Source: Candidatus Kaiserbacteria bacterium (lineage in GTDB: Bacteria; Patescibacteriota; Minisyncoccia; Phycocordibacterales; UBA12088). Taken from it: 35,496 nucleotides of DNA. The stretch covers positions 1 through 35,496 of the forward strand of contig SKIN01000044.1 of the NCBI GenBank assembly GCA_007116405.1, read 5' to 3'. The notes beneath the pieces are model-generated. The model worked only from the letters and a program-made list of their open reading frames with translations, was not told where the DNA came from and searched no databases. The number at the start of each line of letters is the position of its first letter. Positions within the stretch are counted from its first letter, which is position 1. Of this stretch, positions 1 through 35,496 are shown piece by piece. The position numbers and the translations under genes were made by a program.

Positions 1-19
1 ACTCAAAATTACAAAATAT

Positions 20-37
20 TGAGTTAGATTGAATCTC
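20..37. repeat. Copy 1 of a recurring palindrome-containing motif (TGAGTTAGATTGAATCTC; core AGATT-G-AATCT)
   Basis: Perfect 18-nt inverted match to 577-594. Positions 25-39 are identical to 1241-1255. The core is a 5-1-5 palindrome. Confidence 0.7.
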
Positions 38-100
38 GTCATTGTTGGACAACTAAAAAGGGTGACGCCATGCGACGCCACCCTCCAAGGAGCAAAAGTA

Positions 101-493
101 CTACACAAACACTTTCTGCAAGACGGTTATCAGACCGACCAGGGCGAACAGCATGATCAAACCAAAGAATACGCCGATCGTCAGGTTCATCATTCCGTTG
201 TCGAGAGACCTCATAAGGTCTCCGTTCTCATGCCACCTTCTTTTGCGACGGGTGGAGAGATACAACTTGCCGCCACTGTCTTCGTGGATGCTGACGTGTT
301 TCCAGCCGCCATCTTCGCGATAGCGTCGGATGATCTCATCACGCATCCACGGCTTGTAGCCATGGGGGAGCTGCACTTCCCTTGTCGTCTTCGAGAGGGA
401 CTCGAGGTCCTCGTCGAGTGCTGTAACGACACGGTTTACCGCTTCTATCCTACCCTCGTCCATTGCGGGGGGTTCATTTGGTTTTACAGTCAT
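101..493 (-). CDS. Hypothetical protein with a C-terminal transmembrane anchor (130 aa from the internal Met)
   Basis: Minus ORF 101-538. The Met at 493 follows GGAGGT at about 6 nt. The C-terminal stretch NLTIGVFFGLIMLFALVGLITVL is hydrophobic. The overlapping plus ORF 29-598 looks antisense-like in composition. Confidence 0.5.
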   Translation of the reverse strand: MTVKPNEPPAMDEGRIEAVNRVVTALDEDLESLSKTTREVQLPHGYKPWMRDEIIRRYREDGGWKHVSIHEDSGGKLYLSTRRKRRWHENGDLMRSLDNGMMNLTIGVFFGLIMLFALVGLITVLQKVFV

Positions 494-576
494 TGTACTA
501 CCTCCATTCTTTCGTTGACCTGCGTATCTAAATATCACATGACAAGATTATGTCAAACATCACCGCCCCGACGTAT

Positions 577-594
577 GAGATTCAATCTAACTCA
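577..594. repeat. Copy 2 (inverted) of the palindrome-containing motif
   Basis: GAGATTCAATCTAACTCA is the exact reverse complement of 20-37. It lies 84 nt upstream of the 101-493 gene start. Confidence 0.7.
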
Positions 595-658
595 TTAATG
601 ACTATCTGCAGGCTGTGACCCTACGTAACGTAGTGAGGATTGAAACCAGATACGACAC

Positions 659-1210
659 TCAATCAATTATAACTTTCAGTTTCGGCCATTTTTGCAACCA
701 AGATTTCTTTGTTATGCGCTCATAGAAATAGTCCATCCGTTTTTCCTTAGTGGAAGGTGAGGGACGGATGATCAAGCTAACCAGATCCTCTATACCATGT
801 GGAGCAATGATTATGGGTTGATTGTCCTTAAGTGTAACTGCAACACATGTCGGGGTTTCGACCCAATGAGAAATACCTTCTTGGGTCGACGTGTAAGGGG
901 CATCACCATGGCGTGTGTGCATATACGCCTGGTTCTTTATCTCCCATTCAAGACCCAACTTCCCATTCATTATTGTTGACAGCGCTTTGTCGTGCTCCTC
1001 GTCAGCATTGTTGGCATCAAAGTATACGAGGTCTATATCATTGGTGTCCGCCACCTCGCGCCGTATATCATGCAAATGGTCCCAAACCTTATTACGAAGA
1101 AATCCGGCACCGATCATCCAGTCCGGGAGACGGAGTTTCTCTGCTTCGTATAGCACCTCCATCATCCACGCGTCAGCCTTAACGAGCTCAGCAATGTCCT
1201 CCTCATTCAT
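659..1210 (-). CDS. Nucleotidyltransferase-family protein (DUF925 / NTP_transf_6-like)
   Basis: 183-aa ORF. The N-terminal pattern LPDWMIGAGFLRNKVWD ... DIDLVYFD resembles that family from memory; no search was run. Confidence 0.55.
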   Translation of the reverse strand: MNEEDIAELVKADAWMMEVLYEAEKLRLPDWMIGAGFLRNKVWDHLHDIRREVADTNDIDLVYFDANNADEEHDKALSTIMNGKLGLEWEIKNQAYMHTRHGDAPYTSTQEGISHWVETPTCVAVTLKDNQPIIIAPHGIEDLVSLIIRPSPSTKEKRMDYFYERITKKSWLQKWPKLKVIID

Positions 1211-1240
1211 TCACAGAATATACCACGATTCTTAATAAGC

Positions 1241-1255
1241 TAGATTGAATCTCGT
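1241..1255. repeat. Copy 3 of the palindrome-containing motif (TAGATTGAATCTCGT)
   Basis: 15/15 identical to 25-39. It lies 31-45 nt upstream of the 659-1210 start and overlaps the expected -35 position of a TGgTATATT extended -10-like element. Confidence 0.7.
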
Positions 1256-1341
1256 GCGATGAATACAAACACACCTCTAGCGATGGAAGTGTGTTTGTTT
1301 GGCATTTGTCACCCTACCGGCAGACTATTGGAACCAGCTAC

Positions 1342-1638
1342 TTATCCAGTTGTCCACCAAGCACCCAATTTACCAATGATCAAACCTATTATCCCTAAAA
1401 CGATGAGCACTACTCCCCCACCTTCTCCATTCGGTAGAGAGAAAAAACCTATGATAATGGTAATCCAGGAAAGCAACTTCACCAATTTCCATATTTTAAA
1501 TGTCTTCTGAATTGTAACTGCGCGACCTTCGTCAAAATAACCACGGTTTTCTATCATTGTAGGGTTTCCGCAGTTGGGGCATGCGGTAGCTCTATCAGAG
1601 AATTCCTTTGCACATTCGTCGCAGTTGATCAAACTCAT
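1342..1638 (-). CDS. Zinc-ribbon protein with two predicted transmembrane helices
   Basis: 98-aa ORF. The N terminus has CDEC...CPNC (a CxxC-x13-CxxC zinc ribbon), followed by two hydrophobic segments. Confidence 0.6.
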   Translation of the reverse strand: MSLINCDECAKEFSDRATACPNCGNPTMIENRGYFDEGRAVTIQKTFKIWKLVKLLSWITIIIGFFSLPNGEGGGVVLIVLGIIGLIIGKLGAWWTTG

Positions 1639-1800
1639 GGGAAATAGTGAGCAAAAGCTAATAAGTGTTTGTGAAAACCGTTATATCTCCATTTTTCTGA
1701 ACTGTCCACTACTGGTAGGACATTGAGATCAGTCACCATGTAGTTGCCTGGTTGTAGATGTGGGGTGGGGTAATTGGTTGATTTACTTTCCACATACAAC

Positions 1801-1822
1801 AAAGCACCGTGTCAGGTGCTTT
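1801..1822. terminator. Bidirectional hairpin terminator downstream of tRNA-Glu
   Basis: AAAGCACC-GTGTCA-GGTGCTTT, flanked by T/A runs on both strands. Confidence 0.55.
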
Positions 1823-1839
1823 GTTTAGGAAAATATATG

Positions 1840-1911
1840 TGACCCTACCGGGAATCGAACCCGGGTTTCGACCGTGAGAGGGTCGCGTCCTAGCCGCTAG
1901 ACGATAGGGCC
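1840..1911 (-). tRNA. tRNA-Glu (anticodon CUC)
   Basis: Hand-folded cloverleaf. Acceptor GGCCCTA/TAGGGTC, D arm GTCTAGCGGCTAGGAC, anticodon loop CTCTCAC, T arm CCGGG-TTCGATT-CCCGG, discriminator A. Confidence 0.9.
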
Positions 1912-1982
1912 TATGGTTCCAGATTGTACTACAGCTTTTGAAATTACGGAAGAGGTGCGCCGGGGCCGTGCCGGAGTGCGGA

Positions 1983-3293
1983 TCACCGCTTCTTCCACTC
2001 TGTGTCTTGGCGCACGAGGAACTCCGGTGCGGTGTTCGGGTCTGCGAGAAGTGAGGCGGAGAGCTTCTCCATGCGCATGGACTGACTGCCTTTGACATAT
2101 ACCGTGTCACCCTCAAAGAGTATCTCCCGAGCAAGCGCGATTGCCTCCTCCACGTTTTGCACGGCTTCAATGCGGGTGCATCTGCCCTTGGCGTCCTTTG
2201 CCTTCTGCACCGCGGAGCGCATGCGTACGCCGACACCAACAAATACATGGGCCACCTCCGCAACGTGCGTGCCGACCGCTTCGTGCGCCGAAACAGAAAA
2301 GTCACCGAGCTCCATCATGTCACCCAGAAACACCACTATCCTGCCGTCGGTCTTGAGTGTACCGAGCGTGGTAAGTCCGGCTTCAACAGCTGACGGCGAT
2401 GAGTTGTAACTGTCGTCGATGAGCGTCATGCCATCGCGCCCCTTGAGCACGCGCATGCGACCCGGAGGCGTGGCGTGTCCGGTGAGACTTGGGACCGACG
2501 CTGAGAAACCGTGTCCTTCAGCGACCACGACCGCGAGAGCCGCAAGTAAGGGGTAGACGTGATGATGTCCGAGAGTCCCGTCGAGGGTAAGCTCAGCATG
2601 TTCTGCTTGGAAGGTCACGGCGGAGGTCATACCCACCGGCCTCTTGTCTTCATAGCGCACCTCGGGTGTGCCACCGCGCACGGTTGCAGCCTCGGAGAAC
2701 CCATAGGAGAGAACGGTCTGGCCCTCTTCGACAGCGAGGTTGGCCATCTTGGGGTCATCAGCATTCACAATGAGGGTGCCGTGAGCGCGTAGTGCTTTCT
2801 TGAGTTCGAGCTTTTCCTCGATGACGGCCTCGGGGGAGTCAAAATACTCCACGTGTACCGGCACATCGGGGAAACGCGTGTACACGACGACATGAGGACG
2901 TACCCAGTGGAGCGCCCTGAGGTCACCCGGCCTGTCTGCTCCGCACTCAAGCACAAGCCACTCCGGGTAGTCGTGCTTGAAGAGGACGACGTACGCACCT
3001 TCGAGGATATTCTCGAACCAGCCATGCAGCGACGACCAGGCGTTCGGGAGACCCAGTATCGTGAGCGGCACGCCTACTTCACTATTGAAACTCTTTTCAC
3101 TCTTGCGTGCACGATGATACGCAGAAAGCGCGGTGAATATCGCGTCCTTGGTGCCGGTTTTGCCGACGTTGCCGCTTATCGCAACCACCTTGGGTTTGTA
3201 CTTACGCAGTGCGAGACGCGCTTCCCAGGTGAGTATGGTCACTACTATCTTCTTGAGGATCCTTTTCATGGGAACTACCCATGTATCATACAC
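1983..3293 (-). CDS. murF: UDP-N-acetylmuramoyl-tripeptide--D-alanyl-D-alanine ligase (MurF)
   Basis: 436-aa ORF with the Mur ligase P-loop AISGNVGKTGTKD, sitting at the end of the dcw block. An alternative start is at 3269 (MKRILKK). The stop codon is TGA. Confidence 0.85.
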   Translation of the reverse strand: MYDTWVVPMKRILKKIVVTILTWEARLALRKYKPKVVAISGNVGKTGTKDAIFTALSAYHRARKSEKSFNSEVGVPLTILGLPNAWSSLHGWFENILEGAYVVLFKHDYPEWLVLECGADRPGDLRALHWVRPHVVVYTRFPDVPVHVEYFDSPEAVIEEKLELKKALRAHGTLIVNADDPKMANLAVEEGQTVLSYGFSEAATVRGGTPEVRYEDKRPVGMTSAVTFQAEHAELTLDGTLGHHHVYPLLAALAVVVAEGHGFSASVPSLTGHATPPGRMRVLKGRDGMTLIDDSYNSSPSAVEAGLTTLGTLKTDGRIVVFLGDMMELGDFSVSAHEAVGTHVAEVAHVFVGVGVRMRSAVQKAKDAKGRCTRIEAVQNVEEAIALAREILFEGDTVYVKGSQSMRMEKLSASLLADPNTAPEFLVRQDTEWKKR

Positions 3294-3319
3294 GATGCAC
3301 TCGGAAGAGAATAGTCGTG

Positions 3320-5038
3320 CTATCGGTCGGGCGGTACTTCGTAGTAGTTGATCAACAGGTCGACCATCTCCATGAACGGTTCGGTGAGTGTTTCGGATGC
3401 ATATTGAGCACCTTGCGGCTCGACATGAAATAGGAAGATAAGAAATTGCGGGTCATACGCCGGGAAGTAGCCAAAGAGACTGTGGAGGTAGCGACCCTCT
3501 TCATACCCACGAGCGCCTTCGCGGGCTATCTGCGCTGTGCCTGTCTTTGCTGCAATGCTGTAGCGGTCTTTCTTCACGTTACCACCTCGCAACGTAGTGT
3601 CGACCGTGTCAACGAGCATGCGGGTGATCTCTTCGGATGCCTCCGGTGAGAGTACGCGCACCTTGTCATCGGGAGCGACGCGCCCTTCCCCACCTTTGTA
3701 GTAATCAATGGCTTGCACCAAATGCGGGGTGATGAGGTTGCCACCGTTTGCAAGTGCCGACAGTGCACGTACTGTCGCTATGGGCGTGAGTGCGATACCT
3801 TGGCCGAATGATGCGGTGGCGTATTCCAAATCTCGAGGTGAATCCAAGTTATCAATGAGGCCGCGCACTTCAAACGGCAGATCGATACCAGTCTCCTCAC
3901 CAAAACCAAATGCGCGCATACGTTCACCAAGCACTTGAGTACCGACCTTGCGGGTCATGTACGCCATACCAACGTTCAGTGAGTTGTTCAGAACCGCCTG
4001 CATGTCCACGACACCTCGGGCGCGCCCGTCGAAGTTACGTATTGTAGCCGTGTCAATGACGACCGAACCAGTGTCGTTGTACGTGGTCTCTGCGGTGATG
4101 GCACCGGTGTCGAGACCTATGGCGAGTGCTATCGGCTTGATGATGGAGCCCATTTCGTACACGTTCTCAACCAGGATGTTGCGGAATACCTGGGAGTTGC
4201 CGGTGAGGTACAGGTGGTTGGGATTGTACGAGGGCAATGATGCGAGCGCGTAGATACCTCCCGTACGAGGGTCAATCACGATACCACCGAGCTGCCGCGC
4301 GCCCCAGTCCTCTTGTGCCCTCGTGAGAATGGTCTCAAGCGACTGCTGTACGATCGGTTCTACCGTCGTCACTAGACTGCCCTGACGTGTGAATCCCTCG
4401 TCATGGATGAGGTCGCGAAGACCGGTAAACACTTCGGCAAAAAAGTTCACGTACAACTTGCTGCTTTCCCGCTCGAGGACCGATTCCCAGTAGCGCTCCA
4501 GGCCATACTGGCCGTGCAAGACGTGACCGTTGTGCCCGTAGCCTACAAAGCCGAGGATGTGCGACCCGAGGTGGTTGCCGGGATAATGCCGCCACTGTTC
4601 CCGATACAAATGGACGCCGGGGAGCCGCAAGGCAACAATAGCGTCCGCGTCGGCCGGTTCGATACGGTTCGCGATCTCCTCATACGGGTCGTCGGGCCTG
4701 CTCGCACGCTCTTTGAAGCTCTCTTCGTCGAGCTCGATGATGCGGGAGAGCGCCTCATACGTACGGTCGACGTCGGTGATGCGCATCGGGTTGATAGCGA
4801 GCATATACCCGGTACGTATCGATGCTGCCGCGATACGCTCACCGGTGCGCAGCGTGAAATAGATGGAGCCACGATCAAAGATGTTATGTGTACTGCGCAC
4901 GTACTGCTGCGTTGCTTGTTCACCGTACGCGTCACCATGCACCACTTGCACAAAGTACAAGCGGGTCGTGAGTACCAGACCAACAAGAACGACTCCTGCG
5001 AGGAGGAAGCGGACCCTGAGTACAAATGCAGCACGCAT
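3320..5038 (-). CDS. ftsI: Penicillin-binding protein 2 / FtsI-type transpeptidase
   Basis: 572 aa with an N-terminal membrane anchor. Contains the SxxK (SIIKP), SxN (SLN) and KTG (KTGTA) motifs in the expected order. Sits in the dcw block. Confidence 0.85.
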   Translation of the reverse strand: MRAAFVLRVRFLLAGVVLVGLVLTTRLYFVQVVHGDAYGEQATQQYVRSTHNIFDRGSIYFTLRTGERIAAASIRTGYMLAINPMRITDVDRTYEALSRIIELDEESFKERASRPDDPYEEIANRIEPADADAIVALRLPGVHLYREQWRHYPGNHLGSHILGFVGYGHNGHVLHGQYGLERYWESVLERESSKLYVNFFAEVFTGLRDLIHDEGFTRQGSLVTTVEPIVQQSLETILTRAQEDWGARQLGGIVIDPRTGGIYALASLPSYNPNHLYLTGNSQVFRNILVENVYEMGSIIKPIALAIGLDTGAITAETTYNDTGSVVIDTATIRNFDGRARGVVDMQAVLNNSLNVGMAYMTRKVGTQVLGERMRAFGFGEETGIDLPFEVRGLIDNLDSPRDLEYATASFGQGIALTPIATVRALSALANGGNLITPHLVQAIDYYKGGEGRVAPDDKVRVLSPEASEEITRMLVDTVDTTLRGGNVKKDRYSIAAKTGTAQIAREGARGYEEGRYLHSLFGYFPAYDPQFLIFLFHVEPQGAQYASETLTEPFMEMVDLLINYYEVPPDR

Positions 5039-5044
5039 ATGCCA

Positions 5045-5374
5045 CTACGGCAGGCGGGTCAACCGTCCTCCCGCCTCTATGGTGACGTAGGCGCTCGGCG
5101 TTATCGCCACCAGGTTGAATTCTTCAAGGGCATCGGGGCGCAACGCATCAAGATGCGCAAAGTACTGCGACTCGAGCTCGGTCACACGCGCTTCTTCCAT
5201 GCGTATTGAAAGGAGAAGCTCTTGACGAAACGCGACCTGAACGACGGTCATTGAGATAAAGTACATGTATGCAAAAAGGAGACCGATGAGCGTGAGCCAC
5301 TCGAGCCACAAGATCACACCCGAGAACGGGATGTGTGCGATGCGTAGGTATGTTGTTTGAATGATATTTGCCAT
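5045..5374 (-). CDS. FtsL-like small bitopic cell-division protein
   Basis: 109 aa with one TM helix followed by a coiled-coil-like segment. It lies between rsmH and ftsI, where ftsL normally sits. Confidence 0.5.
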   Translation of the reverse strand: MANIIQTTYLRIAHIPFSGVILWLEWLTLIGLLFAYMYFISMTVVQVAFRQELLLSIRMEEARVTELESQYFAHLDALRPDALEEFNLVAITPSAYVTIEAGGRLTRLP

Positions 5375-5404
5375 GTGGTCTCTTGCGTGGTTTTGTGCGT
5401 CCCG

Positions 5405-6331
5405 TCATTGAGTCGATGCTTTTTCGAAGCAGCGGAGTTTTGCGCTGCGGGCTCGAGGGTTTGCGAGTACTTCGTCTCTCGAAGACGGGATGGGGTGCTT
5501 TGTTAGCACCGTACCCTCGCCTTGCCGTGCCCACTCGCGGAATGCCTGCTTCACGATGCGGTCCTCAAGGCCGTGAAAGGTGATGACCGCTATCCTGCCG
5601 CCATTCCGCACTAAACGCTTCGCCGCTTCAAGACCTTCCGTGAGAGCGCCGAGTTCGTCGTTCACCGCCATACGTATCGCCTGAAACGTGCGCGTTGCCG
5701 GATGGCGTTTGCCTCGCCTGCCGAGCGCTGCCTCGATGAGTTCCGCGAGCTCACGTGCCGAGGCGATAGGCTGTTCTTCTCGCCGTTCTCGTATGACCCG
5801 CGCCACTTTACGTGCTCGTGTCTCACCTCCAAATCCATAGATGATGTCGGCAAGCGATGTCTCGTCCCACTCATTCACGACGTGCCAGGCGGTAAGCTCT
5901 CCTTCATCGGTATGTGCCCGGAGCGTCATGCGAAGCGGGTCATCTGACGTGAAGCTGAAGCCTCTCCCGCTCTCACCTTCAAGTTGGTCGGAAGAGAGGC
6001 CGAGGTCGAGTAGTATCTTGTCTGCCGCTTCGACGTCGAGCTCGGTGAGGTGACGCGTCATGTGCCGAAAGTTGCCGCAGACGTAGGACACACGCGGGTC
6101 CTGCCCTATGCGCGCACGTACACGGTCGAGTGCAGTGGCGTCGGCATCCATGGCGATGTACCTTCCGTCGGGGCCCAGTCTCTCAAGTAGGGCGCTCATA
6201 TGCCCTCCCCCACCTACCGTGCCATCAACAATGACATCGTTCGGCTGAACGGAGAGCAACTCAATGACTTCTTGTAAAAGAACAGGGGTGTGAAGTGTCG
6301 TGCTTGCTTTCGGGGTACGCGCGTCTACCAT
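5405..6331 (-). CDS. rsmH: 16S rRNA (cytosine1402-N4)-methyltransferase RsmH
   Basis: 308 aa. Starts HTPVLLQEVIELL and has the SAM motif DGTVGGGGH. Immediately downstream of mraZ. Confidence 0.9.
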   Translation of the reverse strand: MVDARTPKASTTLHTPVLLQEVIELLSVQPNDVIVDGTVGGGGHMSALLERLGPDGRYIAMDADATALDRVRARIGQDPRVSYVCGNFRHMTRHLTELDVEAADKILLDLGLSSDQLEGESGRGFSFTSDDPLRMTLRAHTDEGELTAWHVVNEWDETSLADIIYGFGGETRARKVARVIRERREEQPIASARELAELIEAALGRRGKRHPATRTFQAIRMAVNDELGALTEGLEAAKRLVRNGGRIAVITFHGLEDRIVKQAFREWARQGEGTVLTKHPIPSSRDEVLANPRARSAKLRCFEKASTQ

Positions 6332-6336
6332 ATCGT

Positions 6337-6771
6337 CTACAACACACCGATCTCACCTAATTTTTCCGCTACACGGTCTGCTTCCTGCTCCACCGATGCT
6401 CGATACGTATCCCAGAGCTGTTCGTCCCACACTTCACACCTGTCGTTCACACCGATGAGTACTGTCTTGGTGGTGAGTTTGGCGTGTCGTGCGAGTTCAG
6501 AAGGGATGAGTATGCGACCGAGCTGATCAATGTCGATCTCCGCGGCACCAGCAAAGAGGTAGCGACCGAACGCACGGGAGTCTGCCTGGCCCATGGAGAG
6601 CCGGTTCAACTTCTCGACTATGGAGCGCCACTGTGTCTGACTAAAGACAAAGAGGCATGAGTCGAGTCCGCGCGTGATGACTACTTTCTTACCGAGCGCA
6701 CGGCGGAATTTTGCCGGTAGCGCGATCCTTCGTTTGCCATCGATCGTGTGTCTGTATTCGCCGATGAGCAT
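6337..6771 (-). CDS. mraZ: Transcriptional regulator MraZ
   Basis: 144 aa from the internal Met (MLIGEYRHTIDGKRRIALPAKFR). Both SpoVT/AbrB-like halves are present (DxxGRxxxP). The longer 315-aa ORF extension is low-complexity and runs into the relA-side intergenic region. Confidence 0.9.
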   Translation of the reverse strand: MLIGEYRHTIDGKRRIALPAKFRRALGKKVVITRGLDSCLFVFSQTQWRSIVEKLNRLSMGQADSRAFGRYLFAGAAEIDIDQLGRILIPSELARHAKLTTKTVLIGVNDRCEVWDEQLWDTYRASVEQEADRVAEKLGEIGVL

Positions 6772-6810
6772 ACGATGGATCAGTAGAACGGGGGCGTATC
6801 TACCGATATA

Positions 6811-6844
6811 CCACTTTGTTCCACATGCATACACAATACACCAC
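6811..6844 (-). promoter_or_regulatory. Candidate MraZ operator: four GTG(G/T) boxes with exact 10-nt spacing
   Basis: The plus strand has CCAC at 6811, 6821 and 6841 and ACAC at 6831. These read GTGG/GTGT in gene orientation and lie 40-73 nt upstream of the mraZ start. Confidence 0.55.
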
Positions 6845-6967
6845 TCTGCCCTCCTCTCCCCAGCATCTTTTCCACATATACTGCTCTGTTGCGGCCGATA
6901 TAAGGCGATTTCACTGTTCGAACACAGAGGTGTTGCGTTGTCGAGGATTCGGTCGCATAGTATACCT

Positions 6968-8518
6968 ATGACAAAGACCGAAACACAGTCCGCGGACGAG
7001 CTTATCTCGTACATGTCGAACCCCACGGAGGAGGACAAAGCGCTGGTGCGGAAAGCGTTTGATTTTGCAAAGGAAGCGCACCGAGACCATAAGCGCATGA
7101 GTGGTGAGCCGTATTTCAACCACTTGTATGCCACTGCAAAGGCGCTCGCCGAGATAGACATGGGGGCACGCACCATTAGTGCGGGCCTGTTACATGACTC
7201 GATAGAGGATGTGGGCGTGACGCCGGAGCAGATCCGTGATGAATTTGGACCCGAGGTTCTCTTTTTGGTAGAGGGGGTCACCAAGCTGGGAGAACTGAAG
7301 TACCGTGGTGCCGGGCGTCATATCGAAAGCCTGCGACGACTCTTTGTCGCAACGAGTCAGGATATCCGCGTACTCCTCATCAAGCTGATGGATAGGCGCC
7401 ATAACATGCACACACTCGACCACGTGAGGCCGGAAAAGCGCCTGCGTATCGCCACCGAAACACTGTCTATCTACGCCCCCATAGCCGACAGACTCGGGAT
7501 GGGCCGACTCAAGAGCGAGCTCGAAGACCTTGCGTTCAAATACGTGTACCCAAAGGAATACAAGCGCATCGAAGAGATCATGAGCGAGAGCAAGCTTGCC
7601 AATGAGCCGAAGCTCGAGAAAGTGCGCAACAACCTCAAGCGAGCGCTTGCGGAACACGGGGTCAAGAATTTTCGTACCGAATCACGGGTAAAGGGGCTGT
7701 ACTCCCTCTACCGGAAACTCGAACGCAAAGGAGGGGACCTCGACAAGATATACGACCTCCAAGCCATTCGCGTCATCCTTGGAAATGTCGAGGATTGCTA
7801 CCGTGCGTTAGGTGTCGCTCATACCCTCTGGCACCCACTGCCGGGAAAGATAAAGGACTACATCGCATTCGAGAAGCCCAACGGTTACCGTTCCATTCAT
7901 AGCACCGTGATGACTCCCGACGCGGGGCCGGTGGAGCTGCAGTTCCGCACTGAGGAAATGCACCGTGAGGCGCAGTTTGGTATTGCCTCACACCTCGGAT
8001 ACAAAGAGCAAGAAGGGCCGACCCTCGACCGCGGGCAGCAGAAGCGTGAGCAGCTGTGGTACCGGCACCTCATCCCCTCCCTCTTCAATACACAGGTGCA
8101 AAACCGTACTGAACAGAAGAAGACCCCCAAGTGGATCAGTGAACTCGCCGATGCACATCTGGCGGAAACGCTCACCGAACGCGATACGTTCATGCAGGAG
8201 ATACAGGACGACTTCTTCAGTCACCGCATCTTCGTATTCACACCAAAAGGTGACGTCATCGACCTTCCTATTGACTCAACGCCTATCGACTTTGCGTATG
8301 CAGTACACTCGGAGATAGGCGACCGCACCGCACGTGCGATAGTGAACGGAAAGATAGCCCCACTCAACGCTCAGTTGAAGAACGGTGACATTGTCCAAAT
8401 AGAGACCAGTAAGAATGCCCACCCGAACAAAAAATGGTGCGAATACGTCCGCACCACTATGGCACGCAAACACATCCATCAAGCACTGCTACGGCAGCAG
8501 AAGGATGGAAAACACTAG
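6968..8518 (+). CDS. rel: Bifunctional (p)ppGpp synthetase/hydrolase, RelA/SpoT homolog (short form, 516 aa)
   Basis: HD hydrolase motif (LLHDSIEDV), synthetase domain (YRSIHSTV) and TGS domain (FTPKGDVIDLPIDSTPIDFAYAVHSEIG). Start set at MTKTETQ because the longer ORF overlaps mraZ. Confidence 0.85.
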   Translation: MTKTETQSADELISYMSNPTEEDKALVRKAFDFAKEAHRDHKRMSGEPYFNHLYATAKALAEIDMGARTISAGLLHDSIEDVGVTPEQIRDEFGPEVLFLVEGVTKLGELKYRGAGRHIESLRRLFVATSQDIRVLLIKLMDRRHNMHTLDHVRPEKRLRIATETLSIYAPIADRLGMGRLKSELEDLAFKYVYPKEYKRIEEIMSESKLANEPKLEKVRNNLKRALAEHGVKNFRTESRVKGLYSLYRKLERKGGDLDKIYDLQAIRVILGNVEDCYRALGVAHTLWHPLPGKIKDYIAFEKPNGYRSIHSTVMTPDAGPVELQFRTEEMHREAQFGIASHLGYKEQEGPTLDRGQQKREQLWYRHLIPSLFNTQVQNRTEQKKTPKWISELADAHLAETLTERDTFMQEIQDDFFSHRIFVFTPKGDVIDLPIDSTPIDFAYAVHSEIGDRTARAIVNGKIAPLNAQLKNGDIVQIETSKNAHPNKKWCEYVRTTMARKHIHQALLRQQKDGKH

Positions 8519-8521
8519 TGT

Positions 8522-9763
8522 TTATATACTGAAGTTGCGCAAGGAGTAGAGGTCATCCTCCTCCTCTTCGCGCTTATGCGAGGGTTCGTTGGTCTCGTTT
8601 TGCTCTACTTGCGCCGGCACTGCTTGGGCCTGGGGCGTCATACCGAGCATTGCAAACGCCGCACTCATACGGTCGGTACTAGAGCGCTCAGGTGCGGTGT
8701 CTTCTTCAGGTAATGGACGGTCCTGTGATGGTGCAACATGCGGCGCTTCCGCGTCGACGGCGGGCTCCCCGGAAGCCTCTCCGCTCGCTATGTCCGCGAT
8801 AGGGTCAGCGCTGTCTTCTTCCGGCATTGCCATCGTTCCGGCTGCTGCTGCAAATACTCCGGCGGCAACCGCAGGTGCAGTGCGTTGCGGCGCCTCGCTT
8901 GGAAACATGTTCGCGGCACGCATCTCACTCTCTCGCTCCACTTGGATGGCGCGAAGTAGGGCTTCCAAGTCGTCCGGTGAGAAGAAGCTGATGACGACAC
9001 GTCCGCCTACCTCCCTTGGCTCGATAGTGACTCGGGTTCCCAGTTTCTCTGTGAGAGAGCGCTCGAGCTCAAGTATTTCCGGGTTGATCTTATGCTTGGC
9101 ACTCACTTTGTCTTGCGCGGCTCGACGCGCCAGTGCTTCCGATTCGCGCACGGTCAACTTTCGGAGCAGTATCTCCTTTGCGAGTACCGCCTGCTCTTCC
9201 GGTCTATCATTGAGCATCATAAGGGGACGAGCGTGCCCTTCGGAAATGCGTCCCTCGGAAAGGTACGTAAGCATGTTCTCAGGTAGCGTGAGGAGGCGTA
9301 ATGTGTTTGAGACGTATTCTCTACTCTTGCCAACCTTCTTTCCTATTTCGATATGAGTGAAATTGAACTCTTTATACAATTTTTGAAATGCTATCGCGCG
9401 GTCGACCGGGTTCAGGTCTTCGCGCTGGAGGTTCTCGATGATGGCGAGCTCCAGCTTCATTTGGTCGGTCTGTTCACCGGTACGGATGATGACCGGAACC
9501 TGGGAAAGACCGGCTATTTTGCTTGCGCGGAGACGGCGCTCACCGGCAATGAGCTCGTATGATACGTTGATGCCCCCGTCTTCGCGGGACCTTTCGTGTC
9601 GTGTGACCGTGAGCGGCTGGAGAAGCCCGTACATGCGAATCGACTCCGCAAGCTCGTTGAGCTTTGCTTCATCGAACTCTCTGCGTGGCTGAAACGGGTT
9701 TGGCTTGATGCGTTCGATCTCAACCCAGAAGATCGAATCGCGATACATATCGCTCTCGCTCAT
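8522..9763 (-). CDS. parB: ParB/Spo0J-type partition protein with a long acidic, low-complexity C-terminal tail
   Basis: ParB box (QPRREFDEAKLNELAESIRMYGLLQPL; LIAGERRLRA) and an HTH region, followed by about 130 aa rich in A/E/P/D. Confidence 0.85.
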   Translation of the reverse strand: MSESDMYRDSIFWVEIERIKPNPFQPRREFDEAKLNELAESIRMYGLLQPLTVTRHERSREDGGINVSYELIAGERRLRASKIAGLSQVPVIIRTGEQTDQMKLELAIIENLQREDLNPVDRAIAFQKLYKEFNFTHIEIGKKVGKSREYVSNTLRLLTLPENMLTYLSEGRISEGHARPLMMLNDRPEEQAVLAKEILLRKLTVRESEALARRAAQDKVSAKHKINPEILELERSLTEKLGTRVTIEPREVGGRVVISFFSPDDLEALLRAIQVERESEMRAANMFPSEAPQRTAPAVAAGVFAAAAGTMAMPEEDSADPIADIASGEASGEPAVDAEAPHVAPSQDRPLPEEDTAPERSSTDRMSAAFAMLGMTPQAQAVPAQVEQNETNEPSHKREEEEDDLYSLRNFSI

Positions 9764-9884
9764 GACGTGATGGTGACAGGTGCGACGGGCAAGATCGACA
9801 CCCTTACTAAATGCCCGATGTGTTTAGTATACACTGATTGCCCTCTATAGAAAATGCGGTACACTGTGGAAACCCCGATACCAT

Positions 9885-9966
9885 GCCGGAGTGGCGGAAT
9901 TGGTAGACGCGCACGACTCAAAATCGTGTCTCGCAAGGGGTGAGGGTTCGATTCCCTCCTCCGGCA
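9885..9966 (+). tRNA. tRNA-Leu (anticodon CAA)
   Basis: Acceptor GCCGGAG/CTCCGGC, anticodon loop CTCAAAA, long variable arm, T arm GAGGG-TTCGATT-CCCTC. Confidence 0.9.
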
Positions 9967-10099
9967 CACACATACACCGTCTATGACCACACTGTCATAG
10001 ACGGTTTAAGCGATGCTGCTGCCCTGCCGTCAATACCTGTGGAGCTGACAGGCGGGTATAGTACACGTAGAAGGCAACCACAACGCGAGGAGGTGCAGT

Positions 10100-10573
10100 A
10101 TGTTGTCGTTTGAGATGCGTGAAGAACGCGGATTTCCCCTACTGTTTCAGACGTACTTGCAGACAGTTAAGAATAGTGTCAGCTCGCATCAGTTCCGTAA
10201 TCTGTACATGGAGCAAGGCGGTCGTAGTGTGGACGTACTTGAGGACGGCAATCTCTCGTGCGCGTACTACGTATCGTCCCTACTGATGCCACTTGGACTC
10301 ATTCAGCGTCCACACACGTGGGTCAAGAATACCGTTCATGACCTTCGTTCATCCGGATGGGAAGCAACCAAGGTCCTTGAACCAGGCTGCATACTTGTAT
10401 GGGCGGCAAAAGTGGGGGAGAGCGGCAGGTCTCATAAGCACATCGGCTTTTACATCGGGGGTGGTCGTGCCATAAGCAACGACGACCGCCTTCGGTCACC
10501 GCAGGAGCATGACGCCGATATGGGCGGGAGGCACATCGACCTTATTCTCGATCATTACGCGCTGGAACGGTAA
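10100..10573 (+). CDS. Hypothetical protein, possibly a papain-fold (NlpC/P60-like) hydrolase
   Basis: 157 aa. A Cys in GNLSCAYYVSS and a His in HIGFYIGGGRAISND occur in the order and spacing typical of NlpC/P60. Weak, by eye only. Confidence 0.35.
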   Translation: MLSFEMREERGFPLLFQTYLQTVKNSVSSHQFRNLYMEQGGRSVDVLEDGNLSCAYYVSSLLMPLGLIQRPHTWVKNTVHDLRSSGWEATKVLEPGCILVWAAKVGESGRSHKHIGFYIGGGRAISNDDRLRSPQEHDADMGGRHIDLILDHYALER

Positions 10574-10637
10574 GTTCGCGCAGCACACCATAACGGGCGG
10601 CCCTTGCGGGGTCGCCCTCTTTTTCTATACTGCACTG

Positions 10638-11540
10638 ATGGAACAGCAACGACTCATCGCTATCGTAGGACCCACGGCAAGTGGGAAGACAGGCCTCGGC
10701 ATAGAGCTTGCAAGGCACATTGGCGGCGAGGTCATTTCTGCCGATTCACGGCAGGTGTACCGAGGGCTCGACATCGGCACCGAGAAAGTGACGCTGAGGG
10801 AGATGAGGGGTGTTCCCCATCACTGTATTGATATAGCTTCCCCGCAGCGCACCTTTTCGGTAGAACAATGGCGCACCCATGCGCTTCGTGCCCTGCGTGA
10901 CATCGTGCGGAGAGGCAATGTGCCTATCCTTGTCGGTGGCACAGGGTGGTACGTCGATGCACTTTTGTACGGTGTCGTACTGCCACACGTACCACCAAAC
11001 CTTGCCCTGCGTGCCTCGCTACAGAAACGGTCAACTGAAGAACTCTACGACACGCTGCGCACACTCGACCCCGAACGCGCTCGTACCGTAGAACGACACA
11101 ACCCTCGACGACTCATACGAGCGATCGAGGTTGCAACGGCGTGCGGCAGTGTCCCCCAGATACGCTACGACGCGCCTGCGTTTGATGTACTGTGGGCGGG
11201 CCTGAACCCCGGAATGGAGGAACTCGAGAAGCGAATTGAGGCGCGGTTGGAGCGCAGTTTGCGTCGGGGACTCGTAGCAGAGACCAAAGCGCTGCGTACC
11301 GACCTGCACCTATCAACCAAACGTATTGAGGAACTTGGTCTGGAGTATCGCGCTGTGGATGCGTACCTACGAGGCGCGTACACCAAGGACGAACTCCGTG
11401 CACAGCTCGTGACAGGACTTCGGCGCTACGCGAAGCGTCAAATGACGTGGTTCAAGCGCAACAAGGACATTGTGTGGTACACAAGCCCCGACGATGCGCT
11501 GGGTGACACCCTGCTTCGACTCACTTCTCCTCCTCAGTAA
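10638..11540 (+). CDS. miaA: tRNA dimethylallyltransferase MiaA
   Basis: Start at MEQQRLIAIVGPTASGKT (P-loop), followed by ISADSRQVYRGLDIGT. Confidence 0.9.
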   Translation: MEQQRLIAIVGPTASGKTGLGIELARHIGGEVISADSRQVYRGLDIGTEKVTLREMRGVPHHCIDIASPQRTFSVEQWRTHALRALRDIVRRGNVPILVGGTGWYVDALLYGVVLPHVPPNLALRASLQKRSTEELYDTLRTLDPERARTVERHNPRRLIRAIEVATACGSVPQIRYDAPAFDVLWAGLNPGMEELEKRIEARLERSLRRGLVAETKALRTDLHLSTKRIEELGLEYRAVDAYLRGAYTKDELRAQLVTGLRRYAKRQMTWFKRNKDIVWYTSPDDALGDTLLRLTSPPQ

Positions 11541-11733
11541 GGTCTGCTTCTATCTCACGAAATTCATTCTCAACCTCGCGGATGCGTGCTTTGAGTTTTT
11601 TGACCAGCGCAGCACCCTGCTTGACCTTTGAGAGGCCTTCTTCCACATCAAGCTCTTCGCCTTTCTCAAACCACTCGGCTATGGCTTCGAGTTCTTTAAG
11701 CTGGGTCTGTATGGTGTCCTTTTTTTCTGTCAT
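11521..11733 (-). CDS. xseB: Exodeoxyribonuclease VII small subunit
   Basis: 70 aa from MTEKKDTIQ, helical and acidic (LEEIAEWFEKGEELDVEE-like). Begins 4 nt after the xseA stop. Confidence 0.8.
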   Translation of the reverse strand: MTEKKDTIQTQLKELEAIAEWFEKGEELDVEEGLSKVKQGAALVKKLKARIREVENEFREIEADLTEEEK

Positions 11734-11737
11734 GGTC

Positions 11738-13015
11738 CTATTGTACACCGCTATCCTTCTTTTGCACGACCGACCGCACAGTGCCGTCCGCCAAGCGAGT
11801 CGTGAGTGTGTCACCTTCCGTGACATCGTTCACACTCCTCACCACTTTCCCTGCGGGATCGTACACAATGCCATACCCGCGAGCAAGTAAGCGTGCGGGG
11901 TCTGAGACGGCGATGATGCGCTCGAAACCTTCTATGGACCGCACCGTGTCACTCAGGCGGGACGTCAGGGCGCCGAGGATACGACGTGTGTAGCGTGCCT
12001 CACGCTCACGGATACGAGTGACCTCGAGGGGAATGCGGTTACGTGCGGAACGTATCACCTCTTCATAGCGGTAGAAACGCGACACAATGCGTGCAATGGC
12101 GTGCCGGACACCTCTCATGGCAAGCTCAGCTCTGTGCTCCATGTCACGTAGGTTGGTACGGAATGACGTGGCGATGCGCTCTGCTAGACGTGGCATACGC
12201 TCTGTGAGCGGGGCCCACGAGTCATTGATGAGATGCGCGACCGCTGTCGGTGTACTCGCGCTTCTGTCTGCGACCATGTTTGCTATAGGAGCATCCACAT
12301 CGTGACCAATGCCCACCAAGACAGGTACAGGGCTTGCGAATATGGCTCGCGCCACAGCTTCATTGTTGAAGCCCTGGAGCGACTCGAGTGAACCGCCGCC
12401 ACGAATGAGCACAAGGACTTCGGGGCCATCCTTCATGCGTGCAAAGTGTTCTATGGCGCGAAGTATCTCCGACGCGGAATCAGCACCTTCGACCCCGGCA
12501 TGGAGAAAGTCGATACGGATACCCAACGGGCGCAGGTTCTTTCTGAGGTCTTGCAACACGACGCCGTTGCGTGAAGATATGACACCTATGTGGCTGATAC
12601 AGACGGGCAGCTCACGCTTCCGCACAAAGAGACCCTCTTGGTCGAGTTTCTTTACAAGGAGCTCGTATGCCCTGCGTAGCGCGCCCTCACCGACAGGTTC
12701 GATCTGCGACACCCAAAAGCCGAAGTTGCCGCTCTTTGCCGCTATCTTTCCGTAGCCGGTCACACGGACCGCCATGCCTTCTTCCACATTCACTCCAAGG
12801 CGCCGGTAGACGCCGCTGTGGAGTCCGCACCTGAGTATCGCGCCTGTCTCCGCATCCTTGAGCGCGAAGAAGACCCATTGCGGGAGTATCTTGAGGTCGG
12901 TCACTTCCCCTTCCACCGACACCGTGAGTGGTGCCAGCAATGTGTTCACCACTTCGAGGTATTCGTCCACGCGCAATACCCGCGAAGTGAGTTCGTCTGT
13001 GAAAGGATGTGACAT
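11738..13015 (-). CDS. xseA: Exodeoxyribonuclease VII large subunit
   Basis: 425 aa. N-terminal OB-fold region (VEGEVTDLK...WVFFALKD) and catalytic core (GVISSRNGVVLQD, LIRGGGSLE). Confidence 0.9.
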   Translation of the reverse strand: MSHPFTDELTSRVLRVDEYLEVVNTLLAPLTVSVEGEVTDLKILPQWVFFALKDAETGAILRCGLHSGVYRRLGVNVEEGMAVRVTGYGKIAAKSGNFGFWVSQIEPVGEGALRRAYELLVKKLDQEGLFVRKRELPVCISHIGVISSRNGVVLQDLRKNLRPLGIRIDFLHAGVEGADSASEILRAIEHFARMKDGPEVLVLIRGGGSLESLQGFNNEAVARAIFASPVPVLVGIGHDVDAPIANMVADRSASTPTAVAHLINDSWAPLTERMPRLAERIATSFRTNLRDMEHRAELAMRGVRHAIARIVSRFYRYEEVIRSARNRIPLEVTRIREREARYTRRILGALTSRLSDTVRSIEGFERIIAVSDPARLLARGYGIVYDPAGKVVRSVNDVTEGDTLTTRLADGTVRSVVQKKDSGVQ

Positions 13016-13019
13016 GATG

Positions 13020-13090
13020 CGGGTCCACTCCGACTCGAACGGAGGACGGCGGTTTTGGAGACCGCTGTTTTACCACTAAACTATGGACCC
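13020..13090 (-). tRNA. tRNA-Trp (anticodon CCA)
   Basis: Acceptor GGGTCCA/TGGACCC, anticodon loop CTCCAAA, T arm CTCCG-TTCGAGT-CGGAG. Its 3' end is 5 nt from the xseA start codon. Confidence 0.9.
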
Positions 13091-13110
13091 GTAACGACGT
13101 ATATTTTCCC

Positions 13111-13138
13111 CTAAAAACAACAAACCGGCAAGTGCCGG
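13111..13138 (-). terminator. Hairpin plus T-run after rpmG
   Basis: CCGGCA-nn-TGCCGG, followed on the minus strand by TTTGTTGTTTTT. Confidence 0.5.
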
Positions 13139-13161
13139 CTGTGCAGTGCGTGCGTGGAGGC

Positions 13162-13317
13162 TTACTTCTTCACCTCCTTATACACCACATACTTCCTGAG
13201 CACAGGGTCGTATTTGCGAAGTTCAAGCTTCTTTTCGACACGCTTTTTGTTGCGGTTGTCGTACCGCATATGCTTGCTCTCAGTGCTCTTCAGTTTTACT
13301 AGGTGATCCTGGGACAT
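13162..13317 (-). CDS. rpmG: 50S ribosomal protein L33
   Basis: 51 aa from the internal Met (MSQDHLVKLKSTESKHMRYDNRNKKRVEKKLELRKYDPVLRKYVVYKE), which looks typical of L33. Confidence 0.85.
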   Translation of the reverse strand: MSQDHLVKLKSTESKHMRYDNRNKKRVEKKLELRKYDPVLRKYVVYKEVKK

Positions 13318-13379
13318 GCGAAGGATAGTACAGCAATAGAGGGCGGGCGTCAATAAAAGGCTACGCGCATCCCCTTAGA

Positions 13380-14339
13380 TCAATTATATACGGAGAAGTG
13401 TGCTGCCGTTATGCGCGGGACGACTTGTATGCTACCGGCTGGCACGCCCTGCGCGACAAGCTGATCTTTCTCTTGTTGTGTCTTGACTTCATAGACCGCG
13501 CGAAGTCCGTTTGCTTCTGCTATTTCAATCACCCTTCTTACTTCTGCTCCCGTGGGTGTGTAGGAAGAACCACCAACAAAGTTGTAGTCGATGCACGTGC
13601 CATTGTAGTGGCACGGATTACTGTGACGGACAGTCGGTGGCCATACCTCAGTGACCCACATGTTAAGTCCGGCTGCTGTTACAGCGTTGTGGAATGTGAT
13701 TATCTTATCAAGGGTGTTTGCATCGAGTTGGCAATTTCCCGTAGGTGACGCACTCCTGTCGCACTCCCTTCCGTTTGTACGAAGAGAGTGGATGTCGACA
13801 CAGGTGCTACAAAATGATGTTGCTACGGGTGCTTGGGGTGGACGCGTTATAGGTTCGCCGGGTGTAAGCGGAGGTCGTTCGGGGCCCTCTATGTCAGTAC
13901 CTCTACATAGGATTTCATTCCATGGACCCCATTCTGCCGGACCTGCCTCGCCATAGAACGTCTTCATAGCAAAATCGATAAAGAGGTATGACGCGAGTAC
14001 GATGATCAGTCCTATGAGCGTTCTAATGAAAACACGGTGTGCCTTTGCGATGTTCGCAGGGCTCGCCGGAGAGAACAAATACAGAACGCCAGCGTTCACA
14101 AATAACAGTGCTGCTACAATCACTACTACAAATACAAAGAAGTCGATGATGTTCTTAGCAAGTGCGACGAGTTCACAGGGGGTGCAAATATCATCAGTGG
14201 TGTTTCCACAGGGAACCAGTGGTGCCAGCCATGCAAAAGACAGCAAAGGAAACAGCATGAGCACTGTGACCATTGCCACCATTAGCCTGCTTCTTGCAGA
14301 CCGCCTTGTTGATGAATTGTTGTTGGCTTCTGTATTCAT
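13380..14339 (-). CDS. Membrane protein A: N-terminal cysteine-containing pilin-like two-helix module, Pro-rich linker, Cys-rich C-terminal domain
   Basis: 319 aa from MNTEANNN. The module LVPCG...CTPCELVALA...FVNAGVLYLF.PASPANI.KAH...IGLIIVLA resembles the T4SS-pilin-like family common in CPR genomes (recalled, not searched). The C-terminal domain has H-x6-D plus a distal His. Confidence 0.6.
   Translation of the reverse strand: MNTEANNNSSTRRSARSRLMVAMVTVLMLFPLLSFAWLAPLVPCGNTTDDICTPCELVALAKNIIDFFVFVVVIVAALLFVNAGVLYLFSPASPANIAKAHRVFIRTLIGLIIVLASYLFIDFAMKTFYGEAGPAEWGPWNEILCRGTDIEGPERPPLTPGEPITRPPQAPVATSFCSTCVDIHSLRTNGRECDRSASPTGNCQLDANTLDKIITFHNAVTAAGLNMWVTEVWPPTVRHSNPCHYNGTCIDYNFVGGSSYTPTGAEVRRVIEIAEANGLRAVYEVKTQQEKDQLVAQGVPAGSIQVVPRITAAHFSVYN
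13905..14219 (-). repeat. Copy 1 of the ~312-nt pilin-like module coding repeat
   Basis: Encodes residues LVPCGN...WNEILC of protein A. By-eye alignment to the C terminus of protein B gives about four-fifths amino-acid identity. Confidence 0.8.
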
Positions 14340-14349
14340 GGGGCAAGAA

Positions 14350-15156
14350 CTAGTTACACAAGATGTTATTCCACGGACCCCAATCTGCCGGGCCCGCCTC
14401 ACCGTAGAACGTCTTCATTGCAAAATCAATGAAGAGGAAAGCCGCGAGGACGATGATGAGTCCAATAAGTGTCCTGATGAACAAACGATGCGCCTTTGAG
14501 ATATTGGCGGGTGATGCAGGTGCAAAGAGGTAGAGGACGCCAGCGTTCACAAACAGAAGTGCAGCAACGATGACCACGGCGAATACGAAGAAGTTGAGTA
14601 TTCTCTGCGCCAGTGCAACGAGCTCACAAGGCGTGCACATTACGTTGCCGTCTCCACATGGCACAAGACCGGCTTGATTGGCGGTGGGGTCTTGAGCAGG
14701 AGGTGGGGGGTTAGAAGTAGCCCCCCCTCCACCTGAATCTGTAGTAGGGGGTACATAGGCTGAATTCACAATACGGTTGTTTGTGACCGGCAACGCACCA
14801 GGCGCCTCATACGTTATTCGGTACGTACCCTCTACATTGGTATCAAGACTACTTACTGAAGTGATGGTGTTGGTGGATGCATCAATCAATTCGATCCTTA
14901 CCGTAACCTCGCTTGAATCAAGGGGCAGACCCCACCTGTCCTTATACTCAACACCTTGCAACAGATCTGCCTGAGTGATGACACCGGAATCATATTCCAA
15001 CATTACCGAGCCATCCGGTACTTCTATTCTATTATTTGCAAAGGCTACGCTCGGTGTAAAAAGAGCAATCAGGAACCCCGTAATGACACACAGAGCCACT
15101 ATCCCATACACATATCGTTGTGCGCTGACATTTGTCAGAGATACTACACCACTCAT
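14350..15156 (-). CDS. Membrane protein B: signal anchor, Ig-like beta domain, Gly/Pro linker, C-terminal pilin-like two-helix module
   Basis: 268 aa from MSGVVSL. The middle region contains LDTNVEGTYRITYEA, typical of bacterial Ig-like domains. The C terminus is the same module as in protein A. Confidence 0.6.
   Translation of the reverse strand: MSGVVSLTNVSAQRYVYGIVALCVITGFLIALFTPSVAFANNRIEVPDGSVMLEYDSGVITQADLLQGVEYKDRWGLPLDSSEVTVRIELIDASTNTITSVSSLDTNVEGTYRITYEAPGALPVTNNRIVNSAYVPPTTDSGGGGATSNPPPPAQDPTANQAGLVPCGDGNVMCTPCELVALAQRILNFFVFAVVIVAALLFVNAGVLYLFAPASPANISKAHRLFIRTLIGLIIVLAAFLFIDFAMKTFYGEAGPADWGPWNNILCN
14356..14667 (-). repeat. Copy 2 of the pilin-like module coding repeat
   Basis: Encodes LVPCGD...WNNILC at the extreme C terminus of protein B. 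Confidence 0.8.
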
Positions 15157-15315
15157 AACACACCCATTATTGCACGTTTTGGGTCGCAGCACTGACTTTA
15201 TCCCCAAATGCATTGGGTCATATCGGAAACAGCTCGCGGAAGCGGTAAGAACTAACATGTCGAAGGACGACGGCATTTACAAAGTATTCAATTCAATGGT
15301 ACTATCTCACGCACA

Positions 15316-15398
15316 GCGTCGGTGGCGGAGTGGTCAATCGCACTTGGCTGTAAACCAAGCGGCTTCGGCCTACGGGGGTTCGAATCCCTCCCGGCGCA
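15316..15398 (+). tRNA. tRNA-Tyr (anticodon GUA)
   Basis: Acceptor GCGTCGG/CCGGCGC (one G-U pair), anticodon loop CTGTAAA, long variable arm, T loop TTCGAAT, discriminator A. Confidence 0.9.
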
Positions 15399-15401
15399 CA
15401 A

Positions 15402-15432
15402 ACAAAACCCTGCGTATGCAGGGTTTTTGTGT
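15402..15432. terminator. Bidirectional terminator hairpin; copy 1 of a 31-nt direct repeat
   Basis: ACAAAACCCTGC-GTAT-GCAGGGTTTTTGTGT, identical to 15648-15678. Confidence 0.75.
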
Positions 15433-15597
15433 GGGCGACGGGAAGTATGGTGCCTAAGCACCATACGTGGGATTCGAACGGCCGGAGTCATGTTCCGAGT
15501 GAAGCGAGGAACGGACGAGGCCCGTCCAGCGGCACTTGTGAGATGAGCGGCTTTGCCGCGAAGCGAGCTAGTGACCGCGGGATCAATCCCTTCTCTG
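15433..15597. ncRNA. Unclassified structured element E1, homologous to 34830-35006 (strand unresolved)
   Basis: Non-coding gap between two copies of the same terminator. Several local perfect hairpins (15445-15466, GTTCC/GGAAC, GCGGC/GCCGC, GGGA/TCCC). Contains a tRNA-like GGGATTCGAA block (TTCGAATCCC on the other strand). Shares ordered sequence blocks with E2. Confidence 0.4.
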
Positions 15598-15647
15598 ATA
15601 AACCATTAGTATATGGCAGTCAGAAATTAATTGGATCATAGCAACAC

Positions 15648-15678
15648 ACAAAACCCTGCGTATGCAGGGTTTTTGTGT
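15648..15678. terminator. Bidirectional terminator hairpin; copy 2 of the 31-nt direct repeat (also serves clpB)
   Basis: Identical to 15402-15432. Lies 19 nt past the clpB stop. Confidence 0.75.
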
Positions 15679-15696
15679 TGAATCCAGAGATGCTTC

Positions 15697-18396
15697 CTAC
15701 GCCCCTGTAATCTGATACGGTCGTATAGCGCTTGGACGTGCCTTGCCCCGCCCTTTCTTTACATCAAAGATAATCTCGTCCTTCTTCATTGCCACCGTTA
15801 TCGAGCCGCCTTCTTTGACACCGTTACTGACCATCATGGAGGCAACAGGAGTGAGTATCTTGTTTTGGATAAGACGCTTCATCGGGCGAGCACCGTAGTG
15901 CGGGTCATAGCCTTCCTTTGCAAGGTAATCCACAACCTCATCAGTTACCGTAAGTTGTATCTCGCGCTCAGACAGACGCTTGGCAACAATATCTATCTGC
16001 ATTCGGGCGATGTCATGCACCACATCCGGCGTAAGGATGTTGAAGAGTAGTATCTCATCAAGACGGTTGAGGAATTCTGGTCGGAAGAAATCCTTAAGGG
16101 AATCCATCACCTTACTCTTCGCATGTTCATAGTCGGCGCTCTCTCCGGTGTCGGCACTAAAGCCCATCCTACTCATGCGGTCGATGTGCTCCGCTCCAAT
16201 GTTTGAGGTCAAGATGATGACCGCATTCTTGAAATTGACCACCCTGCCCTTGGCGTCGGTCAAGTGCCCGTTGTCTAAGACTTGCAGGAGGATGTTGAAT
16301 ACCTCCGGATGCGCTTTCTCCACTTCGTCAAAGAGAAGGACAGAGTATGGACGATGACGTACGGTCTCGGTAAGGTTGCCACCCTCTTCGTAACCAACAT
16401 ACCCTGCCGGTGCACCGATGATCTTTGAAACACTGTGACGCTCCATGTACTCACTCATATCCACCCGTATCAGCGCCTTTTCATCGTCAAACATGAACTC
16501 TGCGAGGGCTTTGGAAAGCTCGGTTTTACCCACACCTGTCGGACCCAAGAAGAGGAATGAACCGATGGGACGATTGGGGTCGGATATACCGGTGCGGGAA
16601 CGGCGCACGGCGTCCGCTATCTTCTGAACCGCATCATCTTGGCCTCGCACGCGCCGCTTCAGCTCATCTTCCATGCGTGATAGCTTCGACGCTTCTTCCT
16701 CGAGCATGCGCGCTACAGGCACTCCGGTCCATCGACTTACTACGTCGGCAATGTCCGCCTCGGTTATCTCCTCTTTGAGGATGCGACGTGTACGTTGCAG
16801 CTTCTTCATGCGCTTCACGTTCGTATCGAGTTCCTTCTCGAGGCCGGGGATAGTACCGTAGCGTATCTCGGCCGCCTTGCTTAGGTCTGCGGCCGCCTCC
16901 GCATTGTCGGCTTCCACGCGCTGTTGTTCGAGGTCCTTCTTGATGCGCTTTATCTCCTTCAGGGTGTCCTTTTCGTTGGTCCACTTCACTTCAAGTTCGC
17001 GGGTCTTCTCACGGAGCGAGCTTATCTCGCTTTCTATTGCACCAAGACGTGTTCTGGCTTTTTTACTGGTCGCATTCGAACTTGATTCTTCAGCGTCCTT
17101 TTTCAGTGCCTCTTTCTCTATTTCCAGGCGCATTATCTTGCGATGCGTCTCTTCAAGGACTGGCGGCTTATTCTCAAGGGCGATACGCAGTGCTGATGCC
17201 GCCTCGTCGATGAGGTCGATGGCCTTGTCCGGCAAGAACCGTTCGGTGACGTAACGCGCGGAAAGATGCGCCGCGGCAACGATAGCGTCGTCGGTAATGC
17301 GCACGCCGTGGTACACCTCGTACCGTTCACGAAGGCCACGCAATATTGCGATAGCGTCCTCCAATGAGGGTTCATTTACTCGCACGGGTTGGAAGCGACG
17401 TGTAAGTGCCTGGTCTTTTTCAAAGTGCTTCTGATACTCTTTTGTTGTCGTAGCACCTATTACCCGCAGTTCTCCGCGAGCCAAAGCCGGCTTGAGGAGG
17501 TTTGCTGCATCAATGGCTCCCTCGGCACCTCCGGCACCGATAAGGGTGTGTATTTCGTCTATGAATAAGATGACGTGACCGTTTGAACGCTCAATTTCCC
17601 GCATGACATTCTTCAGGCGATCCTCGAATTCCCCGCGGTACTTTGTGCCCGCCACCAAAAGGCCGAGGTCGAGCGACACGAGCTCCTTACCACGCATGCT
17701 CTCCGGAACCTCACCCGCAGCCATGCGAACAGCAAGACCCTCGGCGATAGCGGTCTTACCCACACCCGCCTCACCAATGAGGATGGGGTTATTTTTCGTG
17801 CGACGTGAGAGTATCTGGATGACGCGCGTGATCTCCGCATCTCTGCCGATGACCGGGTCGAGTTTGTTTTCTCCCGCAAGCTGCGTAAGGGAGCGCGTGT
17901 ACTTTGCGAGTGCCCGGGACTTCTTCGGCTGGTCTCCGCCCTCTTCCTCGGCACTGCGTGTCTCCTGCAATGCGCGTGTCACCGCTTCGCGCTCGAATGA
18001 GTAGCGCGCGAGGACTTCACCCGCTGGCCCGGGGGTGTCGAGTATGGCGAGAAACAAGTGTTCGGTGCCCACGAACTGGTCGTTCATTGACGCGGCCACT
18101 TTGCCGGCATTCTCAAGGACCTGCGCCAACTCGGGCGTCAGGTAGAGCTGGTAGCTCGGTGAGAGTACAGTGGCGTTCTCCGGTGATTCAAGTGCATCAA
18201 GTATCGAATCGGTCAGCGCTATGATGTCGACATTGAGACGCTCGAGGAGCGAAAACACGATACCCTCCTCTTGGAGGACGACCGCGGCGAGGAGGTGAAG
18301 CGGATTTACGTGGTTCTGGCCACGCTCAACCGCCAGTTCGTGTGAACGCCGAACTGCTTCTTTTGCTTTTGGGGTGAAATTTTGAAACGGTACCAT
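15697..18396 (-). CDS. clpB: ATP-dependent chaperone ClpB
   Basis: 899 aa. Clp N domain, two AAA+ modules ([20 protein letters not shown]) and a long coiled-coil middle domain. Confidence 0.95.
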
Positions 18397-18420
18397 AGTG
18401 AATGTTTTTTTATTAAAACA

Positions 18421-19614
18421 CTAACCAGCGTGCACGTCAAGCTTATGTATCGTTTCCAGAATAGCGGCGATAGCATGGTCAATGTCTTCCTTTGTAGTAT
18501 ACCGCGATAAAGAAAAACGAACAGCAGTATGTGCACGTTCGCGATCGCCATAGAGTGCAAAGATGACACTACTGCCTCCTTGCTTGTCTTTCAGGCAGGC
18601 ACTGCGCGTGCTCACACTCATGCCGCGAGCATCGAGTTCAAGGACCATCTGCTCCGCGTCATGTGGAGGAAATGACAAATTCGCGTTCCCGGGGATACGC
18701 ATCGATGTCGGTGGGCCATTCTCCAGACACTGCGGCACGGCACGCTTCACCTCAGATACCAAGTAGTCCCGCAGGCGCCCTATGTCTGCGGTATATGAGT
18801 CCCGCTCTGCCTCCAGATATGCCACCCCTGCCCCAAAACCAACGATAAGCGGTATGGGTGGGGTACCGGGGCGCAACCCCTGCTCTTGGGAACCACCGTG
18901 CAGTAGTGCTTCCAGGGGCGTATCGCGACGGTGGTAGAGGGCGCCGATACCTTTTGGGGCATACATCTTATGACCATCGAGGGTCATGAGGTCCACGCCG
19001 AGGTCATCGACGTTACAAGAAAGCCATGGTAGCGCCTGACTTGCGTCTGCGTGGAAGTACGGAAAAGAGCTTCCGAATCGCTTGCGCGCACTGCGGACAC
19101 AGGAACGCACCTTATGCATATCGGCAATGGTGCCCACTTCATTATTCACGTACATCAGTGACACCAGCACGGTATCCGACGTGACAGCGTGCTCGAGATC
19201 CTCAAAGTGCACCCTACCCGTCTCATCCACGTCGAGAAAGGTCACCCGCACTCCCTCTTCCGCGAGTACCTCAAAGCACGCACGAACCGAGCTGTGTTCT
19301 ATGGCGCTCGTTATTATATGCATCGAGTCGAGTGGTCGCCCTTTTTGAACGGAGCGGATGAGACCAAAGATAGCTGCGTTGTTCGCCTCAGTACCGCCTG
19401 ACACGAACGTTACCTCATCGTCACGACACCCAAGAGCAGCTGCGACGCTACCACGCGCCTGCTCCAGTGCACGGGCGGCAGCGACGCCGTCCTCATGAAT
19501 CGAGTCGGGATTCGCCATAATGGAGGTCCAGTATGGCTCCATTTGCGCCACAACACGCTCGTCCACAGGAGTGGAAGCGGCATTGTCTAGATATACGCGC
19601 TTTTTTGCTGTCAT
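18421..19614 (-). CDS. Cysteine desulfurase (NifS/IscS-like class V aminotransferase)
   Basis: 397 aa from MTAKKRVYLDNAAST. PLP-lysine context DGHKMYAPKG and active-site SACL near the C terminus. Confidence 0.85.
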   Translation of the reverse strand: MTAKKRVYLDNAASTPVDERVVAQMEPYWTSIMANPDSIHEDGVAAARALEQARGSVAAALGCRDDEVTFVSGGTEANNAAIFGLIRSVQKGRPLDSMHIITSAIEHSSVRACFEVLAEEGVRVTFLDVDETGRVHFEDLEHAVTSDTVLVSLMYVNNEVGTIADMHKVRSCVRSARKRFGSSFPYFHADASQALPWLSCNVDDLGVDLMTLDGHKMYAPKGIGALYHRRDTPLEALLHGGSQEQGLRPGTPPIPLIVGFGAGVAYLEAERDSYTADIGRLRDYLVSEVKRAVPQCLENGPPTSMRIPGNANLSFPPHDAEQMVLELDARGMSVSTRSACLKDKQGGSSVIFALYGDRERAHTAVRFSLSRYTTKEDIDHAIAAILETIHKLDVHAG

Positions 19615-19737
19615 GTCTTGCACATGATACCTAATCGTGGTCTGGTTTACAAATTGTGCGATACGTTCTATACTCTGGCACATCGCCTGAGTACATACTC
19701 CGATCCATGTCCATCATCCATCGCGCGAATCATCTGT

Positions 19738-21243
19738 ATGAAAGAGAACGTAGAACAACCAGCCGTGCGGCCTCCTGTGGTCACTGTCATGGGTCATATC
19801 GACCATGGTAAGTCTACGCTGCTCGACTATATCCGAAAAACAAAGGTAGCCGAAGGTGAAGCGGGGGGTATCACGCAGCACATCTCTGCGTACGAAGTGG
19901 AACACACGACAGAGGATGGAGCCCTACGTAAGGTCACCTTCCTCGATACACCCGGACATGAGGCGTTTCAGCATCTCCGAAGCCGCGGCAGCAGTGCTGC
20001 TGACATCGCCATCCTTGTGGTCGCTGCAGACGACGGTGTTAAACCACAGACTCTCGAGGCTCTGAAAGCCATTGAGGAGGCCGGGATACCCTTTCTGGTC
20101 GCCATCACAAAGATAGACAAGAACAATGCCGACGTGGAGAGGGCAAAGAACTCCCTGCTTGAGCACGGAATATACCTCGAGGGCCTCGGAGGTTCTGTTC
20201 CCTACGTTCCCATTTCAAGCAAAACGGGCGAAGGTGTGCCGACACTCCTCGACCTTCTCCTTCTTCTCGCAGACATGGAGGAACTGGGTTGTGATACCGC
20301 GGCACCTGCTTCCGGAGCTGTCATTGAGTCAAAGTGTGACCCAAAGAGAGGCATCAGCGCGACCCTTATCATCAAGGAGGGGACGATGAAGAGTGGTCAG
20401 TATGTTGTTGCGGGGCCTGCGTACGCTCCGCTCCGCCTTATGGAGGACTTTACCGGTTCTGCCATACGCACGGCGACATGCTCAAGCCCCATCATGGTGA
20501 CTGGCTTCTCAGACACACCCCCGGTCGGCGCCACATTCACCACTGTTGCGGACAAACGCACGGCGCAAGCACTTGCACGGGAGCAGCAAGGGGATGCCGG
20601 CAAGAGTGCCGGGGCCCTCTACGAGGAGGATGGTAGGTTTATTCTGCCGGTCGTTATTAAATCTGACGTTGTAGGCTCTATAGATGCTATTAAGCACGAA
20701 TTGCGTAAACATGAGGATGACCGCACGTGTATCCGCGTCATTCATGAAGGTGTCGGTGCGGTGACCGAGGGAGACATCAAGCATGCAAGCGGCAAGCACG
20801 CGATCATTATAGGGTTCAATGTTGGAGTAGACGCCGCGGCTCGAGAGATGGCGGAACGACAAACGATAGAGGTGGCCACTTTTTCGATCATTTACGAACT
20901 TGCCGATTGGATACCCGAGGCGGTGCAAGCGCGCCGACCCAAGGTCCGCGGCCGAAAGGTCTTGGGAGTTGCCGCGGTCCTAAAGGTGTTCAGTTTCGCA
21001 AAGAAGTCACAGACAATTGGCTTTCGCGTCCAAGAAGGTACCATCACAGTTGGTGACCGCGTCGTCATAACTCGGGATGAAGAAGAACTGGGCCAAGGCA
21101 CTATAGATTCCATGCGCTCGGGAAAGAGTGAGACATCATCCGTGAATGCTCCGAATGAGTGTGGCGTGGTGCTCTCGATGACACTAGACACGAAACCCCG
21201 CTACGGAGACACGTTGACGGCTTTTGTAATGACTGAGGAGTAA
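19738..21243 (+). CDS. infB: Translation initiation factor IF-2, minimal form (501 aa; G domain starts near residue 12)
   Basis: Start at MKENVEQPAVRPPVVTVMGHIDHGKSTLLD, then DTPGHEAF and TKID. Followed by rbfA, as in the usual infB-rbfA order. Confidence 0.9.
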   Translation: MKENVEQPAVRPPVVTVMGHIDHGKSTLLDYIRKTKVAEGEAGGITQHISAYEVEHTTEDGALRKVTFLDTPGHEAFQHLRSRGSSAADIAILVVAADDGVKPQTLEALKAIEEAGIPFLVAITKIDKNNADVERAKNSLLEHGIYLEGLGGSVPYVPISSKTGEGVPTLLDLLLLLADMEELGCDTAAPASGAVIESKCDPKRGISATLIIKEGTMKSGQYVVAGPAYAPLRLMEDFTGSAIRTATCSSPIMVTGFSDTPPVGATFTTVADKRTAQALAREQQGDAGKSAGALYEEDGRFILPVVIKSDVVGSIDAIKHELRKHEDDRTCIRVIHEGVGAVTEGDIKHASGKHAIIIGFNVGVDAAAREMAERQTIEVATFSIIYELADWIPEAVQARRPKVRGRKVLGVAAVLKVFSFAKKSQTIGFRVQEGTITVGDRVVITRDEEELGQGTIDSMRSGKSETSSVNAPNECGVVLSMTLDTKPRYGDTLTAFVMTEE

Positions 21244-21247
21244 TACC

Positions 21248-21568
21248 ATGAATACGCATCACCAACAGATCACCCTTGCCCTGCAGGAAGCGGCCGCAGA
21301 GCTTGTAAGTACGCTTTCAAACCGTAAGAGCCTCATTACGGTGACCCGTGCCGAACTCACTCCATCAAATGACCGCGTAACGTTCTACGTGAGCGTGTTC
21401 CCCGAGTCTGCAGAGGGTCCAGCATTAGGATTCCTCCTGCGACAGAGGGGTGCGTGTAGAGAATACATCCAAGATCGGGTTCCTATGAGACGGATTCCAC
21501 ACGTCGAGTTCGCTATCGACCAAGGGGAAAAAAGCAGAGCAAGGGTGGATGAATTGCTCAGTGAGTGA
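21248..21568 (+). CDS. rbfA: Ribosome-binding factor A
   Basis: 106 aa immediately after infB. Has an RbfA-like pattern (ITVTRAELTPSNDRVTFYVS ... RRIPHVEFAID). Confidence 0.8.
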   Translation: MNTHHQQITLALQEAAAELVSTLSNRKSLITVTRAELTPSNDRVTFYVSVFPESAEGPALGFLLRQRGACREYIQDRVPMRRIPHVEFAIDQGEKSRARVDELLSE

Positions 21569-21584
21569 TACACTTGCGTGCATG

Positions 21585-21656
21585 GGCCTGGTGGCGAAGT
21601 GGTAACGCTTCGGTCTGCAAAACCGACATGCGCGGGTTCGATTCCCGCCCAGGCCT
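21585..21656 (+). tRNA. tRNA-Cys (anticodon GCA)
   Basis: Acceptor GGCCTGG/CCAGGCC, anticodon loop CTGCAAA, T arm GCGGG-TTCGATT-CCCGC, discriminator U. Confidence 0.9.
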
Positions 21657-21719
21657 CCCGATATCCGGTGCACGCCGTGCCATACGTGTGTTCGAGCGAG
21701 TGCCAGGGTGTTCGGTACT

Positions 21720-21804
21720 GCCCGGGTGGTGAAATTGGTATACACGCGAGACTTAAAATTTCGTGCCGCAAGGCATGCGGGTTCGACCCCCGCCCCGGGC
21801 ACCA
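21720..21804 (+). tRNA. tRNA-Leu (anticodon UAA), CCA encoded
   Basis: Acceptor GCCCGGG/CCCGGGC, anticodon loop CTTAAAA, long variable arm, 3' end ACCA. Confidence 0.9.
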
Positions 21805-21866
21805 TATATCCCACTGGGCACAAAGCGGGTTTACATTCGTGTGGATTCGTTCTAGACTGTCGCAAT

Positions 21867-21939
21867 CCGCCCATAGCTCAGTTGGTAGAGCAGTCGGCTC
21901 TTAACCGAACGGTCGGGGGTTCGAATCCCTCTGGGCGGA
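21867..21939 (+). tRNA. tRNA-Lys (anticodon CUU)
   Basis: D arm GCTCAGTTGGTAGAGC, anticodon loop CTCTTAA, T loop TTCGAAT, acceptor CCGCCCA/TGGGCGG (C1-G72). Confidence 0.85.
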
Positions 21940-21967
21940 CTAGATTGGTAATACGTATATACAATAC

Positions 21968-22049
21968 GGGCGAGTGGCGGAATTGGTATACGCGCTAGCC
22001 TTAGGAGCTAGTGCCGCAAGGCTTGAGGGTTCAAGTCCCTCCTCGCCCA
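21968..22049 (+). tRNA. tRNA-Leu (anticodon UAG)
   Basis: Acceptor GGGCGAG/CTCGCCC, anticodon loop CTTAGGA, long variable arm, T arm GAGGG-TTCAAGT-CCCTC. Confidence 0.9.
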
Positions 22050-22105
22050 CACTGTCAAAAGGTGACACCTATCACCTGGTACCCATCAGTGATCCCCACC
22101 AACGA

Positions 22106-22483
22106 TCATTGGAGAGGAAGGTCTGCCGGTAGGTCAGAACCGGTGATGCCGAACGTGAGAAGTACCATTTGTATTATCGCAAAGACTGAGACCATCACCA
22201 CCATACCAATGGTACCCCAAACCATATGTTGTTTTCCAGCAGCGCGCCCTGATTCGTCTCCTGCGTTTAGAATAAAGGTGAGTAGACCATAGAGGAAGTA
22301 CACAAGGGCTAGTGCAAATATCACCCCGATAATGGGATTGATAATGTTATCCGACACTTTCGTCATGAATTCGACGGTTGCCGGAGGAACGGTGTTGTCC
22401 ATAGGAAAATCGGGGAAAGAGCCGTCTAATGCATGGGCCACCTTCGCACTAGAGCTCTGTACACCCTGAAATAGGCTGATCAT
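22106..22483 (-). CDS. Small TrbC/VirB2-like (pilin-like) membrane protein, paralog 1
   Basis: 125 aa with two TM helices flanking FILNAGDESGRAAGKQHMVWG, a motif shared with the four upstream paralogs. Confidence 0.6.
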   Translation of the reverse strand: MISLFQGVQSSSAKVAHALDGSFPDFPMDNTVPPATVEFMTKVSDNIINPIIGVIFALALVYFLYGLLTFILNAGDESGRAAGKQHMVWGTIGMVVMVSVFAIIQMVLLTFGITGSDLPADLPLQ

Positions 22484-22538
22484 GATATGTCACAAGTATA
22501 CACGGTGACGCGAACGTACCGCAAACTATCTTATACAC

Positions 22539-22563
22539 AAAAACACGGCTGTGCCGTGTTTTT
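22539..22563. terminator. Bidirectional terminator between pilin-like paralogs 2 and 1
   Basis: AAAAACACGGC-TGT-GCCGTGTTTTT. Confidence 0.65.
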
Positions 22564-22586
22564 GTGGCAGAGTAACAAAACTCTTA

Positions 22587-22946
22587 CTAGGCACCAGGAA
22601 TTGCAGGTAGATCTGCGCTGCCACCTGTGTCGACACCGGTGAGCTGCGCGAGAAGATTTACAAGTCCCCATACTGCTACGATAACGAAGAGTGCGATAAC
22701 ACCCCATATCATCTTTCGCTTACCTTCCTCCTTTGCAGCCTCATCTCCGGAAGCAGCAATGTACTGCACGAGACCCCAGATGAAGAACAAGAGACCCAAG
22801 GCAATGACAAGTGGTATCAAGAGGTTGACGACATCCTGAATCCCCTCGACAAGCGTCTCGAAGAAACTGAGGTCTGGTGATGCTGCCAACACCATTACCG
22901 GCAGAAACATCATCCCAAATGGAATCGCTCTAGCTACTGTATTCAT
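22587..22946 (-). CDS. Small TrbC/VirB2-like membrane protein, paralog 2
   Basis: 119 aa, signal-like N terminus, motif YIAASGDEAAKEEGKRKMIWG between two TM helices. Confidence 0.6.
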   Translation of the reverse strand: MNTVARAIPFGMMFLPVMVLAASPDLSFFETLVEGIQDVVNLLIPLVIALGLLFFIWGLVQYIAASGDEAAKEEGKRKMIWGVIALFVIVAVWGLVNLLAQLTGVDTGGSADLPAIPGA

Positions 22947-23109
22947 ATGAATTATGATAATTTTTAACGTCTTCTAATAAATAACTATTGGTTCAGAGGG
23001 CTTATTCTCTGCTTAGGTACGAATTACGTACTTCACCTTACTAAGCATACCACATTTAATTGCCGCTATACACGCTGTCTGTGGATAATCGTGCACCTCA
23101 ACAAGATCG

Positions 23110-23490
23110 CTAACATGGCTCCATAGTGCCACCTCCGGACAGATCTATCTGAGGTGGTGGGCACCGATTGCCCCCAGGCTGGGACGCATCGACTCCAAAC
23201 AATTGTGTCAATAATGTTACCACACCCCAGACGGTCACAACTAGAAAAAGGCCCACAATACCCCATACCATCCGCTGCTTCCCCTCGGCTACACCTTTTT
23301 CATCTCCTGCATTCGCGATAAAGCGCACGAGACCCCATATGAATACAACAAGGGCTATACCGACCCCAACGGCAACAAACTGCCCCAATGCGATGGTAAT
23401 GAAGTGCAGTATGGTAAACGCTGTCACTTGCGCATGTGCAACACTTGATGTCAGAAAGGCGATAAGTAACAATGCAGGTACTATTTTCAT
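23110..23490 (-). CDS. Small TrbC/VirB2-like membrane protein, paralog 3
   Basis: 126 aa, signal peptide MKIVPALLLIAFLTSSVAHA, motif FIANAGDEKGVAEGKQRMVWG. Confidence 0.6.
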   Translation of the reverse strand: MKIVPALLLIAFLTSSVAHAQVTAFTILHFITIALGQFVAVGVGIALVVFIWGLVRFIANAGDEKGVAEGKQRMVWGIVGLFLVVTVWGVVTLLTQLFGVDASQPGGNRCPPPQIDLSGGGTMEPC

Positions 23491-23496
23491 ATGGTG

Positions 23497-23832
23497 TTAT
23501 GCTGAGCCGAAAAAAGTTGCGTAAATGATCCTTACAACACCCCATATGCCAACCATCATGAATAGAGAAAGGACGCCCCACACCATGACCTGCTTTCCTT
23601 CAGACCTTGCTCTTTCGTCTCCCGACCCCGCTATGAAGCGAATGGCTCCGTATATGAACGCGAGTACCGCCAATACCATCAGAAGCGTTACCACGAGACT
23701 CAAGAGGGCCATCGCTATTTCAGCGACAGTCTTGAGGTCCGCTGGTCCGGCATAGGCCGCCACAGGGACAGAGAGCGCCACAAAGATAGCTACCAACCCT
23801 TTCTTGTGAGATGTGATGTGGAGAGCGGACAT
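23497..23832 (-). CDS. Small TrbC/VirB2-like membrane protein, paralog 4
   Basis: 111 aa from MSALHITS; this start avoids overlap with paralog 5. Motif FIAGSGDERARSEGKQVMVWG. Confidence 0.6.
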   Translation of the reverse strand: MSALHITSHKKGLVAIFVALSVPVAAYAGPADLKTVAEIAMALLSLVVTLLMVLAVLAFIYGAIRFIAGSGDERARSEGKQVMVWGVLSLFMMVGIWGVVRIIYATFFGSA

Positions 23833-23836
23833 GATA

Positions 23837-24169
23837 TCAGAAAGACTGTATCGTGCCCTTGATAGCAAGGGCAAGTGCCTTCGAACCCAGGACCACGAGC
23901 GCGCCTATTACTGTCCATATCAACGCCCTACGGGCCTCCTGCAACTTTGTGGGGTTCCCTTGAGCCGCAACAAATAAGAAGCCGGTGTACACTATCATGA
24001 GCACAATGATAGGGTACATGATGTATACGACCACATTAAGTATTGCAAGTAAAAATTCTTCCAACGTGTCAGATTGAAGGGGGTTTTCAAACTGTCCATG
24101 CACGAAAACGGTCGACGGCACTAACGCGATTGATAGAACACTTAGGAGGAATCTCTTCAATGTAGCCAT
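23837..24169 (-). CDS. Small TrbC/VirB2-like membrane protein, paralog 5 (most divergent)
   Basis: 110 aa, signal-like N terminus, motif FVAAQGNPTKLQEARRALIWT in the same topology. Confidence 0.5.
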   Translation of the reverse strand: MATLKRFLLSVLSIALVPSTVFVHGQFENPLQSDTLEEFLLAILNVVVYIMYPIIVLMIVYTGFLFVAAQGNPTKLQEARRALIWTVIGALVVLGSKALALAIKGTIQSF

Positions 24170-24187
24170 ACTATGGGTTGTTCCACA

Positions 24188-25522
24188 TTATCTATTATAT
24201 CTATTTAGCAAAGTGCTAATATCACGTCCTGCTTCTGTTGTAGCGGATTCGACAGTACTCTGTTTAGAGACGACATCATTGACCATCCGCCCAAACACAT
24301 CGTTTACTGACCTTTGGTCAGGTTGGAGCCAGCTTCTTGCTATAAGCGCTGACTGTGCAACGATGGTCGCATTGGGGTCTGCAGGATCGGCCCGCAACCT
24401 GTCTCTGCGGGTGGTGGATAGTTTTGTTGTGTTCTGGAATACGTCGGCAGTACGAGACGAACTTAGCTCCAGCGCCACTCCAAAGGCATCGCTCCTAAAA
24501 CGTGATTGGCGTAGTACGGCGATGCCGTAGAACTTCCCGTACGTGAGACGATTTCTCCCTACTGCCGTTGCCTGTGGTAGCATGGCAATATCAAAATTAA
24601 GGTTGGGGTTAGTTGCTATGACTGCGTCAATTTCGCCCGCAAAGCCAATGTACATAGCAGTTCTGTTTGCGGCGAATGCTTCTCGCGAGCCATTAAACGT
24701 CTTATTCCATGAATATACTGTCTTTATCGGGTCTGCAAAATCTGTATAAAAACGAAGTGCGAGCTCCGGACGACCCGCAGTCTCTGCCCTGTATGTTGGG
24801 AGAAGATCGGTTCCCCACGCTTGCGGTCCTCCCGTTGGCTTTACGAGTGAAAGTCCGAGTTGCATGAACAAAGCACTTATTATCTCCTTGGCATGTCGTA
24901 CGTTATCAAATTCTCCGAGAGCCGCCCCACTCTGAACCAGTTCACCACCGCCTCGAATAATGGAGAGCCGGGGTACGATATCTGTGAATGTCGTCCAGTC
25001 CTCCGGAACGGTGACGATGCCAGCATTGTTGAAAAGGTTCCGATTCCAGTACAACACCATTGGGTCAACCAGGAATGGGAGTGCGTAGATACCATCATCC
25101 AACGCGAATATCTCGGCACCTTCTACGTAGGCTTCGCGATATTGTCGTGCGCTAAAACTCGTGTACGGAAGGGGTTGTATCTTGTCACGCAAGGCAAGCA
25201 ACATGCTCGGATCGATCACCACAGCGTCGGGTCCACGACCAACCGCCAACGCCTCAAGGAGTTCTGAGTACAGAGTTGCTGGATTCTTCTCTACATACGT
25301 TGTCCGCTTCAAGCGCTCGTTGTCATTGCGTAGAATCCGCAAGACTTGCGCTACACCGCCCCCGGGTAGAGGTGGCCCCCATATCTCTGTAGGACCCGTC
25401 ACTACGACAGTGCCTTCGGGGGGAGGTGGTTCGTACGTGGCAAGTACGAACACGGCTACAACAGTGACACCTCCGAACACTGCGAGTAATATGTACTGAA
25501 ATGCCTTTACTTTTTCACCCAT
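24188..25522 (-). CDS. Membrane-anchored extracellular solute-binding protein (ABC family-1 SBP-like); no permease or ATPase nearby
   Basis: 444 aa with an N-terminal TM helix. SBP-like blocks (PDAVVIDPSML, GIYALPFLVDPMVLYWNRNLFNNAGI..PEDW, NRTAMYIGFAGE). Confidence 0.7.
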   Translation of the reverse strand: MGEKVKAFQYILLAVFGGVTVVAVFVLATYEPPPPEGTVVVTGPTEIWGPPLPGGGVAQVLRILRNDNERLKRTTYVEKNPATLYSELLEALAVGRGPDAVVIDPSMLLALRDKIQPLPYTSFSARQYREAYVEGAEIFALDDGIYALPFLVDPMVLYWNRNLFNNAGIVTVPEDWTTFTDIVPRLSIIRGGGELVQSGAALGEFDNVRHAKEIISALFMQLGLSLVKPTGGPQAWGTDLLPTYRAETAGRPELALRFYTDFADPIKTVYSWNKTFNGSREAFAANRTAMYIGFAGEIDAVIATNPNLNFDIAMLPQATAVGRNRLTYGKFYGIAVLRQSRFRSDAFGVALELSSSRTADVFQNTTKLSTTRRDRLRADPADPNATIVAQSALIARSWLQPDQRSVNDVFGRMVNDVVSKQSTVESATTEAGRDISTLLNRYNR

Positions 25523-26048
25523 GTTTCTTGTAGATACGCCCGTAGTGGTAACTTCCCGCGTCTATTTCACGAACAAGTTCAAACCCAGCCTCGGAAAAAA
25601 GTGTTATGGCCTGCTCTTCCGGTAAGACGTGCTCGGGCTGTGGCCCCATACCCCCATAACTCTCGCGCCAATCAACGAGAAGCACTCTCCCGCCGTTGCG
25701 TAATACCCTCTTCGCCTCGTCAACGATCGCTTGTTTGTTCTCCGCCTGGAACAGCATATTGGAGATGATGACCACATCGACGCTTGTATCAGGAAGCGTC
25801 GAACCTTTCGGCTTCTCAAGGTCGCCATGAATAAATGAGATGCGGTCAATAAGATGCTTTTCGGCAAGGTGCGTTGCTTTGGTCAACAACTCTTGTTGAA
25901 TGTCGATGACATACACCCGACCATCTTTCCCTACCGCTTCGGCTGCTTCCACCGCGAGGTATCCTGCACCGCCGCCAAAGTCGGCAACAACCATACCCGG
26001 ATCGAGTACAAGCTGCTCAATGTTCCTTTTTGGATCCGCAAACGGCAT
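25515..26048 (-). CDS. Class I SAM-dependent methyltransferase
   Basis: 177 aa. Motif I is VVADFGGGAGYLA, with an acidic post-I residue in VYVIDIQ. Confidence 0.75.
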   Translation of the reverse strand: MPFADPKRNIEQLVLDPGMVVADFGGGAGYLAVEAAEAVGKDGRVYVIDIQQELLTKATHLAEKHLIDRISFIHGDLEKPKGSTLPDTSVDVVIISNMLFQAENKQAIVDEAKRVLRNGGRVLLVDWRESYGGMGPQPEHVLPEEQAITLFSEAGFELVREIDAGSYHYGRIYKKHG

Positions 26049-26132
26049 GGGCTATACATACCAGTGTACCAAACAAACGCCATGCACGTCTTATACACGC
26101 ATGTGCATAACACCATCGTGTGGCTCCTGGAG

Positions 26133-28610
26133 CTAGAAGCAGGTCAATGCCGCTATGGCATCGCCTGTCCGAAGCTTCATGATACGGACGCCTTGGGTTG
26201 AGCGGCCGAGTGATGGTACTTCTTCGACGTTTGTGCGTATCACCTGCCCTTTTTTGGAAATGACGACAAGCTCCTGTATGTCGGCACCCACGATGTGAGC
26301 GTTGATGATAGGACCTGTTTTTGTAGTAACGCTTGCGCAGCGTATACCCGAGCCCCCGCGCTTCTGGATCTTGTACTCTTTGAGGGACGTTTGCTTACCG
26401 TACCCGTTCTCTGACACCACAAGAAGTGACAACTCAGTATCTTTTTGACCTTTTCGCGCAACACTTGCGCCCACTACAACGTCTCCAGAACCAAGTCGGA
26501 CAGCGCGAACGCCGACCGCAGCCCTGCCCATCTCGCGCACATCTCCCTCTTTGAAGCGTATTCCTTGTCCTTTGCGGGTCGCAAGAAGGACCGTGTCGCC
26601 CTTGTCGACAAAGCCGGTGCTGATGAGCTCGTCGCCGGGTGCGAGCTTAATAGCAATGATGCCTGAACGGCGCACATCATGAAAATCCTTGGCCTTTGTC
26701 TTCTTTGCAACACCTCCGCGCGTGACCATGATCAACGAACCATCGCCCGCCATGATCTCCTTTGTCATTGCCACAACACTCGTAATACGCTCTCCGTCGG
26801 TGAGAGGCAGGAAATTCATGATACTTTTACCTTTTGTGGCGCGTTTGCCCTCCGGAACGTCGTACATCTTTATCTGATACGCTTTCCCGAAGTTCGTAAA
26901 GAACAGGAGGTCATCGTGCGTACTAGCAGTCAAAAACATCGTCACGAAGTCCTCATCTTTGGTGTTGAGGTCAATGACGCCGACACCACCACGTCGCTGC
27001 TGCTTGTATTCCCCGGGATTGGTTCGCTTTATGTAGCCTCCTTTGGTGATGACCAGTACACTTTCCTCCTCAGGAATAAGGTCCTCCGGTGTCATGTTCT
27101 TCACTCCTCCTTTAACCACTTTGGTGCGGCGATCATCACCATACATCGCTTTGACCTCCAACAGCTCTTTTTTAATGAGATCTGCAAGCTTCTTAGGACT
27201 TTTGAGGATACCCTCAAGCCATCGTATCAGTGCCTGGACCTCTTTCAGCTCATCCTCTATCTTCTTGCGCTCCAGACCCGCGAGCTTTTGCAGCCGCATC
27301 TCTAGGATCGCGGTTGCCTGACGCTCAGAGAAGCCAAACTTCTTCATCAAAGCAGCGTGAGCAGTAGGAACGTCCTTGGACTGCTTGATGGTCTTGATGA
27401 TAGCGTCAATATGGTCGAGTGCCTTTTTGAGACCAAGTAAGATATGTTCACGATCCTTTGCTTTTGCAAGATCAAATTCACATCGGCGACGTACCACCTC
27501 AGTGCGATATCTGTTGAACTCCTCCAACATCCCCTTCAGTGAAATCGTCTGGGGTACGCCGTCCAACAGCGCAACCATGTTCATGTGGAATGTGTCCTCA
27601 AGCTGCGTATGTTTATACAAGTAATTCAACACTTTCTGAGGTTGCGCACCGCTCTTTAGTTCAACCACAACGCGTATGTCTCGAGTGGATTCATCGCGTA
27701 GGTCGCGTATACCATCCAGCTTTTTTTGGTGGACAAGATTTGCAACGCGAGATATGAGGTCAGCCTTGTTCACGCGGTATGGGAGAGAGGTAATGATGAT
27801 AGAGAATTGACCTCGTTTGTCCTCGACAATCTCCGCTTCCCCGCGTACGACCATTGGTCCCTTGCCGGTCGCGTATGCATGGCGGATGTCTTTTTGGTTA
27901 AATATGACCGCTCCTGTGGGAAAATCCGGAGCCTTGATGAAGGCAAATAGGTCCTCCTGTGTTGCATTCTTGTTGTCAATAAGATGAACGCATGCATCAA
28001 TAACTTCGCGTAGGTTGTGCGGAGGTATCGAGGTGGCCATACCAACTGCAATCCCGAGCGTCCCATTCAGGAGCAAGTTAGGTATTGCGGCAGGTAAAAC
28101 TTCCGGTTCTTCCCTTGTGGCGTCGTAGTTAGGCCTCCATGACACGGTCTGTTTGTCGATGTCACGCAACATCTCGCTCGATATCTTCGCCATTTTTGCC
28201 TCCGTGTACCTCATAGCGGCAGGACTATCACCGTCTATCGAGCCGAAGTTTCCTTGTCCCAAGACAAGTGGATATCGCATACTGAACTCCTGGGCCATCT
28301 TCACGAGCGCATCGTACACTGCCGAATCACCATGAGGATGGTACTTTCCCAAGACATCGCCCACGACTGCTGCTGATTTTCGGAACTTGGCGTTTGAGGC
28401 GAGACCCATCTTATGCATCGTGAAGAGGATGCGACGGTGGACGGGCTTAAGACCGTCGCGTACGTCAGGCAAGGCCCGTGATGTTATCACAGACATCGCA
28501 TACGCAAGATACGACTCACGCATCTCTTCGCTTATTGAACGTGGAACGACAGAAGAAGCCACCACACCCTCCGATTCAGGAGAGGTCTCTTTGCTGCGCT
28601 TTTTCGACAT
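26133..28610 (-). CDS. gyrA: DNA gyrase subunit A
   Basis: 825 aa. Contains [23 protein letters not shown] and the active-site region AAMRYTEA, plus C-terminal beta-pinwheel repeats. Confidence 0.95.
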
Positions 28611-28679
28611 ATCGCTTGTTTCCTCAGTATATCACACTCCTCCCCGGCGAGCGAGTCACGGAGTGTTGACGGTATTACG

Positions 28680-29138
28680 TCATTCTTGTCTGGGCATTGG
28701 TACTAAACTCTCACCTTCTTCCCATACACTCTCATCCGCTTCGACTAAAACCTCCAATTCCGGTGTTTCCTGTTCAGAACCCTCATCTATCACCGGCACT
28801 TCACTCTCCGTAACCATCTCTGCTTCATCAACATGATCCTGTGTGGATGTGTCTTCCGGTAATGTGTCAGGTAATTCTGACTGTGTTCCAGTGCGAATTG
28901 CTTCATCAAAACCACTGAACATTTCCCTGAGCTCGTCCATCAGGCTTGGTTGCCCTGATGCGGGGACACGCTCTCTCTGTGAATCAGCACCAAAACGTCC
29001 CGAATTGATACCTGCAACGAGAGTTATCAACCAAATGAGTGCCACAAACCCTGTAAACACAAAGCTAACCAAGAAAGCGTATCTGCGGCGTGCCTCAGGA
29101 GACTTGCGTCGTATACGTTCTAGGTGTTCAAGCAGCAT
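28680..29138 (-). CDS. Hypothetical single-pass membrane protein with an acidic C-terminal region
   Basis: 152 aa with one TM helix (FLVSFVFTGFVALIWLITLV) and an E/D-rich tail. Confidence 0.45.
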   Translation of the reverse strand: MLLEHLERIRRKSPEARRRYAFLVSFVFTGFVALIWLITLVAGINSGRFGADSQRERVPASGQPSLMDELREMFSGFDEAIRTGTQSELPDTLPEDTSTQDHVDEAEMVTESEVPVIDEGSEQETPELEVLVEADESVWEEGESLVPMPRQE

Positions 29139-29181
29139 GTACTATAATGGTGCGTTGAAAGACGTGCGTCGTCGGCGCATA

Positions 29182-29814
29182 CTAGGCAAACATCACGATC
29201 TCGTTCTGTTTCCCCTCAAGGTCTCGAGGTTTGACCGTGAACTTTTCGACGGGCGTATGCTTTTCCCCGCTTCCCTCCTCTTTAAGAAACGCATCCAAGG
29301 CGCCTTTCACGCCCACAACACCGTGGTGCATTGGAATCACCACCTTCGGCTCGATAGATACAGCGAATTCATATGCTTCTGCGGGCTGCAGTACACCCTC
29401 CCCTCCAATAGGCACGAACAAGATGTCGATCAGGTCGAGTGCTTCTCTAAGCTCCTGCGGTAGCTGTTTCGTGTTAGTGGCGCCTAAGTACAGCAACAAC
29501 ATTTTCTCCATCGTCACCAAGTACACCGTATTTATCCTCTCTTCACCTCCGTATGTACTTGTGGTCGGATACCCTTTGATGAGTATGTCGTTTGACTCAT
29601 ACTCCCCGGGGCCGGATATCACCAGTGGCGCGCGGTCTCCATGGGCCACCTGGTCGGCTCCATTCATGTCGGGGTGGTCGAGTGATATAAGGGTGATATC
29701 GGCACCAAAACGCACCTGTTTTAGCTTCGAGTCCTTTGCGATAGGGCTGAATGCTATCGTGGTATCGCCAAATGCTACCTTGAAAAAATTAGCTCCGTGA
29801 TGTGTGATTATCAT
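29182..29814 (-). CDS. MBL-fold metal-dependent hydrolase (UPF0173-like)
   Basis: 210 aa from MIITHHGANFFKV. Histidine-containing blocks (LDHPDMNGAD, VIPMHHG) fit a beta-lactamase-fold hydrolase. Confidence 0.6.
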   Translation of the reverse strand: MIITHHGANFFKVAFGDTTIAFSPIAKDSKLKQVRFGADITLISLDHPDMNGADQVAHGDRAPLVISGPGEYESNDILIKGYPTTSTYGGEERINTVYLVTMEKMLLLYLGATNTKQLPQELREALDLIDILFVPIGGEGVLQPAEAYEFAVSIEPKVVIPMHHGVVGVKGALDAFLKEEGSGEKHTPVEKFTVKPRDLEGKQNEIVMFA

Positions 29815-30038
29815 AAGTCTGCTGGATATAACGTTTCGGGCAGTATACCACATACACACACAGACACCGCACTTCCAGCACCTTCTGACGCTTTACAAAC
29901 ACAGTATCATTCTGTAGAGTGTGGACATTATCAACATCCTCGTATGTGGGGATGCGCAGGGAGGATAACCCTACGGTGTTGCTCAGAAATGGCTGCATGA
30001 CCCGTATACCCTCCAGCGCTTTTTTCGTATATACGCAT

Positions 30039-31154
30039 ATGGAAACAGCAACAGCAGAAGAAAAGAAGGACGGCGTAGTAGGCGGCGAAGAAGCATCAAG
30101 TTTCATGGGGCAGCGTTTTGAGGACCTGCCGGTCGCTCCGCGCGAAGGCGACTTGGTCGAAGGGCCGGTCGTTGCGATGACCAAGAACAAGGTCTTCATC
30201 GAGCTTCATCCGTTCGGTGTCGGCATTATCTACGGTCGCGAGTATCAGACCGCAAGCGATATCCTGAGGAGGGTCAAGGTAGGTGATATCGTCGCAGCAA
30301 AGGTCGTAGACCCGACCAACAGCGAGGGGTATGTGGAGTTGTCCCTTATGGAGGCGCGTCAGGCGCTCATATGGGCGGATGCGGAGCGTGCCGTTGCTAA
30401 GGGCACAGTGTTTGAATTGCCGGTGAAGGAGGCAAACAAAGGTGGTCTTATGCTCGAATGGCAAGGCATCACCGGCTTCCTCCCCGCAAGCCAACTCAAG
30501 CCTGATCACTACCCTCGCGTAGAGGACGGTGACAAAGCAAAGATACTTGAGGAGCTCCGTAAGCTCGTCGGCGAAAAACTACCGGTGGTCATCATCACCG
30601 CACTCCCGGAGGAAGGCAAGCTCATATTCTCCGAACGCGGTCCTCAGCAGGAAAAGACTGTCGCCGCAGAGAACTTTACCGTTGGCGATGTCATTGAAGG
30701 TGAAGTGACCGGTGCCGTTGAGTTTGGTGTATTCGTGAAGATAAGCGAAGGCATGGAAGGCTTGGTACACATCTCCGAGCTTGATTGGGGCCTTGTGGAG
30801 AACCCAAAGACGCTCTTTGCCGTAGGTGAGAAAGTGCGCGTAAAAGTGATAGAGGTGAAAGATGGTAAAGTTTCCCTCTCTATCAAAGCACTCAAAGAGG
30901 ACCCATGGCGCATAGCCGGAGACCAGTACAAGAAGGACCAGGTCGTAGACGCGGTCATCATCAAGTACAACAAACACGGAGCACTCGCTTCCATTCAGGA
31001 AGGTGTCGCGGGTCTGGTGCATATCAGTGAATTCGCAAGCATTGAGGAGCTACGCAAGACCCTTGAACTCGGACGAAGCTACAAGTTCAAGATAACGTTG
31101 TTCGAGCCGGGAAATCACCGTATGACGCTCTCATTCAAGCAGGCGGGTGAGTAA
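30039..31154 (+). CDS. rpsA: 30S ribosomal protein S1 (four S1 domains)
   Basis: 371 aa from METATAEEKK. Has repeated S1 OB-fold units (GDLVEGPVV..., GDIVAAKVV..., GDVIEGEVT...GLVHISE, VVDAVIIK...GLVHISE). Confidence 0.8.
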   Translation: METATAEEKKDGVVGGEEASSFMGQRFEDLPVAPREGDLVEGPVVAMTKNKVFIELHPFGVGIIYGREYQTASDILRRVKVGDIVAAKVVDPTNSEGYVELSLMEARQALIWADAERAVAKGTVFELPVKEANKGGLMLEWQGITGFLPASQLKPDHYPRVEDGDKAKILEELRKLVGEKLPVVIITALPEEGKLIFSERGPQQEKTVAAENFTVGDVIEGEVTGAVEFGVFVKISEGMEGLVHISELDWGLVENPKTLFAVGEKVRVKVIEVKDGKVSLSIKALKEDPWRIAGDQYKKDQVVDAVIIKYNKHGALASIQEGVAGLVHISEFASIEELRKTLELGRSYKFKITLFEPGNHRMTLSFKQAGE

Positions 31155-31170
31155 CAAAGATGTAATAAAA

Positions 31171-31192
31171 AGACCGCTACTCCAAGCGGTCT
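31171..31192. terminator. Bidirectional terminator between rpsA and the convergent metallopeptidase gene
   Basis: AGACCGCT-ACTCCA-AGCGGTCT, flanked by A and T runs. Confidence 0.65.
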
Positions 31193-31195
31193 TTT

Positions 31196-31588
31196 TCATT
31201 CGCCATCCCGAATGCGTTCTCTCTTTCGCACCTCGTGCTCATCCAAGCCGAAGTAATGTCCGAATTCATGCCAGATGGTCTCTCGTACCACGCGTGCTAC
31301 GTCACCGTCGGTCTCCTGCGCCTCCTCGAGGATAGGGTTGCGGTACAGGGTGATAGTGTCAGGCAGGGTCTCGCCTATTCCGTAGCCGTCACCGCGTTCA
31401 CTGAGCGGCACGCCGTGGTACAGACCTAGCAGGGTCTCGTCCGGTCCCAGACCTTCCCGCTCGCGCACCTCCCTACTCGGTTCGTCTTCGAGCAGGATGG
31501 CGACATTGTCTATCTTTTCCCTATACTTGGGATCAAGGGATGCAATACCCTCCTCAATATAGCGTTCAATATCGTCCTGTGTTGCCAT
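31196..31588 (-). CDS. Zincin-like metallopeptidase family protein (DUF1025-like)
   Basis: 130 aa with a HEFGHYFG zinc-binding motif near the C terminus. Confidence 0.7.
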   Translation of the reverse strand: MATQDDIERYIEEGIASLDPKYREKIDNVAILLEDEPSREVREREGLGPDETLLGLYHGVPLSERGDGYGIGETLPDTITLYRNPILEEAQETDGDVARVVRETIWHEFGHYFGLDEHEVRKRERIRDGE

Positions 31589-31689
31589 GATATCCGTGGT
31601 GTGTGGGATAACGATACCACAGATAGCGGGTACAGTGGCACCGTGCTGTTGCTATTCCTAGTAGGATTCTTGTGTGGTATAATAATACA

Positions 31690-32102
31690 GGCCGTACCGG
31701 ATGGTTACGCCCTTTCAGGGTGAGGAAAGTCCGAACACACCCGGGCACAAGTCCGGAGCACGGTAGTGGGTAACACCCATCGTTCGCTTCGGCGGATAGG
31801 GATGCGAGCAGAGACGCCCAAGCTGAGAGGCGCGGGTACCCGCAAGGGTAAGCCCTTACGGAAACGTAAGGGGTGAAACGGCAAAATTCCTACCTGTGTG
31901 CAAGGCCGTGTCCGACACCACTTTAGTCGTTCAAGTCTGAGAGTTTTGCAATACTGCGTTAGTTGCTATTGCATAACTGATACGTTGTTGAACTACCAAA
32001 GTGGTGTCGGAAGAGCCGCTTGACCCCATGAGTAATTGTGGGGCTAGATATATGACCATCGCCTGCTTATAGCGGGTACAGAATTCGGCTTATAGGTACG
32101 GC
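31690..32102 (+). ncRNA. rnpB: RNase P RNA (bacterial type)
   Basis: P1 pairing GGCCGTACC (31690) with GGTACGGCC (32094). Universal P4 blocks GAGGAAAGTCCG and ACAGAATTCGGCTTATAG are present. A terminator follows at 32111-32133. Confidence 0.9.
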
Positions 32103-32110
32103 CAATACCA

Positions 32111-32133
32111 AAAGACCCCTTTCGGGGTCTTTT
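32111..32133. terminator. Bidirectional terminator shared by rnpB and the RRM gene
   Basis: AAAGACCCC-TTTC-GGGGTCTTTT. Confidence 0.7.
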
Positions 32134-32152
32134 GTGGTTCGCTTTCGAACAA

Positions 32153-32452
32153 TTAGCGGCCGTAGCCACCGTTGTTGTCAAACGAACGGCGAGGTGCGCG
32201 CTCCTCCATGGGGCGAGCAACGTTCACAATGAGACGGCGGCCTCCGAAATCTTTTTCATTCCAGAGTTCGATCGCTGCCTGAGCCTCGTCTTCAGTTGAC
32301 ATCTCAACGAAGCCAAAGCCCTTTGAACGACCACTTGCGCGGTCCATTATGACGTTCGCAGACACGACTGTGCCGGCCTGTGCGAAAGCCTCTTGTAATT
32401 CTGCGTCTGAGGTGCTGTATGGAAGCCCTCCGACAAATAACCTTTTCTCCAT
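32153..32452 (-). CDS. RRM-type RNA-binding protein
   Basis: 99 aa. RNP-2 is LFVGGL, RNP-1 is KGFGFVEM, and the tail is glycine-rich. Confidence 0.85.
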   Translation of the reverse strand: MEKRLFVGGLPYSTSDAELQEAFAQAGTVVSANVIMDRASGRSKGFGFVEMSTEDEAQAAIELWNEKDFGGRRLIVNVARPMEERAPRRSFDNNGGYGR

Positions 32453-32569
32453 TGTAGGAAAAATTAGTAGTAACGCCCAAAAGAGTGGACGGCTGTCGTC
32501 TCTTGGTTGTCACTACGAACAAACTCACGAGCCTAACAGTGGCGCTATGGTACACCATGTACGGTTTTG

Positions 32570-32586
32570 TTGCAAGTGATTTGCAA
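32570..32586. promoter_or_regulatory. Inverted repeat TTGCAA-GTGAT-TTGCAA upstream of the fur-family gene (candidate operator)
   Basis: Lies 30-46 nt upstream of the 32616 start, in the divergent intergenic region shared with the RRM gene. Confidence 0.35.
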
Positions 32587-32615
32587 TAGGGTCAATTATG
32601 TGTTACGTTTTGGCC

Positions 32616-33026
32616 ATGGAACGGCGACACACGAAGCATAAAGAAAATATTCTGAACCTATTCCACAAACACCACATCCTCACGGCGCACGATATACGGA
32701 AACGTCTCCCTGCAATGGACACCTCGACCGTGTACAGGAATTTGAGGCAGTTCGTAGATGACGGCGTCTTGCGTGAGGTACATACGGAGTCCGGAATCGT
32801 TTCCTATGAGCGAGCTGACGCCCGCCATGACCATTTTGTCTGCGACTCGTGCAGCGCAGTGGAGGAGATGCGCTCATGCAGACGTGCGGTGCAAGATCTT
32901 GTCCCGAGCGGTGCACGCATCGCTGACGGTTCGGTGGTCGTACATGGCACGTGCCGCACGTGCGTAAAGACTTCGCCCTCCCACTTTCGGAACACTCGAT
33001 CAACAACCATCACCAACCACGTATGA
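32616..33026 (+). CDS. Fur-family metalloregulator
   Basis: 136 aa from MERRHTKHKENIL. Winged-helix N-terminal region, HDHFVCDSC and HGTCRTC (two CxxC pairs). Confidence 0.8.
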   Translation: MERRHTKHKENILNLFHKHHILTAHDIRKRLPAMDTSTVYRNLRQFVDDGVLREVHTESGIVSYERADARHDHFVCDSCSAVEEMRSCRRAVQDLVPSGARIADGSVVVHGTCRTCVKTSPSHFRNTRSTTITNHV

Positions 33027-33868
33027 TACTCGGATTCTTAGGTAAAGGAGGAAGCGGTAAGTCATCGGTAGCGACGCAAATGGCGCTTCATGCCCATGCT
33101 CGAGGTTCGAATGTACTTGCTATCGATGCCGACCATAACATGGATATCTCGTACAACCTCATGCGGGGTGAGAGCATTGGCACAGAGCGCTACCTTGGCG
33201 CAGCACTCAAAGAGGTGCTCGATCATGTAGGGGCTCGGGATGGTGAGAGTTACGCCGATGTATTTCTGCGTGGTTGCGATACCAGGTTTACTATTGCACC
33301 GGCTGACCCTTTCACAGAACAATACTCCGTCATGGCCCGTGAGCGCCTGCGGCTCATGGTGGCAGGCCCACAAACGGACACCGTGCTCTATGGGAAGTCT
33401 TGCTCCCACGTACTCACAACACCGCTCAAGGTCTACTTGCCTTTACTGGAGCCGGAAGAGAACGATGTCGTTGTGGTGGATGAGAAAGCGGGTGCGGACG
33501 GTGTCACCACCGGCATCGTGACCGGACTCGATGTGGGGGTGATAGTCTGCGAGCCCGCGCTCCACAGCCTTAAGACCGCACGCCAGATAGCAGAGCTGAT
33601 GAAATTCTACGGCACTCCTTCCCTCTTTGTCGGCAACAAGGTGGGTACCAGCGAAGACAAGGACTTCATCGCAGAACACCTGGGTGAGGAACCGGTGACC
33701 TACCTCATGGAGAGCACGGCGGTGCGCAGGGAGCCGTCGGAGCCGGTCGCCGAGTGGCAAGACGAGATGGCTGCGATACTTGAACAAGCAAACATGTTGA
33801 ACAAGAATGACCGTCTTCAGCGCACCAAGGATAAGTTCGAGCGTAACAAGCAGTACAAGGGTTCTTAG
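33023..33868 (+). CDS. CooC/MinD-family P-loop ATPase
   Basis: 281 aa from MILGFLGKGGSGKSS (deviant Walker A), followed by LAIDADHN and VVVDEKAG. Its ATG overlaps the fur-family stop (ATGA). Confidence 0.7.
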   Translation: MILGFLGKGGSGKSSVATQMALHAHARGSNVLAIDADHNMDISYNLMRGESIGTERYLGAALKEVLDHVGARDGESYADVFLRGCDTRFTIAPADPFTEQYSVMARERLRLMVAGPQTDTVLYGKSCSHVLTTPLKVYLPLLEPEENDVVVVDEKAGADGVTTGIVTGLDVGVIVCEPALHSLKTARQIAELMKFYGTPSLFVGNKVGTSEDKDFIAEHLGEEPVTYLMESTAVRREPSEPVAEWQDEMAAILEQANMLNKNDRLQRTKDKFERNKQYKGS

Positions 33869-33966
33869 TCGCACATACCCATCTGCACACGCTTGCATTG
33901 TGTAGATGGGTGGGTACGATGTACACACCACTGTTCTTTCAAACCAACAACATATGAGGTGCACCT

Positions 33967-34719
33967 ATGTGCCAAGGTTGTGTAGCAAAACAGCAGGATT
34001 CACTAATGGTCGGTCTTTCCGAGCGGCATGTTGAGGTCATTGAGCGGGCAAGGCCGCGAGAGGATCGTGCCTTCATCAACGCGATCCATGAGGCTGCCAC
34101 CGATGCGCTCACCCCGCATCTCCCCCTCTTGCCGATGTTTGCGGCAATGTACCGCTTCTTGCAGGAGGAACGGTATGGGGTACTGAGCGAATACAAACTG
34201 ATTCGCGTACCCCTATCGATCATACCGCAGGATAAAAAACGGTATCGTACGCCGATCGTCTCGCTTCTCCATGAGACCGTACTTTCGTTCCGTATGAGCG
34301 AACACACGGTGAATATGGTGAATGCTGCGGCAAGAAGACATGGAGTTTGCATCCTGTACCTCTGCTCGTGTGGGGTCGTCATGGGACGATGTGAGGATGT
34401 GGCTCGCTTCCAAGGAAGTGCGGCGCACCGTAGCATGGACCTTCTCCGCTCAACCATTGATGCGGAAGGCAACCCTGTCGTGGATGTCACCCATTGGAAC
34501 CAGATACCCTCACCCAATATGGACATAGCGCCAAACGGATCGGAGATCGAACTCTTCGAGGATATCAGCGACCTCCTGATGCTTGCCGCCAAGGCACAGC
34601 GACCGGAATACCCGTGGCTCGACAACATGTTGTCGCGATACATTGGACAGCCGTCCATCAAGTACGCGCACAGCCCCGTTGCTGGCAGCATGGGTATTGA
34701 AGCCCGGCAGACCGCGTAG
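33967..34719 (+). CDS. Hypothetical protein (250 aa)
   Basis: GAGGTG lies 6 nt upstream of the ATG. Composition is protein-like, and the terminator at 34736-34763 follows. The antisense ORF 33939-34724 is S/R-rich and was rejected. Confidence 0.55.
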   Translation: MCQGCVAKQQDSLMVGLSERHVEVIERARPREDRAFINAIHEAATDALTPHLPLLPMFAAMYRFLQEERYGVLSEYKLIRVPLSIIPQDKKRYRTPIVSLLHETVLSFRMSEHTVNMVNAAARRHGVCILYLCSCGVVMGRCEDVARFQGSAAHRSMDLLRSTIDAEGNPVVDVTHWNQIPSPNMDIAPNGSEIELFEDISDLLMLAAKAQRPEYPWLDNMLSRYIGQPSIKYAHSPVAGSMGIEARQTA

Positions 34720-34735
34720 TACATTGTTCTTTCAA

Positions 34736-34763
34736 CCCCGCCCTACCGTGGCGGGGTTTTCTT
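34736..34763. terminator. Hairpin terminator after the 33967-34719 gene
   Basis: CCCCGCC-CTACCGT-GGCGGGG followed by TTTTCTT. Confidence 0.7.
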
Positions 34764-34829
34764 ATACGAAAGCATGTATTCATCCGTTATTGGCGACCTG
34801 ATGTGCCGTAGCTCCCTTCAGCGAGCGAA

Positions 34830-35006
34830 GGCGGAGAGGGAGGTTTCGTCCCAGAATCACGGCTGTTTGTTTCGTCTACGACTCACAAACAGACTCGTGT
34901 TCTTGGACGGCTCCTCGAATTTCATTCGCCTCGACGGCTCATGAAATAATCTCCGGAGCTTCGAATCCCTCACGCGAGCAAAGCAGTTTGCTCGCTCCTC
35001 TCCGCC
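34830..35006. ncRNA. Unclassified structured element E2, homologous to 15433-15597 (strand unresolved)
   Basis: A 10-bp closing helix pairs GGCGGAGAGG (34830-34839) with CCTCTCCGCC (34997-35006). Internal perfect hairpins are CTGTTTGT/ACAAACAG, ATTTCAT/ATGAAAT and GCGAGCAAA/TTTGCTCGC. Contains a TTCGAATCCC block. No plausible ORF. Confidence 0.45.
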
Positions 35007-35010
35007 CAAG

Positions 35011-35038
35011 AAAATAACCACCTGGCGGTGGTATTTTC
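35011..35038. terminator. Bidirectional terminator between E2 and tRNA-Ser
   Basis: AAAATAACCACC-TGGC-GGTGGTATTTT. Confidence 0.7.
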
Positions 35039-35044
35039 TACGGG

Positions 35045-35131
35045 CGGAGAGGGAGGGATTCGAACCCTCGAGGGAGTTTCCCCCCTACTCGCGTTCCAGG
35101 CGAGCGCCTTCGACCACTCAGCCACCTCTCC
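35045..35131 (-). tRNA. tRNA-Ser (anticodon GGA)
   Basis: Acceptor GGAGAGG/CCTCTCC, D arm GCTGAGTGGTCGAAGGC, anticodon loop CTGGAAC, long variable arm, T arm GAGGG-TTCGAAT-CCCTC, discriminator G. Confidence 0.9.
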
Positions 35132-35228
35132 GTTATGTGATTGTCTTATTTCTAGCCTATCGCAGCCGGCACGGCACCACTATACCATGCAAAGGGCGGC
35201 TTGGATAAGCCGCCCGTGGATGAGGTGG

Positions 35229-35444
35229 TTACGAGATAAGGTCCGGCTCGTTCCGCTCGACATACTTCATCAACTGACGGCCTCGCAAGCCTATTTGTCG
35301 CCCTGTTTCGTACAACTGGGCGCGTATCCTTCGGACGTTCCTGCGAGTGGTGAATTCCTCACCGTCAGTTTCCGGCTCTTTCAGAGCCGGGCTCGAAAAA
35401 CGCGGCCTGCATCCGGTCGCGACCCAACGATCGCCTCTGCTCAT
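35229..35444 (-). CDS. Hypothetical small basic protein (71 aa)
   Basis: AGGAG lies about 5 nt upstream of the ATG, and the hairpin GGGCGGCTT-GGAT-AAGCCGCCC follows the stop. No recognisable motif. Confidence 0.4.
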   Translation of the reverse strand: MSRGDRWVATGCRPRFSSPALKEPETDGEEFTTRRNVRRIRAQLYETGRQIGLRGRQLMKYVERNEPDLIS

Positions 35445-35496
35445 AACATCTCCTGCGCTGTGGAACCTTTACGAGCGTATCACTGGTTGTTTACCT

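Follow-up and report, generated by a model that had tools for sequence, protein, structure and literature searches.

In classical type IV secretion, the cell wall is opened locally by a separate hydrolase, VirB1. The pilins of such systems (VirB2/TrbC), like the VirB2-like proteins encoded in arrays in Patescibacteria, combine a Sec signal peptide with a two-helix hairpin and a short basic loop (PMC10633639; PMC12102498). Such arrays are widespread in Patescibacteria, in which the pilus is putative and both the type IV secretion system (T4SS) and the arrays were essential in the one cultivated species tested (PMC10633639, PMC11665869, PMC12857230), and a recent survey concluded that the putative patescibacterial pilus needs no VirB1, because most Patescibacteria genomes lack it (PMC12102498). 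For Gram-positive T4SS hydrolases, PrgK among them, the anchor is just a transmembrane (TM) segment (PMC12102498). Fusion of a pilin module to an adhesin or lectin module has been described for the modular type IV pilins PilB and PilC of Streptococcus sanguinis (PMC8179133, PMC9934059), and bacterial Hedgehog-like proteins (bacHh) carry their Hedgehog-type sequence as the C-terminal domain of a larger protein (Roelink 2018, PMC6027127).

We analyzed two adjacent genes, A and B, in a 35,496-nt stretch of DNA (hereafter the window) from a Candidatus Kaiserbacteria bacterium, an ultra-small organism of the Patescibacteria type, which share a module of ~107 aa with four Cys and two helices. The kind of system to which they appear to belong, that of VirB2-like pilins, is known; the new respect would be the extra globular domain on the pilin module, and full-text literature searches found no paper describing such pilin-module fusions.

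The gene pair and its shared module

Gene A (13380–14339) and gene B (14350–15156), which a preliminary description of this DNA had picked out as neighbors sharing a module, are both encoded on the minus strand, with B (15156→14350) upstream of A (14339→13380) and a gap of 10 nt between them. As read from the translated frame, the 268-aa protein B comprises a signal peptide (residues 1–40, 15037–15156; hydropathy segment 12–41), whose hydrophobic core ends in AFA followed by NN and whose cleavage site was placed by the –3/–1 rule, a small beta-rich N-terminal domain (residues ~41–125, 14782–15036), a Gly/Pro-rich linker recognized by composition (residues 126–161, 14674–14781) and the pilin-like module, which ends at the stop codon (residues 162–268, 14353–14673). 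In the 319-aa protein A, a signal peptide with an Arg-rich n-region, a hydrophobic core and AWLA, as judged from hydropathy and charge counts (residues 1–38, 14226–14339), is followed by the module (residues 39–146, 13902–14225), a Pro-rich linker (residues 147–176, 13812–13901; 27% Pro, pLDDT mostly <55) and a Hedgehog/LAS-like C-terminal domain with six Cys (residues 177–319, 13383–13811). The start codon of gene A is uncertain, and gene callers used Met-20; its product differs by 1 aa from P0004 of our representative library, in which gene B is P0005. These domain orders agree with those first reported (module, Pro-rich linker and Cys-rich domain in A; beta domain, Gly/Pro linker and module as the last residues in B), and the coding repeats initially placed at 13905–14219 and 14356–14667 were recovered to within 6 nt. 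Both genes were also found on an ENA metagenome contig from an independent assembly (L010), which was 99.94% identical to positions 7870–16771 of the window (8.9 kb) and encoded an identical gene B protein.

We compared the two module copies by BLASTP (A residues 39–146 against B residues 162–268), and found that 88 of 108 residues were identical (81%, 93% positives, E = 3e-61), in line with the four-fifths identity earlier estimated by eye; the two regions are thus related. Their DNA was 73.5% identical, with 85 of 321 nucleotides differing between the copies, mostly at synonymous sites, and 61 of the 85 differences falling at third codon positions. Because synonymous sites were saturated (dS≈2.5) and dN/dS was 0.05 (dN 0.128), the likeness of the two copies is kept by purifying selection. 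The saturation also ruled out recent duplication, gene conversion or mis-assembly for this pair. The similarity goes back to an ancient duplication preserved by selection rather than to an artefact, and its extent differs from that within the published VirB2-like arrays, whose members are 25% identical on average and 54% at most.

Against the Pfam T4SS_pilin model (PF18895), A scored 22.0 bits (E = 1.8e-4) and B 20.6 bits (E = 4.9e-4), and neither reached the curated cut-off of 26.6 bits, which the close relatives P0012, P0023 and P0048 passed. Among the 150 closest relatives, PF18895 was matched by 133 (E ≤ 1e-3) and TrbC/VirB2 by 4. The window itself contains five tandem canonical T4SS_pilin genes, 8 kb away on the minus strand (22106–24169; 110–126 aa), all above the cut-off at 32–55 bits. 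An alignment of the module matched these five proteins in hhalign with 95.7% probability (E = 8.7e-9, 82 columns), and an HMM of the module subfamily detected all five (E = 4.5e-11 to 2e-5). Judged by sequence, the module is a divergent, VirB2-like member of the T4SS_pilin family that lies below the Pfam threshold; the resemblance to the T4SS-pilin-like family of CPR bacteria that had been suggested earlier is upheld. The five canonical pilins are possible major-pilin partners of A and B, but they share only about 20% identity with the module, and its co-polymerization with them is therefore doubtful. In Foldseek, the module had no significant counterpart in VirB2, the T-pilus structure 8exh_A ranking 26th (E = 7.5).

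Hydropathy, charge and AlphaFold2 predictions indicate that A and B have the pilin-type layout of a signal peptide, two hydrophobic helices and a short basic loop, and, as in the patescibacterial arrays, they are neighboring paralogues. Unlike canonical VirB2-like pilins, which are small single-domain proteins of about 100–130 aa, they are 2–3 times longer, and each has an extra globular domain, predicted to be extracellular, at one end. They differ further in being sub-threshold for Pfam, in having no virB4 nearby and in the four conserved Cys of the module, which have no counterpart in the canonical copies of the window. The proteins resemble PilB and PilC in concept, but type IV pilins form an unrelated class, in which a class III signal peptide (G/FxxxE) is combined with a lone N-terminal hydrophobic helix. 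On inspection, neither sequence had these features, and both showed instead long signal peptides of the Sec type and two internal helices forming a VirB2-like hairpin; moreover, the module family carries cargo at either end, unlike the modular type IV pilins.

Hydropathy profiles showed two hydrophobic helices after the signal peptide in A and two in the module of B. In A, the module consists of Cys44, Cys52-x-x-Cys55, a helix (residues 54–89), the loop SPASPANIAKAHR, a second helix (residues 94–128) and Cys145. By charge counts, the interhelix loop has a charge of +3 with no acidic residues, and its flanks are net acidic. Run on an alignment of 48 sequences, AlphaFold2 (mean pLDDT 79.5 for A) predicted both helices as a hairpin, with block-mean pLDDT values of about 68–96; this run superseded a poor single-sequence prediction (pLDDT 63.9) with weak Foldseek matches. 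After Sec export, the signal peptide would be cleaved and the module would insert as a helical hairpin, with the positive loop on the cytoplasmic side and both module ends outside the membrane; since both termini would be outside, cargo could be attached at either end. All Cys outside the signal peptides lie in predicted external segments and in even numbers (four per module, six in the cargo of A). The four of the module (one after the signal peptide, the CxxC pair and one at the C-terminal end) could staple its outer ends together. The LVPCG motif was considered as a lipoprotein box and rejected, as position –1 is occupied by Pro and B-type proteins carry the motif internally.

The cargo domains of A and B

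When a profile of the A cargo was searched against PDB sequences, the Sonic hedgehog (Shh) N-domain was matched (E = 2.2e-4), and the alignment paired the VTE strand, H239 with H135, H244-x6-D251 with H141/D148, and E284 with E177, the catalytic Glu of Shh (residue roles in the Hedgehog N-domain from Roelink 2018, PMC6027127). The best PDB matches to A in Foldseek were also Hedgehog N-domains (2ibg_G, prob 1.00, E = 0.038; 2wg4_A, 0.99; 3k7j, 0.92), at E-values of 0.04–0.17 for the cargo, i.e. above 1e-3; the pLDDT of this domain was about 75–98 over residues 201–319, with a dip to 81 at residues 231–240. The H-x(6)-D zinc motif is present in A (H244-YNGTCI-D251), as is the equivalent of the catalytic Glu, with E284 in VYEV aligning with the Glu of YYES in Shh. 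The H-x-H motif, which supplies the third zinc ligand, lacks its first His in A (A312-A-H314-F-S), and H314 was taken, by inspection and not from a scored alignment, as equivalent to its second His, the ligand, which stands in HCS in Shh and in HVS in HTH-type relatives. Among 15 members of the A-cargo subfamily, D251, E284 and H314 were invariant and H239 and H244 nearly so; these five are the candidate metal-binding or catalytic residues. No Pfam peptidase model matched A, phmmer with the A cargo alone against PDB sequences returned only spurious EGF/Notch matches, and a search for the fold in BFVD gave nothing significant.

Together, profile and predicted structure point to a Hedgehog/LAS-type zinc-peptidase-like domain at the C-terminus of A, which would most likely be a peptidoglycan peptidase. 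With the Hh/DD-peptidases and the bacHh proteins (Roelink 2018, PMC6027127), it shares H-x6-D, the Glu equivalent, a VTEG-like strand and a last His followed by x-Ser, and, like its bacHh counterparts, it occupies the C-terminal part of a larger bacterial protein. Unlike the known Hh/DD-peptidases, it has a single His in place of H-x-H, about 24 more residues than Hedgehog in the stretch from the Glu to the last His, three predicted disulfides and a fused pilin-like module, and it is detected by no Pfam M15 or Hedgehog-signal model. The A cargo would add a bacterial Hedgehog-like (LAS) subfamily, to which no bacterial M15 enzyme of solved structure is as close in sequence as animal Hedgehog.

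The N-terminal domain of B was first described as an Ig-like beta domain. Its beta-rich character and its GTYRITYEA motif were evident, whereas the Ig-like assignment (possibly of the DUF5011 type) found weak support: PF16403 scored 19 bits against a cut-off of 27 (E = 0.0015) and spanned just 26 residues around the motif, and the resemblance to Ig-like domains of chitinase 60 was at the level of the motif and not significant. In hhalign, the domain matched the Ig-like repeats of P0012 and P0032 with a probability of 10.8%, and no homologues were found in PDB or database searches. An Ig-like nature of the domain is at most suggested.

Architectures and tandem pairs among the relatives

A word-indexed search returned only one relative of the module, two of the A cargo and none of the B cargo, and because it gave almost no relatives, an exhaustive HMM search was needed. 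This search identified 10,827 library representatives of the module family at E ≤ 1e-3; a profile scan of genome contigs found three loci. The best 150 of the 10,827 did not have one fixed architecture: 107 had only a C-terminal extension, 29 were stand-alone modules, 10 had extensions at both ends and 4 were extended only at the N-terminus, as in B. Gene B is therefore not a one-off fusion or artefact, a possibility that the preliminary description had left to surveys of homologues, since cargo occurs at the N-end, the C-end or both.

The C-terminal cargo of these relatives was mostly cell-wall-hydrolase-like, with 71 of 117 C-extensions of the LAS type (four BLAST groups) and 24 of 117 of the SLT/SLT_3 type. 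The LAS-type figure (~71) combines community and motif counts, and its HWDC-type and HTH-type subfamilies were called LAS-like from their motifs (HxxGxxxD with ExxH or HxH). Profiles of these two cargo types found no match among PDB sequences, and their hhalign matches to the A domain were weak (HTH-type, E = 9.8e-5, 58% probability; HWDC-type, E = 0.025). Single-linkage BLAST clustering, which joined 88 of the 117 C-extensions, was rejected in favor of the community and motif counts because it merged lysozyme-like and LAS groups. Pfam families recognized in the C-extensions of the best 150 included SLT (7), SLT_3 (6), M15 families and NlpC/P60. N-terminal cargo was beta-sandwich- or adhesin-like, with weak matches to Big_3, Calx-beta and DUF4625. 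The earlier view of the module as both an N-terminal and a C-terminal carrier accordingly stands in that cargo occurs at either or both ends, but the two ends are not equivalent. A and B are one case of a widespread habit, among Patescibacteria, of mounting wall-hydrolase-like or adhesin-like domains on a pilin module.

As a side observation, such fusions are implicit in the numbering of Pfam, where PF18895 stands beside PF18896 (SLT_3).

Tandem module genes were also found at the syntenic clpB…rpmG-xseA site in three further loci (L015, L038 and L039), and another module pair, about 700 nt apart, lies on a short contig (L020). Module DNA identity within tandem pairs ranged from 62% to 100%. 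In L039, the paralogues share a DNA tract of 99.8% identity over the module that ends at its C-terminal border, and in L038 a tract of 97.7% identity ends 14 codons past the border; in both, unrelated cargo lies next to the tract. Recombination of cargo at the module borders, as anticipated in the preliminary description, is supported by these two loci. Module pairs that were 82–100% identical carried unrelated cargo, and locus content varied among related genomes, with one gene in L009, two in the window and a stand-alone module in L002. A nearest-neighbor test of module against cargo class, in which 25 of 145 shared a class compared with 20±4.8 after shuffling, is biased by the 50% clustering of the library and was not taken as evidence. 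A search of Rfam with the structured clpB–tRNA-Tyr spacer gave no match.

Possible functions of the fusions

The locus of A and B is made up of housekeeping genes, with mraZ, mraW, PBP and Mur ligase genes 6–10 kb away. We found no gene of the T4SS machinery, such as those for VirB3, VirB4, VirB6 or VirD4, either in the 35-kb window or adjoining the module genes of the nine related loci examined (L002, L009, L011, L012, L013, L015, L021, L038 and L039), and the gene neighborhood gives no support to the surface-display or filament-tip system first proposed for this pair.

On balance, we consider it slightly more likely than not that A and B are a co-transcribed, modular VirB2-like pair displaying a wall peptidase and a binding domain at the cell surface for local wall remodeling or breaching. 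A would display the Hedgehog/LAS-type zinc-peptidase-like domain on its Pro-rich tether, and B a small beta-rich, probably Ig-like, binding domain. The two modules would dock on one partner or assemble together, either as minor components within a VirB2-type filament or in an oligomer embedded in the membrane, so that the shared module would bring the binding domain and the wall-cutting enzyme together; polymerization and incorporation into a pilus are presumed here, and the target may be the cell's own wall or that of a host. The pair would thus carry out the local wall remodeling or breaching done by VirB1 in classical T4SS. In common with VirB1 and the Gram-positive T4SS hydrolases (PrgK, TcpG and TraG of pIP501), A would be a membrane-tethered protein with a peptidoglycan hydrolase domain of a kind thought to open the wall locally, and relatives of A have SLT or lysozyme-like domains, as in VirB1. 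It differs from PrgK, TcpG and TraG in its tether, a pilin-like hairpin in place of a single TM helix, and from the VirB1-type hydrolases in its LAS/Hedgehog-type enzyme domain, where they have a lytic transglycosylase or CHAP domain, and in the lack of T4SS genes nearby.

The same proteins could be plain membrane-anchored autolysins acting in growth or division, in which the hairpin, a re-used pilin fold, would be a two-pass anchor with no filament and no link to a T4SS. The housekeeping neighborhood without T4SS genes, in the window as in related loci, fits this explanation, as do the mere TM anchoring of PrgK-like hydrolases (PMC12102498) and the commonest cargo types (LAS/M15, SLT and NlpC/P60), all of them classes in which wall hydrolases with housekeeping duties are usually found. 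However, one TM helix would suffice as an anchor, and yet the entire ~100-aa module, external Cys-bearing ends included, is conserved at the dN/dS given above. Moreover, the module is homologous to small stand-alone pilins found as arrays, and in tandem paralogues it is homogenized (97–100% DNA identity) while the cargo differs, which indicates a shared interaction surface. We regard an autolysin role as somewhat unlikely.

A host-directed function, in which A and B would be weapons of an epibiont against the wall of its host, with the module serving as a handle for their export or delivery and the variety of cargo arising from an arms race, seems to us distinctly improbable. The fast turnover of cargo on a conserved module and the variable content of the locus, both described above, would be expected of such proteins, and Patescibacteria live on host surfaces, a lifestyle for which the T4SS is essential. 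On the other hand, the neighbors of A and B include no evident immunity-like gene, two TM helices would retain the proteins in the membrane of the producer rather than release them, purifying selection on the module tells nothing of the target, and the host of this organism is not known. That the pair is an artefact of assembly or annotation (through chimerism of the contig, collapse of a duplication or a frameshift in one gene), as a long similar stretch in genes just 10 nt apart might suggest, is hardly credible given the independent assembly of both genes, the many, mostly synonymous, differences between the copies, the intact reading frames, each with its own signal peptide, and the recurrence of the architectures in unrelated samples.

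Returning to the modular VirB2-like pair, what is new here is that VirB2-like modules of a large subfamily are physically joined to domains resembling wall hydrolases or adhesins, and that these fusions come in tandem pairs, between which the module is kept similar. We can only tentatively extend this to the idea, itself rather doubtful at present, that Patescibacteria make VirB2-type filaments, or assemblies at the surface, out of a 'universal' pilin module particular to each genome, grafting binders onto its N-terminus and wall hydrolases, a Hedgehog-like zinc peptidase among them, onto its C-terminus, with gene conversion limited to the module preserving co-assembly while the cargo is swapped. 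If this were true, the patescibacterial T4SS would have its 'missing VirB1' in these fusions, and an enzyme-armed pilus would open the wall of the host or of the cell itself. The module fusions are thus a concrete candidate for the missing wall-opening function, and may also serve surface diversification in such small genomes.

The module shared by genes A and B

Genes B (15156→14350) and A (14339→13380), both on the minus strand and with the start of A 10 nt downstream of B, are intact ORFs of 268 and 319 aa, respectively. When the two proteins were compared using BLASTP, residues 39–146 of A and 162–268 of B were identical at 88 of 108 positions (81%; 93% positives, E 3e-61), which places the module copies at 13902–14225 and 14353–14673 (minus strand). 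The domain order given in the preliminary description was correct: in A, the signal peptide is followed by the module, a Pro-rich linker and a Cys-rich domain, and in B by a beta-rich domain, a Gly/Pro linker and the module, which runs up to the stop codon. An independent metagenome contig (L010) was 99.94% identical to the window across 8.9 kb and carried the same two genes, with an identical B product and one residue changed in A, and an assembly artefact is therefore ruled out. The module DNA is only 73.5% identical between A and B, and third codon positions account for 61 of the 85 nucleotide differences; dN is 0.128 and dS≈2.5, the latter being saturated (dN/dS 0.05). These values rule out recent duplication or gene conversion for this pair, and indicate that the likeness of the module proteins is that of an old duplicate under strong purifying selection.

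The module had been likened to T4SS pilins. The Pfam T4SS_pilin model (PF18895) matched the modules of A and B at 22.0 and 20.6 bits, under the curated cut-off of 26.6. Scores over that cut-off were obtained with PF18895 for five tandem small genes of the window (22106–24169, minus strand), of which one was a TrbC/VirB2 match as well, and the likeness was borne out by a profile–profile comparison between these genes and the module (95.7% probability, E 8.7e-9, 82 columns). The module-subfamily HMM matched all five genes. When 1.84 billion representatives were searched exhaustively by HMM, 10,827 matched at E≤1e-3, and 133 of the best 150 also matched PF18895. These profile relationships indicate that the module forms a subfamily of the VirB2-like pilins that is divergent and carries cysteines. 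It also exists in a stand-alone form of 134 aa (P0001).

Hydropathy and charge indicate a signal peptide and then two hydrophobic helices, with acidic flanks and, between the helices, a loop of charge +3 that contains no acidic residue; the positive-inside rule thus predicts a cytoplasmic loop and an external position for both module ends. An AlphaFold2 model of A, obtained with a 48-sequence alignment, also contained the hairpin (helices 54–89 and 94–128, block-mean pLDDT about 68–96). All four near-invariant cysteines of the subfamily (one past the signal peptide, a CxxC motif and one at the C-terminal end) sit in predicted external segments, where they may link one outer end to the other.

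In the segment 22106–28610 (minus strand) of the window, the five pilin genes lie directly downstream of gyrA and genes for a methyltransferase and an SBP_bac_1 solute-binding protein (24188–25522). In three or four unrelated metagenome contigs (L030, L031, L032 and L036), an SBP_bac_1 gene is likewise placed directly 5΄ of one or several pilin genes, preceded by gyrA in L031, and inspection of the large reading frames of these contigs revealed no VirB4 gene. A conserved pairing of a solute-binding protein with a 'pilin' array might be a clue to the function of these pilins.

Cargo domains of A, B and their relatives

No Pfam model matched residues 177–319 of A. The same type of C-terminal domain was present in 14 of the best 150 relatives and in two partial proteins; when these were aligned, D251, E284 and H314 proved invariant, and T227, E228, H239, C243, H244 and C249 nearly so. 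The profile of this domain matched the N-terminal domains of Sonic, Indian and Desert hedgehog in PDB (best E 2.2e-4), pairing VTE with VTEGW, H239 with H135, H244-x6-D251 with H141/D148 and E284 with E177, and the Hedgehog/DD-peptidase residues thus aligned are zinc ligands and the catalytic Glu (PMC6027127). The alignment-based model (block-mean pLDDT about 75–98 over residues 201–319, falling to 81 at 231–240) gave Hedgehog N-domains as its top PDB folds in Foldseek (2ibg_G, probability 1.00, E 0.038; 2wg4_A, 0.99; 3k7j, 0.92), with modest E-values. Since profile and fold agree, A carries a Hedgehog/LAS-type zinc-peptidase-like domain with putative peptidase activity, although it has a single His (H314-F-S) where Hedgehog/LAS peptidases have H-x-H, and, compared with Hedgehog, about 24 residues inserted between the Glu and the last His. 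Bacterial members of this class cut peptidoglycan peptides.

The N-terminal domain of B had been described as Ig-like. This identity is a reasonable guess from a sub-threshold match of residues ~41–125 to the bacterial surface Ig-like domain PF16403, extending over 26 residues only. A motif resemblance to Ig-like domains in chitinase 60 did not reach significance, a database search found no homologues of the domain, and there was no significant similarity to the Ig-like repeats at the same position in relatives.

Four architectures, rather than a single fixed one, were found among the best 150 matches: 107 proteins had a C-terminal extension as in A, 29 consisted of the module by itself, 10 were extended at both ends and 4 (B, P0023, P0032 and P0048) had an N-terminal extension only. 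Pfam recognized SLT (7), lysozyme-like SLT_3 (6), M15 families (3), NlpC/P60 (1) and a few others among the C-terminal extensions. By BLAST communities and motifs, about 71 were LAS-like and fell into four subfamilies (HWDC 40, A 14, HTH 10, HxDCC 7), for three of which (HWDC, HTH and HxDCC) motifs and weak profile links suggest the LAS label; a further 17 were SLT_3-like, 7 SLT and about 20 unclassified. The N-terminal extensions were of beta-sandwich types (weak Big_3, Calx-beta and DUF4625), with one subtilase fragment. The rule that emerges from these assignments is that putative binders occupy the N-terminal end and putative wall hydrolases the C-terminal end, with both in some proteins. 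One further protein of the representative library (P0126, 552 aa) contains six pilin hairpins joined head to tail, with six HMM matches, a 'poly-pilin' counterpart of the tandem arrays.

A variable locus with probable exchange limited to the module

The window is a Patescibacteria-type chromosome, the named genomes closest to it being MAGs of the 'Patescibacteria group' and the 'Parcubacteria group', and the A/B site lies between clpB/tRNA-Tyr and rpmG/tRNA-Trp/xseA. The content of this site or its vicinity differs between syntenic loci: L009, with flanking DNA 77% identical, has a single module gene with a different (HWDC) cargo and no B; L002 has a stand-alone module and an unrelated secreted protein; L015 has a B-like gene (two Ig-like domains and the module) directly 5΄ of a tripartite Ig-like, module and HWDC gene; L038 has a module-SLT gene directly 5΄ of a module-HWDC gene; and L039 has two module genes side by side. 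Module DNA identity within pairs was 62% in L015, 73.5% in the window, 97.3% in L038 and 100% in L039; other representative pairs had modules 82–89% identical and different cargo.

In two loci, highly similar DNA tracts shared by tandem genes end at or near the module border. In L039 (2341–5886), a 511-nt tract (99.8%) extends from the 5΄ leader through the signal peptide and the module, stopping at the module's C-terminal border, and in L038 (10001–12223), a 350-nt tract (97.7%) comprises most of the module and 14 further codons; outside the tracts, these tandem genes are unrelated. Such a pattern is the hallmark of localized conversion or recombination limited to the module, or of very recent module duplication.

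Two large secreted proteins without a Pfam match, one of 397+ aa (L002, 6925–8115) and one of 425 aa (L001, 666–1943), are encoded directly downstream of the stand-alone module P0001 and of P0002, a partial A-type protein, respectively; this variable locus may thus encode additional surface components. Within the clpB to tRNA-Tyr interval of the window, two exact copies of a palindromic hairpin, AAAACCCTGCGTATGCAGGGTTTT (15404–15427 and 15650–15673; none expected by chance), enclose a 222-nt unannotated spacer (15428–15649), which has an unusually stable predicted minus-strand fold (–81.3 kcal/mol, z = –5.0) and a T-loop-like motif, GTTCGAATCC; an Rfam search of the spacer found no family at threshold. 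Elsewhere, bacterial class A RNase P RNA was detected at 31689–32108 (plus strand; 110.7 bits versus a gathering score of 100). The longest ORFs of mraZ (6337–7284, minus strand, 315 aa) and relA/spoT (6674–8518, plus strand, 614 aa) overlap by about 600 nt, and their L009 counterparts have 206 and 515 aa; the true starts are probably internal, so that the overlap would arise only from ORF extension.

Possible role of the paired proteins

The T4SS_pilin family and its arrays are already known, as are bacterial LAS and Hedgehog-like domains (PMC6027127). Full-text literature searches found no account of wall hydrolases or adhesin-like domains joined to VirB2-like modules, of tandem pairing with homogenized modules, or of the Hedgehog-like subfamily of A. 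Modular pilins, in which a pilin is fused to a functional module as in A and B, are known only for type IV pilins, a class unrelated to VirB2-like pilins (PMC8179133). The link to type IV secretion comes from module homology alone, because no VirB4, VirB6, VirB3 or VirD4 was found in the 35-kb window or beside the module genes of the related loci examined.

The main rival explanation is that the hairpin is a mere anchor for housekeeping autolysins, which fits its location among housekeeping genes; however, the whole module is conserved and homogenized, which speaks against this view. We instead propose that the hairpin would place both ends outside the membrane, so that either end could carry cargo; the domain presented by A would be a wall peptidase and that presented by B would serve in binding. 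The near-identical modules might share a common partner or co-assemble, either as modular minor subunits of a putative VirB2-type filament or as a membrane oligomer. Such an assembly could open the wall locally in place of VirB1, a protein absent from most VirB2-bearing Patescibacteria (PMC12102498).

What the first reader, a model, noticed from the sequence alone, without database searches (positions are those of the whole stretch)
15402..15678. Element E1: second copy of the tRNA-adjacent structured element, flanked by a duplicated 31-nt terminator
**What the sequence shows**
- The 215-nt gap between tRNA-Tyr and clpB is bounded by two identical copies of ACAAAACCCTGCGTATGCAGGGTTTTTGTGT (15402-15432 and 15648-15678).
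- The region between them has no credible ORF; the 70-aa track ORF 15429-15641 has no motif or ribosome-binding site.
- It carries the same ordered blocks as E2 (see the E2 finding). Read on the minus strand it ends with TTCGAATCCCAC, a 9-bp hairpin, then TTCCC-GTCGCCC-A, which looks like a tRNA 3' half split by a hairpin.

**How it differs from E2**
- I could not find a 5' partner for the acceptor-like GTCGCCC strand. E1 may be a degenerate copy, or the E2 closing stem may be a side product of its flanking repeat.

**Other details**
- A good -10-like TATACT sits on the minus strand about 20 nt before the first conserved block, which would fit minus-strand transcription of E1.
- The exact duplication of a whole terminator around the element looks like a target-site or module duplication, not ordinary intergenic sequence.
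Basis: partly seen in the sequence, partly recalled or inferred. Interest (0 to 1): 0.7.

Follow-up and report, generated by a model that had tools for sequence, protein, structure and literature searches.

The report
Eroded tRNA-flank structured mobile element
The stretch between tRNA-Tyr and clpB is a worn-down copy of a previously uncatalogued, gene-less, tightly folded ~170-nt element that in candidate-phyla-radiation bacteria sits right behind tRNA and tmRNA genes and carries an inverted and a direct copy of that gene's 3' end, which makes it look like a miniature mobile insertion rather than a tRNA-like gene.

Summary
**Observation.** It holds. The 31-nt hairpin is duplicated exactly (35 nt at 97%), no gene lies between the copies, and E1 is truly related to E2. 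A covariance model built without E1 finds it at 58 bits, E = 3e-14.

**Family.** E1 and E2 belong to a family seen here only in Patescibacteria, with about 16 copies in 11 loci. Copies lie immediately 3' of tRNA-Tyr, tRNA-Ser, tRNA-Leu and tmRNA genes.

**Architecture.** Every copy reads, in order:
- the t(m)RNA 3' end;
- a hairpin;
- an inverted copy of that 3' end, usually split by a 9-bp hairpin;
- a strongly covarying three-way-junction core;
- a direct copy of the 3' end, starting in the T loop;
- often a second hairpin.

**Interpretation.** Wobble-pair counts and paired models favour the tRNA-sense (+) strand.

**Mobility.** Copies are patchy among close relatives, tandemly repeated, chimeric or decayed. 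No Rfam family matches, and no recombinase gene is nearby.

**Best reading (about 0.4).** E1 is a relic of a miniature, non-autonomous element that inserts at t(m)RNA gene 3' ends. The main rival (about 0.3) is a structured non-coding RNA co-transcribed with the tRNA.

The parts
15316..15399 (+). tRNA-Tyr(GTA), the gene the element is attached to. Its T arm and acceptor 3' strand (called X) are the sequence copied inside the element.
   Evidence: ARAGORN; Rfam tRNA at 59.7 bits. Its first 69 nt are identical to the closest relative L001, but both T-stem strands and the downstream hairpin differ (alignment A6).
15398..15432 (.). Hairpin T1, copy 1 of the duplicated 31/35-nt terminator-like palindrome, between the tRNA and the element.
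   Evidence: family D5, inverted pair I2. The terminator scan does not call it.
15430..15445 (+). X': a degenerate inverted copy of the tRNA-Tyr acceptor 3' strand (TGTGGGCGACGGGAAG versus the exact complement GTGCGCCGGGAG).
   Evidence: Read directly. The same position in intact copies is an exact complement of the neighbour's 3' end.
15445..15466 (+). P5 hairpin: a 9-bp stem GTATGGTGC/GCACCATAC with loop CTAA (CTGC in most copies).
   Evidence: In alignment A4 all 9 pairs show changes on both sides and 100% of cells are paired.
15467..15479 (+). GTGGGATTCGAAC: an inverted copy of the tRNA T loop and T-stem 3' strand (the 5' strand of helix P1b).
   Evidence: In the tRNA-Leu(taa) copy this block reads GCGGGAATCGAA, following that tRNA's own T loop.
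15480..15523 (+). P3/P4 arm: helix GGCC/GGCC enclosing a GGAG / ACGAG internal loop and a small hairpin.
   Evidence: Model alignment A4, helices 4-6, with changes on both sides.
15524..15584 (+). P2 long arm (CGTCCAGCGGCACTT ... AGTGACCGCGGGAT).
   Evidence: Helix 7 of A4: 23 pairs, 20 with changes on both sides, 96.8% paired.
15579..15597 (+). Decayed direct copy of the tRNA T arm and acceptor 3' strand (GGGATCAATCCCTTCTCTG).
   Evidence: The homologous position in L004 reads GGGATCAATCCCTCCCGGCGC, against the tRNA's GGGTTCGAATCCCTCCCGGCGC.
15598..15643 (.). 46-nt spacer with no counterpart in other copies. It holds the minus-strand TATACT.
   Evidence: Its origin is unexplained.
15644..15678 (.). 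Hairpin T2, copy 2 of the duplicated palindrome. It also serves as the hairpin after the clpB stop codon.
   Evidence: Half of the same hairpin (AAAACCCTGCGTATG) follows clpB in relative L001.
34830..35006 (-). E2, the intact sister copy. It lies 3' of tRNA-Ser(GGA) and is co-oriented with it.
   Evidence: R1 at 157.3 bits (training member). An exact 10-nt inverted copy lies at +35 and a direct copy at +202 from the tRNA end. Fold z-scores are -7.6 and -8.3 on the two strands.
35042..35132 (-). tRNA-Ser(GGA), the neighbour of E2. The shared hairpin is at 35017-35032.

Best explanation
**What it is.** E1 is best read on the + strand at 15434-15596, with its flanking hairpins 15398-15432 and 15644-15678. 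It is an eroded copy of a small, gene-less, highly folded element family of Patescibacteria that lodges at the 3' end of tRNA-Tyr, tRNA-Ser, tRNA-Leu and tmRNA genes.

**What is shown.**
- Every copy has the order: t(m)RNA 3' end (X, from the T loop to just past the discriminator), hairpin, inverted Watson-Crick copy of X (usually split by a 9-bp hairpin), three-way-junction core, direct copy of X, and often a second hairpin.
- The copies of X follow whichever gene is next door.
- The core helices covary.
- Copies are patchy among close relatives, occur in tandem, and are found as orphans, chimeras and decayed relics.

**What is inferred.**
- A direct repeat that starts in the T loop, next to an intact gene, is the footprint of an insertion into a t(m)RNA gene that restores the gene.
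- I therefore read the element as a miniature, non-autonomous integrative (mobile) element. On insertion it supplies the new tRNA 3' end plus hairpin and leaves the displaced 3' end on its far side.
- It would be moved in trans by a recombinase encoded elsewhere.
- The strand asymmetry and the X/X' palindrome suggest that its active form is a folded single strand (the tRNA-sense strand, as DNA or RNA).

**E1 specifically.** E1 has lost its closing helix and most of its direct copy of X, so it is probably an inactive relic. The duplicated 31-nt hairpin is the duplicated flank of that insertion or module duplication.
For: **Homology**
- Model R1 was built without E1 and finds it at 58.1 bits, E = 2.9e-14.

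**Structure**
- In alignment A4 (11 copies), 95.8% of cells are paired against 66.7% in shuffles. 44 of 53 pairs show changes on both sides. Slid controls give 36-47%.

**Direct and inverted copies of the neighbour's 3' end**
- They are present in all 11 gene-adjacent copies, and the direct repeat always begins in the T loop. It reaches 62 nt, including the hairpin, in L067.
- The copy after tRNA-Leu(taa) tracks that tRNA's own T loop.
- A copy after tRNA-Leu(tag) has the same architecture around a different core.
- X' complements X rather than copying the gene's 5' strand: tmRNA G3.U70 becomes A-U, and tRNA-Tyr U4.G69 becomes C-G.

**Signs of mobility**
- Among clpB relatives the tRNA-Tyr flank holds, in turn: the element (window, L004, L067), a 60-nt remnant with an exact 17-nt repeat (L003), a different 1-kb insert (L001, ClpB 96% identical), or an orphan copy displaced by a 4.4-kb insert (L066).
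- Tandem copies occur in L031, L028 and L067.
- A chimeric copy in L028 has its breakpoint at the P5 loop.
- The window's tRNA-Tyr matches L001 over its first 69 nt but differs in both T-stem strands and in the hairpin.

**Distribution**
- True matches to the motif in 185,579 species genomes and in the metagenome set are all from Patescibacteria or unnamed; none are in viral contigs.
- The principle that a restored target plus a displaced fragment marks the ends of an island comes from PMC4383910.
Against: - No integrase, transposase or any ORF lies inside or consistently beside the copies.
- 170-250 bp is far smaller than any described integrative island.
- Classical attP sites do not contain an inverted copy of the core, nor covarying hairpins.
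- In E1 a 46-nt spacer separates the decayed direct copy from the second hairpin.
- No clean empty site (tRNA - hairpin - clpB) was recovered.
- No excised or circular form can be seen with these data.
- The strong covariation and purine-rich loops fit an RNA gene equally well.
Confidence: 0.4

Rival explanations
1. A structured non-coding RNA gene on the tRNA-sense strand. It would be transcribed by read-through of the first hairpin as a trailer of the t(m)RNA. It would be closed by a helix made from the inverted and direct copies of the tRNA 3' end, so that tRNA-maturation enzymes release it. Its function in the cell is unknown. On this reading E1 is a pseudogene.
For: - Covariation in every helix.
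- G.U/U.G pairs outnumber A.C/C.A 22 to 3 on this strand.
- Forward model R1 beats reverse model R2 in 8 of 10 held-out copies, by 4.7 bits on average.
- Fold z-scores for intact copies run from -6 to -10.
- On this strand the order is tRNA-like: acceptor 5' strand, hairpin, T-stem 5' strand, large loop, T-stem 3' strand, acceptor 3' strand.
- Internal loops are purine-rich (GGAG / GCGAG) and one GAAA tetraloop is present.
Against: - A hairpin followed by a T run abuts the 5' end, leaving no room for a promoter.
- Pairing of X' with the tRNA's own 3' strand across the hairpin gives a perfect stem of up to 28 bp. This would misfold a read-through transcript.
- The model does not explain why the ends always match the neighbouring gene.
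- Distribution is patchy even between genomes with 96% identical ClpB.
- Several unrelated core types share the same end architecture.
- It is not an aminoacylation mimic: tmRNA-adjacent copies have A3-U70.
Confidence: 0.3
2. One reading: a tRNA-like small RNA transcribed from the minus strand (convergent with the tRNA) from its own promoter. It would end in a T-loop-like motif, a hairpin and an acceptor-like 3' strand at the shared bidirectional terminator.
For: - The hairpins carry A and T runs on both sides, as suits convergent genes.
- E1 and E2 have 45-60 nt of free sequence upstream on that strand, with TATACT in E1.
- The minus-strand 3' end repeats the tRNA's acceptor strand plus terminator.
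- Fold z-scores are about equal on both strands.
Against: - No tRNA or tmRNA call from ARAGORN or Rfam, even at E <= 10.
- The bases 5' of TTCGAAT pair with a distant strand, with covariation, so there is no T arm.
- On this strand the 22 wobble pairs become A.C mismatches.
- The reverse model scores lower.
- In L009, L015, L029 and L031 a hairpin plus T run abuts the 5' end on this strand too.
- The promoter scan finds nothing on the minus strand.
Confidence: 0.08
3. Functionless debris. Palindrome-driven inverted duplications and repeated integrase or homologous-recombination events at tRNA 3' ends leave scars. E1 and E2 would simply be such scars that happen to share sequence.
For: - tRNA fragments and duplicated 3' ends are frequent in these genomes even without the core: tRNA-Lys and a pseudo-tRNA-Leu and the L003 remnant.
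- Breakpoints lie at hairpin loops.
Against: - Scars would not keep 53 base pairs with changes on both sides in 44 of them, across copies attached to four kinds of genes.
- Nor would they keep a 9-bp hairpin of constant length, free stem sequence and a conserved CTGC loop.
- Nor would Ser-type cores score 157-183 bits in different lineages.
Confidence: 0.1
4. A small protein gene, the 70-aa ORF at 15429-15641 on the + strand.
For: The ORF exists.
Against: - It has a GTG start inside the hairpin flank and no ribosome-binding site.
- Homologous copies differ by indels and by compensatory pair changes rather than keeping a reading frame.
Confidence: 0.01

Closest known systems
Genomic islands and prophages integrated into tRNA or tmRNA genes by tyrosine integrases (as catalogued by Islander, PMC4383910)
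   Same: - An intact t(m)RNA gene lies at one end.
- A displaced copy of its 3' part lies at the other end as a direct repeat, starting in the T loop.
- tmRNA as well as tRNA genes are used.
- Tandem arrays and patchy distribution occur.
   Different: - The element is 170-250 bp instead of kilobases.
- It has no integrase or any other gene.
- It contains an inverted copy of the target's 3' end and a covarying multi-helix body.
Folded single-stranded recombination sites: CTX-phi attP(+) used by XerCD (PMC3442271) and integron attC sites used by IntI (PMC4792948)
   Same: - Two inverted segments of the element can pair to imitate the double-stranded target.
- Structure is conserved while sequence is free.
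- Selection is strand-asymmetric.
- The recombinase is not encoded in the element.
   Different: - The target here is a t(m)RNA gene, not dif or attI.
- No recombinase has been identified.
- No experimental or junction evidence exists; the similarity is architectural only.
Non-autonomous elements: MITEs, REPINs and cis-mobilisable elements (CIMEs) (from my own knowledge)
   Same: They are gene-less, short, flanked by inverted or att-like repeats, dependent on a trans-acting enzyme, and include decayed copies.
   Different: - The terminal repeats here derive from the target and change with the neighbouring gene.
- Copy number per locus is low.
- Hairpins beside the Y1 transposase genes of a relative are unrelated.
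tRNA-like RNAs: tmRNA and bacterial Y RNA (YrlA) (PMC4201824)
   Same: The closing helix resembles an acceptor stem stacked on a T stem, a TTCGAATCC motif is present, and the element is adjacent to tRNA genes.
   Different: - No T arm or D-loop analogue is formed.
- No G3.U70 is present.
- No Rfam model matches.
- The ends copy gene-level flanks rather than the mature CCA end.
tRNA-linked repeats of the E. coli tyrT operon (from my own knowledge)
   Same: Repeats downstream of a tRNA-Tyr gene each carry the last ~19 nt of the tRNA.
   Different: Those are simple direct repeats in one species, without an inverted copy or a covarying core. This was not tested here.

Membership tests
Canonical tRNA gene or tRNA 3' half | Cloverleaf recognised by tRNA models | tested here: not met
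   ARAGORN and Rfam RF00005 find nothing at 15433-15647 on either strand, even at E <= 10.
Canonical tRNA gene or tRNA 3' half | T arm: a 5-bp stem closing the TTCGAAT loop | tested here: not met
   The 4-5 nt next to the motif pair with a distant strand (helix P3: GCUCC/GGAGC, GCUGC/GCAGC, GCCAC/GUGGC, GGCC/GGCC, CGAC/GUCG), with changes on both sides.
Canonical tRNA gene or tRNA 3' half | Acceptor stem with a 5' partner | tested here: not met
   In E1 the closing helix is gapped or unpaired. It is met in E2 and most other copies, but as a plain complement of the 3' strand.
tmRNA, including permuted forms | Match to tmRNA models, a tag reading frame, and G3.U70 | tested here: not met
   No ARAGORN or Rfam tmRNA hit. 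True tmRNAs were found next to three copies. Those copies have A3-U70 where the tmRNA has G3.U70.
t(m)RNA-gene integrative island | Intact target gene at one end and a displaced 3' fragment as a direct repeat at the other | tested here: met
   Met in 11 of 11 gene-adjacent copies. In E1 only a decayed fragment and the hairpin repeat remain.
t(m)RNA-gene integrative island | Integrase gene within the element | tested here: not met
   The element has no ORF. Pfam finds no recombinase among 17 flanking proteins.
t(m)RNA-gene integrative island | Presence/absence polymorphism at the same site in relatives | tested here: inconclusive
   The element is absent or replaced in L001 and L003, displaced in L066, and present in L004 and L067. 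No clean empty site was recovered.
t(m)RNA-gene integrative island | Excision to a circle with a reconstituted attP and attB | not testable with these tools
   This needs read-level metagenome data or PCR.
Folded single-strand att site (CTX-phi attP(+), integron attC) | Inverted segments that pair to mimic the duplex target | tested here: met
   X' is the Watson-Crick complement of X, giving a perfect palindrome of up to 28 bp across the hairpin.
Folded single-strand att site (CTX-phi attP(+), integron attC) | Selection on one strand only | tested here: inconclusive
   G.U pairs outnumber A.C 22 to 3, but 13 of the 22 sit at three positions. The forward model is better by 4.7 bits on average. 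Fold z-scores are equal on both strands.
Folded single-strand att site (CTX-phi attP(+), integron attC) | A cognate tyrosine recombinase acting on it | not tested
   No candidate was identified. This needs genome-wide co-occurrence analysis.
Any curated RNA family (Rfam 15) | Score at or above the family's gathering threshold | tested here: not met
   Only tRNAs and RNase P pass in the window. E-value scans of E1, E2 and the L009 copy give only terminator-type noise.
MITE / REPIN | Element-specific terminal inverted repeats, and a partner transposase with matching hairpins | tested here: not met
   The end repeats change with the neighbouring gene. Hairpins next to the Y1_Tnp genes in L063 (GAAAAGGTG-N5-CACCTTTTC) are unrelated.
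Intrinsic terminator (the 31-nt repeat) | GC-rich stem followed by a T run | tested here: inconclusive
   By eye there is a CCCTGC/GCAGGG stem followed by TTTTTGTGT. The scan tool does not call it, probably because A/T pairs extend the stem. The analogous hairpin next to E2 is called on both strands.

The most novel reading that the evidence does not exclude
The family is a new class of gene-less mobile elements of candidate-phyla-radiation bacteria. They travel and integrate as a folded single strand. The inverted copy X' pairs with X to imitate the duplex T-arm and acceptor region of a tRNA or tmRNA gene. A recombinase encoded elsewhere then exchanges strands in the T loop, as XerCD does for CTX-phi or IntI for attC. 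The rest of the element is a compact three-way-junction scaffold. If so, tRNA genes in these naturally DNA-importing, tiny-genome bacteria are being colonised by the smallest integrative elements known.
Probability: 0.18. Interest if true: 0.8.

Novelty: new variant of a known kind. Interest (0 to 1): 0.55.

Why it matters
- **If mobile:** these would be the smallest elements known to target tRNA and tmRNA genes. They would give a handle on how DNA moves in candidate-phyla-radiation bacteria, whose mobile elements and recombination systems are poorly known.
- **If an RNA gene:** it is an uncatalogued structured RNA tied to tRNA-Tyr, tRNA-Ser, tRNA-Leu and tmRNA genes.
- **In either case, for annotation:**
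  - The family explains tRNA-like fragments and contig breaks next to tRNA genes in these genomes (for example, the assembly gap in L067 falls between tandem copies, and the L064 contig ends 68 nt after tRNA-Leu).
  - It provides a covariance model with which to mask or annotate them.
- **E1 on its own** is a decayed copy of modest interest.

Tried and rejected
- **tmRNA or permuted tmRNA.** No model hit. Real tmRNAs sit beside other copies.
- **tRNA with an intron or T-loop insertion that could be spliced.** The neighbouring tRNA is already complete, and the 5' strand is a complement rather than a copy.
- **Primer-binding site for a tRNA-primed reverse transcriptase.** The inverted copy matches gene-level flanks (GCA, CCCA), not the mature CCA end.
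- **Aminoacylatable mimic for anticodon-independent synthetases.** This was attractive because the neighbours are Ser, Leu, Tyr and tmRNA. It was rejected because A3-U70 replaces G3.U70. In addition, a tRNA-Lys also carries a duplicated 3' end, and my searches were biased towards the TTCGAATCCC motif.
- **Hammerhead or other small ribozyme, T-box, K-turn.** By eye, the junction strands and loops do not fit. This was not tested formally.
- **Link to an adjacent recombinase.** Pfam finds none. Y1 transposase hairpins in L063 are unrelated.
- **Phage origin.** Two pattern scans of viral contigs gave only true tRNAs and coding noise.
- **Empty-site test for E2.** I used the conserved 250-aa neighbour, but relatives have no tRNA-Ser there and one contig ends at the hairpin.
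- **Plain sequence alignment of E1 and E2.** It was too weak to decide, which is why covariance models were used.
- **Fold energy to pick the strand.** It did not discriminate.
Full report
**1. Observation**

The window comes from a Patescibacteria (Parcubacteria/Paceibacteria-like) genome.
- ClpB's best named relatives are Parcubacteria.
- Several ORFs carry the T4SS_pilin domain typical of the group.

- tRNA-Tyr(GTA) is at 15316-15399 on the + strand, and clpB at 15697-18396 on the - strand.
- The 31-nt ACAAAACCCTGCGTATGCAGGGTTTTTGTGT occurs exactly at 15402-15432 and 15648-15678. The repeat extends to 35 nt at 97% identity.
- The 70-aa ORF exists but starts with GTG inside the hairpin flank.
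- The minus-strand string TTCGAATCCCAC, a 9-bp hairpin, then TTCCCGTCGCCCA is as described.
- Rfam has no family here, even at E <= 10.

**2. E1 and E2 are related**

E2 lies at about 34830-35006, next to tRNA-Ser(GGA) at 35042-35132.
- A plain local alignment of the two is not convincing: score 23, reached by 16 of 500 shuffles.
- I therefore collected relatives and built covariance model R1 from E2 plus three foreign copies, leaving E1 out.
- R1 finds E1 at 15434-15596 with 58.1 bits, E = 2.9e-14. Nothing else in the window scores above 16 bits.

**3. A family restricted, as far as seen, to Patescibacteria**

The motif CTCCG-N4-TTCGAATCCC-(0-2)-CACG is shared by E1, E2 and a homologue next to tRNA-Tyr in the clpB relative L004. 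I scanned three collections with it.
- The species-genome set gave 25 hits. Five are real: two Saccharibacteria, one unnamed, one Paceibacterota, one Nomurabacteria. The rest are coding noise or true tRNAs.
- The metagenome set gave one real hit.
- Viral contigs gave none.

Model searches of these loci and of further clpB relatives added more copies.

About 16 copies in 11 loci are now known. They lie after:
- tRNA-Tyr (window, L004, L028, L067);
- tRNA-Ser with three different anticodons (window, L031, L042);
- tRNA-Leu(taa) and tRNA-Leu(tag) (L065);
- tmRNA (L009, L015, L029; the tmRNAs were confirmed by Rfam).

In addition there are second tandem copies (L031, L028, L067) and two orphans (L028, L066).

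**4. Anatomy**

All copies share one plan. Reading along the t(m)RNA strand, the order is:
1. the gene's 3' end (X: T loop, T-stem 3' strand, acceptor 3' strand, discriminator and one or two further bases);
2. a hairpin with A and T runs (T1);
3. X', the Watson-Crick complement of X, usually interrupted exactly at the junction of acceptor and T stem by a 9-bp hairpin with loop CTGC (P5);
4. a three-way junction made of a short helix (P3) that encloses a GGAG / GCGAG internal loop and a small hairpin (P4), plus a long arm (P2);
5. a somewhat degenerate T arm followed by a direct copy of X;
6. often a second hairpin (T2).

Further points:
- The direct repeat begins in the T loop in every case. 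In L067 it runs 62 nt through the hairpin.
- The copied blocks follow the neighbour. After tRNA-Leu(taa), whose T loop is TTCGATT, the element reads GCGGGAATCGAA and TCGATCCCGCCCC.
- X' is a complement of X, not a copy of the gene's own 5' strand. Where the tmRNA has G3.U70 the element has A-U. Where tRNA-Tyr has U4.G69 the element has C-G.
- The copies also include bases beyond the mature 3' end rather than CCA. The duplication was therefore made at the DNA level.

**5. The structure is under selection**

On the 11-copy model alignment:
- 95.8% of cells form standard pairs, against 66.7% in shuffles and 36-47% when partners are slid.
- 44 of 53 pairs show changes on both sides.
- The 9-bp P5 stem varies freely in sequence at constant length.

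The alignment was fitted to the model, which inflates these numbers somewhat. However, a MAFFT/RNAalifold analysis made before any model already gave 26 of 36 pairs with compensatory changes.

Intact copies fold far better than shuffles, with z from -6 to -10. E1 gives only -2.4 on the minus strand and -3.7 on the plus strand.

**6. Which strand**

Fold energies do not discriminate. Four indicators favour the t(m)RNA-sense strand.
- Non-Watson-Crick pairs are G.U or U.G 22 times and A.C or C.A 3 times. The caveat is that 13 of the 22 sit at three positions.
- Model R2, built from the reverse complements of the same four copies, scores held-out copies lower than R1 in 8 of 10 cases, by 4.7 bits on average.
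- Unpaired segments are purine-rich on this strand.
- Only on this strand is the order of parts tRNA-like.

I put this strand at about two in three. In several loci a hairpin plus T run abuts the element's 5' end on both strands, leaving no room for a promoter. That is awkward for any simple gene model.

**7. Behaviour among relatives**

Downstream of clpB, the tRNA-Tyr flank varies widely:

| Locus | What lies at the tRNA-Tyr flank |
|---|---|
| window | E1 |
| L004 (ClpB 85% identical) | intact copy |
| L067 | two tandem copies separated by an assembly gap |
| L003 | a 60-nt remnant plus an exact 17-nt repeat of X |
| L001 (ClpB 96% identical) | an unrelated ~1-kb insert with an ORF |
| L066 | an orphan copy preceded by a tRNA-Tyr 3' fragment, 4.4 kb away from the live tRNA-Tyr |

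Other observations point the same way.
- The window's tRNA-Tyr is identical to L001's over its first 69 nt but differs in both strands of the T stem and in the hairpin. This indicates replacement of the gene's 3' part by recombination.
- In L028, a 46-nt duplication ends exactly at the P5 loop and creates a chimeric copy whose two ends belong to different genes.
- Half of the window's 31-nt hairpin follows clpB in L001. The hairpin was therefore probably the ancestral shared clpB/tRNA-Tyr hairpin and was duplicated when E1 arrived.
- None of 17 flanking proteins is a recombinase.

**8. Interpretation**

- A direct repeat of a t(m)RNA gene's 3' part, beginning in the T loop and next to an intact gene, is the accepted footprint of site-specific integration that restores the target (PMC4383910).
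- The patchy distribution, the tandem, chimeric and decayed copies, and ends that always match the neighbour add to this. The most economical reading is a miniature, non-autonomous integrative element.
- The classical model does not explain the inverted copy or the covarying body.
  - These would make sense if the active form is a folded single strand in which X' pairs with X to imitate the duplex target, as in CTX-phi attP(+) or integron attC (PMC3442271, PMC4792948).
  - That step is inference only.
- The main rival is a structured RNA gene read through from the t(m)RNA. It explains the covariation but not the neighbour-specific ends, the patchiness or the lack of promoter space.
- The two readings are not exclusive: the element could be mobile and also encode an RNA.
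- E1 has lost its closing helix, has a decayed direct copy of X and carries an unexplained 46-nt spacer. It is most likely an inactive relic.

**9. Limits**

- The family was collected with a motif that includes TTCGAATCCC and with models derived from it. The apparent preference for Tyr, Ser, Leu and tmRNA genes may therefore be biased.
  - A tRNA-Lys in L065 also has a duplicated 3' end, without the core.
- No clean empty site, no excised form and no transcript data were available.
- The taxon labels are those of the public records.

Noticed in passing
window 34830-35006 (-), with 35017-35032 and 35042-35132: E2 is the intact sister copy. It has an exact 10-nt inverted copy and a direct copy of the tRNA-Ser(GGA) acceptor strand, and it folds with z about -8. 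It is the better object for any experiment.
   Followed up: yes
window 15316-15399 versus L001:7868-7951: tRNA-Tyr is a mosaic. It is identical to the closest relative over its first 69 nt, but both T-stem strands (GGGGG/CCCTC versus GCAGG/CCTGC) and the downstream hairpin differ. This points to recombinational replacement of the gene's 3' part.
   Followed up: partly
L065:4706-4965 (+): After tRNA-Leu(tag) lies an element with the same end architecture (a continuous inverted copy and an exact direct copy of the tRNA 3' end) but an unrelated core and no P5 hairpin. Its core resembles that of the L066 orphan (GAAGATGT ... GAAGTGAG ... ACATGTACCGTTC). The organising principle is therefore broader than the family modelled here.
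   Followed up: partly
L028:115-167 and 1041-1093: A 46-nt direct duplication (flank, inverted copy and half of P5) diverges exactly at the P5 hairpin loop. The result is one copy whose two ends match different genes. Hairpin loops seem to be break-and-join points. The clpB hairpin in L001 is likewise cut at its loop (L001:6722-6745).
   Followed up: partly
L066:6273-6370 and L065:4300-4380: Other tRNA debris is present in relatives: a partial duplicate of tRNA-Leu(tag) right after the gene, and a copy of the tRNA-Lys 3' end 58 nt downstream of that gene, behind a hairpin.
   Followed up: no
window 31689-32108 (+): A bacterial class A RNase P RNA scores only just above threshold (110.7 bits against a cutoff of 100) and contains a 24-nt inverted repeat at 31911-32011. 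It may have an unusual insertion.
   Followed up: no
window 17-39, 572-598 and 1232-1258: Three copies of a 21-27-nt sequence (TATTGAGTTAGATTGAATCTC) lie in direct and inverted orientation around ORFs at the start of the window. They may be ends of another small repeat element.
   Followed up: no
window 13380-15276 (-) and 22106-23874 (-): There are tandem paralogous genes with weak T4SS_pilin matches, including a 286-nt repeat at 76% identity (13904-14189 and 14355-14640). A run of four ~120-aa membrane-protein genes also sits next to the tRNA cluster. A third hairpin with similar flanks lies at 22533-22567.
   Followed up: no
L063:1014-2711: A clpB relative carries two Y1 (IS200/IS605 or RAYT-type) transposase genes, each followed by the hairpin GAAAAGGTG-N5-CACCTTTTC. 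The neighbourhood is rich in toxin-antitoxin genes. The hairpins are unrelated to the element.
   Followed up: partly
window 33967-34719 (+): The 250-aa ORF next to E2 is a real, conserved hypothetical protein with 28 homologues and no Pfam domain. It usually follows a ParA/CbiA-like gene. The overlapping minus-strand 261-aa ORF is therefore spurious.
   Followed up: partly

Follow-up and report, generated by a model that had tools for sequence, protein, structure and literature searches.

Two structured elements, E1 and E2, in 35,496 nucleotides of the chromosome of a member of the Patescibacteria (the whole stretch analyzed, hereafter the window) are divergent members of a family that recurs in this group on the 3' side of tRNA genes. 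With moderate confidence, we favor the explanation that each copy, which would be a structured RNA element of 75-190 nt lying immediately 3' of a tRNA or tmRNA gene and on its strand, is the footprint of a small element without a protein gene that inserted in the T-loop of the tRNA gene. A complete tRNA gene, with a 3' end that is secondary, would thereby have been kept upstream, and the original one would have been moved to the far side of the element. Transcripts of the element would arise by read-through from the tRNA, and its closing helix (P1/P3) would mimic the acceptor/T-arm minihelix of a tRNA, so that RNase Z, RNase P and the CCA-adding enzyme could define the element ends.

The informative strand for E2 is the minus strand, on which the preceding tRNA-Ser(GGA) gene also lies (Table 1). 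As the sequence-only reading of this DNA had reported, the 14-nt sequence GGCGGAGAGGGAGG occurs at 34830-34843 and 35043-35056, the second copy being the 3' end of the minus-strand tRNA-Ser(GGA). It has exactly these two copies in the window, and three matches when up to two mismatches are allowed, compared with a mean of 0.21 in shuffles, none of which reached three. The distal copy forms the E2 3' arm and supplies the 3' strands of helices P3 and P1. The 5' arm comes in two parts: G1 is complementary to the acceptor 3' strand, the discriminator and the trailer of tRNA-Ser and pairs with the 3' arm (P1), in agreement with the 10-bp end pairing described earlier (34830-34839 with 34997-35006), and G2 is complementary to the T-stem 3' strand and the T-loop, TTCGAATCCCTC (34960-34971) being mirrored by GAGGGATTCGAA (35053-35064). 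Hairpin P2, whose perfect 9-bp stem was likewise found again (34974-34982 with 34987-34995), interrupts the 5' arm precisely at the acceptor/T-stem junction, and P4 carries the GGA/GA internal loop that is conserved in the family. The spacer, the tRNA-Ser 3' end and the E2 5' arm make up one long palindrome (inverted repeat I1, 34997-35022 with 35027-35052). Folding of E2 against shuffles gives z = -7.8, and strain alleles of E2 have a common core and differ in their left parts. The analogy with the tmRNA D-loop (GGTTTCGTC) drawn in the sequence-only reading is not supported: ARAGORN and Rfam place no tmRNA at the element, and the analogy was read on the uninformative plus strand.

Table 1. 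Features of the E2 and E1 loci (positions in the window).
Feature	Positions	Strand	Basis
tRNA-Ser(GGA), gene preceding E2	35042-35132	minus	ARAGORN; Rfam tRNA 57.9 bits
tRNA-Ser(GGA) 3' end, proximal copy of the 14-nt repeat	35043-35056	minus	
Spacer between tRNA-Ser and E2, with terminator-like hairpin (stem 35017-35032)	35013-35041	minus	Terminator scan
E2 5' arm part 1 (G1), GGGCGGAGAGG	34997-35007	minus	Inverted repeat I3; MFE fold
E2 P2, 9-bp hairpin, CUGC loop	34974-34995	minus	Inverted repeat I9
E2 5' arm part 2 (G2, P3 5' strand), GAGGGAUUCGAA	34960-34971	minus	Inverted repeat I2; model R1 positions 5-15
E2 P4, GCUCC-GGA-(hairpin)-GA-GGAGC	34910-34959	minus	MFE fold; R1 alignment; family covariation of outer and inner stems
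E2 P5, long hairpin CGUCC...GGACG	34847-34909	minus	MFE fold; R1 alignment
AAA and E2 3' arm, CCUCCCUCUCCGCC	34830-34846	minus	Direct repeat D2
Sigma-70-like promoter match at tRNA-Tyr(GUA)	15276-15305		
tRNA-Tyr(GUA), gene preceding E1	15316-15399	plus	
Terminator hairpin past tRNA-Tyr, first copy of the 35-nt direct repeat	15398-15432	plus	Direct repeat D1, 97% identity
E1, whole	15433-15597	plus	R1 match; fold; E2 alignment
E1 G1, imperfect complement of tRNA-Tyr 3' end	15433-15444	plus	
E1 P2	15445-15466	plus	
E1 P3, GGGAUU with AAUCCC	15469-15474 with 15585-15590	plus	
E1 P4, GGCC-GGA-...-GA-GGCC	15480-15522	plus	
E1 P5	15524-15583	plus	
E1 3' arm, decayed	15591-15597	plus	
Second terminator copy, closing the E1 insertion	15644-15678	plus	Direct repeat D1

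At both loci, E1 on the plus strand and E2 on the minus strand, the order is tRNA, terminator and element on the strand of the tRNA. E1 is bracketed by the 35-nt direct repeat of the tRNA-Tyr terminator, a repeat that the sequence-only reading had overlooked and whose second copy doubles as the end of the convergent clpB gene (15697-18396, minus strand). Folding of E1 against shuffles gives z = -3.9 on the plus strand and -2.0 on the minus strand. The homology that had been proposed for the two copies is borne out by the alignment of E2 (minus strand) with E1 (plus strand), which have the blocks GGGATTCGAA, CCGGAG, CCGTCCA and GTGA in common. Additionally, a covariance model of the family built from other genomes only (R1) ranks E1 first in the window (21.9 bits, E = 1.5e-5, 15465-15594) and E2 second (13.8 bits, E = 0.0095), both matches being full-length and on the predicted strands. 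Two of the nine tRNA genes in the window carry an element. Compensatory covariation of the P2 hairpin, also claimed earlier, makes a weak case when drawn from two copies alone; it gains from a third variant at the strain locus L121, the P2 stem of E2 differing in sequence from both that of E1 and that of L121, and from the P2-type hairpins with the apical consensus CAAACUGCUUUG that recur across other genomes.

A scan with a pattern of the core yielded at least 120 loci, and about 103 of the 120 retrieved proved on inspection to be true elements, nearly all from Patescibacteria MAGs. A tRNA gene lies 5' of the match on the same strand within 250 nt in 80 of 126 cases and within 120 nt in 74, and the hosts comprise tRNA genes for 17 amino-acid types and one tmRNA gene. 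The elements, 75-190 nt in size, lie 20-108 nt from the tRNA gene, on its 3' side. Common to all copies is a three-way junction in which hairpin P4 carries a GGA/GA internal loop and hairpin P5 a fixed G.U pair together with a bulged A. In the closing helix P3, extended by P1, the 3' strand copies the tRNA directly, from C56 in the T-loop to about C74, and the 5' strand is complementary to the 3' strand and divided in many members by P2 at the acceptor/T-stem junction. Across 105 sequences, 90% of the pairing cells are paired, versus 35-43% when the partners are slid, and 556 cells are changed on both sides, versus 80-142; none of 500 shuffles reached the observed score. A G.U pair occupies one position of P5 in 103 of the 105 sequences and its neighbor runs through a GC/GU/AU series, which sets the strand of the element as that of the tRNA. 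In the arm helix, wobble pairs are weakly in excess over A.C mismatches (odds ratio 1.56, p = 0.03). R1 matches 16 sites in 620 kb of Patescibacteria loci and nothing in 692 kb of loci that are rich in tRNAs and come from other phyla, and at the clpB loci 16 model matches stand against 91 tRNA genes.

Much of what the sequence-only reading had proposed agrees with these results: more than 100 homologs in related genomes, with strong covariation, argue for a functional fold, and their position beside tRNA genes, between two copies of the tRNA 3' part, supports a fixed place relative to the gene. The alternatives offered in that reading, a new family of tRNA-like small RNAs or a small non-autonomous element that targets tRNA 3' ends, are in line with these homologs and with the absence of an Rfam match. 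At E <= 10, Rfam returned nothing relevant for E1, E2 or the canonical relative L250, the Y RNA/YrlA, 6S and SRP families included, and a literature search found no prior description. At the level of exact patterns, the E1/E2 subtype is absent from the genome, metagenome and viral collections: the pattern GGGATTCGAANNNCCGGAG retrieved only reverse complements of tRNA T-arms from genome contigs and, with CCGTCCA added, only chance or tRNA matches from the three collections.

The earlier statement that the element could be assigned to no known class holds as far as Rfam is concerned, but a close architectural analog exists, the E. coli RtT (rttR) RNA. RtT is the closest known relative in architecture, and the element is not a member of its family, RF00391: this model gives three matches at the E. 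coli locus (178-nt spacing, 134-138 bits) and none to E1, E2 or L250 at E <= 10 (gathering score 45 bits), and R1 in turn has no match at the RtT locus. Like the Patescibacteria copies, RtT units follow a tRNA gene at its 3' side and on its strand. They terminate in the final ~19 nt of the tRNA, T-loop to CCA, and overlap tyrV by about 19 nt; the corresponding tRNA copy is 14 nt long in E2 and has a median of 19 nt from C56 in the family. The structured part of RtT opens with the complement of the tRNA end (GGGGAAGGAU), followed by GAGAAG, and an GAUGAGAAG junction is common to RtT and many Patescibacteria copies. In the Rfam consensus of RtT the closing helix is built from the two arms. In E2 a helix joins the tRNA 3' copy to its upstream complement; the junction is GAUGAGAA in many relatives but the AUUCGAA variant in E1 and E2. 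The interior helices, in contrast, are unlike. Moreover, RtT follows only tRNA-Tyr in the K-12 stretch examined, whereas the Patescibacteria family is found at 17 tRNA types, a tmRNA gene and topA. RttR is annotated as a small RNA in the tyrT-tyrV operon region (PMC3318445, citing Bosl and Kersten 1991), and the function of RtT is unresolved (PMC3318445; bioRxiv 10.1101/2024.07.17.603846).

Several features point to an insertion in the T-loop that displaced the original tRNA 3' end. The direct repeat runs from C56 for a median of 19 nt (range 13 to more than 60 nt). CCA is encoded by 27% of tRNA genes without an element (45/166), by 9% of the proximal copies of genes with one (10/108) and by 29% of the distal copies (13/45); at 10 loci CCA is present on the distal but not on the proximal copy, and the reverse occurs at none. 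Since the distal frequency equals the background instead of approaching 100%, the distal arm is not a retro-copy of the mature tRNA. The proximal copy pairs fully with the tRNA 5' strand in every case and is uninformative on origin. Tandem arrays occur at two loci (L259 and L301), and at three (L242, L252 and L328) cargo lies between tRNA and core; in L242 the cargo measures 2.4 kb and the repeat at least 42 nt. In two cases the element is found at the 3' end of topA, its distribution is patchy at the syntenic clpB-tRNA-Tyr locus, and the strain alleles of E2 differ in their left parts. Where a genome has more than one copy, as with E1 and E2, these are old and diverged and thus show no recent transposition, and no pair of empty and filled sites was found among close strains.

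No mobility protein accompanies the family. Among 1078 neighboring ORFs, no recombinase, transposase or reverse transcriptase is enriched; a large serine recombinase occurs within a few kb at four loci and a Xer-like gene at three. In the window there is no recombinase beside E1 or E2, which are flanked by clpB, a 250-aa ORF without a Pfam match and tRNA genes. A Pfam scan of cargo and upstream ORFs gave only housekeeping genes, a DnaJ-type zinc finger and topA. Viral contigs contain no match to the element, nor do phage and plasmid records searched by BLAST with one canonical copy. Regarding expression, no promoter-like site precedes E1 or E2, and the interval between tRNA and element lacks a terminator in several relatives, which is consistent with read-through. 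The coaxial helix resembles that of the tRNA mimics (tmRNA tRNA-like domain, viral tRNA-like structures and mascRNA) in joining an acceptor-like to a T-stem-like stem; since it ends in the discriminator region of the tRNA, it could plausibly be cut by RNase P or RNase Z. Unlike these mimics, the element has no T-loop or D-loop elbow, and its helix is copied from each neighboring tRNA and differs with each. Judging from the sequence, the conserved structure may alternatively act as same-strand single-stranded DNA rather than as RNA.

The conservation of the core across classes fits a host-beneficial RNA as well, and it is possible, although doubtful, that the element is a resident non-coding RNA of the RtT type, i.e., a small RNA of tRNA operons with a cellular role and no mobility, which might regulate or buffer tRNA processing or mimic the tRNA acceptor arm. 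The arms would then match the neighboring tRNA because function demands mimicry and because gene conversion acts between nearby repeats. A strongly conserved, covarying core in many Patescibacteria lineages agrees with such a role, as do the invariable placement on the strand of the tRNA, often with no terminator in between, the lack of linkage to mobility genes and the recurrence of the architecture in RtT, itself an annotated small RNA. However, the element accompanies a minority of tRNA genes (16 matches for 91 genes at the clpB loci, two of nine in the window), the CCA asymmetry identifies the distal copy as the original gene end, and many distal arms are decayed beside an intact core; cargo copies, tandem arrays and topA sites are also hard to reconcile with residence. 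A degenerate tandem tRNA duplicate or a known tRNA-like class such as tmRNA or Y RNA/YrlA is extremely improbable. Acceptor-like and T-stem-like pairings are indeed built from the tRNA's own sequence, and a tmRNA_permuted match of 14 bits, the sole Rfam trace of tmRNA, lies over the tRNA-Ser end, but ARAGORN finds no tmRNA in the window, and ARAGORN and the Rfam tRNA model call the flanking genes only. No tRNA, tmRNA or Y RNA is detected at E1, E2 or the canonical relative; the D arm, the anticodon arm and the T-loop hairpin are all missing, and the interior is the same conserved P4/P5 core regardless of tRNA identity.

Integrative elements that use tRNA and tmRNA genes (genomic islands, CIMEs) insert in the 3' part of the gene and regenerate it, leaving direct repeats from the T-loop, a distally displaced original 3' end and, in some cases, cargo; T-loop-targeting integrases in particular give direct repeats from the T-loop to the tRNA end. 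The family shares with them the flanking repeats, the distal original end (a CCA asymmetry of 10 to 0) and the cargo, and one might take the copies for inert scars of integrase-mediated islands or prophages, with the repeats as attL and attR and the interior as the remnant of an internal deletion. Although a 2.4-kb island closed by one copy and a few nearby large serine recombinase genes would suit this origin, it is very unlikely. No integrase is encoded by the element or consistently found close to it, the copies typically measure only 75-190 nt, and the viral, phage and plasmid collections are without matches. A leftover would not retain a three-way junction with hundreds of compensatory changes in more than 100 species. 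Furthermore, a true attR has a T-stem-like arm abutting the T-loop, whereas here a structured core of 65-90 nt intervenes, and the presence of one core family at 17 tRNA types is a misfit for sequence-specific integrases. A MITE was rejected as well: the arms copy each local tRNA and vary by site, and the duplication extends from 13 to more than 60 nt.

The 5' arm alternates target-complementary segments with conserved element segments (P2 and GUG), a layout that simple target duplication cannot produce. Structured RNAs with target-complementary segments are known from the EBS-IBS pairing of group II introns and from the bridge RNA of IS110 elements. The family resembles these in being a structured RNA of 100-200 nt whose segments G1 and G2, split by P2, span tRNA positions 56-74 and beyond. 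It differs from them in lacking a ribozyme domain V, a reverse transcriptase, an adjoining DEDD recombinase and any Rfam match, and in having a target duplication, which is atypical of both. A group II intron was set aside, as Rfam gives no intron match and the element has 75-190 nt and no ORF; so was an IS110-type bridge-RNA element, clpB, the 250-aa ORF and tRNA genes being the flanks and no neighbor being recurrent. We regard as unlikely a protein-free mobile element whose RNA picks the target. In its bipartite 5' arm (G1-P2-G2) such an element would have a programmable guide to the final ~19 nt of tRNA genes, tmRNA genes and a few protein genes. It would ride on the transcription of the tRNA, and RNase Z or RNase P would cut the RNA ends because the closing helix imitates the acceptor/T-arm minihelix; a host-encoded or trans-encoded enzyme would copy the element back into T-loops, and E. 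coli RtT would be a relic of the same class, which would then be an old and overlooked kind of bacterial element.

No Rfam family covers the element, and tRNA-gene annotation and finders of att sites and islands will misread its loci, which can be annotated with R1 and the core pattern. The element unites three themes that are usually separate, namely insertion targeted to tRNA genes, tRNA mimicry and guide-like complementarity, and the family offers a comparative context for the decades-old puzzle of the 178-bp repeats of E. coli tyrT and their rtT RNA. Should the 5' arm indeed select the target, the family would represent a new class of RNA-directed elements with no need for an element-encoded protein. 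Patescibacteria (candidate phyla radiation) have tiny, streamlined genomes, and the share of elements in the clpB neighborhoods sampled, 16 matches for 91 tRNA genes, would rank the element among their commonest non-coding features.

The 14-nt repeat GGCGGAGAGGGAGG said to bracket E2, the structured element behind tRNA-Ser(GGA), occurs in two exact copies and nowhere else in the window, and a search with up to 2 mismatches returned three matches (shuffle mean 0.21, no shuffle reaching three). The perfect 9-bp hairpin between these copies and the 10-bp pairing of the element ends were likewise recovered, and E2 folds far better than its shuffles (z = -7.8). The proposed homology to E1, the element behind tRNA-Tyr(GUA), also holds, the minus strand of E2 aligning with the plus strand of E1 through the blocks that the sequence-only reading had described; for E1, the plus strand gives the better fold (z = -3.9, against -2.0 for the minus strand). 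That reading had overlooked a 35-nt direct repeat of the tRNA-Tyr terminator bracketing E1, and thus both elements read tRNA, terminator, element, on the strand of the tRNA. Additionally, the 3' trailer of E2, UUCGCUCGCU (minus strand, 34820-34829), is 90% complementary to the 5' strand of hairpin P2 (34987-34996), and an alternative structure in which this trailer would replace P2's own 3' strand is possible.

Coordinates and order of features of E2, E1, the family and neighbouring recombinase genes (window positions unless a locus is named; family parts in tRNA sense)
Feature	Position	Strand	Description
E2	34830-35006	minus	behind tRNA-Ser(GGA)
E1	15433-15597	plus	behind tRNA-Tyr(GUA)
GGCGGAGAGGGAGG	34830-34843; 35043-35056		exact copies
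tRNA-Ser(GGA)	35042-35132	minus	3' end is the second GGCGGAGAGGGAGG copy
Terminator-like hairpin	35017-35032		between the two GGCGGAGAGGGAGG copies
9-bp hairpin	34974-34995		perfect
10-bp end pairing	34830-34839 with 34997-35006
TTCGAATCCCTC	34960-34971		mirror is GAGGGATTCGAA inside the tRNA-Ser gene
35-nt terminator repeat	15398-15432; 15644-15678		brackets E1
Left module (optional)	5'-most		terminator, AAUGAUC... hairpin, or GCGAAGCGA mini-hairpin
5' arm	after left module		tRNA 3'-end complement: G1 against acceptor 3' strand, G2 against T-stem 3' strand and T-loop
P2	splits 5' arm at acceptor/T junction in many copies		hairpin
Junction	after 5' arm		UCGAARG or GAGAARG
P4	after junction		GCC-GGA-[hairpin]-GA-GGC
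RG	between P4 and P5		two junction nucleotides
P5	after RG		GGUCG...bulged A...GUGACC
3' arm	last part		tRNA direct copy starting at C56
Serine recombinase genes or fragments	L316 5331-6965; L303 1822-3363; L287 79-1821; L243 3032-3667

The claim that the element belongs to no known RNA class stood up in Rfam 15, which at gathering thresholds reported only tRNAs and RNase P in the window and, at E <= 10, nothing relevant over E1, E2 or the canonical relative L250. Membership in a family was assessed with R1, a covariance model of the P3/P4/P5 core built from an alignment of 105 copies that holds no window sequence. With filters off, R1 placed E1 at the top of the window (15465-15594, plus strand, 21.9 bits, E = 1.5e-5) and E2 second (34973-34837, minus strand, 13.8 bits, E = 0.0095), both full-length, followed by a partial 9-bit match on a terminator; 620 kb of clpB-neighbourhood loci yielded 16 elements with R1, and 692 kb of tRNA-rich loci of other phyla yielded none. 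E1 and E2 are family members; their subtype is divergent, and its P4 and P5 are long.

The surrounding DNA is cellular chromosome, not phage. Besides nine tRNAs and an RNase P RNA, it encodes GyrA, a PBP, a short IF-2 and ClpB, whose relatives place the window in the Parcubacteria/Paceibacteria group of Patescibacteria. At 110.7 bits, the RNase P RNA (bacterial class A, 31689-32108, plus strand) is only just above its gathering score of 100, and a long insertion of ~60 nt interrupts the P15-P18 region in the alignment. No E-like element lies behind any gene of a tight four-tRNA cluster (Cys, Leu-UAA, Lys, Leu-UAG; 21584-22050, plus strand). Five consecutive small genes with T4SS_pilin domains (PF18895; ~22100-24170, minus strand; also L123 4228-6291) adjoin a solute-binding protein gene and gyrA.

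The functional fold proposed from the two window copies is backed by covariation over 105 distinct copies from other genomes. The partners in P3/P4/P5 pair in 90% of cells, compared with 35-43% when slid by 1-3 columns, double-change cells number 556 versus 80-142, and the covariation score was reached by 0 of 500 shuffles. Invariant stems, being fixed by the search pattern, are uninformative, and the signal comes from variable stems, such as a P5 pair counted as GC 43, AU 34 and CG 24. Of the 105 copies, 103 have G.U at another P5 pair, next to a pair that is GC (46), GU (39) or AU (15), which identifies the tRNA-sense strand as the structured one. In P2, the apical CAAACUGCUUUG recurs across genomes and the lower stem covaries.

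clpB adjoins tRNA-Tyr in 63 of 80 related genomes, many of which carry the same kind of element behind tRNA-Tyr or a nearby tRNA-Trp. The core pattern derived from these neighbourhoods, GCCGGAR-N(4-34)-GAGGCNGGGTCG-N(15-45)-GACCGA, matched in at least 120 species-representative genomes; inspection by eye put GC-rich chance matches at ~17 of 120 loci, leaving ~103 true elements, nearly all in Patescibacteria MAGs. Among the 126 matches listed, a same-strand tRNA lies upstream of the core within 250 nt in 80 and within 120 nt in 74. Seventeen tRNA types are flanked (Leu, Gly, Ser, Arg, Val, Tyr, Glu, Trp, Ala, Met, Asp, Lys, Cys, Phe, Ile, Asn and Gln), as is one tmRNA gene. True copies are also present on contigs assigned to Elusimicrobiales, Bdellovibrionales and Gammaproteobacteria MAGs (L225, L253, L278, L271); either these contigs come from Patescibacteria and were mis-binned, or the host range could be wider. 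In a Parcubacteria MAG (L141 7650-8300, minus strand), tRNA-Tyr is followed by several E-like modules in tandem, which bear CCGUCCAAGAA...AUUCUGGGAC hairpins and form the subtype nearest to E2 P5. Across Patescibacteria loci L137-L336, nearly all tRNA genes have C at position 74, full CCA occurs in only ~27%, and CAA is about as frequent as CCA at positions 74-76.

Several features point to insertion into the T-loop. The direct repeat starts at C56, with a median of 19 nt (positions 56 to 74); it reaches at least 15 nt in 46 of 74 cases, with a tail to 45-91 nt where a terminator or second unit is included. Of 166 tRNA genes without an element, 45 (27%) encode CCA after the discriminator, compared with only 10 of 108 proximal copies, i.e., the tRNA gene's own 3' end (9%), and 13 of 45 well-preserved distal copies beyond the core (29%); CCA is distal-only at 10 loci and proximal-only at none (p ~0.002, simple binomial), so the distal copy behaves as the gene's original end, the proximal copy as a secondary one. 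Identical units form tandem arrays at two loci (L259, L301). Cargo also occurs: 2.4 kb separate tRNA-Ala from the core in L242, with ORFs including a DnaJ-type zinc-finger protein and a 183-aa ORF without a Pfam match, and a repeat of at least 42 nt comprises the tRNA 3' part and terminator; L252 and L328 carry 0.75 and 1.4 kb. Copies following the 3' end of topA (DNA topoisomerase I; L241 6525-6733, L309 2699-2838) indicate that targets are not confined to tRNA genes; in L241, ~40 nt of the topA end are duplicated and the 5' arm is again complementary to the 3' arm. Finally, the nearest relative at the E1 locus (L137, ClpB 88% identical) retains only a ~40-nt remnant and a 17-nt repeat. Collectively, this evidence gives moderate support to a history of T-loop insertion.

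Simple mobility fits less well: the 1078 neighbouring ORFs show no enriched protein family, phage and plasmid records and viral contigs gave no element match, the core-pattern scan of viral contigs included, and E1 and E2 are old, diverged copies. Large serine recombinases occur near four loci and Xer-like genes near three. The serine recombinase genes or fragments lie 0.6-2.7 kb beyond the element and are oriented towards it; these tRNA ends may also serve other integrative elements.

Two strain contigs encoding an identical neighbouring 250-aa protein carry E2. From GGGATTCGAA up to the downstream gene, L121 matches the window at all but three positions, and its whole stretch from the tRNA end to GGGATTCGAA is replaced by one without a terminator and with another 9-bp hairpin, GCAAAGCGC/GCGCTTTGC; the register in which the element's 5' strand pairs with its 3' arm is shifted. 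Thus, hairpin position and end pairing are maintained despite the swapped sequence. In L122, the same terminator and E2 are unchanged behind tRNA-Ser(GCU) (1890-1980), yet the E2 arms fit the GGA isoacceptor, which suggests that tRNA-Ser genes have recombined here.

In the 5' arm, stretches complementary to the target alternate with conserved stretches of the element, a layout that target duplication could not produce mechanically; either the pairing is selected or the arm has a guide role. No promoter-like site of E1 or E2 itself was found, and transcripts would likely arise by read-through from the tRNA. The element RNA might then be processed by tRNA enzymes, and its 5' arm could serve as a guide.

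The closest known parallel in layout is E. coli RtT, the product of one repeated unit of the tyrT operon (PMC3318445). In K-12, tyrV is followed by three 178-bp units with RttR and tpr annotated inside (L337, NC_000913.3, 1286709-1287236). In tRNA sense, the unit reads GGGGAAGGAU (complement of the tRNA 3' part), GAGAAG, a structured interior and AAUCCUUCCCCCACCACCA, the last 19 nt of tRNA-Tyr; besides this known direct copy, a complement arm is present, and the two are paired in the Rfam consensus. The arm-core-arm layout is common to both, and the GAUGAGAAG junction of RtT also occurs in many Patescibacteria copies, whereas RF00391 scores none of E1, E2 and L250, nor does R1 pick up the E. 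coli locus. The relationship is of kind, not demonstrated family membership. One preprint reports, and leaves unexplained, an excess of the RtT region in exonuclease-resistant 'mobilome' DNA under stress (bioRxiv 10.1101/2024.07.17.603846).

No earlier description of the family was found in the literature searched, which is no proof of absence. The sequence-only interpretation proved essentially right, and the finding is real. Both E1 and E2 belong to a family of structured RNA elements that is widespread in Patescibacteria, flanks tRNA genes, is missing from Rfam and bears the hallmarks of insertion into the T-loop.
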